NCBI GenBank assembly: GCA_040954595.2
Contig: CM082578.2
Location: 2,896,831-2,960,830 of the forward strand
Length of the DNA: 64,000 bases
Direction of reading: 5' to 3'
From: Balanoglossus misakiensis
Lineage: Eukaryota > Animalia > Hemichordata
A model generated the notes under the pieces. The model worked only from the letters and a program-made list of their open reading frames with translations. It ran no database searches and was not told where the DNA came from. Every line of letters begins with the position of its first letter. Positions within the stretch are counted from its first letter, which is position 1. The translations under genes were made by a program, and so were the position numbers. This document shows, one piece after another, positions 1-64,000 of this stretch.

Positions 1-1149
1 ATTTTGTATTCAATGGAAAGCTTGTTTATTAAGCTTTCTTTTGATACTAAATACTTCCCTGTTGTTCTAGGTATACATTCAGAGAGACAGTATTTTACAA
101 GACTAATTTACCCCCCTACGTCAATTTATATGCACTTTTAGGCTTTTCTACATACGTTACCCAATATAATTTAGAAGCCAATAGCTCGAAAATGCCCCGG
201 TGCCCAGATGGCAAACAAAGTGAATTTTACTCAGTATATGATAGGCTTTCAGAAAAACATTGTCTCAAAAATTCCCCCGAGGGGTGGGGGTGGGGGGGGG
301 GGGTAAACCCCTACTGGCTCATGGTCTAATAGTATTGTTAGTGTGAAATTATTGGAGAAATTTCCAGTTTTAGGTTCTGAAAATTGTGTCTGCAACATAT
401 CCTCGTTTTTAGGGCAAGATGCTAAAAAAGCTATTTTGGTAAAAAAAACTCAAATTGTGTAGTTAATTGATGCTCTAGTAAATTATACTTTGTTTTTAGC
501 ATACATTTTTAATATTTTTTTTTTACAATTTCAGTTATTTTCAGTGAAAATGCCAAAATTCACCATTTTTGGTCAACAATCTCAGTTGTGGACCCACTTT
601 TTCAGTAGAAGTGACCTGATTTTACATCAACAGTTTACCACCCATCATTTCTAGCTAATTTCATGTAAGACAAAACTCCTATACAACAAAATGACATTTC
701 TAGAGCCTTTTTGCTGGTGGGGCCCCATAGCCTACTGAGATACATTTAATTTTATCCTTTAAAATGCATGTAGGGAATAAAATTTAAGACCTACATTTCG
801 ATTTATCAATTGGCTTAACTACTTTAAACATGGTAAAACTGGTTACTTTCGCTCACAATAAATTTTCACGAAATACGCGAGAACCAAAAATAAAAACATG
901 AAAATAAAAGGTCGCATAAAATGTTAACGATGCAGTTAAATTCAAGAACGTGAAAATTAATCCTCGTAAAACAGTTGTCTCTTTAATATCGCAAACATTT
1001 CCTGTCGCAGAAATAACCCGTTTTAAAGTATTAACTGCATTTCAAAAATATTTTTGAAAGACACAGCAACTGACAATTGCCTGTGTTAATTTGGTGGAAC
1101 ATGGTCATTCAAATATGAACTACTATTTCGAATGAACTTGGCGAGACCG

Positions 1150-2377
1150 CACATTATTTATACTACGTATAATTTAATTACCCATTCTAACGTTGTAAGG
1201 TTGCTTCTCATTTTGAACATCCTGTTGCCGAAAACGACTCTCTTGTCCTCGTACAGCAAGCAAACGTTGTTGTAAGACTCCACGTAATGAGTGTCCTTGC
1301 ACTGTAGAATAGAATATCATATAAAATAAAGATGAACTATTGAACGTTTTTTGGGATGCTCCTTTATTTTGTTACGTTTTGTTTTAATTACAAACATACA
1401 TTTTTATTTTTACTTTACAATATTGTTTTCGAATTAGGTCCTTTGCTGAAATCATTATTTTTCGGTTCGCTTGTTTTTTAAATTCGGAATGCCATTTTAA
1501 ATTACTATGACGAAATGGTTACTATATACTGGCGCTGTTACTCACCTGAATGGATGTGGCTGCTTGCTTGAAAAGAGCTCTGTTCCTTATAAAATCTGTG
1601 AGCAGTGTGATAGCAACTGGGCTTTCATGGGGGGTATGCGTGGGCTTGTATCCTGGCCTTTTGCACCTAGACTGCTCGTGGCACTGGGCATGGTTTCTCT
1701 GTAGTAAAATATGATTCATGTACATTTTTACATGTGCAGTTGGCGTTACGACTTAGAAAAGAGAAAGAAAACGCTCGTCAAATCGTTACTGTGAAGGTGA
1801 AATTAATGCCTGTACTAACCCCAAGTGATCAATCGCGTTAAGAAGACATGTCCTCAAGAGCTGACTGGCTTCGACTTCATTTTCCTCTGTTTGCTCTCTA
1901 GCGTCCAAAAATTCGTGGGTATGCTTCATACACCAATAGAAATGAGTTTTTATAGAAGCCCCTGTGTAGAAATTTAGATCAATCGTTACCATTGTAAAAG
2001 TATGTTGTCACATGATAACATATAGGCAAAGTCATCGATTTAATGTGGTGAAGAACGATTGACGATGTGTATTATTTTTTGGTGATGGAATGGAGGGAAT
2101 CAAAAGTAAATGTACAGTACCTTTGTGTGACAGTTCTGTATGCCACGTCTTCCCGTGGTTCTTTTTGGGTCCACCAGTTAATTTCTTCACCCGTTTTCCT
2201 ATATCCTTCGAAACTGTTATATGTAATAAACTTTCCAATGAATTCAGCTTGACGAGGCGGTTGTAAGTTTATCTTATTCGCGGCATAACATATAAACGAA
2301 ATACTCACCATGCCAAATGTCAAGGGAATTGATGACGCCGGGTCTCTGCTCCCTGAGGTATTTGATGACAGATGCAT
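1150..2377 (-). pseudogene. Kolobok-type DDE transposase, 3' exons only (5' part lost)
   Basis: Manual minus-strand translation gives spliced pieces RNASVIKYLREQRPGVINSLDIWHG, KTHFYWCMK...LLNAIDH, NHAQCHEQSRC and CKDTHYVESYNNVCLLYEDKR. These match the DxWH, HFYW and T-x-x-VESxNN...KR motifs of Kolobok transposases. Confidence 0.6.
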
Positions 2378-2587
2378 TTCTACGCCTGTTAATATAGTGG
2401 GTCAGTTAACCAAAAAATTGTGCACTTTGGGTTTAAAGCATGAAACTTGGTACACTTATGCATTGACCCATGGCGGCCATTTTCTGATATGGATCCAAAA
2501 TGACAGCGCCGTCTAGTGGCCAGAAACAGACATTCATACTTTAAAATCGTGCACTACGGGTTAAAAGCATGAAAATTGGTACACTTA

Positions 2588-3322
2588 GGGCGAGTTCGAT
2601 TGCGACCCGAGTCGCGCGCGTTGCAATCGAACGACCCTGAGTTGCTACGCTGATGACGCAAATTACGTCATATGACCTTTGAACTTAACCCTGTCCTGTC
2701 TCGCGTCAGGAGCAGGGTTGCTGGTGTTGGAACTCGACAAAATGGCGACAGGGCAACCTTAAGTAAAAATAAATATTGGGGTTTTTTTGCTATTTTCGGT
2801 GAAAAACGCGGTAAACGATGTCATTGCACTAATTTTAAAGCAATTTTCATAACTTCTACAGTACAGGGTGTACGTATTTCGGATATTTTTGAATAAAAGT
2901 CGTATTGTTTACGTGTGACGACGACAAAATCAGGCGACGATCGCTGGATCAGATATTTTTTACTATATAGGAGTATGTACGGTTTTGTGAAATTCCTTGA
3001 TAACTTAATAGGCAAATTTTTTTATCTTCGGAATGTATTTTCGGCGCAAAAAAAAAAAACAGCTCAGAGAGGCAATGATGGCAGTATTTATCCGAAGTTG
3101 CAAAACTGCCGCAGAATCTAAAGATTCATCAAAATCCTCAAAAAAATTACGCAAAACCAAGAAATCTTCACACTCAGTCGCCATATTTGTTAACATGGGT
3201 TGCTACACTTGTATCATTCGTTTGAAATCTCCCGGGTTACGCTTATGCGCATGCTAACTAGAATGGGATGACGTCACCGGCGGCTAGTCGGGTCGCTACT
3301 CGGGTCACAATCGAATCCGGCC
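2588..3322. mobile_element. PIF/Harbinger-type MITE
   Basis: About 25-bp imperfect TIRs (GGGCGAGTTCGATTGCGACCCGAGT and ACTCGGGTCACAATCGAATCCGGCC), with TTA on both sides. Confidence 0.75.
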
Positions 3323-3325
3323 TTA

Positions 3326-3882
3326 GGGTGCGTTTGGGTGCACTGTTCTTGACCCGAGAACGGCCGACGAGGGCAGTTGTCCGATTTCTGACGGAGTTTG
3401 TTCCCAGCACTTTTCACCCAAACGACACAGCCTCGTTTTCAAAATTTCGTAATGGCTGCCGCTAGGAATTTGGCTTTGGTAAACTTTCTGCAAGAGTTCA
3501 TTGACAATGACAACAGGTATCACGAGGAAGACCTCGTTCCTGTAATTCTGGCATTGTATTTCAATCGTCGTTTGGCATTACCAAAAATACGTAATTACGC
3601 TGAAGAGATTGTTCCACAATTTACATTTGAAGACTTCAGACAATATTTCAGAATTTTGGTGGACCACCTTTGAAATAATAATTACAGCAGATAGGACACA
3701 ATCTCATCACAGATCACAGTGGAGGACAAGAGCCGATTGCGGAATCCAAACAACTACTCATATTTCTTTGGTTAATCAGCAATACGTCATGTATGAGAGA
3801 GATTGCTCATATATTTGGTGTATCAAAATGGGCTGTCCATCACTGCTGTCAGATAGTTATGGATGTGTTGCTGCTTCTGAAA
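3326..3882 (+). pseudogene. Harbinger element left end plus exon 1 of a HARBI1-like transposase (ATG 3452, frameshifted)
   Basis: Terminus GGGTGCGTTTGGGTGC follows TTA. Translation gives FRQYFRI..TTFE and GGQEPIAESKQLLIFLWLISNTSCMREIAHIFGVSKWAV (Harbinger HTH). Donor AAA|GTAAG at 3883. Confidence 0.7.
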
Positions 3883-6800
3883 GTAAGAATGACACTCTTG
3901 TCCTGCAGCTACCTGGCATTAAGCAATGGCTCATGTATGGGGGAAATCTTTACTTGATTTAGACAGTTGCCTTCTATGAATCAGTAAAATGAAAAATTCC
4001 ACTGTATTGTGATGGTAAATGATTTCAAATTTTCTCACTCATATTGTGTTGTATTTGCGATCAATTTCTTGTCTATTCTAGTAAACAAACACTCACCAGA
4101 TGGAAATAAGTGTTTCTATCAAAGAAAGAATTAAAAATATATATACATCAACTAATTGAAACTGTTATTTATTTGTATCAGGCTCCAGGCCCATAGAAAA
4201 AATATGTATATTTTAACCACGATTGTGACGTCACACTATTCAATAGACAAGTCATTCACTGAGAGAACCTCTGTCTCACACAAAACCACAGGTTGAAAAC
4301 CAAGTCCCGAGTAGTTTTAGAACTACCTCACGGGGTTCTAGAACTACCGCAGGACTCAGTCTCACCTGTCGTAACAAAAATACAAATACACAATGGTTTA
4401 TTTGCTTAATTACATTTACTTCTATACCTGTGTTCAAAGTACATTTCATTTGGATAGATTAATTGTTATGTTAATTGAAAGCGAACTGGATATGCGATAT
4501 CCGGATCATTTCATTCAATGCTTCACATTCATAGTTTTGTCTACTGACGTACAAAGCTAATGTCTTGGTGGCTCTCGAGAGTCTTCATAACATGATAAAG
4601 TATAAAATAGACAAAAAATCTTTTCGCAGATGAGTTACTCACCAATATCGCTACCATACAGACGAGTTGCCGCTGTGGCTTGGTTCGTTCAAACGCCAGG
4701 GAGGCCAATACACAGACGGGCAGTAGTACCATGTAGAGCATTGTGACCCAGTTTTTGCTTTACCAACATGTAAGCGCTTGTTTTCGCAGATGATATAGAT
4801 CGGAACTATCTTCAGATCGATTTCATGGACATTTGAAGGAAAATAAACTAAAAACGTGACACTTAGGCCTACTGCATTTGGCCTAGAAAATGTTCGCGTA
4901 AGTTTACCATGTGCACGCAAAACCCCAATAGCTGCTAGCCTTCCCATAATACACTACGTAACACACCTGTAAAGTTTAATTTGATGCAAATTGAAGTTTG
5001 AAATTAGCTTATCACTCAGACACGTAAGCGTGAACATTTAGAGTAACACCTGTCAAGCGTGGGCGATCTTGTAAGGCCCTACTAAGGCCCAGCAGGGCGG
5101 TCTAGAACTACCTGCTCACGACATGATTCATTTATAGGAAGAGGTGTGGCCAACCAAATTTCACAGTCAGCAATGCATTTTATTGAATCGTTGTGTAAAA
5201 CGACGTCTTTATGGTACAGAAAGCCCCAATGGTGACAATGTCTGTGGGGGATCGTGGTTTAAGTTAGAGAACCACCTCCCCCTCGGTGGTTCTCTATTAC
5301 ATAAAAAATACATGTCACAGATACATGTACTCACAAAGTTATTAAGGGACCGTTCAGTTTTTACGGCTGGGGGGGGGGGTCGGCAAGTTTGTGTCATCGG
5401 TTTTCAAAATCAGGCCGACCCCCCCCCCTTCACCGAGCACCAAAAAATGATGACCCCCCCCCCTTTTGACAGACCCAAAAATATGATGACCCCTACGCCG
5501 AAAACATTCGCCGATCTGATCCTATGTACACTGTATGCAATAAAGGGAATGAGGCTCCTCACACCTCAATTACAAATTTCTTAAAGTAATTGAAGTATAT
5601 GATTGTACAATGTATATAAATGTAATGTGGCGAAGAATGGAGGGGGTGGGTGTGGGAGGGAGTGTCGCCCTCCCACAGAAGAAAATTTTGAAAAATATGT
5701 AGCGCAAAGTTGCATTTTAATGAACTCAAAAGCAAATTATCTCAATGTTTGGGAGGACCAATTTTACTTTTTGCCACTCCACTCAAAGTTAGAAGATTTG
5801 GCGTCATCTTCGTCATGACATCATTTATAAAACTTCTAGTATATAGAAGATGCAGCGCGTAACTATCAGTTATGCGAAATGGTTTAAACGATTATTCTCC
5901 TTTATGTATTTACTTTGTTAAATATAATCATCGGTGGGGTTGGGGTGGCAAGCACTCTGCCCTGGTACACTAGACAAACCAGCAAAAAATGAAATGTGGC
6001 GGAGAATGAAGGGGGTGGGTGTGGGAGGGGGTTTCCCCGTCCCACATTAGAAAATTTTGTAAAATAAAGGGCGCGAAACTGCAATTTTGTGGACTCAAAA
6101 GCAAAAGTATGGTGGCAAATGTATGTGACCCCACCCTAAACGTTTAAAAAACCCAGATGACCCCCCCCCCCCTTTTGGACTTCAAAATTTAAAGTGAAGC
6201 GATCGTCGCGCCGCACTTGCGCGTGGGGTGTCCCCCTTGTGTATGTCCCAGAATGCCTCACTGATCTCTGCAAAGTATTAATGGCGGCCATGGAGTCGGA
6301 TATACGACGGCGAAAGCGAGAGACACTCAAAAAACGAGACGCAACAAAAATATATTTGCGTGCAGCGTACGATAACTGGACAGTTGAGAAATTGGGCCAA
6401 TTTGCGGAGGGGTCTCATGCAGATTTCGCAGCTCATTTGCTGGAAACTCACATTCGACACTGTACCAAATGCTATCCTGAGCAGCTGAGAGTCGCGACGG
6501 CTGATTCTGCTGATGTTATGCCATCCACATCGTCTACGATCATGCCTTCAAGGTGAGTCCGAATACTGCTTAGTATAGCATACTGTTTTTTATGTAAAAT
6601 TAATGTTGCTGCCAAAACTATCGAATCATTGCATTCAAGTTGTGCGGTCCGGCGGTTGTACCGTCGGCACACACGCACAGTACAAGTACTTGAAGTAGCC
6701 GTACAAACGTAAATTTCATGCCCTCCTAAGCATTTCATCAGTCAACTGAAAACTGTGTGGAGTGAATGTGAACTGAATCATCGTCAAAAATGTATGTTTC

Positions 6801-8120
6801 TAAACTAGTGACCTCGTCAGCAAGTGGTATAGTTGTAGGGTTTTTTCGACATATTTAGGAATGATCTATGGTGCGACCTGGCCCTGTGTACAGGTCAGTG
6901 TGTTCGCAGCGTTTACACGGCCTCCACCACAGCCCTGGCAAGGCTCCATAGACAAAACTGGCGCGTCTGCGGTCCGGATATTACAGTAGAAAAGAGATGA
7001 TCTTGGCAGCTCTTGTATGTAACTGTATGGCATGGCTGTGTGTTATTATGCATGGCAATTGTCAGGAACACAAAAGTTACCGTGTATAAGGTTGACATGA
7101 AGTAATCTGTCAAAGAACCATGCATGTAACTCCATGTACAATGGAATACCTCAATACTACAAGTGCTATATGTTGTAAAGCTTAGTCCCACTTTGTCTGC
7201 ATGACTCTTTGACAAATATTACTTATGTCACCATCTTGCACTGATGACTTGCCTTGCGCAAACAACTGAAATACACTAACATGTCACATACTTCCATTAT
7301 TTTAGCTTTGCTACACCAATTAAATGCCAAGAGACAGGTAATTTGGTCTGGTATAAACAAAGGAATTGAGTAAACGTTTGTGTAAAATTGAATTAGAGAC
7401 ATGTATTTGCATGAATGTATGCGTATGAAATGTTCATGTTAGCATGATTTCAAATACATGTGTATAGATAATAGTCTAAAATTATAGTTTGTGTTTAGTT
7501 CTTATGTTATGGGACTGTGTGAACACTCTACTTAGCTACAAGGACAATCAGTGAAATGAAAATTTATTGTTATCTCTTTAAAGAGTTACTCCTCCATTCA
7601 GTAGTATTTTTTCTGTGTAAAATGTCAAGTTGCATGTACATGTTGTTATTATATATTTTTTATATATTTGTAATTTTTAACACATTTATGTTCAGTGTTT
7701 ACAACATTATATATTATATATACAATTATAATATACCTCATGCTAATACTGTGCCGTGATTCGCCAGAATCCGTCACGTGATAGGAAAATAGAATCGACT
7801 ATGAACCGCTAGGGAAATAGCAGAACAAATATAAACCGGTCACGTGACCAGCGTGAGTGCGCAGACTCGGTCACGTCAATCAGCGTCGCGTCGTCTGACA
7901 CAATGGCCACCGCTGAAGATGTTGTCTGCCAGCCTCAAGAGAAAATTACAAGATTTTCCCAGCTGTTAGCATGAGGTTTATTATAAAACACCTATAGCCT
8001 GGCCTATATTCGGGCCATAGCAGCCGTTTTTAACCCCTCGTGACTGTGAGTTACCAGAATCATATGATATTTCCCGAGGCCGCAGGCCTCAGGAAAAAGC
8101 ATATGATTCTGGTAACTCAC

Positions 8121-11100
8121 CACGTCTGTTTCAGAGTAGAAATTAAGTGTGCGCATGCGCGGCTAAAAAGGTTAAAAAAACATGGCCTCGCCCATGCGGA
8201 AGTAATGTGTGTACAGTGACATCGAAGTCTTTTACGGCAGAGTTAGGAAGGAAACTCATTACATCAGCTTCAAAGAAGGTTGGATTTAGCTCAAAGTTCA
8301 TCGATGGAAGCTGGAAGGGGCATATTTATATGGAGGAACGGTGCAGGTAAGTAAATTTCAGTGCTTATGGTTCGATTAAGTTGAACTTAACTGTCAAGCG
8401 TTTTTCGGATACCGCAACAGTGCGAGGTCACAGTGCAAGCAATAAATATATTAGCGTTTCCGTGTTCTAGCCGTGAATAAAGCTTGTTCAGCTAAATTAT
8501 CTCATGTATCTTCGGAATTTTGGTAAATCAATGGAATGTATTTGTCTTTTAATAGGTAATGATCGAGAGACGGGTGTCGTGAAGCGAACGATACGAGTGT
8601 TTCTTGGCGTGTTTTTATATACACATGGGTTTGTGTACAAGTTTCCAAATGTGCACATAACGAATGCTAGTCACTAAAATTGTGTACCTTGCGTTATTTT
8701 TCACTGTTATTGCATTCCAATACTCGTGATTATTGATATGATTTCAATTCTGAATACAGATTTTAATGAATTTCTTTTGATCACGATCACCAAAAACACA
8801 GAACTGGGGTACTCAAAAAACCCCACAGAGCTGAGGTTGTTTATAACTCAATTTTATTCAAATTACACAGTTACTAGTTTGATCAACAGCCTGATTTAAC
8901 ATCCCCACTCCACCACGAAAAAAAAAAAAAATGTGCTAACATATTCATTCAATTGGCAAGTCTCCTTAACATTTTTTTATTTAAATATTTACACCATACA
9001 ATAGCAACATTCAAATTCAAGCTATTTCACGCCCCACTCCAATCACCCCTCCCCCCTAATTATACAAATTTCCCAACATGGTATTCAGTTAATTTGATAA
9101 GGCTCCATAACGATTTTTTTTATATTTGGATATTTACATCATTAAAATTCAAGTTTTGACAGGAGTGTGTCCCTGAATATCAAATACATATATAACTGAA
9201 ATATTAACATAACTTTTACATATATACAAATGGTGCGTAGTTTCCTTCAATTGTCCTGATTCAATTTGATTTTGTTGTCCGTCGTTTAATTTCAGGTTTA
9301 TCACATGCTTTAGCAGGGTGTACAGATAAATGGTGCATCTTCATTAGTTGCTGAAGTTGTTCCAATTTATCTGGGAATCTGCTGTATGTTGCTGTGAGTC
9401 TGTTGCATTCAGAATGAACACCTTCCATCCCTTGTTCACCATGAAGCCCACAACCAACACTATGCATCTGTATCCAGGGAAGAACATGGTCCTCTAAGAT
9501 GTGCATCTTTGGAGTGACAGTTTCCCTTGGAAAGTTGCTCCGAAAATGCTGCAGGAAAGCTTCAACGCTCTTTCCTGTAAAACAATGTGAGGCAAGTACA
9601 TGTCTGTGAATTTTTGAATTAGTATCAAGTTTGAATACCATGCGTTTCTTGTACAACTATTTATGTTTAAAAATAAAGTCAATTAAAAACAATTTCTATG
9701 TCAGTTTTGTTGATTTAATCCCGGTTACACTGTAAAAGTTCCTTGACTTAGTTAATTTGGTTCATGAATAAGACATCTGACCAACTATAACTCAAAGGTT
9801 GGGAAAAATTTATACTTCTCATGATATATCATTGATATTAATGGTTTTGACTGAAGTGCAATGTTTAAGAGATGTTGTAATAGTCAGTAAAATTATAATA
9901 TGTCATCTTGGAGGATATAAACTTACCAAACTGAGTAATTTCACCTGGGGACAGTGGTCTGGCAACACTGTACAATGCATGACATCTGCTGAACTTTAGA
10001 AACAGTGGCTCAAACAGATCTCTGATATCATTTGCTTTCTCAAGTAGATCTGGACACAGCTTTTGAGTGCACTTAACTATACTGCTGGTTATCCGTGATA
10101 TGTTGTTTGGCTGAAGAAAAAAAATACATCAGTGACAAAACTTCCTTTGATCACATTTAAAGTATAATTTTTGTTTCAAATTTTCACTTCTAATTTCTTA
10201 CAAAGTGATGATATTGCTCACCTTTAAACAAATATCCACATGGTTGCCGATAAAACTCTTGCCATGATATGCCTGTCTCTTCACATGAAGTGCCTGTAGA
10301 CATTCATCTAGAGCCCTTGGGATGTAACCAGCTTCTTTTGGTAGCGCCTTTTGTTTTGTGTTAATGTGCATTTCCTGGAGACCAAATAGTAAGGTTTTTA
10401 TTGCTTTGTAAAAGGCCAGCTATTTTTCATTGGATCTGTTCATAGTTTAAAAAACTCTTTAAGATTTCTTACATGTTGTATGTTACATGAGTTTAATACA
10501 GATTTTAGTTGCTTGTTGTTTTTTTTTTGCCCTACCGCTACTAAATATGATTTATTTCCAGGTAGTGTTAAATTTGTAAACTAACCAGTGCATCTAGCTG
10601 TTTCTGTTTTTCATCTCTCATGGCCTGTAGTCCATTTATCACTGCTGTGCTCTGCACAGGAGCTGTATATTGATGGTCATGCAGTAGGGCTGACGCAACA
10701 CTACTTTCGATGTCCTGCATTTCAACCTCGATCCTACTCATGGCATCCTTTAGGGCAGATATTTCACATGAGAGGGTGAGGTAGGTGTCATACTCAGCTG
10801 GTCTGTTTGACTGAGCCTGAGAGTTACTGCTGCCACTGGAATTGTCCTCATGTAATTTGACATACATTTGAACATCCAGTGGTATGCAGTAACTCTCCAT
10901 CAAATTGAAAAGCTTCAGGTAAATGCCCAAGCTGATGTGCAGAGCTGGAGGACACACCTGTCAAAGCAAGATAGATAAAATATTTTTGTATGTCTGTCTA
11001 TTAGAGGGACAATAGCTAGAATTTTCGGCAGTTTTGTTTATCCATTTTGGTTATCGTGTTGCTGTAACCCAATCATGTTGAACAAGAAACTAGTTGATAA

Positions 11101-14100
11101 AAGATACTGCAGACAATGAGAAATTACTGCTAGTGTCCTTAAATGTATATTGAACTAACAGTAACTATTAAAGATTAACAGCATGCTTAGTGTGTCTGCA
11201 TTTTGTTAAACACCAGGATTATTAAAGTTACGTGATTTCCAGTTCTATAATTTTATTTTCTTCATTAAAATTCTGTGTTTGAATGAAGTAAGTACCTACC
11301 TGATTAATTGGAATAGCAATCAGTGGCTGGTGGATACAGTTCAGAAATTTTGGGGCATCTTTAAGCTTTGATCCATTGGTAACAAATATGTTGTATGCCT
11401 CTGTGATGGTCTCAAGGGTACGTGGAGACTGTCTACCTCTCTGTGCTAGGGGTTTCCGAGACAGCTCCTTGCTGGTATCACACCAAAGACAAAAATGTCT
11501 ACCTACATTATCAAAATGTAAGACAGAGTGGTTTATATGATACAGAGTCAACTACATGACCACAGTCACATCAATGTATTGGAGTGTGATGTTAGTAACA
11601 CATCAAGACAAACAATTCACTCACCCCCAGCTCCTGATAATCCATACAGCTTTGTTTGGTATTCATAATCTCCACACAGAATAGCTTCAATAGTATACTG
11701 CCTGTAGTAAAAATGACAAATAGTAAGTTTACTGTACAGAGCATACCTGCTGGACATTTTAGCATACTATAGGAAGTAGGACAAGAAACTGTAATTTATA
11801 TACATAACCAGAATACTGAAAGAAATAGCCAAAGGTTAAAGCTAATGTCCTAATATTCAAATTTCAATATTTCTACATTGTTGTAGTAACCAACTTACTT
11901 CCACTTATAGCCATTTAGAGTGTTGACACTGTTTACATAATTTTCAAGTGCAAGCGTCAAGTTATGATGGTTGTCTCCAGCTTCAAACATTAACCAGATC
12001 ACAGTATTTTCCTTTGCATTTGGATGATCCAGGTTGCAGATTTCAAACACAAATTTCATGGAACCACCACCTTTGTCCCCACCCACTTTCACTTGGATGA
12101 TATCCTGGGGTATTGAGCCTCCATGCCATGTCAGTCTACCAAGTCTAGGATAAAGGTTAATAATTTGAGTAAACAGAACACATAGCTTTACAGGCAAATC
12201 AAAATATGAAAATTAGGCATGGTCCCCTTAAAGACACCACGTATGGCAAATGAAATCATCCTATTGTATTAAAGATGATTGCAAAGCATTTTTACCTTTC
12301 ATTTGCTTCGAGGTGTTGAACAACAAGGTTTAAAATGTCACATCCGACCAGCGGTGCAAGTCTGATTTCAGAGGCCTGTTTTCCAGTTGATGTCTTGATA
12401 GTAAACATGAAGGGCAGGTGTTCGGTGTAAATGGATGGGATCAGTGTAGCAAACTCTCTGCGGTCTTCTGCCTCACTGCGCAGACTCAGTTTCCATTTCC
12501 TCAGCCACCTGTAAAAATGATTAATCTATGACATGGTGCTGCAAAACTTGACTAGTGAGGACAGTGGTAATTAGAATCATGGTGTACAAATGTATTTACA
12601 GGAATAACATGGACACTAGTGCTAACTAGCAACTAATTAAAGCTCCACTTGTAATAGGTTTTCCTATTTATTTGCATAGTTGTTTTGTGTATCAACACTT
12701 TTTTGGTTCAACTCCCAATGCAGCAGGACGATATTACCTTATTTAGTTTGTCAAGTCAGCAAATATGTGTGCAAGTCTTGTTACTGTAGATCTTGAATCA
12801 TTTTGTCAACAGTAACAATGTTTGTTGCACGTGTTGTGTTTATAAACAAAGTGATTATGGTAGTGTTTTAAGATAGGGAGTAGAACAAGAACTTCTGCTG
12901 GTACACAGACCAAACATGCTGATAAAATATATAAAAAATAGAGAGCATGTCCAATTAATGCCAACTGCATGGGTACTTACTGCTTCAGTTTCCGGAATTG
13001 GTACCATGTTAGTCTCATATCCACTTTCAAGCTTAAACCATCACCCTCCTTCAGGTCTGGTAATAACCCAAGGTTACTGAGAATGGCTGCTCGTTCACCT
13101 TTATCAAGGGATTTCATTTCATGAGTCAGCTGTTCTCTAACACCTGATTCCCCACCACTGAGCTGGTCCCTGAGTTTCTGTATCAGTTTACTGCGATTAG
13201 TCTTGGTTTTTGTTGTAACTAAATTACTGTCCTTGCGAGGATTGCTGATACACTGCACAAACAGTGGCTGAAAAAGCAAAATAAAATAATGGAATAAAAA
13301 ATGAAATAAAACTATTTAAAATGGAAGATTGTGTAGGTGTTCAAACAGTTAAGGTAAGTAATAAATTCCTGGTAAGTATAGAACACTATCATCTGTGATA
13401 TGCAACATTTCAGGGTAGTTTATCATGCTATATATTGGGGGTCAATTTTAGGTCAAATTTATAGCTTGCATCACATGCTTGATAGAACAATGACCTTCCA
13501 TTAGCTACAATCTACTAGTACACAATTTCAATATTGTTTTGTTCTGTGTTTTTATTATTAATAACACTATAGAAAGAACAAATAGTCAACAGTTGTTACA
13601 CAAGTGTCATTATTGCCTGTAACAATTTGAAGCTTTTAGTTTACAATAAAGTTAGAAGAGTCTAGACCTGCCCTTGCATTTGGTGTTGACAGTAGTTTTT
13701 CTTTCAAGCATTTTGTAGCCAGATCTTCATAGCCAGGTATTTTTGACATTGATACATCTGGTCTCAGCAAGACGGACATAGCATGCTCACTTTCATTTAT
13801 GGGTTCTGTAGTTAGTGTGTGTATTTGGCTTGACTGAATGGTACGGTGCTCATGAGATTTAAGTTTATGAAGTGGAAAACTCTCCTGACAAGTTTTGCAA
13901 GTCATTGACTTTTCACCAAGACATGTTGTGAAGGGAATTGCAACTCGTATGATGCATGATGGCGATTCAATTTCAAACCGACAGATTGGACAATTGATGA
14001 CAGTAGAAGCTGCTAATACCCACTCACGTAAACATTCTCCACAGAAAACATGCCCACATAAAATCTGAATGGGGCCATCCAGCACTTCCTTACAGATGGG

Positions 14101-15234
14101 ACACAAAAATTCAGAGGAAATTTCATCAACAAAAATATCTGGGTGCAAACTGATAATATCATCATCAGAAAGGAAACTTTGTGCCTTTTCCCTGTCAATA
14201 GTGGCAATAATTTCTTCTGTGGGAAGTTTGGAAGTAGTTGCTGATTGGACAGATTTTGCAGAAGATTCACAATCACTTGAGGGCAGCTTCAGTAAATTAA
14301 CATATTTGTTCATTGATTGGCGACGTTTTGGAGTCCTGCCCCCCTTTTTGCATGACAATAACTTTTCACACACTCCACAATCCCCTGTCCGCGGATGGTT
14401 TGACCACACAGCATAATTTTCATTCCAAGTGTAGGTTTTTTGGCGAAGGATGGCCTCCTTTCCGTGTAAAAGTTTCCTACGGCAGTTGCTACAGAATTCC
14501 CTTGGATGTACTCCGTCCTCATCACAGGACACATCGATGTGAAAAATGACCTCAATATCGCACATATAGTCACGTACATTGTACTTACGAGCATCAGCAC
14601 GGTTTAAATTACCAAAACAAAATCTACATCGTGATTCAATGACTGTCTGATGAAATTCTAGCCCCGCCATCATGATCACACACACTCATTTAAAGACCGG
14701 TAACGGTAATATCAAACGATAATTGGCGGAACAGGTTTGAAATTCGCGCCGAATTTGATCGTCGTGCCCCAATCCGCAAGCGTATGCCCGGAAATATGAT
14801 TGAAATAGTTTAACTCTGGGAGGGGTAAAATGACAAAAAACTATTGGCAATGCCATAGAAACTCCGGAAATTTTTTATTTTGGTTCATGAAAGTGGTAGA
14901 ATCCTAAGGGGGATTAAAATTGTTCCCTATCAGGTCAAGACACTTCGATCGCAGTCTCAATGATGGCGATCGCCACAACGCAAAACAGAGAGCTCCATAC
15001 TCTATTCCAGCTTGTTCAATGACGTAAGGGGATTCCCCAACTACCCATGTGACACGACCAAATATGGTTGGGGGCGGGAAAATAGTGATCAAAACCGTTG
15101 TTGACATCGATGACGTGCCTGATAGATGACATTTAAAATTTCAATTCCCGTTATTCTCGCGAGGTTTCGAAAGTCTCGTTTTTAGCGCATGCGCACACTG
15201 CTTTTCTGCTATCAGTGCAGAATAAACAGACGTG
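8121..15234 (-). mobile_element. Chapaev / N-RAG-TP-like DNA transposon, both ends present
   Basis: Termini CACGTCTGTTT and AAACAGACGTG. Exact 4-bp TSD TCAC (8117-8120 and 15235-15238). Subterminal inverted GTGTGCGCATGCGC. Confidence 0.85.
9261..14673 (-). CDS. Multi-exon Chapaev/N-RAG-TP transposase: RAG1-like CND (Chapa) domain, C3HC4 RING, Zn finger, DDE core
   Basis: H-x7-CRFC...DEDGVHPREFCSNC...WSNHPRTGDCGVC. RING CPICKEVLDGPIQILCGHVFCGEC...CPIC. Core exons carry GGDKGGGSMK, CGDYE, FCLWC, PPALHISLG, TPKMHILEDH and GEQGMEGVH. The exon 1/2 junction (13668/13267) looks out of phase, so the gene may be slightly damaged. Confidence 0.8.
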
Positions 15235-16516
15235 TCACAGCCCCTCGGGTGTAATAAACGGCCGCTATGGCCCTCATGGCCAGGCAATAGGTGTTCACTA
15301 TAAATAGCTTTCAGTATGTTCTTTGATGTTTTCCTGTTGCAAGTAAAGTTATATCCAAAGGATAAAGAGCATGATGACAACCCATATAAGTGAACATAAT
15401 TCAGACATTTTGTTCATTACAGATGTATGCTGTATTCCTATTGCAACATCGACGCCCATGCAGGCCAAGCATTCTGTACAACAGAGCTATGAAGGAGCAG
15501 TCAGGTGGGATATGATAAATATTTCTAACATTAGATTTTTCTTTGGTTTTATATGATTTTCAAATGTAATACAGGTACTTCATGGCTACAATGTACATGT
15601 GTGAAATACTTGTTTTATAAGTAGTGTTTATTCATGAGATGCATTATCATTGTTTCATGGGTGTAGCTTACTCAGACACATTATCTTTCTAGCAAAGACC
15701 CAGATGAAAATGTGAGTTCAGCTGAAGATACAGAGGAAACAACATCAACACCAATGCAAGCTAAACAGTGCTTTCAAAACGTGTATGATGAGTCAGTCAC
15801 AGGAAGGTGAGATTTGCCCTCACTTGAAAAACTGGTAGTTTGTAGATTTATGCTTTGTCTACATGTACAAACATGCACCACAATGTTAGCCATGACACCA
15901 GGGCTTGAAAGAGGTCTGTTGCTTGTAATTTTTGCTGTGTATTGTATATTCACTGTATCTACATACATATTTCAACACCTCATCAATGATTGTAACTAAC
16001 CAAGCATTGGGTAATATTTTATTTTTATAGAAAAATAGCAGATGAAACTTTGACTGCAAGTGATGATGATGATGAGACTTTATCTGCTAGTGAAGATGAC
16101 GATGAAGCACGGGCGTCATGGAACAATGAAGTGTATGGGATAAATAATAAACTCGATCAACGAACACACAAGAAAATATTTCGTTTTTGGGTTGTTTTTT
16201 TGGTGTGAACGAGAACTGCACTCACGAACGGCCTACCGGCTTCTCTGTCACGTTTTCAACAGCAGAATATCCCCCTTTCCAATGACCAAACGCATGATAT
16301 GCGAACGAACGCACCAGCGCGGAACGCGGAAGTGCACAGTGCTTCAGGTGTATGACGTCATTTTAGTCATAACTGAACGCTGATGGCGCAACCTTCAAAC
16401 GCGCGCGCGCTCACGCGCCGGGGCCAGCAGACAACAGTTTCTGTCCGGCTCCGTTGCTAGGTAGGACAGATGCGCTCGTATACAGTGTATGTAAGGAAGG
16501 GTATGCAATCGCTCAT

Positions 16517-19500
16517 ATGGAGTCTGGGGACGTGCGTTACCAAAAAGGGGGGACAGGGGGGACACTTCTTTCTACGGAGCAGAGTGCCATCGAAAGGTAA
16601 GCAATAATTTTATTTTTTGCTTAGAATGTGTCTAGAGAAGTGTTGGATTAATCATGAATAAAAAACGGAAAAAAATACATATCCCTGTGTGAAACTGCGT
16701 GAGCTCAGCTCCTCCCACACGTCATGTACTTATGGTCGTGCGTTGTTCTTGTGCATCACTGTTACATTTACGAATGGCTTGACGAAAAGCTAGCACATTT
16801 TTTGTTTGAAAACAATAAACAAAAACAATGTCTTTGTATAAATAAGGATCAGCAAGCTAGATATTTTAAGCGTCCCACACAGTTTGGATTTCATATCATA
16901 CCAGTTTTTATTTTACATACAGCATTAAATTTTGATTAATTTTCCTTTGAAACCCACGAGTTACTAATAGTGACCCTAAAGGTCATAAATGAAATCACCA
17001 TCAAAGTCATCAAAAAGATTGCTGACAAATATCTCCATTTTCAGTACAATAACATAATTGGCAGGTTTTTTTTTTTCAATCTTAATAGTTTACATCAAAT
17101 ATTTAAAGTTACACCAGGGCGAATACTCACTGTGTCGGAGGCATACGAGACATACTGCACCACCCACAAGATAGGCAATATCACAAAAGATCAGTTTGGC
17201 CGATGTGTAACATCTGCCTTTCCAGAAGTGCAAAAGACAAGACGTCGAATTGATGGTTCAAGACAATATCCTTTGGAAAATTTTATTCATAAGCTCACAA
17301 TGTTGACTAGACATTCCATAGCTACACACATTTGTATTGTTCACGCTAGTATGCAATTGTAGTTTTGTACAAAGTCAAAATACTAAAGCGGTATAACCAC
17401 ATCTGCAAGTTTGTTTGATACCAACAATTGAAGATTAATTAACGTAAGACAAGCTGGCTGAATGCTTACAACAACATATATTGCGTAAAGTTTCACTACA
17501 TTGTTCAAAAGTTTAGTTTTGAGAATATTGAAAATGTTTTTCTCATTTCATTCCTTTCTTTGTTGACACAGATCTCTGCAAACATGGCACTTATTTTACT
17601 GAAAGTTGCAGGGTGATAATTTTGCTAGTCGTGCACCTATCCGTCCATTCAAATGAATCATGTGATTTGGCAGTGAAAAGCCTGATTCCCCCCCCCCCGC
17701 AACCAAATTTGTGAACCAACATAAAAGTTGTGCATTTGGATGCATATCCTACATGATTAACAAAGCATAACATTTACTAGAGTTCCTTAACCAATATCAC
17801 ATATTGTTACCTCCAACTGTCACTGAGGGAGAGAAGGGAAAACTTCTCAGATACTAATTTGGAGTATTCATATTCAAAGTTTTGTAAAGGTATTTCTGGA
17901 GAGTCTTGTGCTGATGTACTACCGAGAAAGGATGCCATATGCAAAGCTGAACAGCACAGTAATGAATCATGCATCATCTTTTCAACAAAATGTAGTCAAG
18001 TAACAGTGTCCCTCAACAGATGTGAGGCATGTAAAGCGTTGTACAACTGCCTGAAATCAGCTCGATACAGGAAACGGTCAAATACATCTGATGCATCCAG
18101 TGTTCGATGGGCATATTTGAGCCGGGAACAGCTCCTGCAGAAGCTGAAAGAAAAAAATAAGATTATTGAAAATGAGAGGGAGAAGAGAAGGTATCATACC
18201 ATACGCTCCGAACAAATTTTACAACAACTCCAACTATCATATCAAGACAATCATGACATGACATCTATATTTAAAGAAATTGAACAAAGAAATGGTATCC
18301 CATCAACATTCACTACAGAAATGGAGCTTCTCTGGAATTCACAGAGAGAGCATGTGCAAAATAAGAGAAATAGCTGGCATCCAAAGTAAGTTGTATTCAT
18401 TTTTCTTCAATTTTTTAATACAATTTTGAAGGGAACTCAAAACAATAAAAATAATGACGTACCATTTACTCTCTTCAGTAAATATAACAAAGAACATGAT
18501 ATACATGCAGAAAAAAGACTTCACAATAAAAATACTCACATATCACAATTTGTGAACTGTCTTTACAGAATTTTAGAGATTTGCTTAAGACTGTGGCACA
18601 GGTCAAAGGAAGGCTACAGGGAGTTGAGAGAAAGTGGAGTGCTGAAACTGCCATCAGAGAGATTGCTCCAGTACAGGAAAAATAAAGTACCCCCAAAACC
18701 TGGACTGGATGCAGATGTCCTGCAATGGATGAAAGAAGATGCTTTAGGTCAAAATGTGGAGGAAGTGGGCTACTGCGGTGCAATATGTTTTGATGAAATT
18801 AAAATACAGGTAATAGCAATATGAGCACCGTTTTGAAATTGTATCCTCCAAATAAGTTTTGTTTACTTGTGTATCAGTTTCTCCAATTACAACAGTGCTG
18901 TAAATAAGATGTGATGACTAAGAGAACGGCCACTGTGATATTGACATTCAAGTGTAATACCAGAAATTACTCTGACCGGATTAATATGACACTTTCACTA
19001 TTATCTGAAGACAATGAACTTCAATATGTGACAAGCTATGCATCCAGGACAGCAGCTAAAGATTATATTGAGATGATGCAAACCTACCTTGCATTTATTG
19101 TTCACAATCACTGCTCTGTTCACTGTATGGTAGTCAAACCACACAATTTTTTTTTTGCATCTACATCTACGACCATTTTCATGTCACGAACTAATGATGA
19201 ATAGAGGAAATTTCCCCTCATTATCACTTCTACCCATCAGGGAGACCTGCAGTTGAAGAAAAATGCAGACACCTATGACATAGTTGGTTTTGTGGAACTT
19301 GGGGAGTACTATGACATAATGAGCCAGCTCCAAAGCAGTGAGTAACAAAGCATTTATTCACACTTGACCTATACCTTTGCATGTATTGTGGATAATTTTC
19401 TTGAGTCACCAGTGAGTTTGTTGCGTCAGTGGTGCATCGTATGGGCTTAGAGGGCATACTCTGTACCACTACAATGTATTGTTCATTTCCCCCCAGATGA

Positions 19501-21326
19501 TGGAGATCTAAAAATGGCTTCACATATACTACAGATGAATTTCATTGGGTGCACTGGTTTTGAATTTGCCTTTGCATGGTTTCCTACCAGAGAAGTGGAC
19601 GCATCCACACTTTTTGATATCCACTGGCGAGCAGTATACGCTCTATTTCAGCAAGGTTTCAACGTATTTGCTAGCATATGTGATGGTGGTGAAGCCAACA
19701 GGCAGTTTATCATGACTCATTTCAAGACAGGGTTCTCTCAGGCGTTGGAAAACAACTTCACCATTCCAAATATGGTAACAGGTGAAAACTTCAGTTTCAT
19801 CATGGATCCCTCGGTGAGTTGCTAATTTTTGTTTAATTAACACTACTTAAAAATGTGTTGACATCTTGGTTCACATATCTAACAAAATTGTTGTATAGTG
19901 CTTACCATCAATATGTAATTCCTATTCTTGGCTCACGAAAGTACTGCCGCACGATGCAACCACATCACTTGTGACTTCTGCTCGAGCGCTGAGGTCATGG
20001 AGTTCTGTCATATTCAACTTCGGAGTTTTCCAGTGCTGTGAAGTATTACTTTATAGTTAAAATAAATTGTCTATTCTTCACGGAGAAAAATTCTTGAACA
20101 AATTTTCAGAATAATTGCATTTAAAGAGGGTGAAGGTTAAACTGACATTTTTTTTATTGTAAAATCTTGTATCTACTCATGCCTCTTTATCTGTTTGTAA
20201 TGCACATGTGCACACTATAAAAGATAGGAAACTTTCTACGGTACAGTAATACTAATTCAGTTGTTATTCATTCCACACTAGCACAACTTCAAGAAATTAA
20301 GAAATAATCTTGAAAAGAGTACAAATTCAGGTCACTCACCACGCTGCCTTACCATATATAACGATGACGGACCCCACAAGATACTCTGGTCTTGTCTGGT
20401 TGAAGCATATATGCATGACAGAAAAAACAACATAGCTACAAATCCAAGGCTATCAGATGAACACTTCCATCTCACAAGTGCTTCAAGGATGAGAAATCAT
20501 CTGGCAAATGAGATTTTCACAGCAGAAACAATTGAAGTCGTCAAGGTCAGTCAAATTCCTACAAAAAAAGACAACAGCATTTCAGTGACCCATTTTTCAT
20601 GATAAATAAGCACAACATTTAACTCATGCTTAAATATAGACTGAAATGTTTAGAAAACAGAATAGATTGCCTCAAAATTTACACACATCAGTTATGTTCA
20701 TTTGAAGTAAATTTTATTCACATCAGAATTATGAAGAATATCTCAACGCCAATGGATTGAGAAATTGGCAAGATGTGTCCGCCACTATCCATTTCCTAGA
20801 AGAAGTCAACGTCCTTTTGAAGAATTACACCAATAAAACACCATACAGGTAGATTGCTTTTAGTTTAAAATCATACTCTTCACTCCAGCAAAATGCTGTT
20901 AAATTTAATAAACATACAAACTTTGTATTTCATGTCTTCATTTGTACATTTCAGTTTCATTTTTCCAAAAAAGAACAATCATTTCAATTACCTATATATC
21001 TTGTCACGTTGTACCGGTATACAGCTCCATTGACGACCAACGCTTCCAGTCAAACCAAGCAGTCCTGGAATGGTTTCTGAAGTGGAAGGAGAGTACCTCC
21101 AATGCTACTGTAGGTCCCAAGGAACAAAGAAGAATGTTCCTTTCAGAGAAAACACTCTTTGATGTCTGCAGCATGGTCCACGGTTTCCAAAGCTATGCAA
21201 GAGAAATCATTGTGAGAGGGGGTTCTGTGAAAGCATTCAAGACCAATCAAGACAGCACGGAAAATATATTCAGTTGTGCAAGGGCCAGCAATGGGTCGAA
21301 CTCAAACCCTGATGCTCTCCTTTATG
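16517..21326 (+). CDS. P-element (THAP9-family core) transposase with an N-terminal RFX-like winged helix; last exon not located
   Basis: Approximate exons 16517-16596, 17089-17265, 17801-18385, 18569-18809, 19241-19337, 19497-19813, 20282-20545, 20728-20849 and 21025-21326 splice in frame. Motifs: WHPKILEICL, LPSERLL, FDEIKIQ, ICDG, DPSHNFKKLRNN, RMRNHLA, NQDSTENIFS. Confidence 0.8.
17266..17800 (+). other. U12-type (minor spliceosome) AT-AC intron
   Basis: 5' end ATATCCTTTG. Branch site TTCCTTAAC at 17783-17791, with AC 9 nt later. Splicing restores the frame and gives GSRQYCYLQLSLR. Confidence 0.8.
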
Positions 21327-21649
21327 GTAATTAGACAACAAAAATCAGCAACCTCTTTAAATTTACTCAAATGACTCGCACATTGCAACAGAACTCATAG
21401 CCTTTAAAGCTAGATAAAACAGACAAACTGTCAAAATCTATGAGAAAGAACTTACCTTTCAAGTAAACTGCACCATTGTTGTTCCTTTACATTCGTTCCA
21501 CAGCATAAATAAAAGCCCCAATAGCTACCAATTTTTGAATCCCCACAATTTCAAAATGGCGTTTATTTTGTCGACTAAAGATAATGAAAAAATTTAAGTA
21601 TTTTATTTATTTAAATATATGCTTAAAGTGGCAGCTACTGGGGCTTTAA

Positions 21650-22425
21650 GATGGGTCCCTGGGATCTTTTTGCTCGTTGCTATGGGCCTTTATAGTACAT
21701 TACACCCCGATTTGGACTAAGCCGTTTTCAGAGTCTAGTTGAAAATCTGCACGATTGTGTGCACACCCCCTGTCCGAGTATGTTTACGGCAGCTACCGCC
21801 CGGCCATAGGCCGCCACGCTAATACGGCAAAGCAGCGGTCAGCGATAGCGTGCGCGTCCTGTAACCACAGTAACTGGATCGAACGCTAAAAATCCAATGT
21901 TTTGTACACAGAGATTTTGTACCGTTCACGAAAATCCCTAAGGCTTTTTTCATAGGCCACGTACGCCAGTCAAATTTGACCTGCTTGTTGAGAACGCACT
22001 TCCGCACAGTGTGACGGATCGTTTTTTCGGTTTTCGTCGTGCTAAGAAGCGATACCGGTGGAAGAGTGCGTCCAAAAACACCCAAAATCGATGACTTTTT
22101 CAGGTGTGGTACGGGTATGCTGAAATCGTAGGATACAACGATAATATTCGAAAACAAAATCCGTCACGATCTTCCCTGGTTCAAGCAACTAATGAATACG
22201 TATCAAGTTCGTTTTTGAGGTCACGGAATATAAAGCCTTAGGCTTTTGAAATTTGACCTAGCTAAATTGCATATCAATGGCGTCAGGGGCGCGCGCTCAC
22301 AATCGTGCAGATTTTCAACTAGTTACCAGCCCCTTGTTAGACTCTGAAAACGGCTTAGTCCAAATCGGGGTGTAATGTCCTATAAAGGCCCATAGCAACG
22401 AGCAAAAAGATCCCAGGGACCCATC
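21650..22425. mobile_element. Kolobok-type MITE inside the P element
   Basis: About 90-120-bp inverted repeats starting GATGGGTCCCTGGGATCTTTTTGCTCG. Flanks are TTAA and TGAA. Confidence 0.65.
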
Positions 22426-23420
22426 TGAAACGGTAACATACTTGTATGAAGGTTGGATCAATTAAAGAACCAAAGATGCAGCAAGCTTGTGACAAGGGTG
22501 GATGATTAAAATATTACCTTACAGTTCTCTGTATGTACCAAGCTTGTCACAAGGATGGATGGATTAAATATTAACTTACAGTTCTTGCCCCCCCCCCCAC
22601 ACACACACACAAACACACTTTTTCTCTGCTTGAAAATAAATGAAGCAATATTAGATAAAAGGTTTTTTTTACATCTTAAAACTTCCCACCTACACTATTA
22701 ACGAAGGTGGTGCTCATGATTTAAGATAGTTATTTTGTTTACAATTGCTTTAAGAATTTCCAAATAATGTTGATTTTACAATGACAAAGTCTTTGCTTTA
22801 GACTCAGCGTACATTCCAGATGTAGCACGATTGAGAAATTGCAGTTTTTACCATGAAATATCGTACCTCTACGAAAAACAACTGTCAAATAAATTATCAT
22901 TGGCGATCAAAGACGATCAGCTTCTATATTTAACACTCATGATTTAAACACAAGAAATGGATGCTTAGACACATGGCGATATCCTTGTAATAATGTCAGG
23001 AGACGTTTATTAATAAATCAATCCCGGTTAAGAATGCAAACATAGTTCATTTCGTTGCAATATCCAACAGTACAGACAATAAGTAACAGTAAATTTGCTA
23101 AATGCGAGATGGTCATGAACGGTAGACCGGCACCCATTACGGGCATTACTACAGCAACAATGACCATGGACGGACGCGACTGACAACATGCAGCAAAGTC
23201 TAGCTAAAAGATTTACCTATCTTTTAACGATCAATTCATCAAAACAGCAGCATCGCTGATGGTATAAAATCGCCCTTTCCGAATGGATGTGGATGATAAA
23301 CATGTCTGACGAACACTGGGACCGCGACATAATGCTTAGATGTGTTTACAACAAGAAAACCGTTAAAATATGGCGGGTGTACCTCGCGCATGCGCACAAC
23401 GCTATTTTCGTGTCATAACA

Positions 23421-23837
23421 GGTGTTGTGCCGAATTCGGCCCCATGCCGAATACGTCCCCGCGCATGCCTTGACAAACAAACCATGGCTTCTAAGGGATA
23501 AGATCGGCAGGTAAAGCTGCTGATTTCAGCCCCGTTGCCGATTAAGACCCCAACTAAAGTCATGTTAACTATTGAAAGCTAAAAGTGATGGTTTCGGCCT
23601 AAATGGGTGAATATCTGCCCATGGCCCTGATTTGTTGGTGGAATGAAATTAAATCCTTGCGGTAATGCAATGTCCAAGTTTACAGTGCAGTACAATGTAC
23701 ATTCATGCACAGCCTTACATGCACGTTGGATGGCAAAACTTTCACACAAGAAAATGCAATATTTCAGACACATGTTACTGATGACCCGAGCATGCGCGGG
23801 ACGTATTCGGCATGGGGCCGAATTCGGCACAACACCG
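23421..23837. mobile_element. MITE of unassigned superfamily
   Basis: About 47-bp inverted repeats GGTGTTGTGCCGAATTCGGCCCCATGCCGAATACGTCCC. No clear TSD. Confidence 0.55.
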
Positions 23838-24285
23838 GAAATAGAGCTTCGACTGTGAGTTAGGATCGACTGACGATATTTATAAAATAAAAATATTGAA
23901 GTAGGATTTGAGTAACCATGAAATATACTCATTTTTGGGGGAAAAAAGTATGCTTTATTAAATGTAGGGATCTTGTACACTATGCATGGGACCTAGCCTG
24001 GCCCCAGACCAGTGTTTAGAATTTCTAAAACACACTGGTCTGGGGCCAGGCTACATGGGACCATGTACACTATGTATACGGCATGGAACCGAAGTTTTTT
24101 TAAAACCTGCAGTGCTCAACTTTCAGTGTTTTGCAAGTTTGTTTAACACTTGTAGCAAGTGTGTATTATACAAGCTTGTATGGGGTGGTTCACAAGCTGT
24201 ATCCAAGCTTGTAATTTTAAGCCGTAATCTTATCCAAGCTTGTAAAACCTTTATACAAGCTAAGAGCTAGCATTTCATAGTTGTG

Positions 24286-26645
24286 TCATCCTTGCAGCAA
24301 GCTTGTACAAGGTTGTGACATCTTGGTGACTTTCGTAAGGGGTAGCTTACCACTGAGTAAACCCATCCATGAATCAACGACAAAGTTATTACTTTTGACT
24401 GCAGTGGTGATAACCTGTAACAAAGAACCCTGGTGTTGCTTCAATATATCTTCTGTATACAACTTTTCACAGAGGGTTTCCAGAATACATGTAAACAGGA
24501 AACAGCCATCAGATATATGGGTCAAACCTCCCCTATCATGCAATTCCATGTGCTTAAGACTTTCAGGAAACTGGGTGCTGACTACAAGGTCAGAGTAAGG
24601 CACCTGGAGCTGTTGAAATAACTGCAACAATTCCCTGTGTATAGAAGATTTGGCCCGTGTTTTCGCAGACTTGCCTGACATGGCATTTACCATACTGTTG
24701 TAGCACTGACTGATCAACTTGCAAATACACCAGCCACCAACTTTTCTCAGTTTCCCTTGCATTGCCCTATTAAATGTTACAGGCGTGTCAGAGAGATCAT
24801 CTACCAATACTACATCATCAGATAAACAGACGTCTCTCACTGGTACAAGACTTTTCATCAAACACTTATTCACCTCCATGATGACAATCATCATTACAGA
24901 ATGAAACTGTGGAGGAACCACACCAGTACCTGAACCCAACAGACCATACGACCTCAAAACAATTTTCCAATACTTATGAACAGTACTGTCCCAAATCACA
25001 GCAGCAATATCAGCACACTGACCTTTCAGGATTCTGTTACTAATATGCTTTGTGTTTCCCATGCATGTCTTAATGGAAGAGTTACTCAAGTGATGAAAGA
25101 TATACCGAATAAAATCCACCAAAACACCATTCCTAACTTTGGGATCAAAGAAACCCAGAGATTGCATTATGCCAACCGTCTCCGTTGAATTAAGAGGATC
25201 ACTACCAAGTTTCAGCAGCATGTCATCCAGAGAAATGTCATTATTAATGGTACATTTGGGAATTGTATCATCACATGGAGAGTCAAAGACCACAGTGGTT
25301 ACAACAGGTGTGGAGGCCAACCTATCCATATCATCAGAGTCAGGTGGCAATAGAGGACTCAAACATTTGGAAATAGAAGGAACTACAAGGTGCCCGACTG
25401 TCACAACAGATACTTCATAAAAACTTCTCACATGTGGGTGGGCTGGTATGATGTTGTGAGAAAATCCTGGTAAAACTCTAAGGCATTCAGGGCTTGCTGC
25501 CCTCGTGTATGCAGTGTATGCTTGACCGGGTAAGAACATGGCCACATCACAAACCTCAAGATTATTCAATGTGGATCCTTGGCTTTTATGAATGGAAGAA
25601 GAGTACCCCAACTGTAATGGAATTTGGAGGCGTGTTCCAATTGTTTTCCCTGTGTCATCAGAGACAGAAAAATACCTCCGTCTAACTATAACCGTTCTAC
25701 CATCTTCAAAACTAACCTTAGGGAGCCCACTCACAAAATCAATTACATGACCATGCAGACCATTACACAACAAACCACCACTAACATTGTAAAGGTTGGT
25801 AAGAAGAATGACAGGACAACCTTTCTTCAATATTAGTTTCCGAACAGCATTTACAGCTTTACCCGAAGTACCACAAACACCAGTATCTCTAGCTAAGAAA
25901 ACTTGAGGTTCACCAGGAAATTCCTCAAGCCTAACAGCATTATATATAGCAACATCTTTACGACGTGGATACAGTCTAATATCAACACGTGGAAGGGGCC
26001 TTGTCAATAAGCTAAGATATTCAATTGTAGCCTTGGATTTAAAACCCTGGCGTATATCCTCTAATGCCCTTAGAAATCTTGGATCTCTCTGCCGCATAAC
26101 TGTCTCAAGAAATACACAAACATCTACGGTACAATCCCATGCAGTCGACTTGAAACAATAGTCAGGCATCTCTTTCTCCGTGCCAATACAATCAACTGGG
26201 GGAAGCTGGCAGAAATCACCCGAGAAAATCACACGAATCCCTCCAAACGGCCCAGTTGTACCTTTAACAGTTCGCATAATGAACTCAATTTTATTGAGCA
26301 GACTGCCTGACAACATGGAAATTTCATCAACTATAAGCACTTAAGTTGACCGAAGCTTATTAACAACATACTGCTTTTCCTGAACCAATTTAAGTAATTG
26401 CAAATTACCCCATTACCCTGACCAATGCCAAAAGCTGAGTGAACAGTTGAACCACAGATCAAACTGGCAGCCTTGCCAGTGCTGGCTGTAACAAGAACAC
26501 CTTCTTCTCCGAGTTTATGCATCTGTTCTTTGATTACATGGCGCAACACAACGGTCTTTCCAGAGCCAGCTCTACCAGTAATAAATGTGTTTGCATTATT
26601 GCAAATGTTCTTGACAACCTGCTGTTCATCTGTTAATTCTGACAT
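24286..26645 (-). pseudogene. Intronless Pif1-family SF1B helicase with a C-terminal extension; one frameshift near 26340, 3' end cut by a repeat
   Basis: GRAGSGKT, ASTGKAA, GSTVHSAFGI, DEISML, GDFCQLPPV, MRQRD, LKKGCPVILLTNL, QIPLQLGYSSSIHKSQGSTL, GQAYTAYTRA. C-terminal VGGWCI...DRGGLTHIS. Confidence 0.85.
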
Positions 26646-29600
26646 TTTCCCCTTCAACAACAATTCCACCAGATAAATTGTATACAAAACTGGTCGCACC
26701 TCAGAACACTTAACACCCTCTCAAACTGTCAGTCACCAAACTCAAAGCAAGACGCGGGAAAATCAGGTCATGTGACAAACGAAATGTACCACCAGCTACA
26801 AGACTTGAAGTTGAACTGGGAAGATTTACCTTAAAATTAATTTATATCACATAGACCTAGGGAGAACAGCAGTAAAAGTGGTAGAAAACGTCATACAGAA
26901 GCAATATCGACGCCGGAAATAGAACTTACACCAGAGAAAAGCTGCAGTGCGTTCACAAATATGCAATTGATACCTCCCTACACAGTAATAGATGACTGAA
27001 ACCACGGACACAAAAAACACCTAAAAACACACCTCCTAGAATAGAAGCCTGCAAACCTTATTATACATGTCATGAAATCGATAAAATTATAATAATAAGC
27101 ACACACTTAGCTATGAAGTTCCGATGACATCAACAGCTCGACGATACGCGCGCGGTGTCCGTGTATCACACTGCCACCATGATCACGAACTGAAGATGAA
27201 GCTGACGACGCGCGGGAAAGTGGTGCCGTTTTTCTGCGCAAGACTACGTATACCTTTTACGGCGAAATTTGCGACATTCATAAAACACCATTTTACATCA
27301 GACGCAAAATCGGTAACGCACGTCCCCAGGACGAGTGACACTTTTCGATCGATAATATCTCGAATGTTCGACCGACTTTTGAAAATTGAAAAGCCAGACA
27401 TTAGGTTTCTATCTAATCTAAAACGCATACTCTGATTTGGTAGCGATCTTCTTCGTAATAGTTGCCAAACGGCGGTGGGCTGAAAATTCGTTTCATACCC
27501 TGTATATATGTGTACTCACGTACACGTACACAGCAACGGCGCGCACGCATGCGTACATTAGGTAGAAGAACAAAAACAGCTCAACACGATCGCGATGCGA
27601 TGTCGTACAACTGTACAAACAGGGCATAGACAGGTACGCGTACGGTGTGGATTTGTTAACTGACCCAGCTTTATTGCAGTTCTCGTTCACACACAAAAAA
27701 AAACGAAATATTTATTGTGTATTCGTTGAGGGCGCCGCGTTTATGTTAAGTTTATCATTATCCATACACTTTATTGTTCCATGACGCCCGTGGATGAAGA
27801 CGTTGGAATAAATTTCAGAACTCCCGGGTATGTAAACCTATTGATTTGGGATTAGATTTTCATCAGTAGTCCTGGTAATGTAGTACGGGAAAATAATATA
27901 ATGGAATACATTGACAACTTCAACCATTTTTATCTTTCATTTAGAAATGTCCCCAACTTATCGATGGATGATGATCTCCACAATTTAACAATGGAAGATG
28001 AAGTATTTCAGACAGATACTCATGGTACAAATGATGATGGTGTCCCAGTTGCAAGTCCTGACAATCTGTCAAACGCTCAAAACATGGATGTTATTACAGA
28101 CACAAAATGCATCGCCTCTGTACCTGAAATTTTGGATCTTTTAAAACAATTGCATGGAGATTCATGTAAACGGGATGGATGCCAACGTGTACTAACATAC
28201 AAGTCATCTTTAGTTGGAACTGCACTTACTGTTGAATGGACATGCTATTCTGGTCATCGCGGAGGGAGGTGGCAGTCCCAAAGAAGGTTTGATGGAATGT
28301 TTTCTGGAAACTTTCAATTGGCTGTCTGTATCTTGCTGTCTGGTAACAGTCATAAGAAGTTTGAACTCCTGTGCAAGTTTTTAAATCTGGCTTGCATATC
28401 ACACACTACTTTCAATCGAATCCAGCGACTGTATGCTGCTCCTGCTATACAGAACTACTGGGACAATATGGAGAGGGACATGTTGGACTCATACCAAGGG
28501 CAAAAGGCTATATTGTGTGGTGATGGCCGCAATGATTCTCCTGGACATTCTGCTCAGTATTTGTCCTACAGTTTGGCTGATGCAAACAAGCACTGCATTG
28601 TCCACACCGAAGTGGTGGACAAGCGCGAAGTAAATGGTAAAAGTCCAAACATGGAACGGCTGGGATTTGAACGATCCATGGACAAACTGAAGAGGTCTGT
28701 AGAGATCGAGGAATTGATCACAGATGCCCATGTACAGATTGCTGCAGTGATGCGTAAGTTATAGCTGCAGCACTTGTATTGGGAACCCCAAATATCAACT
28801 TCAGTAGAGAAATGGGGATGTAGCAATATGCCAAAGCAACTTACCTAGCTAAAGTGTTCTCTTATTTTGAGTGGCAATGTGAGATTGAAGATAATACAGC
28901 AAGGTAGATACATTCATGTGTATGGTTATAAGATACACTTCCTGTTGTGTACAATCTTTGATCTTACCTTGCCATTCATTGGCTGGGAACTACAATTTCA
29001 CCTACTTAGGTGTTCCAAATACAAGTGCTGCAACTGTAATTGTTAACTTTGTAGTTCTGTTGAATGTGGGGATAACTTTCAAAAAGAATTTTCGTCTTCA
29101 ACATGATAAATGAGTGTAGACTGTTGTTGCAATCCATGTATGTTTATGTGCTAGCTAAATATTTAACAAAAATCATACAATTTTTGTAATACAATGCTGT
29201 TTTCTTCCATAATCTTCAGGCAACTGTGACAAATACAAGGACATCAAACATTCATGGGACCTTTGGCATGGAGGTAAAAACATTCATCGAAAAGTCCTGG
29301 AGGTAGGCTGTTACTTCAACCTTTGATCTGGTGTATGCCAGTACACAAATGAAATATCGTAGCATATGCCATCTGAATTCCATCCAAAGTGTGAACAAAA
29401 TACTAATCATATGACACATTTTCAGTGTTACTGTTGGCCATTCACCATGTCAACTGCAAATTTATTTTATTCAGGCATCAAAGCCTAAGAATTGCAAGGA
29501 CCTTTTGCACTGGGCTACTGCAGTGAGAAACCACTTCTGGTATGCTGCAAGAGAATGTAATGGAAGTGAAATAAAGATGAAGGTAACAATAATTTTTGAC

Positions 29601-30599
29601 GTATCAGTTTTCTGTGCACCACAGTAGCTTACAATCATAAGTTGCATGCATGTACAAATAATTCTTGCAAATCAATTAGCTGCTGTGCAGTGTGCCCTCT
29701 AACAAACAATTTTTAAAAGCTTTGAGTCAATTTGAAGATTTCTAAACATTTCTCCGAGCAAGCCCTATACCTTTGCTTGTAGTGTGTAAAATTTTATGAG
29801 TCACCAGTGAGTTTGTTGAGTCAGTGGCATGTCATATGGCCTTAAAGGGCTCACTTCTGCTGTGTATTTGTGTGTGTTTGTAGATGGATGTATGGATGTA
29901 CATTGTATGTGAAGGGGTTGACTGATGGGTGTCTGATCCCAGACATGTCACCATATACAAAGAAGTTTAGCATTACTGAACAATACATGTCTTTCTGTAT
30001 GTTCTTTGAAGGCAATCTGGTTTGGAATATTGCATCATGTCGTGAACGAACATGAGTGGGTGTTAAATTCTGATATTTTCCCATTTGTAAGTATCAGTTT
30101 TAGCTGCAGAAACCTCCATATGTATTAAAAAATAAGCAATGACAGCTGTGTATATTTCTTCTATCAGGTTCATTGCCAAGTATTCCAAACTGAGCAAGAG
30201 GTTTTTCCCAGCACCTGTTTTGAAACCAAAGACGTACGCGTACATCACTAATTTGCAGAAGAGTGTTTTCCAAATGCGATTGGGTGTTGAAGGTCATATG
30301 TCACAACATGTGTCAATGACAGAAGATCATCCTGGCCGGATCTTCAAGAGAGTCAACATGCTCCCCTCTCCAGACATTGCCAAATTAGTAAAAGCACATT
30401 TGAGTCGGTTTGAAGGGTCCAAAAGTTCCCAAGAAAGTAGAAACACCTCAACATGATCGGCCATTTTTGTACCCGGAGTCACTGAAGAACCGCAAAAGCA
30501 ATTTTAAAACAAGTGACAGTGAAATGGACCTTGTAAGCTAATAAAACTCTTTACACTGGGTTCATGTAAATAAAATGTTTTAATCACCAGATATGTGTG

Positions 30600-32451
30600 C
30601 TAATCTTGTACCTCACCATCTTTATAGCCAACATATATATTGTTTGGGCTTGGAAATCTGCCCCTTATTGCCCAGACACAACAAGAGGGGACAACGCGCC
30701 GATTGCCAGCCCCCAGTTTCCCATGCTGCCAATAGATGTACTGTCTGTACGCAAAATGTCTAAAACATGCATTGTCTCGTGACTGTTCTTGGGCATAGGT
30801 ATCAGCTATGCACCGCATAGCTATCTCAAGAACATTCGCATCCAGAACAAGATGACTAAAGAGATAGTTGTCGGTGATGCATCTTTGGCTCTGACGAATG
30901 GCACAACATTTGTTTTCCTTCTGAGTGGGCATTTCACGGCAATGCACCAAGAAGGTAAACTACCAGGTCCGGGTTGTGGATACGGGTTGGGAGCTGGATG
31001 CTGTTCCTGTTGTACGTCACACCATGCCTCTGGCTGTCGTCGGACTAGCTCTAGAGTCAAAGTCTCCAGATCTTCCCTGCTTGCCTTTTGTACAAAATCC
31101 TGTTTGACAAAAACAAAATACCCCCATGAGGTAATCTTGCACTGACAAAAATTTACAACTTTTTTATGTAAACTTATTTTTCATAAACAAACAACGTTTA
31201 TTGGAATCTTATTTTGCAGTGGAAAAAATGTCATCATTGTGTTTCATAATATACTGTGTGAAAGTAAAATGTGTGCAAAATTAGAATGGTTTCTCACGTT
31301 GGGGCGGCACACTTCCTTGAAAACCATATATGTACAAACATTTAAAAGATATATAATTGCGTGGTTTCTCTTCAGTTTACCCCCGTTTTGTTTTGTTTGT
31401 TTGCTGTTGTTGTTGTTGTTGTTGTTTTTTTGGGGGGAGGGGGCGATATCTCAGTCACTAATGCATTTTCAACAAGTTCATTCCATGATCAAGCAGAGTG
31501 CACACAACATTCATAGGACATACCTTCATCTGCCTCTCATTGTCTTGCAACAATTCTGCTTGTGTTTGCTGTTCCTGGGTGTCACGTGGCCGTTTTTTTA
31601 CAGATTCTGAAGCAGGTGGTTGTACCTCAGCCTGTTCATCATCAGATGTTGAATCCTATGAAATGATGATGATGATAATAATAATACTGATACTTGCATT
31701 CACATTATTATTGAGCCTCAAAGATGTTTTGATCATAGCTTACACTCACCTACAAATATGACTAGTTGTAGTGAGCGAATCATTGGGTTTCTGACGGATT
31801 TGTCAATGCAACATCACAAACACTGCACTGACGATTTTTGTAACAAAGGTTTGTATGAAATCTATACTACGACAGGTTAAAATCATAGCACGCCAAAACT
31901 GTTCGGAAACACTGCAACAAATGTTGAGCTGAGCAGTTACATGGTACGTCCGAGACTTGGTGCGGCCCGAGTATTGAAATAGCGAGTGTTCATATATTGC
32001 ATCGCAATCGTTGCATAAAGTTGTTTACGCTAGCGAACGCCGAGTTTGCATTGGAATACGGCCGAACACTGAAAGTTCGTGTCAGGGTTATGACGAATAA
32101 CTCTATCTACGGGAGCTTTACAGTACTGATATGGGCCTCTTAAAATTCGAGAAACAGACTGTTTGACAGCACGTCCGATCCCGCCACATCGATAATCAAG
32201 CTTACATTGAATTGATGATTGAGGGTGACAATAAGACGTAGACATACCTGTATAGCTGTGTTTGAACACGGCCGTCGCTTTCCACAAGAGCATGCCGTTT
32301 TACAAAACTCATCGACTGCTCTGCACGGACATGCTCCACGTCCTTTCTTCCTTGCACAAACCCCACTGCAGTTACACGATCTGGGGTCTTCACTTTCTGC
32401 CACGTCTAGCGCTGCTGCGATATCACTGAGAGCGAAGCTATCTTCGGCCAT
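30600..32451 (-). pseudogene. Kolobok accessory gene KolX (N-terminal CXC-like Cys cluster; C-terminal P2X7 ballast/nanor-like domain)
   Basis: Exon 1 has CNCSGVCARKKGRGACPC...CKTACSC. The last exon has CREMPTQKENKCC...CIT...FRHFAYRQY..WQHGKLGAGNRRVVPSCCVWAIRGRFP. There is a small frameshifting deletion near 30945. Convergent with the transposase. Confidence 0.75.
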
Positions 32452-32546
32452 TTTAAAAAGTTTTGCAATCGCAGGGACTTGTGGGTAATATCTTTATTTA
32501 TAAACAGAATCCTTGCGCAAGCGCAGCGCGACGAGCGGTTCACTGT

Positions 32547-33004
32547 AGCTGCGTTTGGGTGCACCGTTCTTGCGATTGGAATCACGCCCTCATCGTTACA
32601 ATACGATACATGTTCTCGTTACGGTCGCCCAAACGAAAGCAACTTTGTTCTCCAATATGACGAAGGTGTACCACATTCATTTTCCCTAAATACAACTTAC
32701 AAGAAAACAAGTGAAGCCACAGAAATAAGAAACAACTGGAATATCATGAAAGTGTGTTGACTTTACTCACCACTTTGAATTTTATCAGCATTCCGCCGAC
32801 CAGTGCGTATTGTATACGTTTTATCATTGTAAACAACGTCCATATTGGAACTTTCCGTGTTTGCCGCCATCTTGTTCTCGTCTGCTCCCAGGTTTTTGCA
32901 GGAGTACGTTCTCGACTCGAGAACAACCCTCGGCAATTTTCCGAATCTTAACCGAAGTCATTCGGGTCGTTCTCGAGTCAAGAACAGCGCACCCAAACGC
33001 ACCC
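32547..33004. mobile_element. Harbinger MITE of the same terminal family as the element starting at 3326
   Basis: Ends are GCTGCGTTTGGGTGCACCGTTCTTG and CAAGAACAGCGCACCCAAACGCACCC. Confidence 0.65.
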
Positions 33005-33019
33005 TTTAAGTGACCCCCA

Positions 33020-36000
33020 TGTAGTATCCTGAACACTGTTGACCTTTGACCCAGTTTTGACTACAATTTCATGGTGAATACTCGGAAAAATGTCCCAAGG
33101 ACACAATGCTAACGGGAGCCACATGAAACCTATAGACATTGGAGGTCTGACGAGTTTCAGTGTGAACGATGACCCGAACACCATTTCTCAGCGATGGAAG
33201 AAATGGAGGAGAGCATTCGAACTGTATTGGTTAGGAAAGGGAGTAACAGACGAAGCACAGAAACGAGCATTACTGTTGCATACGGCAGGGCTGGAAGTGC
33301 AAGACATTTATTTCACACTGATCGGTGAAGATGCAGCTGCAACGAAAAACTACAAAAAGACACTGCAAGTATTGAACGATCACTTCTTTCCCAAAGCAAA
33401 CGTCCCAGTTGAGAGACACATGTTCAGACAAATTATGCAGGCCAGTGATGAAACGGTCGATCAATTTGTGTGCGGACTCAGACAGAGGGCAAGCACATGT
33501 GAGTTTGCTGAGAAAGAGGATGAGCACATAAGAGACCAGCTGATCGATAAATGCTTTTCACCGCACATGCGCAGAAAACTACTTGAGAAACAGAACGCTA
33601 GTCTCAGTGACTTGTTGATGGTAGCGCATGCCCAGGAAGCCGTAGATGCTCAAATGCAGTCGATGGGAGGAAGCACACCCCAGCAACCCCAAGTAAATGC
33701 AGTTATTGGGAGGAAGCAAGGTCAAAAGAGAAATACCCCAAGCGCAGGTACGAAACGCTTTGGTGGGAACACTTGTCATAACTGTGGGAGACAAAGACAT
33801 TTCGCGAGAGATCCTACATGTCCAGCTAGAGGACAGAAATGCAGACATTGTGAGGAAACAGGACATTTTGTCAGAAAGTGCCCTAAGAAAATACCCGAAA
33901 GTACACGCCAGGCAGAAAAACCCAAACGCTATCAAGGTCATGGGAGAAACAGAAATGAGAAAAGTGACAATGCCAACTACATTGAAAGCGAACAATGTGA
34001 ACAGAAACCGGCATACGTGTTTACTGTTGATGAAAGTCCTAACTATGACAACGGAGTTACTTCACTGAATATCGGAGGCGTCGATGTGCCAGACGTTCTG
34101 ATTGATTCAGGGGCAACTTGTAATCTGATGGGTCAACCTACAAGGGAATACCTGAAAACCCAGAGAGTACGTTGTACGTCGCGCAAGACCGCACGAGTAC
34201 TATTCGCCTACGGTTGTACGGAACCACTGCCAACGTTAGGTACGTTCACCGCCAATATTGCGTCACCAGATGATTTGAGGTGCACAGCTGACTTTGTCGT
34301 CATAAAGGGCGGAGGCAGAACATTGTTATGCAGAGAGACTGCGGAACGCCTGAAACTGCTTCGCATAGGACCCACAGAAATAAACAGCGTCAACAGGAAA
34401 TCGGACGAAGACATCCGAGCAGAATACAAAGATATACTACAGGTTGTCGGACTGTTGAAAGGCTACGAACTCAAACTGAATATTGATGACTCAGTAAAAC
34501 CTATCGCGCAGCCAGTTCGCAGAATTCCATATGGGCTACGAGCAAAGGTCGATGCCAAACTGGATGAACTATTGTCAATGGGAATCATTGTAGAGATACC
34601 TGAAAGACCGACAGGTTGGGTGTCGCCATTAGTCGTCGTGCCGAAGGCAAACAATGATGTCAGAATATGCATTGACATGAGACGCGCGAATGAAGCCATA
34701 GTCGTGAACGTCAACTGATTCCAACGGTAGATGAGGTACTGCAAGACATGCACGGCAGTACAGTTTTCAGTCGTCTTGACTTGAAATGGGGCTTTCACCA
34801 GATTCAGCTCAGTGAAGACAGCCGCCATATCACTAATTTTGCTACGCACAGAGGACTGTACATATACACACGACTGATGTTCGGTGTAAACTCTGCGCCA
34901 GAAAAGTACCAACAGATAATACGAGATGTATTTCGCGACTGCAATGGAGTCGAAAGTATTGCCGACGACGTGATAGTACACGGTAAAGATGACCGCGATC
35001 ACGATGAGAAATTGTTCGCCGCTCTAAACCGCGTGAGAGAAGTTGGACTGACTCTGAACGCCGAGAAATGTAAGTTCAGAATGGCGAAGTTGACATTCTT
35101 CGGACAAGTACTGACACAGAGAGGTGTAAGTCCGAGCGAAGAGAAAGTAGATGCGATCCGAGATGCAGAACCGCCGAAGAACGCGAGTGAGACCAGATGG
35201 TTCATGGGTCTTGTACAGTTTCTATCGAAATTCATTCCTGATTTGTCGTCGATAGCGGAACCGATACAGAGACTGACACGCAAAAACGTCATGTTCGAGT
35301 GGAAGACTGAACAACAGAAAGTGTTCGAGAAACTGAAAGAGTTGATTACACGAGCAGAGACACTAGCATATTTTCGCATGGATTGTAACACGAGAATAGT
35401 TGCAGACGCGTCACCATACGGGTTAGGTGCGATCCTACTACAGCTACAAGATGGTGAATGGAGAGTCATATCATACGCGTCGAGGAGTCTCACAGACGTA
35501 GAACGGCGATATAGCCAAATGGAGAAGGAAGCATTAGCGTTGGTATGGTCATGTGAGCGCTTCAACATGTACATCTTCGAGAGAGAATTTGAGCTTGAAA
35601 CGGACCATAAGCCATTGGAGTGTATATTCTCCAAAAGCTCAAAACCGTCTGCCTGAATTGAAAGGTGGGTGCTGCGATTACAGGCCTACAACTTCAGAGT
35701 CGTTTATCGTCCCGGGAAAACAAACATCGCAGATGCACTGTCTAGGCTGAACTCTAGAAACTATCGCGATGAGGGAGACAGATACGACTACGCTCGTACA
35801 GTTGTCGAAAGTAGTGTACCAATTGCTTTGACAGCGAGGGAGATTGAGCGAGAATCCGCTGCTGATCCAGAACTAAACTGTGTGAAAAACTGTGTAAAGA
35901 CAGGTGACTGGAGAAACTGTAACCTGCAAGCCTATACACATGTGAAAGACGAGCTATGCACGGTGGGAGAGATACTTCTACGTGACAGCCGAATCGTCAT

Positions 36001-37517
36001 TCCACGATCGATGCGAGATCGCGTATTGGAATTAGCACACGAAGGGCACCAGGGAATCACCAAGATGAAAACCAGATTACGCTCAAAGGTGTGGTGGCCC
36101 AAGATAGACAGAGATGCTGAACGAGTTTGCAAAACTTGTCATGGATGCCAGGTGGTCGGACAGTACTCGGTACCAGAACCTATGTTCCGTGTCATACCGC
36201 CAAGTGGGCCATGGCAGGATTGTGGTGCTGACTTACTAGGACCATTACCCTCAGGAGAACACATACTAATCATCGTAGACTACTACAGCAGATATTACGA
36301 GGTCGCGATACTAATGTCGATAACGAGCGCCAAAATTATCGATGCATTGACCCCGATATTTGCGAGATTTGGAGTGCCATATTCGCTACGCACTGACAAC
36401 GGATCCCAGTTGATATCTGACGAGTTCGAATCCTATCTGAGAGAGAACAGTATCGAACACAGAACAACGACACCATTATGGCCGCAAGCCAATGGGGAGG
36501 TCGAACGGCAGAATAGAACACTCATGAAAGCAATTCGCATTGCTCAGGTAGAATCCAAAGACTGGCGAAGGGAGCTGCAGAAGTTCTTGACAGCGTACAG
36601 GTCTACGCCACAGTCGACTACAGGAGCTACACTGTTCTATATGATGTTCAACCGCGAGATGAAATCCAAGTTACCGGAATTGCGCCGCGAACCAACGGTA
36701 ATTGATGAGGAGATCCGCGATCGTGACTGGTCCAGAAAGATAGCAGGCAAAGCTTATGCAGACACAAAACTCCATGCAACGACCAATCCAGTATCAGTGG
36801 GAGATAAAGTTTTGCTGAAGAACAACAAAAGCAACAACATGTCACCCAACTTCATCCCAAGCCCATACAGAGTTGTTAGCAAACAAGGAGGAGAAGTTAC
36901 TGTGAGGGGTGAAGACGGAGCCGAATATAGACGCAACGTTACATTCGTGAAGAAGTACGAGAAATGCAGTACAGAAAACAAACCAGATCTGGATGTGTCA
37001 CCAGTCAAGTCTGCTACAGAGAAGTCACCAGATTTGATTGCCACAGATGTTTCAACACCAGTGAGATCCAGACCCAGTCGTGCTGCTAGGATGCCGAAAC
37101 GCTTTGATGATTTTGTGATTGAGAAAGGCTAACCGTGACACTTATTAGCTGAATAGTGTTTCATATGTTTCATTGCATTTTATTGTTCCAGAAAAACACT
37201 CGATAGACTCTGAAATGATTGAAACCGGACTTGAGACACTATATTCTCTATATATTTCTTTGAAAGTTCTGAGTTTGAATTTGAGCGTTTTGCAACAGTG
37301 TTCATATGTTGATTGCTGTAGATTAGTTCGGTCAGGAACATATCAGTGATCTGAGAAAAGGAGGGATGTAGTATCCTGAACACTGTTGACCTTTGACCCG
37401 AGTTACCCAGAATTCCGTCTGTTGTTGTTGCTGCCCTTCCATGGCGGACATCTTGTGTTCACATGAATAAAACGTTACTAATCTGTTCACATAACGGCCA
37501 TCTACGTGGACACTATA
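33020..37517 (+). mobile_element. Ty3/Gypsy LTR retrotransposon with a shortened 5' LTR
   Basis: Both LTRs start TGTAGTATCCTGAACACTGTTGACCTTTGACCC (33020 and 37367). Polypurine tract GAGAAAAGGAGGGA precedes the 3' LTR. The 5' LTR is only about 46 bp versus about 151 bp. Confidence 0.9.
33090..37132 (+). pseudogene. Gypsy gag-pol (Gag with CCHC knuckles, protease, RT, RNase H, integrase); frameshift near 34710 and stop at 35654
   Basis: CHNCGRQRH and CRHCEETGH, LIDSGAT, LDLKWGFHQ, IADDVIV, DASPYGLG, TDHKPL, AHEGHQG...CKTCHGC, TDNG, NGEVER. Domain order is PR-RT-RH-IN. Confidence 0.92.
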
Positions 37518-37764
37518 CCCCCCCGGCCGTAAAAACTGAACAGTCCCTAAGTACAATAATTAGTATAAAATATTCCTCCAGTGTCTGCACTGTAGTGAAT
37601 CAATATATGTACAGGTATAAATATTCTTAAAACATTTGCCCCTCTTTAAAAAATTTGGGTGAGGGAACCACAAGTGACAACCCTTTTTATCCAGTGAGTT
37701 TAATCGAAGATTATGTATGGGTTGCAGCATACATGTAAATGTGTCACATCTTGGATGATTTTAA

Positions 37765-38340
37765 AGGGCCTATGACATGCCCTATACAACCACGCGTAAA
37801 ATAACTCTTTGGGTCTTGACGTTAACGTATGTTACTATCTGGCATTGCGTATCACCCTCTGTGCTTAGATAACAGGCAAGTAAAAGTGGCGAGCGGGCGT
37901 GTACCCCTAACCCAACTCAGTCGATTTTTTTCGGCTTTTGAAAGTTAAGCCGAAGACTTATCTTGATGTGGACAAATAGTCTTTCACACCTTTGTAAATC
38001 CTCTGCCTGCAATGTGAGGCAAGGGCTTCCTTTGCTTTGAACACTGATTATAGAGTTTGTCTTTGTCTGTGGACTTAATTACTCATGGCCCGCTAATTAC
38101 ACTTTACTGTAAACAGAATGGTACACTAGAACCTAGTGTACTTGTTTGTCCATATGCAAATACCTTCGCCTGGCTCGAGTGCGAAGTGGCTCCCTGATCA
38201 CAGGCATGAAAAAAGGTGGCAAATTCTGGCATTCGTGCACATTTTTCGGAACCGACACAATAAGCAATGCATAGACAGGTACCCTAGGTGAGCTTTTGAC
38301 GGGGAAAAATAAATACTTTTTATAGCATGTCATAGACCCT
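37765..38340 (-). mobile_element. Kolobok-type MITE (about 576 bp)
   Basis: TTAA on both sides. TIR AGGGCCTATGACATGC and GCATGTCATAGACCCT. It is a reverse-complement copy of 39140-39715. Confidence 0.75.
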
Positions 38341-38379
38341 TTAAGTTTTTGACCTCTCCTGTTCAATTAATCATTTCAG

Positions 38380-38610
38380 GCGTATCTCATCCAGTGGTCA
38401 GACCCAGACCGGCTACATGCCATATCAACATCAATAGAAGAAAACAGCAGGCTTTATTGATGGTACCCATGTAAGAAAAACAAACTTGCAGGGTGATGTC
38501 AGAGATTATGTCAACAGGAAAGGTTACATGTCTGTTGTGCTACAACTTCTCATAGATGATCATATGATCATCAATGATGCGTACGTAGGTTGGCCCGGAT
38601 CAACACATGT
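38380..38610 (+). pseudogene. Exon 2 fragment of a Harbinger transposase
   Basis: Acceptor TTTCAG|, then AYLIQWSD...AGFIDGTHV...DYVNRKGYMSVVLQL...AYVGWPGSTH (HARBI1 DDE motifs). Confidence 0.75.
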
Positions 38611-38803
38611 GGATATATAGTGAATTAATGTTCAACCACACACACCTTCAAGCCAGTTTGTAGACTCAAGAGTGAAAAACTCGGAAAAAATGAATAATCT
38701 GTGTTTACCATTTATTCAGTTTGGCAAGATTTTTACTCTCAAATCCTACAAACGGGATGGAAGTTGTGTGTGGTCGAATACTGATTCACTATACATCCAC
38801 ATG
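38606..38803. repeat. Imperfect palindrome / foldback insertion
   Basis: ACATGTGGATATATAGTGAAT...CCACACACACCTTC pairs with GAAGTTGTGTGTGG...ATTCACTATACATCCACATGT. Confidence 0.6.
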
Positions 38804-39139
38804 TAAAATAACATAAACAGTGTCTTGCATCAAACATAAATATGGAAAAAGGCAGCGTGAGAGAGACTTTGTGCCTTTAAAGCCCCATGAACTGCAACTT
38901 GCTAAACAAATTTAAGCTTTACATAATGTCGGATACGCTCTTAATTCTGTTACCAGTTCATTGCATTACAAAACTCGCATGCCTGTTTTAAGCATGTATT
39001 TAGTGGTCAGATATTAGCCTGTACATGTTACTTGACTGGTAATTTGTACGTTAAGACTGTACATGCTTTCTGCAATCATCTATGGATTTTACAAGCATGT
39101 GACATGCTTATAAGCATGTATATAGGCCGAATTATTTAA

Positions 39140-39715
39140 AGGTCCCATGTCATGCTTTGGAAAGTTTTCATTTTTCCACGTCAAAAGCTCACCTAGGGTA
39201 CCTGTCTATGCATTGCCTATTGTGTCGGTTCCGAAAAATGTGCGCGAATGCCGGAATTTGCCCCCTTTTTTCATGCCTGTGATCGGGGAGCCACTTCGCA
39301 CTCGAGCCAGGCGAAGGTATTTGCATATGGACAAACAAGTACACTGCGTTGTAGTGTACCATTCTGTTTACAGTAAAGTGTAATTATCGGTCCATGAGTA
39401 ATTAAGTCCACAGACAAAGACAAGCTATATAAACAGTGTTCAAAGCAAAGGAAGCCCTTGCCTCACATTGCAGGCAGAGGATTTACAAAGGTGTGAAAGA
39501 CTATTTGTCCACATCAAGATAAGTCTTCGGCTTAACTTCGAAAAGCCGAAAAAAATCGACTGAGTTGGGTTAGGGGTACACGCCCACCCGTCACTTTTAC
39601 TTGCTTGTTATCTAAGCACAAGGGGCAAAACGCATTGCAAGATAGTAACATACGTTAACTTCAAGACCCAAATAGTGATTTTACGCGTGGTTGTATAGGG
39701 CATGGCATGGGACCT
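39140..39715 (+). mobile_element. Kolobok-type MITE (about 576 bp)
   Basis: TTAA flanks. TIR AGGTCCCATGTCATGC and GCATGGCATGGGACCT. Confidence 0.75.
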
Positions 39716-40383
39716 TTAAATGAGATTGTACAATAAGCATGTACATGCTAAGAAAATTTTCATATACATGCATAATCATAAACCTGTACATTGCTGGAAA
39801 AATAGCATGTACATGCTAAAATATTTGCATATAGTCAAGTTGAGATGCTTTTTTTTCTCGATTTCAATTGATTAGAGACAAAACAAAAGCTATATTCTTT
39901 CACACAGAATTCAATTTTGTCATGGTCTATGCTTAAACTTTGTGTGTGTGGACACAAAGCGACTCAAAGGCTAAAATTGAATGTCATGCACTAAATATGT
40001 TCAGCCACTCTTAGCACAGTGGGCCAATGTCCATGAACGTCCTGCACTAACAACAAAGTCTAGCTAAAGCAATGCGCTGCATTTACCTATTTTTAACAGT
40101 CAATTCATCCAAACTGTAGCATCGATAATAGTGTTAGCTCGCCCTTCCAAATGTACAAGTGGAGGATAAACAATTGTTTACTGGGCTGCGACATCGTACC
40201 CCAAGATGTACGCGACGTACAATCCAACCAGTCAACCAGAAAACCGGTATATATGGCGGCTGGAGTTTGCGTATGCGCACACTGTATTTTTGTTTGACCC
40301 GGAAGTAGAGGTCACAGCTCTTATATACAGCCGTGAGGCCTCGAGGATCGATTGACTATGTAAATTATGTACATGCCCCGTAT

Positions 40384-40810
40384 TTACATGCTTGTGGACT
40401 TCTCGCTCTCTTTCTCTTTTGCCTTTTGTTGCTGATCTTGATAAGTACCAATTAGCCATGTCATGAGTTGGGAAACATTGGATCTTTTACTTTTCCCTAA
40501 TGGAGTGGCATCAGATTTAGCTTTTGGGGGGGGGGAGGGGGGGGGGCTGTACGATGGTTTCCTGAGTGTCATCAGAGGAGGACTCTAAAATAAAATGGAG
40601 TCGTGTGCTAGCACTATTTCCGTAGAGCTTATTAAAATCATCATAAAATAAACAAGTTTTAGCTGAGTTGCCACTTTTGTAATTGTGGTCCACGGTTGCT
40701 TTATATTCGTGCTTCAGGGATTCCACTTGTTAGAACAGTGTTCTTGAGTGAAATGGAATCCCTTTTGGCACACTTCATCGGATATCTTGGCCCAGATGGT
40801 TTTATGAGCC
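40384..40810 (-). pseudogene. Myb/SANT-like trihelix protein fragment (Harbinger accessory gene)
   Basis: AHKTIWAKISDEVCQKGFHFTQEHCSNKW..SLKHEYKATVDHNYKSGNSAKTCLFYDDFNKLYG. Frameshifted, and convergent with the Harbinger transposase exons. Confidence 0.7.
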
Positions 40811-41049
40811 TATAGATAAGAAAGAAACAAAACCAAAGGTTAATTTATTTACAACTCAAAGACAAACATTAGTTCAGCAGCACACTGACGCATCCTAAGG
40901 CTTAGCAAAGGAGAAGCATCATATGGTTTTACTAGTATGTAGAGATAGTAATCAGACCATAAGCATGCATGGGCACTGTGAGGGGCTTTGGGAGAGTCTA
41001 ATGTACACACGCTATCATTCAAAAATATCTAAGCACAAGGCGTGGCAAA

Positions 41050-42347
41050 CTCTATTGTCTCTTTATCGACTTCTCTAAGGCCTTCGATCGAGTTAACCAC
41101 TCTCTATTATTACATAAGCTTTCGTCACTGGGCATACATGGTAAACTATTTAATATTCTGCACTCTATGTTTAATGGTATAAAATCTTGTGTGCAGGCTG
41201 GCAATGTACAGTCCCGATATTTTCAATGCCCAGCAGGTGTTAGACAGGGATGCATTCTCGGTCCATAACTTTTCAGTTTCTTTATCGAAGAGCTCAATCA
41301 CATGTTCATGCCATCTGGTCAAATGGGCATCCAGCTAACACAAGACCTGTGTGACCTTTTTGATCTTTTGTATGCAGATGATGTGGTAATATTTGCCGAC
41401 TCAATTAGTGATCTTCAGCGTTTAATTGATATCCTTGCTATATTTTGCGCAAAATGGTATTAACCTTGGCAAAACGAAGAGGAGGTCACCCGTCTCACTA
41501 GTGGCAAAAAGCTCAAAGTAGTTTTGCATTACAAATACTTGGGTCTTCTCCTCTCTTCAAGGAATACTTGGTCGAAAGCTGTGTACACATTAGCTAATCA
41601 AGCCAGTAAGGCTTTGAATATTTTGTCCGCTACTAGACTGAAACTTGATTTTTTGGATTGTAATGTTCACTTCAAGTTATTTGATGCAATGATTGTACCA
41701 ATCTTATCATACGGAGCAGAAATTTGGGGTTTTTATTATTTTGAGGCTTTAGAGAATGTCCAGAGAAGGTGGTGCAGGCAACTGCTGGGAGTTCCTAATC
41801 ATACTACGATAGAAGCAGTGGTGGGAGAATGTGGGCGTCTCCCTATTTATTGTATCACACTAAAACGCTGCATCGCTTTCTGGTTAAAACTCCTCGAAAT
41901 GCCTCCTCACAGAATTCCAAGACAGGCATACCTGATGCTGTGTAATCTAGACAACATGGGAAGGAATACGTGGGCAGCCTCTGTAAAGGATATTTTATTT
42001 TCATTTGGCTTTCGGTTTGCTTGGCTTTCTCAGGAAGTGGGTAATAAGTAGTATTTTCTCCATATTTTTGAAAGTAGAGTCAAAGATGTGCACAAACAAC
42101 GTTGGTATGAAAAGCTTGCCCTCAAACCCAAACTCTGTACGTACAGTCAATTTAAAAGTTTATTAGAGCCTGAAAAATATCTTTACCTCCGCTGTAATCG
42201 TCAAGCCATCCGTATGTATACGTATTTTCGTTGTTCAGTACTCCCTCTGGCAATAGAGGAAGGCAGGAGAAACAACATTCCCCCAGCGACTAGATCCTGC
42301 AAAGTAAGTAACACAAATAGTGTAGAAGACGAATACCACTTTCTTGT
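41050..42347 (+). pseudogene. Non-LTR retrotransposon RT fragment (RTE-X-like)
   Basis: IDFSKAFDRVNH, GVRQGCILG, LLYADDVVI, YKYLG, PILSYGAEIWG, VEDEYHFL. Contains stops and frameshifts, and is cut by the MITE at 42350. Confidence 0.8.
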
Positions 42348-42349
42348 AA

Positions 42350-43120
42350 GGAACCGTTCAGTTTTTACGGCCGGGGGTGGGGGGTGGGGGTCACTTAAAT
42401 TTCAAGTCCAAAGTCCAAAAGGGGGGGCATCTTTTTTTTTGTAAACATTTAGGGGGGGGTCACATACTTTTGCCACCGAACTTTTGCTTTTGAGTCAACA
42501 AAATTGCAGTTTCGCGCCCTTTATTTTACAAAATTTTCTCAAACCAACCCCCTTCATTCTTCGCCACATTTTATTTATTGGCTGGTTTGTCTAATGTACC
42601 AGGGCAGACTACTTGCCACCCCACCCCCACCGATGCTTACTTTGAGTGGAGTGGCAAAAGTAAAATTGGTCTTCCCCAACATTGAGTTATAATTGCTTTA
42701 GAGTTCATTAAAATGCACCTTTGAGCACCGTATTTTACAAAATTTTCTTATGTGGTAGGGGGACACCCCCCTCCCACACCCACGCCGCCACTTTTCTTGT
42801 ACCAATTCTAGCAACTATTGTATTGTCTTGTCATTTTAAATTATTCATATATTTCTTTATTGCAACGATATACTATAATATACTTCAATTACTTTAAGAA
42901 ATTTATAATTGAGGTGTGCTGGGCCTCATTCCCTTTATTGCATACAGTGTACATAGGATCAGGACGGCGAATGTTTTTGGCTTGGGGGTCATATTTTTTG
43001 GCCTGTCAAAGGGGGTTCATCATTTTTTGGTCCTGGGTGAAAGGGGGGGGGGTCGGCCTGATTTTGAAAACCAATGACACACACTTGCCACCCCCCCAGC
43101 CGTAAAAACTGAACGGTCCC
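42350..43120. mobile_element. Harbinger-type MITE, uninterrupted inverted relative of 5346-37547
   Basis: GGAACCGTTCAGTTTTTACGGC and GCCGTAAAAACTGAACGGTCCC, with TAA flanks. Confidence 0.75.
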
Positions 43121-43464
43121 TAATCTGTCCGTTATACAATAATTTAAGTCTTCGACATTTGCCAGTAGAATTATTCTTAGAACCAACTTTCTTCAAATTT
43201 ATCAGGTTTATGCGGTCATCTTGCTCAGATGACCAACTCAGTCTCTGCAATTTTGTATATAGAGCTTTCAAACTTCAAGAAAAAGCCACCATGTATGTAC
43301 ACACTCAGCAATGTAATCTGTTCTGTGTTTCCTTTTTTGTCAGTCACATAATCACTTACAGAATTGTTCGGACAGTCTATCATCTATGTTCATACTCTGT
43401 AGCACTGTATGTACTTTATTTATACCTTCTTTGCATATGGGTCGGAGGCCTGGAAACGCAAATA

Positions 43465-44357
43465 CCGTACTTGCCCGGGTAAGAACCCCTGCTCGGACAA
43501 ACGCCCCCCCCCCCCTGGTTTTAGGGCCCATTTGAAGATCGAGGTCATATCCGGTCTAAAGCCCCCCCCCCCCCCCGGCCGAATATCCATTAAATTCTTG
43601 GAAATTTAATAAAGTGCAATGCAAAAAAGGCGGATTTTCATCCCCAAAGTCACTAAAAGTGAAAAAAAAAATGTATGATGATTTACTTTCGCGCTGATTA
43701 TCGTACCCACCGCGGCCGACTGGCCACGCTGTGTTATATATAGCTGCTCTAGAAAACATGACCACAGACAGGTCCCTCGGGACCATGCCTCGAATTCAAC
43801 GATCACGTAGATGGACGCGCTGCCGCGTATGAGGTCACCGGGGAGCTTTCCAAAGCGGCCGCGTGGAGCTGCTTCACTTCGTCCTCGACGCGAAACACCC
43901 AACATTGGAAGATCCCGACTTGGACTCGGAGAATGAACCACTCAAAAATTCCGGTAGAGAAAGGCATGATTGCCACGATTAAGATAGATGTATTTACGTG
44001 CGTCCGTCCGTCGACGTCTAAGTATTAAATGCATGTGTCAGTGGGATCGACCATTTACCAATGTCCCGGTTAAACGGGATGTTTTGTCTGCGCCCATGGT
44101 GTCCCGATTAAACGGCGGCGACTGTAATATGTTTTCTGTATTTGATTTATGGGTAAAAAAACTTTTTATTATTTAATAAATACATTGTTTGACCGTGAAA
44201 TGTTTGGCCATGTTATTTGCATCATTATTCACCCCTTCCTCATGTCCCTAGGCCCTCATTTGCATAAATGTCGAGGTTGCGTCCGGGCTAAAGCCCCCCC
44301 TGTTTTTTCGCTAATCTATGGGCCCAGCACCCGGGGCTCTTACCCGGGCAAGTACGG
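43465..44357. mobile_element. Tc1/mariner (pogo-like) MITE
   Basis: TIR CCGTACTTGCCCGGGTAAGA and TCTTACCCGGGCAAGTACGG, with TA flanks. Confidence 0.75.
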
Positions 44358-44678
44358 TAAAAGCTTATTTGATATATGATTTTCACACATACTACAATAA
44401 TTCCCTAGACCTCTTAAAGCCCTTCCAGCTGCTAAATTTCCCATATGTTCCGCATTATAAAATTATTGAAATATATTCTCTTTCCTATAATATGGCTACT
44501 ATTAAGCCATATTATTTGCATTTGCATCAGTTTCTCATCTCTTGCTCACACATATCATTACAGCTGTGTACTCTTTTTTATTGATGCTGACTAAATCGAT
44601 GCAGCACTCCTTCAATACATAGCGTATTCAAATTGCAACATACACTCATATTCATGTATCAATAATGTGTTCATGTAA

Positions 44679-47600
44679 TAGTGCGGTATGGTATGTCAAG
44701 AAAAACAGCTCCCGTAGGATTTTTGTGCTAAAATTGATTTTTTTGCTGTTTTGGCTTCTATGGGGACCCAACTACCCGAAAATGATGGGGTGCAATTTTA
44801 AGGGCCCCTCCATCATATTTTTCTGGGGGGGGGTACTTCCGTTTCATGGTATGATGTGTATTCCCGTAGGATTTTTGTGCTAAAATTGATTTTCTTTGCT
44901 GTTTGGCTTCAATGGGGACCCAACTACCTAAAAATCATGGGGTGCAATTTTTAGGGCCCCTCCATCAATTTTTTTTCGGGGGGTCTCTTCTGTGTTGGTC
45001 ACTCAAGGATATTTCTTCACCTATTTACTCTATCATCATGGGAATTTGGGCTACAATTAATTTGTTTTTGTTGTTTTTGCTTTGGAGGGGACCCACCTGG
45101 CCAAAAATAATCGGGTGCAAATTATAGGGCCCCTCCATCATTTTTTATTGGGGGGGACACTTTCATTTTGGCCACTCCGAAGTTGTTTGTCGGCCTATTT
45201 ACTCCCTTCTCATAGAATATTTTGCTAAAAATATTATTTTTCTTTGATGTTTTGGTTTCAATGGGGCTCCACCAGAACTAAAATGATGGGGTTCAAATTT
45301 TTGGAACCTTCCATCATGTCTTTGGGGGGGGGGGGGGGGTAATCATTTCTGTTTTGGCTACCCTGAAGGTACTTGTTCACCTATTTACTATAAGGTTAGT
45401 ATTGTCGTGGTATTTCTTGCAATTTGGTTTGCTCTTTTGGCTTGAATGCAGACTGACTGCCGAAAAGTGATGGTGTGCTAAATGTTGGACCCCTTTACCA
45501 CATATTTTTGGGGAGGGGGGGGGGGGGTTCTATATTTGTTTTCGCCAACCCGTTGTAACAGTTGTTTTTTAATCTTAGATTTTTTCGTTTATTCTAAATT
45601 TAGTATACTAAGGTAATTTAAAACCCCTTTTAATGTAATAAAGTACATAAGGAAGTACCACGGAAGGTGCAATAAACAACCCAAGAAGCATAACGATTCT
45701 TTTCTGATATCTTGGTATTCTCAATCATCATTTTCACAAAAACCAGTTATGTTTGATCTACTCATCGTCAGTGTCGTTATTTTCAAGAACATTTTCCCTT
45801 AATTGGTTTTCAGTCTCCACCATAGCATTTACAGAGGGGAGTACATGGTAAATCATTCTTTGAGCAACTGCAACGTCCCCTACAACCTGCTTTGCAGCCA
45901 CATTTGATAAGCTCTAGTACTGCCTTTGGTGCAGGGAGAGCAAGACATTTTACTGGATAAAACACGCCATTCTCCGATTTCCACCCATTCTTTTCGATTG
46001 GTGGAAGTTCAGGACAATTTGTTGCGTATGATTTATCCCTCATTGTGATGAAGGGGTGGCACCCTTTTCACAGATCACGCAAATCTTGTTTTTATCTGAC
46101 ATATTAATTCTGTAGTTTATTGCAAAATGTCCAAATAGCTATCGATCTGGAACGTAAAACGCGGCTTACGGTGCTAAGAAAATAGCCAATATGTATTTAG
46201 TAATAAAACTGAGATGTAGTTCACAGATTTTCAGTAGTATTGAGCTACAAAATGAGCCAAATTTGATATTGTTAATGTTTACCAAAACAAGTTTTAGAAG
46301 TAAGACATAATTCAAGGGCTTTTTACAGCACTATTACGCTATCGGCATGAAAATTTTGAAAATACTACTTTTAAATAGACAATACTTCAACTGATATGTA
46401 CTTCACAGGCTTTATTTACGACAGTATTTAACTTTGAAATGAGTTCAACTGAATATCGTTTTGATACCCCAAGAAAAAAGTGTTGAACTAAAACATACTT
46501 GAGAGTTTTTGCACAGACTGATATCGGTGAGACTTTTAGTACAATGGTAAATATCTCAGACATTGATTGTGCTACGAAAGAATAAAACACTTTTAACGAA
46601 AAAGTTCACATCTACACAGACTTTCACTAATTGCCCTGGGAAAGAGAAAAAAGAGTAACCCTAATATATTATACTATTTGGTATAGCCTAGTATACTATA
46701 CTTTTGTAAACCATAGAAAACATAAGTGTGGTGATGAGTTGGGTGGCGGTCCAAGGTGAGGGGAGAAGTCCAAACCAGAGAGATATTTGTGGTTGATTTG
46801 TTAGTGTCATAATGCAACTAAGTATATATTTATAAAACTAAGATAGCGCTGTAGTATATGTGACAACTGATATGTTTACCCCATAAACCGTCTAATATTT
46901 GTGATTCCCAAAATGTGGAGAGGCCCTAAAATTTGACCTCCCTCATTTTTGAGCAGTTAGGTCCCCATAGAAGTTAAAAAAGGAAATTGAAAGAAATCCT
47001 TTACAAATACACATGTCACACTATGAAGGTTAGATCAATGAACAAATATCTCCGCGGCTGCTAAAACTAAAGTGACCCCCCCCCCCACCCTGCAAGAAAA
47101 TGTGATGGAGGGGTCCAACAAATTGATTTCCATCATTTTGGGGATGTTTATTCATCATTCAAACCAAAACAGCAAATAAAACAAATAACTATTAGCAAAA
47201 ACTCCTACGAGAATACACGAAATAGGTGAACAAATACCGTTAAGATTGTCGAAATGGAAGTACCCCCCCCCCACAAATGTAATAGAGGGGCCCTAAAATT
47301 TGCATGTGATCTTTTGCGACCAGGTGGGTCCCCATTTAAGTCAAAACAGCAAAAAAAATTCTTTAGCAGAATATTCTACGAAAATGGAGTAGATAGGTGA
47401 ATAAATATCTTCGGGGAGGCCAAAACAGGAGTGACCCCCCCCCGAAAAAATATGTTGGAGGGGCCCTAAAAATTTCACCCCATCATTTTCGGATAGTTGG
47501 GTCCCCATTGAAGCCACAACAGCAAAAAATTCAATTTTAGCACAAAAATCCTACGGGAATACACATCATACCACAAAACGGAAGTACCCCCCCCAGAAAA

Positions 47601-48248
47601 ATATGATGTAGGGGCCCTTAAAATTGCACCCCTTCATTTTCGGGTAGTTGGGTCCCCATAGAAGCCAAAACAGCAAAAAAACAATTTTAGCACAAAAATC
47701 CTACGGGAGCTGTTTTTCTTGACATACCATACCGCACTAGAACAAACAACTTCGGAGTGGCCAAAATGAAAGTGCCCCCCCCCCAATAAAAAATGATGGA
47801 GGGGCCCTATAATTTGCACCCGATTATTTTTGGCCAGGTGGGTCCCCTCCAAAGCAAAAACAACAAAAACAAATTAATTGTAGCCCAAATTCCCATGATG
47901 ATAGAGTAAAAAGGTGAAGAAATATCCTCGAGTGACCAACACAGAAGAGACCCCCCGAAAAAAAATTGATGGAGGGGCCCTAAAAATTGCACCCCATGAT
48001 TTTTAGGTAGTTGGGTCCCCATTGAAGCCAAACAGCAAAAAAAATCAATTTTAGCACAAAAATCCTACGGGAATACACATCATACCACGAAACGGAAGTA
48101 CCCCCCCCCCCCCAGAAAAATATGATGGAGGGGCCCTTAAAATTGCACCCCATCATTTTCGGGTAGTTGGGTCCCCATAGAAGCCAAAACAGCAAAAAAA
48201 TCAATTTTAGCACAAAAATCCTACGGGAATACACATCATACCACACTA
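44679..48248 (-). mobile_element. Non-autonomous Academ-like element with long inverted arms made of ~130-bp subrepeats
   Basis: Ends are TAGTGCGGTATG and CATACCACACTA with a TAA TSD. Arms 44680-45560 and 46900-48248 are inverted. The internal fragment 45810-46043(-), GW...PAPKAVLELIKCGCKAGCRGRCSCSKNDLPCTPLCKC, resembles the C-terminal CXC of Academ transposases. Confidence 0.7.
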
Positions 48249-48379
48249 TAATCCTGTAACTTTGCTTATACATGTATATGAACCAATTTAAGTAGTAAAA
48301 TAAATTCAGGAAAATAATCCAAGAAGTGGCAGCTCTGGCAGCTTCATTACTTCAGTATATCAGTTATATACTTCATTAT

Positions 48380-48695
48380 ATTATACCAGTATATTGATGG
48401 TGTAAATCACGCTATTTGATTGGTCGAGACACGACACGTGACCGTGATATATTAGCCATATATCACAGTCATATATCATAGTCAAAGAAAATGCCTTTTT
48501 AAAATGTTTTATGCAAAGTTTCAATATACTGGCATAATATAAAAGCAATAAAACACCCCAAGCCATGGTAAACCACTCGATTTTGACCAGTTCAACTCCA
48601 TATACGCACTCGCTATCGCTCGTGCGTATATGTCGTGAACTGGTTAAAATCTCGTGGTATACCATGGCTGGGGGTGTTTTATTGCTTAAGTATAT
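48380..48695. repeat. Foldback MITE with a ~150-bp terminal hairpin
   Basis: AAGCAATAAAACACCCC...TATACGCAC pairs with GTGCGTATA...GGGGTGTTTTATTGCTT. Same layout as the element at 7745. Confidence 0.6.
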
Positions 48696-48910
48696 CACAC
48701 TTCATTTAATTACCTCCTACACCATACTAAACTAGTTTAAAGGGCCAGACTCGTCTCCTATGAGGGCGCCCTTGCGTGGGACTCTCTGGCAACGCGACTG
48801 GGGCCTCTCTAGCAACGCGACTGGGTACTCGCGAGCGACACGACTGGGGACTCACTAACGTGACGAGCTCAGAAATCCCATAATTCCGTGCAAATATCAA
48901 ACTCTACAAA

Positions 48911-51900
48911 ATGGCTACCAGTCGACGGAAAGCATCGTATATAAGAAACGGCTGGAAAGAGCAAAAGCTGTTGAACTTTGGAAATCTACCTAATTCTGAA
49001 TTTGCAACGCATTTACTCGAGATGCACCTGAAATTTTGCCAGCGATGTGTATCACACGGTGTTGAGGAGGGAGACGAGTCTCTGCTGTCACTGCACAGTC
49101 TGCAGTGGTTGACGTCGTCGGTCCGGGACAGGGAGACAATGGAGGCAGCAGGAACAGTCGAGTCACAGCCCACAGCAAATAGGTGAGTGTCTGTGGTCGT
49201 TTGTCTGTTCTTTGTAAATTACCGATAAAACTACGTACGCGTAGCAATACACTGGTATAGGTCGAGCAACAGTAGATATATGATTGTATCGGGCGGATTG
49301 TTGGTTGTCCGGTTGCCACGTGAACCTACCCGAACTACAATGTCAATGGTTGGTTGGTTGCAGCTTCAAAAGCGACTGGTAACATTTGTTGAAGCTGCTG
49401 AATTTCCTCACTTTCATGACGTCTGATACAACAAACTCTTTCGGGATATTATTTAACTGGTTACTTGTCTCTGAATTCTATTTCATTGCATATGGTAGCA
49501 GATAATCACACCCCAGACATGATACAACAAACTTTTACAAAGCCAGTTATAACCATGATATTAGGGAACAAATGTTTTATGTCAGTTATAAAATAACATC
49601 ATTTTTTTAGCTCTGCTGTCACTTGTGTCAGCCGAGCTGTAGCAGTAGGTTGATATTATGATAAGTGTCCGTCCGGCGTCCGTCCGGCGTCCGGCCTCCG
49701 TCAACTTTTGGTATTTCAATCTTCTTTAAAAAATCTTGGCATATTTAGCTGAAATTTGGTTGGAATGTGTGTTATGGTGCCCTTAACTGATTTTGTTAAT
49801 TTGGATTTGATGGGGTCATGAATATGCAAATTAGATCTAAAAATAGAAGTTTTGGTAAAAATCTTCTTCTCCACAACTTCATGTACAATGGAGCTGAAAT
49901 TTGGTAGGAATGTGTGTTATGGTGCCCCTACCTGATTTTGTAAATTTGGATTATATGGGGTCATGAACATGCAAATTATATCTAAAAATAGATTTTTTGG
50001 TCAAAAATCTTCTTCTCCATAACTACATGTACGATGGAGCTGAAATTTGGTAGGAATGTGTGTTATGGTGCCCCTACCTGATTTTGTTAATTTGGATATG
50101 ATGGGGTCATAATATGCAAATTAGATCTAAAAATAGAATTTTTGGTAAAAAATCTTCTTCTCCCTAACTACATGTACGATGAAGCTGAAATTTGGTAGGA
50201 ATGTGTGTTATGGTGCCCCTACCTGATTTTGTTATTTGGAATTTTGATGGGGTCATGAATATGCAAATTAGAACCTTGGTGCTTCCTTTTGATGTTGTTC
50301 TTTAGGATTCAATTCTTTCTTTCTTTAGCACAATGAATCAAGTTGAATTTGGATAAATACTTGTGATGTCTATGTTTGGTTTTGTTCAATAGAATACAAT
50401 TGTTATGAATTAAAACCTATGGTATTCATATCATTGCCCAGGTTACACTGTTAAAGTCAGCAGAGCTCTTTTGACCGATAGGTCACTTGTTTTTACTCAT
50501 GTTGCCCTTGAATGTACATTTTAGCTGTCACCAATTAAACGCCAGGATTCAGGTACTTTTATGTAACATAGTGAGATAAAGTGAGTTATAGTTGCACCGT
50601 TGATGTTCAATGGAAGTTGTTCTGTTGGGATAATGTGGTTAGAGCATCAAAGCAAGTTCTTGCTTTGACAAAGTTAACCATGCATGTTCTATCTTACTGT
50701 TTTTTTAGGTCAAACACTTTATTGTTTGAAATCATGAGGATCTGTGTGCATGAATACTTGTTTATAAGATTTTTTCATGTTTTATTTATAAACTTCACTA
50801 TGTTCAGATAGCATAACTTATATTTGAGCATGCTTATAATTTCATGGTTATTTTTTTTAACCTCGAGTTTGTTCAGTTGTCAGGTTTCCCGTTAATAGTA
50901 TTGTGTATTTACAGATGTACATATGGGGATAGTAACAGTCATATTTCTTGATTTTTCACTTGTTTGTGTGTTTATTGCAAATTCTTGTCCTACTTGTAAT
51001 TGCATGCTGAATTACACAATATTTCACTCGTCAACCATGTGTAAACTGCTGTGTAATTATTGTTGACATTCTAGTCCAGACTTTGGTCTACTTGTCAACA
51101 ATAACAACAGCGTAAACAGAGAAAAAAATCTTCAAAAATGACTCTAAGTGGGACTGTTTCATGGTAAATAACAGACCTTTGTAACAATAACTGTGTTAGT
51201 GAAAAATAATAGCACAGATATGTACTACATAACTCTTATTTATGCTCACTTTGTTTTGCTAATTTCAGATTTACAATTTGTACCGCTTTCAAGCTCCACT
51301 CCTTTGCATGGAAAACCAAAGATACAATCTACAAGGTATGTTGAAGAGTATTTTCTTTTAAAATGGTCAAGTGGCAAGTTACTTTTAACTCTAAACCCCT
51401 GCTTCTCTTATTGATGCAGATATGTATGCTCTTTAGTCAAGGGGTCTCCTCACACCAGACAGCTCCAGCCCTGTTCGGCACTCAGAACAAGCATCCAGTT
51501 GTAACTGTTAATGCCTTCCACCACCAAATCTATTATCATATAATCGATCTGTAATAATGTTTTTCATTTATGAATGATAGACGTGACCTTGATTGTGAAT
51601 ATAACAGGGATGAAACACTTAGTGCAAGTGAAGATGATGACGAAGAGTTTGATGACTGTTATAGAATATCAGAGTGAGCACTACCTCTTGATTTTGATAG
51701 ATACAGTTTTGAAATGTTTTTAAAATCCAATACATCATTGTAATTTTTTGCACAGAAGCCGAAATGTGCCCAAAAACTTATACATCTGAAGAGACCTGCA
51801 GTACTCCCATACTCCTTCAATATATAATCAGTACCATGTTACAATGGACCATAAAGCAGATACTTTGTAATTTTGAATTTCAGAAATGACCAGAACATAT

Positions 51901-53625
51901 TGTCAGTCGTCACCTGTAGTCACATCTTGCACATACTCATAATGTACAAATGCCATAAATTATATCATTGAAACATTGATAGTTGTATCAACAAATAGGG
52001 AAGCAGTGAAAATACGATGAATCGTAACTTAGAATGTTCGTGAAGGCAGACCAACCCAAACAACTGTTCTTTAGCCAAATGCAGTAATTATGTTGCTTCT
52101 TGTACCACTTTGTAGGCTATCTGGTTAGGAATACTCCACCATGTCGTTGATGAGCATGAGTGGATTTTCAACAGTGATGGAACCTATGGAAGGTGTGGTC
52201 ATGAACCGATACACGATCATCAGCAGACACCATGGCTGACAAAGGGTTCAGCATCACATTTAGCACTCCGAAAGATTGTTGAGGACAAGCGTCTGTTGAA
52301 GAATTTTCCTTACTTTGTCAACTTTCGGTAAATATACACTTCCCATTTATTCACTGAATGCGACAGAAATGGAAGTATTTATGCTTTACTAAAGATACTT
52401 TTTCCTTTTGAAAGAGGATATAAGTAGTAGAAATGTGTTTATGTTTGTTTGAAGCAATATATGATTCATATCATAAGGGAGAACTTCATGTATAAGCAAT
52501 TGTTATTTATTGGGAAATACTAACTGGTATTTCATTCCATTTCAGACACACTGGTTTCTTGAAGTCTTTTCATAGCCATTTGCTGATGTATGCACCCAAG
52601 CGTCACTCTTATTCGTAAGCTTATTATTTTTAATTTTTTGTTTTTGACAACTCATTTCCTTTATGCTGTTTATTTAAAAAAGAGTGGAGGTGACAGGATG
52701 GTTTGTTGACATTTTGTGAATTTCCAACGAAAGTTATTGAGAGCAGTGTCTTGCTCTTTATGTAAACACAATACTAGTAGATGGTTTACTTAGTTTGGGG
52801 TATTTGTATCAGCCCACTAGCCATTCCTATATACTAATTAATGTATATATACAGTTGCAATACAATGGTGTGACATAAACATTTTGGACAGTTCAACTGC
52901 CAATACATAAGAGATCCTTCTTCCTCCTCATTTCAGGTTTGTAGGCTATAAGGCACGGACACAGTTGGCTGTCATAGATAATAACAAGCATAGTAATCGG
53001 CAGCCAGTGCTTGACATTGATGGACTACCAAAGTAAGTTGGTGCAATCCTTTCATCAGTGTAACTGTGTGTAACACAACAGCTGCAGGGGGTTGTTAGTT
53101 TTGGTCTAAATATCAGATTGAACTGCCGTTAATATGAATTTAAACGATTAGTCACTATGTCAAGTAAAGACACTTGATTAATCACCTGTGTTTCCCACTT
53201 TCTGAGTACCTATACACTTATATATGTTGAAGGAAGTTGAGATCCTATGTGTAGATCTATTGATGTGTGTACTGTGTTTTAAATTTGATTGTTCCTTGCA
53301 GACTTACATGTCTACTGTTCAACAATTAAACTAATATTCAATTGGTTATGTCAGGTTCCATCGAAAGTACTCAAAGAGGACACAGATGTTTTACCCTGTT
53401 CCTGTGTTACAGACAAAGAAGTATGACTACATCCCCATTATGCAGCAGCAGATATTCGAAAAGCGGGTTTTGGTAGAGGGCCATTTGTCACAGCATGTTT
53501 CGCTTTCAGAAAATGATCCTCGTCGTATACATGCCAGGAGGTCAATGATGAATCTTCCAAATCTTGCAAATTTGGTATCATCTCATCAGAGTAGATTTGC
53601 CAAATCTGCAGCTTCAGGAGAATAA
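48911..53625 (+). pseudogene. Kolobok transposase copy 2 (catalytic DD exon deleted)
   Basis: EFATHLLEMHLKFCQRC (compare DFAAHLLETHIRHCTKC at ~6420), ETLSASEDDDE, AIWLGILHHVVDEHEW...CGH, HTGFLKSFH...YAPKR, ARTQLAVIDYNKH, KYSKRT...KKYDYI. Confidence 0.75.
49609..50491 (+). mobile_element. Helentron-associated non-autonomous element (HINE/DINE-like)
   Basis: T-run then AGCTCTGCTG, a (GTCCG) microsatellite, about 3.6 tandem 145-146-bp units (49747, 49892, 50038, 50183), sub-TIR CAGCAGAGCT, 3' hairpin TGACC-GATA-GGTCA, then CTTGTT. Confidence 0.75.
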
Positions 53626-55152
53626 ATAGCATGGACACTTCAACTCAGGGGAACTCCTGGAGGCTTGGTCGGCACACATAATGACTGAGTGTATGAAGAA
53701 ACAGTACAGCAGACTGTGGGTTGGTTTTATATGAGTAAAATTGCTAGAAATAAACATTCACAAATTGAAATATGCCAAGTAGTAGAAAAGACATAAGATG
53801 AGCTGAAGTATTATTCTGTACCACCAGAATATCTTTTTCGAAGACAAATGTCTAAATGTTTTTTTCATGCATGTGAACTGAGTTTGTTTGCTTAGTGGGT
53901 TTGAATAAATGAACGTACAGGCCTGCACAAGCATTGATTGGTGTTTTGATCCTTTTCTTACATGCCAATTATGAAACAATTTTCATTACTTGAATTACTT
54001 TAAATCCAGGTTTCTTCATCCCGCTAATTTTAGTACAAAAGTTTGCAAAATATTCACATGGTCCTGCTAAGGTATTTCAACAATATTTTATTTGTAAAAC
54101 AAAAAGGAAATAATTTTTCTATTTTACACGATTGATTGTCAAAGCAAAAGATATATGGAATGAACACACACACACACACACATATACAATGTAACTACTG
54201 ATAGTGGATGTGGGATATATAACCATCCGGACGTCGTTTATTGTACAGCCCATTGGCTACCTCCTTGGGCGATACCATTACTCTTAGGGTTGCCGAGACT
54301 TATGTTTCACTGAAGGTCTGTTCCTGCGAGAAGTGAACAATTTAGCACAGAAACAAAAAGCTCACGTTCTTGCAGAAACATAATGGTGAGTTTGACACCC
54401 TAAACTGAGTTACAATGGCAAAACAAATTTTGACTGAACAAACCCCCTGATAGTATGTGAAATATCCCATGATTCATTCTCTACATGTGTAGAGAAAATT
54501 GTAGACCACTAATACAAATGTTGAGATCGTACTTTTATGGTGAATCATATTGTCAATTACCATTTCAAATGATTTTAAAAAAATCATGCATTATTGAGAG
54601 AGGAGATACGAATTTTATAAAATAATCAAGCAATTGCATAGCCAGCTATATAACAAAGTTTGAAACACTTGAAACACCTGTTTATTCAAACAAAAAGATT
54701 TTTTTTTTCTATTGACAGAACAATGGAAATTTACATGTTAACTTTCAACAGAGACTGGTCACCTCAGTTAGTCATTGCTTGTTTCCTCCAAAGTGTGCCA
54801 TTTGCAGTACATGGATACTTTGATTCCTGTGGCTTTCAAATTTTGATTTTGAAATTTTCACTCTAATTCCTCAACATACTTTTCCTAGATAAAACACATT
54901 TATATGTACTTCATATCATTGTTAGTATCTAAAACAGAAAAAGTTATTAAATGGGCAACCTCGATGATAAAAATCATGGAGAATTGTGGGTAAAATATCT
55001 TACTGTGCCTCTCGGCCACCTCAAAGTAATGGTATCGTCCAAAGGGGTAGCACTTGGGCCGTACAATAAACAAGGTCCACCATCCAACTGGAGCTTGCAA
55101 AATATGGCATATAGACAATATAAAAAACAGGAATAAAACATGTTCCCTGGTG

Positions 55153-55515
55153 TTAATCCTGGATCTGTCCATCCCAATAACCAACATAAACAATGTTGGG
55201 GCTGGGAAACCGTCGCCGAATTGCCCAAACGCAACACAAGGGAACAACACGACGGTTCCCAGCACCCAACCTCCCATGTTGCCGATATATGTACTGTCGA
55301 TAGGCATATTGTCTAAAACAGGCATTGTCTCTCCTAGGTTGATCTGCATACACATCTGCTGCCCACCGCATGGCCACCTCTAAAACATTTGCATCCATAA
55401 CCAAGTGGGAAAACAAATGTGTGTTCGTAATGCAGCCTTGGTTGCGACGAGTGGAACAACATTTCTTCTCCCGCTGTGCTGGCACTGACCACACTTGCAC
55501 CAGGGAAGACTGGTG
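55153..55515 (-). pseudogene. KolX (P2X7 C-terminal-like) last exon, cut by the RAG-like element
   Basis: SLPWCKCGQC..EKKCC...CIT...FRQYAYRQY...RLGAGNRRVVPLCCVWAIRRRFP. Similarity to copy 1 stops at 55515. Confidence 0.75.
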
Positions 55516-55557
55516 CACATCGCATTCTCTGTTAGAAATTTGCTCGTTCAATTACGC

Positions 55558-55815
55558 GCGCATGCGCCAACTTTCAGCCAATCAGAGTTTGTAATTTTAG
55601 CTTGAAATGTGTAGCGCCACCATCAGTGAAAATTAAATACCTTTAACGGTTCTACCCTTTCGTGTGACCACTCTATCTGATATTTGCTCCCATAAACCCC
55701 TATGAATGACTACTGAGCATGTGCAGAGCATACTACCAGTAACTAGGGTAAAAGTCATCTACCATAAGTCGAAATCGGGCCGAAAACGGCCGTCTACTTC
55801 AACATCGAGGTAAGT
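55558..55815 (+). promoter_or_regulatory. Putative RAG1L promoter and non-coding first exon
   Basis: GCGCATGCGC (NRF1-like) at 55558, AGCCAATCAG CCAAT box at about 55577, strong donor GAG|GTAAGT at 55810, acceptor TTTCAG at 56038. Confidence 0.4.
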
Positions 55816-56039
55816 TTTTTCGATTTTTTCAAATGTCTTCTAAAACGATCTTTTTTGACGCAAAAATTGTCGTAAGATAAAGACTGTGTAACTGATCGGC
55901 CGCATTTTTTAGTGGAAACCTATTATTTTTCTGTCAAAGACCGTGCCTCATTGCATCCAGGAAAACAAAGCATAACACGATCGAACAGCTGTTTTTCAAT
56001 GGCCGCGATTTTGAATGTCATGCTGTTTTTGTTTTCAGA

Positions 56040-59000
56040 ATTTCAGATAATTACAAATGTAAAATAGCCAATAGGTGTAGGATATATGCCCGATCCCGTA
56101 GTAGTAGTGATACTGAAACTTTTAGAGAGGCAGTACAGTATACCACGGAGATCAACGACCTCTTCCAGGTGAACATTAGTGTAGACATCCCAGACGTCCA
56201 CCCGAGAATAGTTTGCCCCCAACTGTAGGAAGGTTTTGAGTAGGTTTAGGAAAGAGGGCCCTGATAATTTCTGTACCAGCCTGAAGTGTGTAGTTTTCAA
56301 GCCACACCATGATAATTGCCAGCTGTGTTTTTATAAAGGTAGTTAAAAACTCTGTAGTATAGTTTAGAAGTTAGAGGTCATTGCCTCCATAGTATAGTCT
56401 TTTAGCAACTAACATATATAGGATAAAATATATACGACCATATCAGCTATAGTTTCATCAAGGCTTCTGTAGATGTTTACTATATACAAACAAGTCTGTG
56501 CTTCCAATATGAGAGCATTCATAGAAAGATGTTTATTGCATATTCAGTATGACAGTCTACATTTACTAATATTTTTCTCTTCATTTGTTTGCAGAGGGAA
56601 GTCTTGGAAGTACTATTGACCACTCATATGCAGTGACTGAAACTACAAAAAGAGATAGACCTCGTAAACGGAAAGGATGTTTTTTTGGCAGAAGGGAAAC
56701 AAAAGAAAAGTAAATGAGTCAGACATAGAGAATGAAAGGCAATGTGATTCAGATGAAAGTGAAAATCAAAAACTGAATGATACAAAATGTACAGAAGCAC
56801 TCGAATTAAATGATGGTTTAAATAAATTATTGAAACAACGTTTCGGTATTTTGAGTACTGTTGAATCCGTTGTGACTGACACAGGGTTTGAATTAGAAAG
56901 GTTTATTGATTATGATACCGCTAGTCTATTTAATTGTTCCATCTGCCGTTGTGTTTCTGGTCAGCCAGTGATAACGCACTGTAATCACATTTCATGTGCT
57001 ACTTGCATGTACCACTGGCTGTTAATGAACAAAACGGCAAACACGTGCCCAGTTTGTCATGAAATTATTGACTATGAAAATAATGACACAGATATTGTTC
57101 AAATTTGTCCGATATTTGCCTGATGTGTATAGGAATTTGAAATTGAAGTGTGTGTTTTGTTCTTCTCTCTTTAAAGTTTGTGATAATTTTAATCATGAAA
57201 ATGTCTGCTCTAAACAGGGAAGTGGTCAAGTACGGCATCGAGGCAAAAGTCGGAAAAAGTTACCACTTTTTGAAATCCCACCATATTATGCTCGTAGACG
57301 GGTACTTGAGATAGATAGAACTATTGATGATTTTTGCACTACAAATTTTGAAATCAAAAGAGATGTCCTTGTGTTCCTCTTGGCTAATCATTTACATGAA
57401 TCTGGTGAAAAAGAAAGGAAACAAGCTAGCTGATCTGTTCAAAGATAATTTACCAGATATTAACTGAATATGCTCACGTGCAGTACTGTGATAAGTTGAC
57501 AGAATAACAAGACTAGAAAAACCAGTGTTAAACCAATTTGGTTTATAGTGTATATGGTGTAACGGTTGTGTGTTGCACCATTGTGGAATGTAAACATGTT
57601 TGTGGAATTGTTGCCTTGTCAATTTTTGTAAGGGGTTATGAGTCATGTACCCCATCCTGAACTGCATAAAAAGATAAGTCTATGGAATTCTAAAACTCGT
57701 TGATCAAAAATGGCAAGAAATATACCAAAAAGTATGAATATTTCACCAGATTTCAACAAATCTGATTTCTGTTCATGCCTAAGAACCTCTTTAACAAGTT
57801 TCAATAAGGAAGACATTTTGGCAAACAACAGGTAACTCAGACAAATCTGACTGATATCACATATATGAATTCCCATTCAAAGTTTCCAATCAATTGGACT
57901 TGTGGTTTTACTGAAGACTATTTGGCCAAACCCTGCAGAATTCCCAAAAAATACAAGTATGCACATTTCTTTACAATTTGATCATATCTGACTGAGATCA
58001 CCCCTAGAAACCCAAATACAAAGTATCAAAACAATTGCACTTACAGTTTCACGGGATTTGATTTTTTGACAAAAACAGGAAATATTGCCCAAAAATGCAT
58101 TTTTGCAAATTTCACCACCGTTTGCACAAATGTGATTCAGGTAAGCCCTATGAACCTCCATACCAAGTTTCCAATCAATTGGACATGTAATTTCAGAGAA
58201 GAAATTTGTTTAACAAAACTGCAGAAAATTCCCCCAAAAATTCATAAAAAATAGCCAACACCAGATACTGACTCCACCTGAACAAAATCATACGAGGTCT
58301 TCCCATAGTACTTGCACACCAATGCACGCCAATTTTTAACTGAATCTGATCCGCTGTTATTAAGTTTTTCAATTTTGACTATTTGAACATTTTTCCAGTT
58401 AATACCAGTATGCATTTTTTCGCAAAAACAATTTCTATGTACACACTAAATATCAGTAGTTTCAAGTTTTTGATGTTGATGGACATACACATACATACAT
58501 CAATACATTTAGACGAAACTGATCCATTCGCAAAATACATAATTCTGTATGAGGCACACATACAGACATACATAGACGACGGACACCAACTTATGCTATA
58601 AGCTGACATTGATATACATGTTAGCCAAAAACCAAAATCAACCTCAAAATAGACATTAAAATATATTGCACCACCATGAGAAGACAAATTCATTCTTCGA
58701 CAAATTTTCTGGGGCGTCATTGATATAGCATGGCATATTGTCAAAGTACGTAGTCTCTGTGATAAGATTCCATACACACAAAATGGTAACCTTGGAAGTC
58801 CAGCTGACGTAGTTATGCAATGGCGTCTCGTGTATTCCGTCGCCAAAAAATCATCGTAAAATTGATAATCGGGGTCACAATTCAAGACGACTTTCTCTAA
58901 ATTCTTTATGAATGGATTAAATCGAAATCGAAATGTTGACGTATGACGTACGGAATGAGATCTGAACAGACATTCAATGTTATCATTCTCGCTCGATCAC

Positions 59001-61537
59001 ATATTGGGTAGGCCATCTAGCAATCGCTATATAGTATTGGCGATAACAGACTGTCTATAAATTCACAAAACGGATTTTACTGTTGAGTGTGATCAACCGT
59101 CACGTTATTTTTCTCTGAACAATAGACAAATAGAAAGCCTGGTGACATTTTGAGATTGACTGCGTGAGGACCACAATATGAATGAATCATTTACGGTTTG
59201 TCTTGATGAATGGGTCACGTCATAGTCATAACGCGGATTCGGCTGCACGCCAACTATCCGCCATATTGTCTCCACTAACTTACTCGTAAGTAGTTTCAAA
59301 CTTCATTTGAAAAGAGTATTCGTCTGACGGTCCTGTAGATTAACAATTTACGCTCTATGAAGCAACTAAACAACGTTAGCTTCCTTGTGGATTCACGTAG
59401 GGAAGTTATTCGTAACGACGGGTACAGCGTCTGAGCATGGACAGAACAACGGCAATATCGCCAGGAATGTCTCATTTCACAGCGCCCTCAAACAGTCGAT
59501 CTCCTCAAACTATCGTTTCCAATGGTCATATATGCGGCATTAACGAAAGCTCACATAGACAACCATGTAATAGAAAAATTAAAACTTAAATAACTTCATT
59601 AATATCAAAGCCACACCCACCAAAACCTTTTCAGTTCTTGCCATATGATATCTAAACCTGTGTACTAAATTTGGTTGAAATCGGTTCAGCGGTTCTTGAG
59701 ACACACACACACATACATACATACACACACACAGACATCGCTAAACCATAAGCTCACGTGATTTTCACGTGAGCTAAAAATGTGAACTAACTGTGGAAGA
59801 AAGTCCGGCAAGCAGAATTGATACACTTCAGACAAAAACTCAATATATTGAGCAATATTGCTTTTTGAAAAGTAAAGGTGTTTCTGCTGTTCAGCAGTCG
59901 ATTGATTCAACTAACAAACTTGAACGAGAGCTGATGCCAAGTAACGTTGAATTCTGGGTCCAAGGGATTGGGGGTACTGAAACCTACCATCATAAAGCAT
60001 CACTTAGTGTGGGGGACACTGAACCTTTGGATGCATGTGCTGCAATATCATTCAGTGTTGCTGATTTCACTGTCCCAAACATTCAAGGTTCTAGGTTTCC
60101 ATACAATCAGGCAATAGCAAAATCTCTTCAGGAGCTTGATGATGACATTGTTATGGGATTGCAAGCACATGGCATTGATGAAAATTTGATATTGGATACA
60201 ATAATAAAAGATGGAGAATATGGTCTTGGGGATGTAAAGGTTAAAAAATATGCATCAGATACAGCCCTTCCTGACAAAGCTTTGCGTTTTTCATTCTGTG
60301 TGTACAAAGCTAGTGTGTGTAGAGATGGGGAGTCTGTGGATGTGTTTCTAGAAGATAACCCCTCCTGTGTCAAAATAAATCGCCCAGACCCCACAGCCCT
60401 TGCTGACGAAAACTGGGGCAGTACATGTAGTGTCCTGTTCTCAGAAATAAATGCAGAAAGGTACTGGTTAAGGGGGAAAGTAATGAAAATAAAAGTTGGG
60501 GATACATATCGACATCACAAACTGCACTTCATGCACTCTATGGTTGATGAGAAACTGTCACAGGCTGAATCTGGACTGCAGGGTGCAGGTTCTGCATATA
60601 TGTGTGACCTATGTATAGCAATAAGGCGTGATGCAAAAACTAAAATGGGAACATTTACAATAAATCGGTCATATGACCAGCATGTTCAAATTGCTGAGTA
60701 CATAAAACAGAATCCTGATAATCTGTCAATAAGTGCACTTAAACAACTCAATCAAGGAGTGAAAACAATGCCTTTGTTTAGAGTTGAAACTCATGAAAAG
60801 TCAATTGATGCCACGCATGCAGATATAAATATTGCAAATTATGTCAAGAAAATAATTGTAAGAGAATTTGCAGGGGTGTCCAAATGGGAGGTATCTGATC
60901 AGAATGAAACTGTGAGAAATGCAGAGAAAAATGTAGACAGGCATTTAAAGTCCACCCTTGGAATTAATCCTCAGCTTATGATGCCAGGCAACTATGCCAG
61001 GCAGTTGTTTCACCCAGAGAACAAAGATGTTGTTGTAGCCCTCATTAGTAATGATGAGAGAAGAAATAATCTGGCTCTCTTCCTTGACAAGTTTAGATTT
61101 TGTTGTACAATCTACAGAGCCTCAAGAGAGTCTCTTTTGGGTCCCTTGAAGGAAGACGTCAAAATATACAAAAAAGCAGCAGTAGAAATGGGGTGTATAT
61201 TGAGGGATAATTTTTCTTATGTGCCTTTCAGTAATTATTTTCATAAAATCATTGAACATGTTCAGGAGTTGATAGAAGATCCAAGGGGACCTGGGTCACT
61301 TGGTGATTTGTCCAGTGAGTGTAATGAGGCTGGTAACAAGCTCTTTCGACTTTTGAGATGTCATCATAGCAGACGTAACTCCCAGTATGAAATCAGGCAT
61401 ATTATGTGTTTTCAGTGGTTGTACTGTAGCAAACGTTTGCACAGAGCAGCTACACATGCTAAGCTTGTGTACTCTTGTAGTGTTTGTGGTAGGGATGGGC
61501 ACACAAAAAAATATGTCCACTCACAAAGGGCAAGTGA
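56040..61537 (+). pseudogene. RAG1L: RAG1-like recombinase/transposase, full domain architecture, decayed
   Basis: CND 56040-56338 (Y-x7-CRIY, DIPDVHPRIVCPNC, FKPHHDNCQLC). Intron 56339-56594. RPRKRK basic patch. RING CSIC...CNHISCATC...CPVC. ZnF CVFC...HENVC. NBD-like GKSRKKLPL...ARRRV. Core ORF 59793-61568: RFPYNQAI, KDGEYGLGDV, LPDKALRFSF, ADEN, VDEK...GSAYMCDLC, HADI, MMPGNYAR, NYFHKIIEH, SECNEAGNKLFR. CTT CSVCGRDGHTKK(I)C. Several 1-nt frameshifts. Confidence 0.92.
57420..59780 (-). mobile_element. Helentron-like (HINE) insertion(s) splitting RAG1L between the NBD and the dimerization region
   Basis: Hairpin AGCTCACGTGA-TTT-TCACGTGAGCT at 59751-59775 next to an A-run and a (CA/TA) microsatellite. 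Matching GCTCACGTG at 57472. A second similar end near 58600-58630. The left boundary is uncertain (57420-57510). Confidence 0.65.
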
Positions 61538-61539
61538 AT

Positions 61540-62010
61540 TATGTATTGGGGGGGGGGTGTGTAAATAGTGAAATGTAGTGAATTTTTTGATAAAATCTCA
61601 TAAGTTATAGATAGGCAAGAACCATCCAGTGTACTGTTTGAAATCAATTTAAACACGGGTGATGTAGTTCAAAGTGATATGGGAAAGCATAATGCAATTT
61701 CTGGACATAAGATGGTTGAAATAGGAGAAAATATAATCATAACTGGAGGTTATCCTAAAAATCAACTTTTATTAACAAAAGAACATTGATTTTAAAAGAG
61801 AACATATGGGGTATACATGTATATACATGACAACCTCAAAGCAATTCACACAAACTCAAGTTACCATAATCATGCCAGTACTATTTTTGCATTTCTGTAT
61901 ACACAGTATGTGGTTCGACTGGTCTCATACAAAGTGCTCAATACCTCACCAGAGCAGAATAAAAATAGTAGCTGAAGAACAATAGGCACTATATAATCTC
62001 TACAATGTTG
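61540..62010 (+). pseudogene. Possible RAG2L 3' remnant (kelch blade plus degenerate PHD-like motif)
   Basis: 61604-61789 reads RQEPSSVLFEINLNTGDVVQSDMGKHNAISGHKMVEIGENIIITGGYPKNQLLL (kelch GH...hhhhGG). 61896-61937 reads CIHSMWFDWSHTKC (C...WxHxxC). Short and broken. Confidence 0.45.
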
Positions 62011-62299
62011 TTTCATTAGTCACTAGCACTGGGGTCACTCATAAGGAGACTAAACTATCAAAAATACAACGGGGAAGCCATGATTTTTAAACATACACAA
62101 GTGATGCAATGTTGATTAGGGTCACACTTACACATAACAATGTGTACCTTCTTATTCTAATTTGTTGTGTGCAGAGTTCCTACTCTTAATTGTTGCAAAA
62201 CTATCCCTTGTGTCTGTGTCCACATCAGGACACAAGTTCCTTTCTTTTATTGACTGTTCACATTTATCAACTCACATATTTCATATGTATGTATGTATT

Positions 62300-63960
62300 C
62301 CAAATGAATTCCAAATCTTGTAAACTTGACCCAATCCCGACTTCTTTGCTGAAAATGTGCCTTCCATATACATCAACACGTATCACAGACATAGTAAATA
62401 AGTCATTTATTTCTGGTGTTTTTCCACAGTGTCTAAAACATGCCATAGTTAGACCTTTACTGAAGAAGCCTGGATTGGATCAAGATAAATTGAAAAATTA
62501 TCGACCTGTATCAAATCTTTCGTTTATTGGTAAAGTCATTGAAAGGATAGCAGTAGATCAACTACATCATCATTTAAAAATGTCTCAGCTGTATTGCAAA
62601 TTTCAATCTGCTTATCGAGAATTCCATAGCACAGAAACGGCTTTGCTAAAGGTACATAACGACATTGTAATTTCTATCGATAGTCATTCAGAAGTGATTC
62701 TTGTTCTTTTAGACTTGAGTGCTGCGTTTGATACCATTGACCATGACATTCTTTTGAGGAGGTTGGAGACTCGCTTTGGCGTCAAAGAACAAGTACTGGA
62801 GTGGTTTGCGTCATACCTAAACGGACATACTCAGAGTGTAATGATTAATGGCGTCTCTTCTGAACCGCGTGAACTTTTATATGGAGTTCCACAAGGCAGT
62901 GTGTTGGGGCCGTTATTATTTACACTATATTGTGCGCCCCTTGAGGACATCATGGAAAAACACTTAATAAGCTCTATGATGTATGCTGATGATACACAAG
63001 TTTACTTAACCTGCAAGCGAGCAGATCATTCAAAGTTGCAGATTGAATCTTGCGTGGACGAGATTCGTAAATGGATGGCCGTGAACAAGCTTGTTTTAAA
63101 TGACACACTAAGACAGAATTAATTCATTGTCATTCGAAATTCAGACCCTTTACACCGCTACCCGAACTAAGTGTCGGTACAGACCTAATCACCCCTTCAG
63201 CCGTTGTCAGAGACCTTTGCTTTTATTTTGACAGTGATGTTTTAGCTCAAACTCAAATTATACAAGTCTGTAAGTCAGCCTCGTTTGTTTTAAATCGCAT
63301 AGGTCGTATCCGTAACGTTTTAGATAGAAAAACTACTGAAAGATTAATTCACGCCTTCATAACATCACTACTGTAATAGCTTGTACATTCATCTTCCCGA
63401 GTATCTCATTAACCGGTTACAACGCATACAGAACTCAGCTGCTCGTTTGGTAACTCGTACTAAAAAATCCGAACACATCACGCCGGTCCTTCAAGAGTTA
63501 CACTGGCTCCCTGTCATCCATCGAATATATTTCAAAGTTCTTATTCTTACATACAAATGTCTTTGTGGCCAAGCGCCAACCTATCTGTCAGATCTTCTTG
63601 TTGTTTTCAAGCCATGTAGATTGACGCGTTCTGCGAATGCCACAAAACTTGTTGAGCCTCGTTTTAACCAGGAGCATTATAGTAAAATAACTTTTTCGGC
63701 AGCTGCTCCCAGGCTATGGAATTCCCTTGACGCTTCAATTAGAAATGCACCTTCCCTGTCTTCTTTTAAATCCCAACTTAAAACCCATCTTTTTATGAAA
63801 GCATTCATACACTAATTCTTTTACATATTTTACAACTTTTATATACCCTTTTTAGCTTGTATTATTACTTAGTGTACTTTTTATCATGTTGTAAAGCTCA
63901 TTGAGATTTTATTCCATTATGTAATGCGCTATATAAGAAATAAATATTATTATTATTATT
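62300..63960 (+). mobile_element. 5'-truncated L2-clade LINE
   Basis: KSCKLDPIPT, NYRPVSNL, LDLSAAFDTIDH, GVPQGSVLGPLLF, YADDTQ, QNSAARLV, HITPVL..LHWLP. AATAAA and an (ATT)n tail near 63940-63960. Confidence 0.9.
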
Positions 63961-64000
63961 TCTCTATGTATAAAAACTGTTGTTCATGTTAAAGGAACAA

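Follow-up and report, generated by a model that had tools for sequence, protein, structure and literature searches.

A P-superfamily transposon lineage pairing an RFX-type transposase with an opposite-strand Pif1 helicase gene

Target-site duplications (TSDs) in the P superfamily span 7–8 bp, and its transposases use a GTP cofactor and cleave with a 17-nt stagger. The closest described systems to the element reported here are Drosophila P and THAP9 (6P5A), with which it shares a helix-turn-helix (HTH) region, an RNase H fold with D/D/E residues, a DxxH motif, an insertion domain, 31-bp terminal inverted repeats (TIRs) and a spliced gene. The parts of PMC7776569 available to us give 8 bp as the TSD of P elements and describe the C-terminal domain (CTD) of the P transposase as all-helical, carried on a flexible linker and located between the RNase H and GTP-binding domain of another subunit, where it contacts looped end DNA and target DNA. 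The same parts describe subterminal inverted repeats about 400 nt inside the zebrafish THAP9 element, an arrangement also found here. In contrast to Drosophila P and THAP9, the present lineage has an RFX winged helix instead of a THAP domain, a transposase without CTD, and a second gene that encodes a Pif1 helicase with a CTD-like domain and often a PHD finger; the element further differs from Drosophila P by its 7-bp rather than 8-bp TSD and by a predicted AT-AC intron. RFX5 and RFX7 are transcription factors with the same winged-helix domain and a minor intron in the gene, whereas here the domain heads a transposase.

The helicase of AcademH is RecQ-type. KolobokH and AcademH are, like our element, cut-and-paste transposons that encode a helicase, but their transposases belong to other superfamilies and a split transposase domain is not among the features described in the accessible parts of the sources. 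The consulted sections of PMC9587614 place the helicase of Kolobok-1_CCri on the complementary strand and describe the Kolobok helicase as RecQ-type, not Pif1. Helitrons of the RepHel kind (Helraiser, 7LCC) also contain a Pif1-family helicase; however, our element has no HUH Rep, possesses TIRs and a TSD, and its helicase is much closer to cellular PIF1. In the portions consulted of PMC8788227, PMC9587614, PMC10045372, PMC6431247, PMC10799480, PMC11417382 and PMC10027918, helicases are mentioned for Helitron, KolobokH, AcademH and virus-derived elements, not for P; RFX is not mentioned in the portion consulted of the last of these. A search of the full-text literature, with Repbase and subscription journals outside its scope, returned no P element with Pif1, an RFX transposase or a U12 intron in the transposase. 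A sequence-only reading of the locus had not recognised the lineage as described; the element is a damaged member of an apparently undescribed P lineage.

Element boundaries and host context

We analysed a window of 64,000 nucleotides from Balanoglossus misakiensis, and all coordinates below count from its first letter. The sequence-only reading had proposed a single TIR/7-bp-TSD unit at 16108–27792 (11.7 kb). This unit was confirmed by 31-nt TIRs that are 97% complementary, by identical GATGAAG flanks and by an empty-site joint.

16101–16107, + strand: left 7-bp TSD, GATGAAG (flank match; empty-site joint with 7 shared letters)
16108–16138, + strand: left TIR, 31 nt, starting with CA, gapped similarity continuing to about 16220 (inverted-repeat search)
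16524–16541, + strand: 18-bp subterminal inverted motif lying 417–434 nt inside the left end, a candidate site for transposase binding (E 5e-5)
19368–19460, no strand assigned: insertion of a short repeat into intron 5 of the transposase gene (loose ends of many contigs at either edge)
21512–24062, no strand assigned: nested non-coding repeats between the two genes (inverted-repeat units 21512–21647, 21645–22430, 23421–23836 and 23994–24053)
27312–27329, − strand: partner 18-bp subterminal motif, 464–481 nt from the right end (inverted-repeat search)
27762–27792, − strand: right TIR, with a second block at 27675–27704 (inverted-repeat search)
27793–27799, + strand: right 7-bp TSD, GATGAAG (flank match; empty-site joint)

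When the second block is included, comparison of the inverted ends gives a terminal similarity of 113 nt at 76%. The 31-bp TIRs and the 7-bp TSD are in agreement with membership in the P superfamily. The two 18-bp subterminal motifs form a perfect inverted match, and the left one contains GTTACC, which corresponds to the consensus of an RFX half-site. Full X-box palindromes were not enriched at the element ends and half-sites were few. In contigs of run X2 the match ends at 27310, just inside the right 18-bp motif.

The empty-site joint (16100 to 27793) is present in contigs of runs X1 and X2, with seven letters that fit either side. Its short side measures only 23 nt, and both runs derive from one sample, possibly the window's own, so the joint bears out the boundaries without counting as independent evidence. 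A related Kolobok-like copy at about 51.6 kb was ruled out as the source of the joint since it diverges directly after the site. Removal of the element in silico leaves the interrupted host exon open. This exon is part of a Kolobok-like element, the partner gene of which matches P2RX7_C; KolX is described in the accessible part of PMC9587614. Between 25244 and 27296, contig 5 of run X1 differs from the window by three letters and one gap. Contig depth near the element ends was 10–20 times that of the interior, a ratio that is no copy number, hinting at many short derivatives of the element. Rfam gave no match.

An RFX-type P transposase with a predicted minor intron

The predicted transposase gene lies on the + strand and comprises nine exons between 16517 and 21326, which when joined encode 728 aa without a stop.

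16517–16596, + strand: exon 1 (predicted)
17089–17265, + strand: exon 2, encoding the larger part of the RFX-like winged helix (PF02257, E 1.2e-5)
17266–17800, + strand: predicted U12-type AT-AC intron within the RFX wing, phase 2 (donor ATATCCTT, branch site TTCCTTAAC at 17783, AC acceptor)
17801–18385, + strand: exon 3, RFX end, cysteine cluster and coiled coil (family profile)
18569–18809, + strand: exon 4, HTH region and first catalytic D at 18792 (family profile)
19241–19337, + strand: exon 5 (family profile)
19497–19813, + strand: exon 6, second catalytic D at 19682 and DxxH motif (PF21787, E 8e-4)
20282–20545, + strand: exon 7, insertion (GTP-binding-like) domain (family profile)
20727–20848, + strand: exon 8 (family profile)
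21025–21326, + strand: exon 9, catalytic E at 21260, ending at a GT donor (PF21789, E 8e-5)

The catalytic residues that had been read as intact in FDEI, CDG and QDSTEN correspond to D356, D456 and E707 of this model, which also contains a DxxH motif. Single-exon matches to PF21787 and PF21789 stay below the cut-offs of those families; the joined model reaches 458 bits against a profile of 37 relatives. The last exon, which should encode the final ~45 aa of the family, was not found within the element. The best candidate, with an acceptor at 26271 antisense to Pif1, scored 28.8 bits compared to null maxima of 21.5–26.6 in 14 control stretches and was not adopted.

A word-indexed search with exon 9 found no relatives, but a search with the transposase ORF of another locus, L008, retrieved 56, those named being from the marine invertebrates Mytilus, Pinctada, Tegillarca, Haliotis and Priapulus. 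The window transposase is a long branch with at most 35% identity to any relative; trees were built with FastTree without cellular Pif1 and without THAP-P outgroups. PF21787 is above its cut-off in 55 of the 56 relatives and PF21788 was detected at E ≤ 0.05 in eight. The P-type DDE core is present with HTH, split RNase H, DxxH and insertion domain. When 177,635 PDB sequences were searched with the family profile, four matches were obtained in total, one of them unrelated: the Drosophila P transposase 6P5A was found at E 3e-11, and the profile also matched RFX5 (8ZJR, E 0.019), its best RFX match, and RFX1 (1DP7, E 0.49). A THAP domain is absent from the window exons, from loci L008, L011 and L012, and from all 56 relatives. 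Neither the transposase profile nor the profile of the helicase-borne CTD-like domain identified loci in a viral collection, which yielded seven generic Pif1 loci, all without CTD; with P0038 as query nothing was found in genome contigs.

The resemblance of the N-terminus to an RFX winged helix, noticed in the sequence-only reading, is borne out by profile scores. Exon 2 alone matches PF02257 with 26.3 bits (E 1.2e-5; gathering score 27), and the intronless L008 relative (27.6 bits) and P0098 (28.0 bits) lie above the gathering score. Among the 56 relatives most remain below the cut-off, with four at E ≤ 0.05 and one above gathering. An N-terminal profile built for the family recognises 39 of the 56, including 36 rows of its own training alignment.

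Removal of 17266–17800 completes the wing motif, and the RFX join needs an AT-AC intron. The join keeps the frame and raises the score against the family N-terminal profile by 12.4 bits, compared to 0.5 for read-through. From base composition the ATATCCTT donor is expected 0.03 times per kb and the branch-site motif 0.01 times per kb; the consensus used was TTCCTTRAC near an AC acceptor, and TTCCTTAAC is located 18 nt before the end of this second intron. The other seven transposase introns are GT-AG, and in L008, L011 and L012 no intron is present at the AT-AC position. The minor intron of RFX5 and RFX7 presumably occupies the same position. Both are listed as minor-intron genes in the part of bioRxiv 10.64898/2026.08.20.745718 available to us. 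Capture from an RFX5/7-like host gene is the probable origin of the RFX domain; the minor intron would have come with it and later have been lost from the intronless relatives.

The Pif1 partner gene and its recurrence

The sequence-only reading had also proposed a Pif1 partner gene. A helicase gene is indeed found on the opposite strand, with PF05970 in two ORFs and with the 2B domain and SF1B fold of a Pif1 helicase, but it is broken by a frameshift and a TAA stop that the reading had missed.

26344–26645, − strand: N-terminal part of Pif1 (ATG at 26645, Walker A; frameshift near 26400–26417; TAA at 26341–26343)
24351–26340, − strand: Pif1 motifs II–VI, linker and helical C-terminal region, ending at a GT donor (24350)
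24361–24780, − strand: helicase-borne helical domain, likely homologous to the CTD of the P transposase (76 relatives; structural match to 6P5A chain B)

A 76-nt intron that would remove frameshift and stop was rejected; the stretch aligns to coding sequence of relatives. The downstream (3′) exon was not found within the element. Thus, the window copy is defective, with a frameshift and a stop in Pif1 and the last exon of each gene not found, and its function cannot be demonstrated from this copy because the helicase is broken. The sequence-only reading contained neither the AT-AC intron nor the Pif1 lesions, the missing last exons or the additional C-terminal domain of the helicase.

Pif1 helicases inside transposons are known from Helitrons, and the gene could be unrelated cargo, either a Helitron remnant or a separate insertion inside an RFX-P transposon. 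The nested repeats that fill the middle of the window copy would fit such an origin. However, the helicase matches human PIF1 with 162 bits, compared to 34 for the Helitron transposase 7LCC. Rep/HUH families were found neither in eight element ORFs nor in 13 further ORFs, as the sequence-only reading had already noted for the motif. Furthermore, in the alignment with amphioxus relatives the Pif1 ATG (26645) corresponds to their residue 1; since the start is in register with them, nothing like a Rep domain lies upstream, and there is no room for one. The helicases nearest to the window Pif1 are from Branchiostoma. Amphioxus Pif1 genes of this type carry ordinary-helicase annotation.

The pair itself recurs. 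A transposase and a Pif1 gene on opposite strands are also present in L008, L011 and L012, and the four transposases including that of the window are 30–46% identical. At L008 an intronless RFX-P ORF is nested antisense in a Pif1 intron, the transposase stop lies 23 nt from the Pif1 splice donor, and no TIR was found around the transposase alone; the short gap and the missing TIR argue against Pif1 as a secondary insertion with boundaries of its own, one of the conditions under which the sequence-only reading would have failed. L008 was one of three loci found by the profile of Pif1 and its C-terminal domain. At the other two, L009 and L010, no transposase was detected within 6.2 kb each (1.2 and 3.9 kb upstream), which favours the cargo origin for the sequence available there. 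Both loci found by the transposase profile, L011 and L012, have spliced opposite-strand Pif1 exons. In both, the final Pif1 exon within the available sequence stops at a splice donor that faces the transposase, and no CTD was found in that sequence. These two loci are filed under bacterial MAGs, and their introns suggest animal DNA.

In addition, cluster P0104, with 12 members, is a one-chain fusion of transposase residues 1–243 with the Pif1 PHD tail, and the junction was the same in nine further members checked; the layout of L008 plus one inversion would explain this fusion. For the Pif1-CTD protein P0068 and for the transposase P0091 the listed ENA contig measures 397,642 nt, a match in length alone. 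As pairing recurs in distant families, an origin of Pif1 as unrelated cargo is largely refuted and in our judgement highly improbable, while a two-gene lineage of RFX-P transposase and Pif1, as first proposed from the window, very probably exists. The sequence-only reading had named repeated co-occurrence inside the same TIRs as support. The pair is present at three further loci, but TIRs around both genes are seen in the window alone, as the other contigs stop short of a recognisable element end.

The helical domain of the helicase and a possible split transposase

The window helicase ends in a helical region that is not part of the Pif1 motifs. A profile-free search with the last 300 helicase residues returned 76 representatives; a word-indexed search with the C-terminal region returned nothing. 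Among 53 of the 76 domain-bearing proteins that were scanned, selected mostly for length, Pif1-type Pfam matches occurred in 14 and a PHD finger in seven; P and THAP families were absent from all. By profile, helicase sequence was detected in 19 of the 76 (15 of them rows of the training alignment), including 18 of the 20 with enough upstream room; the remaining 57 are short proteins without helicase, mostly gene fragments. P RNase H was found in none of the 76 proteins with the helical domain, and the helical domain in none of the 56 transposase relatives. The transposases, in turn, are short: in 36 of the relatives the catalytic E motif can be scored, and these proteins stop 24–95 aa beyond it, whereas in 6P5A the E motif lies within 509–561 and chain B runs to at least residue 709. 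With only 24–95 residues after the catalytic E, these transposases lack the P CTD, a result that comes from the relatives, as the window's own last exon is missing.

A resemblance between the helicase tail and the C-terminus of P had been noted before the structural search. A model of the helical domain (pLDDT 84) matched 6P5A chain B at rank 4 of 48,161 chains, with an rmsd of 3.1 over 93 of 118 residues, at model range 166–305 and exactly over the motif region. However, unrelated helical chains score the same Z of 6.5, and a Z of 5 or more is found for 195 chains. Foldseek and HMMER gave no match of the domain to 6P5A chain B, the ESM Atlas gave unrelated helical families only or no match, and comparison of the transposase profile with the CTD profile gave no homology. 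As the score is tied and Foldseek and HMMER miss the match, it is suggestive and not decisive, and draws its weight from the prior prediction and from the complementary distribution of the two domains. For a domain attached through a flexible linker, relocation to a different chain is plausible.

We consider it probable that the P transposase of this lineage is split, with an RFX-type domain instead of THAP, its CTD on the opposite-strand Pif1, and both proteins assembling into one transposition complex. A CTD on Pif1 would mean that the helicase is recruited, and recruitment of Pif1 through the CTD of a split transposase is comparably probable; the exact step at which the motor acts is one that we infer. 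From what is seen directly, namely the ends, the TSD, both genes, their recurrent pairing, the short C-terminus of the transposases and the helical domain fused to Pif1, a sequence of events can be envisaged. The RFX wing would bind subterminal sites, probably the 18-bp motifs about 420–480 nt inside each end, and the RNase H and insertion domains would cut and join as in Drosophila P. The helicase-borne CTD would sit between the RNase H and GTP-binding domains, the place in which the Drosophila CTD touches target DNA and the looped, single-stranded end DNA. After strand transfer the tethered Pif1 may consume ATP in opening the paired end and removing the transposase from the product, with gaps left to the repair systems of the host, and the PHD finger of some families may help choose chromatin targets. 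Disruption of protein–DNA complexes is among the Pif1 activities listed in the consulted part of PMC8788227.

In the main alternative, the two proteins of a real two-gene element act separately, the CTD-less transposase working alone and Pif1 being an accessory factor. In keeping with the role in gap repair suggested by the sequence-only reading, Pif1 would promote filling of the donor-site gap with the sister chromatid as template, raising copy number; the helical domain would then have another role. All co-occurrence data fit this explanation, and the match to 6P5A chain B is not significant alone. Accessory helicases are known in Kolobok and Academ lineages (PMC9587614, PMC10045372), and at P donor sites the host mends the breaks by HR or NHEJ, a helicase taking part (PMC7776569), according to the parts of these sources available. 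What separate action leaves unexplained is that transposases without a CTD stand against helicases with a modelled domain that resembles one, and we regard it as somewhat unlikely. A further alternative accepts the split but takes the second subunit as a structural CTD only, to which Pif1 is fused as a passenger with a dispensable ATPase. The 57 of 76 CTD matches without helicase would fit, and non-autonomous-type copies of these ends look abundant while the window helicase is broken; but the helicase motifs are retained across families of only ~25–45% identity, which implies selection on the motor and makes a passenger role improbable.

Returning to the split transposase, its fullest form, for which we see about even chances, is an ancient and widespread animal P lineage with a two-chain transposase, one chain with RFX and the DDE core and the other with Pif1, CTD and PHD, in which the built-in motor disassembles the strand-transfer product and an RFX5/7-like domain was taken together with its minor intron. 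Helicase genes of this kind may distort tallies of Pif1 genes of cellular or Helitron origin. A P lineage with a Pif1 of its own, probably joined to the domain that grips target DNA, would be directly testable via the two intact ORFs of L008. If true, it would be a naturally split eukaryotic DDE transposase with two subunits and motor assistance, its DNA-binding domain would have been swapped from THAP to RFX, and the minor-class intron inside the transposase gene could mark the origin of the RFX domain.

Neighboring elements in the window

The defective P-type element is inserted into a Kolobok-like element, whose two parts occupy 14700-16107 and 27800-31000; a second, related Kolobok-like copy with an identity of ~71% lies at ~51.5-55.5 kb. 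The features surrounding the insertion are as follows.

Features of the window outside the P-type element
9261-14685 (-): spliced second RAG1-like or Transib/Chapaev-like gene (RAG1_imp_bd + RING)
14700-16107 and 27800-31000: interrupted Kolobok-like host, whose spliced transposase is on (+)
30603-30959 (convergent to this transposase): P2RX7_C (KolX-type) ORF of the same host
33078-37132 (+): LTR retrotransposon of the Gypsy type, with gag-knuckle, RT-like and integrase ORFs
37760-39720: inverted pair, 585 nt
41464-42444 and 62190-63815: fragmentary LINE-type reverse transcriptases
44710-48264: fold-back element with arrays in inverted orientation (units of 150-190 nt)
56668-61568 (+): RAG1-like gene (RING ORF and RAG1 core)

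The RAG1 core of the plus-strand gene comprises 596 aa (PF12940, E 4e-69); the RING ORF of this gene spans 56668-57123, and its RING portion appears to be frameshifted. In the minus-strand gene, RAG1_imp_bd and RING are located at 13639-14685, and two more ORFs that resemble exons lie at 10568-10960 and 9261-9656. The Gypsy-type ORFs are interrupted by one frameshift and one stop.

X-box and database records of the relatives

Among the other loci carrying an RFX-type P transposase and Pif1 on opposite strands, L011 contains a perfect palindrome of the RFX X-box consensus at 164-177, which precedes the transposase ORF by ~1 kb; no such perfect palindrome was seen in L008 or L012. The bacterial MAG records of L011, L012 and protein P0173 contain intron-bearing transposon DNA of animal type, and host contamination is the likely explanation.

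Antisense frame and a diverged Pif1 relative

A candidate short frame at 26271-26344 (+), antisense to Pif1 motif II, aligns in register with the first part of the final transposase exon of the family; its score as this exon exceeds the best control by only 2 bits. The frame terminates at TTAA, the same one that stops Pif1. Two sequencing runs of one sample (X1 record 6 and X2 record 12) contain a diverged Pif1 relative that matches window positions 26051-26600 at ~82% identity, with a 304-nt gap. Since this relative is present in the same sample, a second family may exist.

Follow-up and report, generated by a model that had tools for sequence, protein, structure and literature searches.

The transposase gene at this locus of the hemichordate Balanoglossus misakiensis raises the question of whether a mobile element carries an intron of the minor (U12-type) class, and if so, where the intron came from and what it does to the transposase. 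The window is the whole stretch of DNA that was analysed, 64,000 nucleotides in length. A sequence-only reading of it had proposed an AT-AC intron inside a transposase gene, at a motif resembling the RFX DNA-binding domain.

Transposase gene, element ends and intron signals

The gene model contains the following features.

16517..16596, plus strand: probable exon 1, inferred from the first ATG in a phase-compatible frame; the true start is uncertain
17089..17265, plus strand: exon 2 (177 nt), encoding the RFX-type winged helix as far as the split codon
17266..17800, plus strand: U12-type AT-AC intron, splicing predicted; 535 nt long, phase 2, interrupting the last wing strand of the RFX-type domain
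17266..17274, plus strand: U12 donor ATATCCTTT; these first 9 nt are those of the human RFX7 donor
17783..17800, plus strand: branch point TTCCTTAAC, then the AC acceptor; 9 nt from the acceptor end
17801..18385, plus strand: exon 3, encoding the last wing strand (YCY), a Cys-rich region and a coiled coil, ending at RWHPK
18569-18809, 19241-19337, 19497-19813, plus strand: exons 4-6, part of the P-type RNase H core
20282-20545, 20727-20848, 21025-21334, plus strand: exons 7-9, part of the P-type RNase H core

Removal of the AT-AC intron and seven GT-AG introns leaves 730 stop-free codons in nine exons (16517 to 21334). Two otherwise separate open reading frames are joined in frame, as the sequence-only reading had proposed. 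Codon 86 (Q) is split in phase 2, and the junction reads ...GSRQ^YCYLQL (^ marks the splice site). When the intron is retained, the frame stops at 17362, giving 117 residues. The encoded protein starts with the RFX-type winged helix, which is followed by a P-element-type transposase. Exons 4-9 (18569..21334) contain the RNase H core motifs D (FDEIK), D (ICDGG), H (DPSH), and E (STENIF); the later exons match the Pfam TNP-like RNase H N and C families, with scores below the cut-off. Queries with single exons gave no match in protein searches. The exon-9 acceptor at 20955 was rejected because it breaks the frame, and 21025 was used instead. The transposase frame stops early, at YGN-stop; its relatives run on for about 30-50 residues.

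The gene is part of an element of 11.7 kb (16108-27792), which has inverted ends and is flanked by a target duplication of 7 bp.

16108..16220, plus strand: left terminal inverted repeat, with a GATGAAG duplication directly before it
27675..27792, minus strand: right terminal inverted repeat, with GATGAAG directly after it
24286..26720, minus strand: PIF1-like helicase gene within the same ends, convergent with the transposase
21645..22430, no strand assigned: MITE-like inverted-repeat insert
23421..23836, no strand assigned: second small inverted-repeat insert

The terminal repeats start with CA, are identical over the first 20 nt, and are 76% identical over 127 columns. The codons flanking the element form a single frame, with …DDE on the left and DVGINFR… on the right, and the element therefore interrupts an exon. 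This exon is part of another element, with a P2RX7_C gene, which we take to be Kolobok-like. A TNP-like DDE core inside an element with real ends agrees with the earlier assignment of a transposase gene. A frameshift and a stop near 26340-26400 disrupt the PIF1-like gene; no report of a P-type element carrying PIF1 was found in the literature search. The early YGN-stop and the broken PIF1-like gene suggest that this copy is partly decayed and recently damaged, and the 730 stop-free codons also point to recent decay.

The U12 criteria applied were a 5' splice site of RTATCCTTT, a branch point of TTCCTTRAC about 10-20 nt before the intron end, and no long pyrimidine tract. The 535-nt intron matches the donor and branch-point criteria. 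The sequence from 17266 reads ATATCCTTTG; the branch point spans 17783-17791, and its A residues lie 11 and 10 nt before the intron end; the acceptor AC occupies 17799-17800; and pyrimidines make up 11 of 20 bases near the 3' end. Thus the AT-AC intron of the sequence-only reading was recovered with all three of its signals in place. Six RTATCCTT sites and four TCCTTRAC sites occur in the 64 kb when both strands are counted. Of 2000 stretches of 11.7 kb simulated with a first-order Markov model, 4.8% contained an ordered donor and branch-point pair less than 3 kb apart, and the U12 motifs alone are therefore only moderately unusual. No ordered pair occurs in 34 related transposase loci (123 kb). 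If the site is fixed beforehand at the codon where RFX5 and RFX7 carry an intron (see below), base composition gives the donor a chance of 4.3e-5, to be multiplied by 4.2e-4 for the branch point. It is this position that raises the signals above chance. No repeat copy of the intron was detected, with no match longer than 14 nt in the window and a best E of 0.65 in the 34 loci; an Rfam search of the window also gave no match.

The junction was compared with its neighbours, among which 117 donor-acceptor pairs are in frame and stop-free. They were scored against a profile of relatives and multi-RFX repeats, from which the window sequence was excluded. The proposed junction ranked first of the 117 on the combined profile (39.9 bits, versus 33.5 for retention), and only fourth of 117 on each of two sub-profiles. 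One of the alternatives, GT 17256 to AG 17850, is an in-frame GT-AG path. The U12 signals might thus be unused in this copy, because the major spliceosome joins these two sites or because the copy is dead and untranscribed; the early C-terminal end and the broken PIF1-like gene would fit the latter. However, the GT-AG path has a weak donor (GTTCAA) and deletes the last wing strand, the decay appears recent, and the death of one copy would leave the origin of the intron unchanged. We regard unused signals as very improbable. Sequence and comparative evidence confirm the U12-type character of the intron, with splicing as a prediction.

RFX-type domain and the host minor intron

Exon 2 matches the Pfam family RFX_DNA_binding (PF02257) with 25.6 bits (E 1.9e-5), slightly below the cut-off of 27; the last strand is not included in this match. 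The predicted fold is a 58-residue model with a pLDDT of 76. Among 48,161 chains, its top structural match was RFX1 (1dp7; Z 5.9, rmsd 3.1, 57 aligned residues), followed by RFX5 (8zjr; Z 5.4, rmsd 3.2, 57 aligned); the next chain scored 4.5. These Z-scores are modest. Foldseek with the same model returned nothing at E 0.001, and a sequence search of solved structures gave no match for exon 2 or for the related locus L005. The Atlas features of the domain lean towards the related Pox_D5 winged helix. The fold comparison places RFX1 and RFX5 closest to the domain, in agreement with the RFX-like motif of the sequence-only reading.

A search of representative proteins with exon 2 gave four matches: two multi-RFX proteins and two repeat proteins, which were dropped as unrelated. 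The multi-RFX proteins, P0001 and P0004, are the best sequence matches of exon 2; they have about 975 residues and five RFX DNA-binding repeats each. The identity between the window domain and such host-type repeats is 16-25%. A Pfam search for a THAP zinc finger at the N-terminus of the transposase gave no match. The RFX-type domain occupies the place of the THAP domain in the Drosophila P transposase. An element without THAP and with an RFX-type N-terminus is a P-type variant, not a canonical P or THAP9 element. A pattern scan of the element ends found no full X-box and three half-sites. The domain probably binds sites near these ends.

RFX5 and RFX7 are minor-intron genes in the available part of a recent preprint (bioRxiv 10.64898/2026.08.20.745718). 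The rows of the CENATAC supplement give GCAAATCTAA^ATATCCTTT ... AC^ATATTG for RFX7 (AT-AC) and GCCAGTCCAA^GTATCCTTG ... AG^ATATTG for RFX5 (GT-AG), or, in short form on the exon side of the donor, ...AAATCTAA^ATATCCTTT and ...CAGTCCAA^GTATCCTTG, respectively (PMC8280824). The MIDB table rows agree with these, with the donors CAA^GTATCCTTG for RFX5 and TAA^ATATCCTTT for mouse Rfx7 (PMC6717393). The branch point of mouse Rfx5 in the same supplement is GTTCCTTAAC (PMC6717393), as at the branch point of the window intron. When the tables are read against the RFX5 chain (PDB 8zjr), both host introns are phase-2 introns that split the K codon of S-K^Y-C. The window counterpart, CA^ATATCCTTT...AC^ATATTG, likewise splits the Q codon of R-Q^Y-C in phase 2. 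The likeness to RFX5 and RFX7 of human and mouse thus consists of the codon, the phase and the six downstream bases, with the donor as in RFX7 over 9 nt. The suggestion in the sequence-only reading that these genes have a U12 intron at the matching point proved right for human RFX5 and RFX7, and the comparison of position and phase that it had proposed gave the same codon.

The alignment of the site was obtained in two ways. By eye, 24 gapless residues separate the FG of helix 3 (the recognition helix) from the split codon in both RFX5 and the window. In the structural alignment, model residues 1-57 correspond to RFX5 residues 96-156, which puts the split codon on K158; the RFX5 numbering was taken from R149 as given in part of one study (PMC7897653). 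There are also differences from the host genes. The window intron sits in the transposase gene of a mobile element, and its domain is divergent and has no RRLG.RG signature. Human RFX7 has another intron 117 nt upstream of the minor intron in the supplement rows (PMC8280824), at a point where the 177-nt exon 2 of the window is continuous.

Searches for the host-intron pattern elsewhere gave seven bacterial loci in prokaryote genomes, none with an RFX domain, which were taken as chance, and no contig among viral contigs. The supplement of PMC6865273 has no RFX row, and the supplement row of PMC7507305 and the available text of PMC7452370 contain nothing on the intron position.

Related transposases and the origin of the intron

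The 34 loci of the same transposase family came from a motif-based search of metagenome contigs. Their identity to the window transposase is 28-42% (21 loci measured). An RFX-like domain is recognisable in six of them (L005, L012, L016, L028, L030, and L034): a profile detected four of these, phmmer one, and an alignment L005; a weak Pfam match was obtained for L034 only. The other 28 loci are too short, interrupted or without a recognisable RFX-like domain. Five scans of viral contigs found no relatives. The predicted model of L005 is of low confidence (pLDDT 47.9, N-terminal domain unresolved) and is closest to the Drosophila P transposase structures 6pe2 (E 1.3e-6) and 6p5a (8.3e-6), with which its Atlas features agree. 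In L005 (1428-3869) and L009 (663-3116), the core is one long intron-free frame, unlike in the multi-exon members.

None of the six relatives that reach the RFX-like domain has an intron at the wing site. Other introns are common to the family. As inferred from the DNA, a phase-2, pyrimidine-rich acceptor lies just before helix 1 in the window and in all five relatives with an intact 5' part; in L034, as in the window, the acceptor is 177 nt from the wing site. An intron after RWHPK is present in four loci (the pattern required GT, and misses were uncounted), and one after DExxIQ is common to six of the nine loci showing that motif. These common introns suggest that the family passes introns on and that the window domain carries a family mark.

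Phylogenetic trees were reconstructed for the core and for the domain. In the unrooted core tree (17 of 35 rows, with short and near-duplicate loci left out), the window sits on a long branch near L012, L016, and L034, with a bootstrap of 66, which is too weak for counting intron losses. In the domain tree, which was built without RFX1-7 sequences, the window adjoins the host-type repeats with a support of only 50%; this tree is too weak to name a donor.

Probably, an ancestor of the P-type family captured an RFX5/7-type domain once, long ago and at the DNA level, and the minor intron was kept here and lost in the sampled relatives. The domain would have entered the ancestor as genomic DNA together with its minor intron, taking the place of THAP; most lineages of the family would then have lost the intron, and the window lineage would have kept it. 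The gain of minor introns is described as very rare and their loss as common in the parts of two studies available (PMC10639083; PMC11347168). With the intron missing from all six relatives, one to three or more losses would be needed. This reading assumes that the actual donor lineage had a minor intron, the host evidence being from human and mouse RFX5 and RFX7. The capture from an RFX5/7-like gene proposed in the sequence-only reading therefore stands in part. The matching codon and phase favour it; the capture would, however, be ancient and family-wide instead of specific to this element, and the absence of the host intron 117 nt upstream speaks against a simple copy of the host gene.

The chief alternative is that part of a host gene was transferred at a later time. 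The family domain would have been intron-less, and the window lineage would have re-acquired the host RFX5/7 part (wing, intron and YCY) by recombination or template switching, with loss of a spacer. The window domain is indeed the most host-like of the seven (30.6 bits, versus at most 21.4), and both the intron and YCY are found in the window only. Directly behind the domain, 26 residues separate the wing from the CxG motif in the window, versus 104-125 in all five measured relatives, so that a spacer of 80-100 residues is absent in the window and present in each of these five. The missing spacer could be the scar of such an exchange. On the other hand, the wing before the intron is like that of L034 (R-[IV]-[DN]-G, of the same length) and unlike the RRLG.RG of RFX5, and the family-type intron before the domain is retained. 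An identity of 16-25% to the host-type repeats is also low for recombination, unless it was very old. A later transfer is considered fairly unlikely. The possibility that the intron is the decayed spacer of the relatives was rejected, as the spacer lies after YCY and no tblastx match was found.

The intron might also have been gained de novo in the transposon, as an independent U12 intron that fell on the RFX5/7 codon by coincidence. Its absence from six of six relatives would agree with this, and occasional gain of minor introns by class conversion is reported in the available part of one study (PMC11347168). But such a gain would require a rare event to hit one exact site among about 2,200 coding positions, followed by the six bases that also follow the intron in the host genes, and is extremely improbable.

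Ancient capture also bears on the direction of exchange. Exchange of domains is usually described as running from transposases to the transcription factors of the host. The rare intron would act as a tag for the opposite direction, from a host transcription factor to a transposase. It suggests a donor subfamily (RFX5/7) and a DNA-level route, which a protein identity of 16-25% alone could not.

Predicted splicing dependence, known systems and neighbouring elements

The full-length transposase would need the minor spliceosome to complete the domain and to open the remaining frame. Retention of the intron would give the 117-residue stub with an unfinished DNA-binding wing, and its transcript would probably undergo nonsense-mediated decay. 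In the Drosophila P element, retention of IVS3 yields a 66-kDa repressor, according to the available part of one article (PMC7776569). Gating of this kind, as the sequence-only reading had envisaged, is not supported here: the intron is absent in all six checkable relatives, and the stub offers no repressor like the 66-kDa protein. The spread of U12 introns by the element, which that reading had also considered, is likewise unsupported, and the element is not an introner.

The intron might nevertheless be kept as a regulated switch, in which slow or stress-dependent minor splicing limits the transposase to certain cells or conditions, as IVS3 does for the P element. The element has lost other host introns but has perfect signals for this one, all of the downstream frame is blocked when it is retained, and the RFX5 and Rfx7 introns respond to minor-spliceosome inhibition in the available part of the preprint (bioRxiv 10.64898/2026.08.20.745718). 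But perfect signals are needed for any splicing and are no proof of regulation, six of six relatives manage without the intron, and the retained product has no complete DNA-binding domain. A switch of this kind seems quite improbable. A wider claim would be that a P-type lineage took a host domain with its minor intron and that the intron has been kept as a brake on the transposase ever since, over hundreds of millions of years; this is improbable. If it were true, transposase output would be tied to minor-spliceosome activity, and this would be the first mobile element under such control. Most likely, the intron is passive inherited baggage that lowers the output rather than a switch under selection. 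With the minor intron present in one transposon lineage and absent from six relatives, the family offers a natural comparison of neutral baggage and selected brakes.

The element resembles the Drosophila P element and THAP9 in its TNP-like RNase H families, in ends starting with CA, in a multi-exon transposase, and in a retained intron that would block the transposase. It differs in its RFX-type winged helix (THAP in P), in having a minor instead of a major intron, in the lack of a repressor-like retention product, and in its PIF1-like gene. Target duplications in the P superfamily are 7-8 bp long. The duplication is 7 bp in the window element and 8 bp in Drosophila P, and the terminal repeats are about 113 nt and imperfect versus 31 bp, the P values being those in the available part of one article (PMC7776569). 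Introners, which are transposons that give rise to introns (PMC9860276, PMC12130899), similarly link mobile DNA to introns; unlike them, the window intron sits in the element's own gene, with no second copy in the window or the 34 loci. Full-text literature searches, with most subscription papers and Repbase entries outside their scope, turned up neither a U12 intron described in a transposase gene nor P transposases described as RFX-type. The element appears to be a variant P-type transposon with a traceable host minor intron.

The P-type element is part of a nest of elements (about 6150-31000), in which both the P-type element and a second element have inserted into a Kolobok-like transposase; the family names in this nest are presumed. 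The P2RX7_C gene of the Kolobok-like element lies at 30600-30960 on the minus strand. Another element of the window (7987-15295) is bounded by inverted repeats and has a multi-exon gene on the minus strand with RAG1_imp_bd, RING, and DUF1280 matches, which we take to be like a Chapaev transposase. A second P2RX7_C gene (55156-55551) lies in the region of about 51600-55550, together with short matches to the first Kolobok-like element (51609 and 52108); this region is probably a second element related to the first one. A RING-finger exon (56668-57430) and a 596-codon RAG1 core (59778-61565; Pfam RAG1, 233.7 bits) form a RAG1-like gene or transposon. The frames of a Gypsy-like LTR retrotransposon (gag, protease, RT, and integrase, assigned by eye) are found at 33019-37404, split by stops. 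A foldback structure at 44674-48243 has arms made of tandem units of 150-190 nt.

Follow-up and report, generated by a model that had tools for sequence, protein, structure and literature searches.

The window, that is, the whole 64-kb stretch of DNA that was analysed, contains a broken RAG1L gene on the plus strand, followed by a likely RAG2L remnant and by repeated sequence. The following features were distinguished (both introns being predicted from the sequence):

55810..56038, plus strand: predicted 5'UTR intron with a GTAAGT donor, a pyrimidine tract and a CAG acceptor
56040..56338, plus strand: predicted coding exon 1 with the N-terminal zinc-finger region C1, C2, C3 (RAG1L profile, tblastn)
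56339..56594, plus strand: predicted phase-1 intron of 256 nt (GT..AG)
56595..57451, plus strand: 5' part of exon 2 with the linker, the RING/ZDD and the NBD-like region (Pfam, RAG1L profile, PflRAG1L_C)
57452..59776, minus strand: inserted high-copy repeat of 2,325 bp (contig joints, depth, repeat features)
59777..61537, plus strand: RAG1L-C catalytic core and CCGHC tail (reading frame, homology searches, codon mapping, PflRAG1L_C row)
61538..61985, plus strand: likely RAG2L remnant, namely the second half of kelch blade 5, blade 6 and a PHD-like motif (RAG2L profile, motifs, by-eye match to RAG2L rows)
61922..62299, no strand assigned: multi-copy stretch overlapping the PHD end (X1 record 6, depth 271; raised bin depths)
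62303..63950 (right end approximate), plus strand: 5'-truncated, broken LINE with a reverse transcriptase (Pfam RVT_1, E 5e-31)

Homology searches demonstrated that the core belongs to RAG1L. Indeed, the open frame 59778-61565 (596 codons) is matched by amphioxus RAG1L (PDB 6B40) at E 1e-133 and by vertebrate RAG1 at only ~1e-67, and Pfam RAG1 matches the core at E 4e-69. RAG1L database proteins share 38-45% core identity with it, no relative among these 33 matches being more than 45% identical; among the representative matches listed (150 of 356), identities of up to 57% concern short fragments only. According to BLASTP, the core shares 40-44% identity with B-type proteins, 30% with the P. 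flava A-type and 31% with turtle RAG1. It shares ~92% amino acid identity (531/578, hand count) with the printed PflRAG1L_C row; by the same count, the two are separated over these 578 aa by 47 substitutions and a single 3-aa gap. The family C is known in print from P. flava alone (PflRAG1L_C, WGS BCFJ01036631.1; 10.1101/100735; PMC7204232), as one full but inactivated RAGL_C copy whose RAG1L has no N-terminus (10.1101/100735; PMC7204232). Judging from its sequence, the window gene is a RAG1L of RAGL family C and not of a new family. The phylogeny proposed with the first-pass annotation was obtained as a quick tree without bootstrap, in which the window forms, within RAG1L, a branch of its own (1.27) that falls outside the RAG1 + A clade and does not group as sister to the B-type references, while PflRAG1L_C, family D and named Transib or Chapaev sequences are absent from it. 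This tree position, the Val at the 649 site and the absence of a GRPR/K motif from the NBD-like region (57104-57418 scanned) all argue against membership of family A.

The residue states of the core were confirmed at the codon level. The equivalents of D708 (GAT, 60546) and E962 (GAG, 61326) are intact, as are the Zn ligands (Cys 60603, Cys 60612, His 61242 and His 61257); the H795 site is CAT (60816). Val is encoded at the E649 site (GTC, 60369), Met at the R848 site (ATG, 60978) and Ala at the S963 site (GCT, 61329). The first-pass annotation had presented these three states as diagnostic of a transposase; the states are real, but the special weight given to them was overstated, as they are the default of invertebrate RAG1L (V649 in 28/31, M848 in 30/31 and A963 in 20/31 aligned invertebrate RAG1L proteins), a norm also given in PMC7204232. 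The same V, M and A states, with D600 intact, are found in the PflRAG1L_C row, and the possibly divergent family suggested earlier is already in print as P. flava RAGL_C. The Cx2Cx3GHx4C tail is present and is split by a one-base frameshift in the 7-A run 61505-61511; the proposed restoration of the tail by one added A in this run agrees with the intact PflRAG1L_C tail, which reads GHTKKICPL at this site. The RAG1L stop (TGA, 61535-61537) lies in the tail frame. Other changes, overlooked in the first-pass annotation like the 256-nt intron and the RAG2L-like remnant, include a Gly>Cys replacement at 61320, where 31/31 homologs have Gly, and a 3-aa deletion just before the D600 strand.

Upstream of the core, a RAG1L profile, built without the window's own row, matched successive pieces at positions 6-68 (E 3e-6), 57-100 (E 0.15), 140-253 (E 3e-12) and 201-333 (E 5e-16), and the core follows collinearly at positions 335-923. 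Together with the 6B40 and Pfam RAG1 matches, these pieces bear out the full RAG1L architecture claimed earlier; collinear with the core and matching one published protein, they belong to it. The C1-C3 zinc-finger region and the RING/ZDD are both present, broken by frameshifts and joined across a predicted exon junction. The 5' part of exon 2 is near-identical by eye to PflRAG1L_C, contains a Pfam zf-C3HC4 match above the cut-off and is frameshifted near 56690, 57103 and 57420. Exon 1 has ATT as its first codon, a Tyr instead of the second Cys of C1, and a frameshift in a C run near 56220. A start changed from ATG to ATT at 56040 is plausible because this site follows the predicted 5'UTR intron. 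Splicing of 56339-56594 puts C3 in frame with the stretch where the published PflRAG1L_C starts. The exon 1 sequence is absent from the published row, and the predicted upstream exon would give family C the N-terminal zinc-finger region that is missing from the published protein.

The window RAG1L is a dead transposon gene. Its lesions are D600Y, the lack of an ATG, five frameshifts and an insertion of exactly 2,325 bp, in agreement with the Tyr, the several frameshifts and the 2.3-kb insertion first reported. The D600 site is TAT (Tyr, 60219-60221), which leaves the set of catalytic acidic residues incomplete; Asp is found there in 30/31 homologs and, in a relative (organism B), in 4/4 contigs of run X3 and 2/2 contigs of run X6. 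Tyr600 lowers the claim of an active protein, not that of RAG1L descent. Once 57452-59776 is removed, the RAG1L frame rejoins as in PflRAG1L_C, and the empty site (joint 57451->59777) is found in contigs of all four runs, from the window-like sample (runs X1 and X2) as well as from the relative (runs X3 and X6, X6 being marked as probably DNA); the two samples bear different organism labels. The inserted sequence has a depth in the thousands and sits between TTT and AAAA with no TSD. It includes a terminal palindrome, a 4-nt microsatellite and 141-144-bp tandem repeats, in agreement with the features listed for HINEs, which are non-autonomous Helentrons (subTIR/IR, 4-nt microsatellite, central tandem repeats, T-rich target, no TSD; PMC7492417). 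This insertion looks composite and is likely HINE/Helentron-like. Contig depth over RAG1L looks single-copy in the window-like runs. Organism B contigs are ~93-94% identical to the window, with the published P. flava residues at 60048, 60219, 60388 and 60391, and this organism holds a second copy type that is ~82% identical.

At this locus, an adjacent RAG2L with kelch and PHD is represented only by a weakly scoring RAG2L-like 3' remnant (61538-61985), which lies on the RAG1L strand, begins directly behind the RAG1L stop and is interrupted by stops and a frameshift. When the whole window was scanned with a 7-sequence RAG2L profile, this remnant was the best match (E 0.085). Its score of 8.4 bits was reached by 0/1000 genomic and 0/1000 shuffled controls, and the best minus-strand frame of 61538-62000 gives -2.1 bits. 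The PHD-like motif is C-x4-[W]-x2-W-x-H-x2-C. Across the six frames of the 64 kb, there is a single kelch motif and there are five W-x-H-x2-C motifs; at the remnant, the two stand in the right order, and published RAG2L rows match it by eye. Other searches gave weaker results: tblastn reached E 0.34 window-wide, a 4-sequence RAG2L profile made of locus fragments ranked it fourth (E 5.5) without singling it out, and three frameshift-aware scans of 184 bins ranked it 2, 2 and 1; there was no Pfam match and there were 0 PDB matches at E<=10. The first GG motif depends on a 10-G run, a possible junction scar, and the GG-to-Trp spacing is 58 codons versus 48 in four references. Taken together, this stretch is likely a RAG2L remnant. 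No RAG1L-RAG2L fusion was found, the RAG2L profile having matched only the 4 RAG2L proteins among 250; a search for longer RAG1L proteins as fusion candidates gave one, BbeRAG1L (weak evidence). A minus-strand match of ~61900-62010 to the RAG1L C-terminus (E 0.18), which the RAG1L profile did not confirm, was attributed to chance.

The ends of the element are less clear-cut. No TIR/TSD pair was found in the window by a repeat finder, a heptamer scan or an all-pairs scan, none of which gave anything above chance; among 5,312 CAC/GTG pairs, the best was 13/16 identical without a TSD and the best with a TSD 10/16. Rfam and TRF gave 0 matches over 54000-64000. The multi-copy stretch 61922-62299, which has no Rfam or tandem-repeat match, is a candidate for an inverted RAG1L-RAG2L intergenic region or else an unrelated repeat. 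The relative's contigs start at 62303, and the LINE beginning there presumably bounds the element, and the proposed inversion, on the right; the right end of the element may also lie past the window.

The locus is best explained, with a probability of about 0.7, as a fossil copy of the cut-and-paste DNA transposon RAGL family C, its host being likely an acorn worm close to Ptychodera flava. RAG1L is dead in this copy, and the fragment behind it, likely of RAG2L, has probably been flipped by a local inversion. Animal RAG1L-RAG2L pairs have been reported as invariably convergent, whereas the remnant and RAG1L of the window are both on the plus strand. RAG2L is present in 4 of the 13 loci compared, on the opposite strand in 4/4, and its match ends ~200-420 nt past that of RAG1L; the gap 61985-62300 is of the size seen in these four convergent loci, which supports an inversion. 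Two organism B contigs from different studies (records 20 and 24) track the window to 61545, continue for 54 letters without a listed piece and then end, which is what a repeated stretch behind the RAG1L stop of that organism would produce. There is no room for RAG2L blades 1-4 between this stop and the remnant. No strand-changing joint occurs among the 15 joints listed of 33, and no description of RAG2L-C orientation was found in the literature. We infer that a local inversion from ~61546 to ~62300 is the likeliest cause of the same-strand arrangement.

Alternatively, family C could be natively head-to-tail, with RAG2L downstream of RAG1L and with blades 1-4 lost by an internal deletion just past the RAG1L stop. 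The plus-strand position of the remnant is consistent with this, as are a multi-copy stretch after the PHD, as for a 3' subterminal region common to non-autonomous copies, and a mildly multi-copy stretch upstream of exon 1; in addition, Martin 2020 left out RAGL_C owing to a low-confidence RAG2L prediction, and an alga has a same-direction pair, with RAG2L upstream. This arrangement is nevertheless unlikely in view of the convergence of animal pairs, including the four RAG2L-bearing loci considered here, of the several-fold difference in depth between the upstream and downstream repeated stretches, and of the ending of both organism B contigs so soon after 61545. It is just as doubtful that family C represents the first case of an animal RAG transposon with head-to-tail RAG1L and RAG2L, a complete RAG1L including the N-terminal zinc-finger domain, and a ~82% subfamily (Asp600, in the related organism) that is still intact.

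A further explanation, of low probability, is that RAG1L is of family C and that 61538-61985 is a chance or unrelated kelch-like stretch, the true RAG2L being lost or else lying past the LINE, outside the window. Marginal window-wide E-values, the lack of both Pfam and PDB matches, the overlap of the W-x-H-x2-C motif with the start of the multi-copy stretch and the choice of motifs after the sequence had been seen would all suit this explanation, against which stand the position of the best profile match directly behind the RAG1L stop, the 0/2000 controls reaching its score and the correct order of motifs rare in 64 kb.

It is very improbable that the gene is domesticated or still functional and that its lesions are assembly errors. 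Both window-like runs show one gap versus the window somewhere in 59777-61951 (within 61278-61951 in X2) and hold the empty insertion site, so that the insertion and one of the homopolymers may be specific to an allele or to the assembly. Against this, no other letter is found at 60219 (Tyr600) in the window-like contigs, and X1 record 3 (56022-57452) and X2 record 10 (56150-57435) match the window without a single other letter or gap, so that the four upstream frameshifts are confirmed; the first-pass annotation had asked for a check of the homopolymer frameshifts. Finally, a Transib or Chapaev core with unrelated N-terminal pieces is scarcely credible: Chapaev likewise has a RAG1-like N-terminal domain and a RING, and a Chapaev-like element is present in this very window, but that element matches the RAG1L profile over the profile's N-terminal part only, Transib core identity to RAG1L stays <22%, far from the values found here, the N-terminal pieces are collinear and all match PflRAG1L_C, and the core is RAG1L and not a distant core behind a Chapa/RING N-terminus.

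V(D)J recombination descends from RAGL transposons. The mechanism of RAGL-C is likely, by analogy, the same as that of ProtoRAG. In an active element, a RAG1L-RAG2L tetramer would bind CAC-starting TIRs, as in amphioxus ProtoRAG, with the assistance of the CCGHC tail; the D600/D708/E962 site would carry out nick and hairpin cleavage, and insertion would produce a 5-bp duplication. To judge from the family literature, M848 and V649 would be permissive for transposition and for uncoupled cleavage.

Family C counts as one of the most poorly known RAGL branches, and its RAG2L was considered in the literature to be too uncertain for analysis. The locus likely extends this family beyond P. flava to a second organism, and adds the missing first exon (predicted) and a first look at likely RAG2L-C blades 5-6 and PHD; a second family C subfamily is indicated in the relative. 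The account of RAG domestication is unchanged, and these data will be of use to specialists. If the same-strand layout were native, the rule of always-convergent animal RAG1/RAG2 pairs would fall.

Compared with known systems, the window copy shares with P. flava RAGL_C the RING, the NBD-like region, V649/M848/A963, the CCGHC tail and its inactivated state; it differs by Tyr600, the 3-aa deletion, five frameshifts and the 2.3-kb insertion, and by its predicted upstream exon, whose C1-C3 region has no counterpart in the published protein. With ProtoRAG/RAGL-B (BbeRAG1L, 6B40) it shares the domain order, the catalytic and Zn residues, the V/M/A states, the CCGHC tail and the absence of GRPR/K from the NBD-like region, but core identity is only 42% and no TIR/TSD was found at the window locus; no TIR similarity has been reported between P. 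flava families B and C. The window shares the RAG1 core fold, the N-terminal zinc fingers and the RING with RAGL-A and jawed-vertebrate RAG1, and M848 and the CCGHC tail with RAG1L-A, whereas it has 30-31% core identity to these proteins, neither E nor Q at 649, no GRPR/K, and a position outside the A + RAG1 clade. In AanRAGL of Aureococcus anophagefferens (PMC9435367), RAG1L and RAG2L also lie on one strand; there, an intact RAG2L is located upstream of RAG1L between TIRs (PMC9435367), whereas the window has a broken 3' fragment downstream, likely placed so by a secondary inversion.

The RAG1L gene (56040-61537, plus strand) is a real, dead copy of the published RAGL family C. An ORF scan of the window yields a 596-codon open frame (59778-61565). 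A PDB search with it gave E 1e-133 for amphioxus RAG1L (6B40), against about E 1e-67 for vertebrate RAG1; in Pfam, it matches RAG1 at E 4e-69. A codon check located Val at E649, Asp at D708, Met at R848, Glu at E962, Ala at S963 (RAG1 numbering of the equivalent sites) and the four zinc ligands exactly where the first-pass annotation had put them, as well as the Tyr (TAT, 60219-60221) at D600. The upstream pieces are matched in order by a RAG1L profile of 31 homologs, the window row being left out, and therefore form one gene with the core, as had been proposed.

Features of the RAG1L gene
56040-56338, plus strand: predicted exon 1, encoding C1, C2 and C3; first codon ATT; preceded by a predicted 5'UTR intron
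56339-56594, plus strand: predicted intron, 256 nt, GT-AG, joining exon 1 in frame to exon 2
exon 2, plus strand: RING, NBD-like region without GRPR/K, core and CCGHC tail, in this order
near 56220, 56690, 57103 and 57420, and in the A7 run 61505-61511: frameshifts
57452-59776: insertion between TTT and AAAA, without target duplication

Among 13 listed sequencing runs, two come from organism A (one sample, 87-96% of the window's words) and ten from its relative, organism B (three studies, 5-10%); the contigs of four runs were compared with the window. In organism A, the contigs have the same letter as the window at 60219 and zero differences over 56022-57452, so that Tyr600 and the four upstream frameshifts, first read from the window itself, are real. 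Both organism A runs (X1, X2) have one gap relative to the window somewhere in the 3' part of the gene. Over the gene, X1 contigs have a depth of 50-61, on a par with the unique flank contigs (45-47), pointing to a single copy. The 2.3-kb insertion carries a terminal palindrome, a 4-nt microsatellite and 141-144-bp tandem repeats, in agreement with the HINE features listed in PMC7492417, and looks composite. Since the empty site (joint 57451/59777) is also found in X1 and X2, i.e. in the window-like sample itself, the insertion may be heterozygous and recent.

The organism B contigs lack the insertion and are about 93-94% identical to the window; one of them (X6 record 24) has 113 other letters over 1,769, with 22 gap letters and a length 12 letters greater than the window, which is no proof of an open frame. 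They carry G at 60219 (Asp) in 4/4 X3 and 2/2 X6 contigs, and at 60048, 60388 and 60391 they agree with the published residues. A second, RAG1L-C-like copy type (X3 record 19, X6 record 25), which differs from the window in 149 of 842 letters (about 82% identity) and also has Asp600 and no insertion, is possibly an undescribed subfamily. The window's other repeats are found in organism B too. Organism B would be Ptychodera flava or a very near organism, the window's organism would be a close relative, and the host of this RAG1L-C copy is likely a second acorn-worm species.

Directly behind the RAG1L stop codon at 61535-61537, a GG motif is encoded on the same strand, followed by EPSSVLFEINL, GHKMVEIGENIIITGG and, past a frameshift, C-x4-W-x2-W-x-H-x2-C. 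Compared by eye, this order parallels blade 5, blade 6 and PHD of the printed RAG2L rows; the PHD fits the published pattern, except for one Cys read as Trp. With a RAG2L profile of seven sequences (from fetched loci and the homolog search), this remnant (61538-61985) is the top match in the window (E 0.085). Its local score of 8.4 bits was reached by 0/1000 random window stretches, which overlap and amount to roughly 120 independent ones, and by 0/1000 shuffles. In six frames of the window, there is a single kelch motif and there are five instances of W-x-H-x2-C. Several results speak against the RAG2L identity: the remnant reaches E 0.34 by tblastn and rank 4 with a smaller RAG2L profile, frameshift-aware scans over 184 bins place it second, second and first, Pfam and PDB searches gave no match, its motif spacing exceeds that of the references by 10 codons, and the region was picked after inspection of the sequence. 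We regard it as a probable RAG2L piece (probability roughly 0.9).

The RAG1L-RAG2L pairs of animals are invariably convergent according to the literature, and the sole same-direction pair found in open-access literature is that of an alga, with RAG2L upstream (PMC9435367). RAG2L is present in four of the 13 fetched loci, on the opposite strand in 4/4, its match ending about 200-420 nt past that of RAG1L. This makes it unlikely that the head-to-tail layout is native and the rest of RAG2L was lost by internal deletion, although in Martin 2020 RAGL_C was not carried further because its RAG2L prediction was of low confidence. The window has no room for blades 1-4, and the remnant is likely an inverted RAG2L piece. 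If the segment between about 61546 and the LINE junction (near 62300) has been inverted, turning it back recovers the 200-420 nt spacing, and the multi-copy stretch now at 61922-62299 would follow the RAG1L stop in organism B, whose contigs would then be expected to end just past 61545; two contigs, from different studies, run along the window as far as 61545 and stop 54 letters beyond. A strand-changing joint was absent from the 15 of 33 contig joints shown, so we only infer the inversion. Among metagenome contigs, L001, L004, L008 and L012 carry convergent RAG1L-RAG2L pairs; L008, which has close relatives in further assemblies, encodes RAG2L in a frame of 457 codons that includes kelch repeats and PHD.

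No TIR/TSD pair was found within the 64-kb window by a repeat finder or by a scan of all pairs; the right end of the element is cut by the LINE (62303-63950) or lies past 64000. For family C, 10.1101/100735 describes one inactivated copy bounded by TSDs and TIRs and several TIR-only copies. The residues and domains suggest a ProtoRAG-like active ancestor: the CCGHC tail would aid TIR binding, cleavage would proceed by nick-hairpin and insertion would generate 5-bp duplications, as described for such elements in PMC7204232 and 10.1101/2023.08.20.553239.

Other elements in the window
17781-21331, plus strand: P-element/THAP9-like transposase pieces; TNP-like RNase H domains slightly below the Pfam cut-off
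24289-26720, minus strand: PIF1-like helicase ORF, 684 codons, E 7e-15 (Pfam); may belong to a mobile element
33078-37129, plus strand: gag-pol of a Gypsy-like LTR retrotransposon, spread over three long frames, with zinc knuckle and integrase
54229-55078: MITE-like high-copy element; 60-70-nt inverted ends, about 82%; depth >10,000 in window-like runs
55150-55484 and 30597-30931: dispersed repeat, 72% identical

Furthermore, a Chapaev-like multi-exon transposase (9264-14685, minus strand) has a 349-codon ORF with RAG1_imp_bd (E 5e-8) and RING (Pfam), whose match to the RAG1L profile is confined to the N-terminal part of that profile; at the DNA level, it is not similar to the N-terminus of the RAG1L gene. 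Core-like pieces continue down to 9264 and are presumably a Chapaev core. The combination of Chapa and RING is given as a Chapaev trait in PMC4411706, in agreement with this element.

The closest database protein to the window's RAG1L is 45% identical (33 matches); BLASTP identities are 44% for Pinctada, 42% for amphioxus and 40% for P. flava among B-type proteins, 30% for P. flava A-type and 31% for turtle RAG1. In a quick IQ-TREE (43 rows chosen from 250 stored proteins for most of the core; last 680 aa; SH-aLRT only; no named Transib, Chapaev or family D row among them), the window stands alone on a branch of length 1.27 within RAG1L and falls outside the clade that unites RAG1 with P. flava A, the A/B labels being assigned here from tree position and from stored protein P0027 matching the printed PflRAG1L_B start. 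Five stored proteins (P0074, P0113, P0132, P0135, P0137) are deeply divergent RAG1L/Transib-like sequences with CCGHC-like tails; P0074 has about 760 aa of unrelated sequence beyond the RAG1L C-terminus. The residues proposed as transposase-type are present, but are ordinary among the 31 aligned homologs (Val649 28/31, Met848 30/31, Ala963 20/31); M848 is common to family A also, and PMC7204232 states the same states at 649 and 848 for protostome RAG1L.

The possibly divergent family that had been suggested is already published: for PflRAG1L_C of P. flava, printed in the supplementary alignment of PMC7204232, a hand count against window residues 1-578 gives 47 substitutions and a single 3-aa gap (about 92% identity). 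The printed protein shares V649, M848 and A963 with the window but has Asp at 600 in place of Tyr. It reads GHTKKICPL where the window has the A-run, and so bears out the inferred tail frameshift. Its N-terminus begins within the window's exon 2, so that C1-C3, present in the window copy, is missing from the published protein, and the N-terminal domain section of 10.64898/2026.01.24.700457 names families A, B and D and no others. Relative to the published protein, family C would gain a predicted extra exon from this locus.
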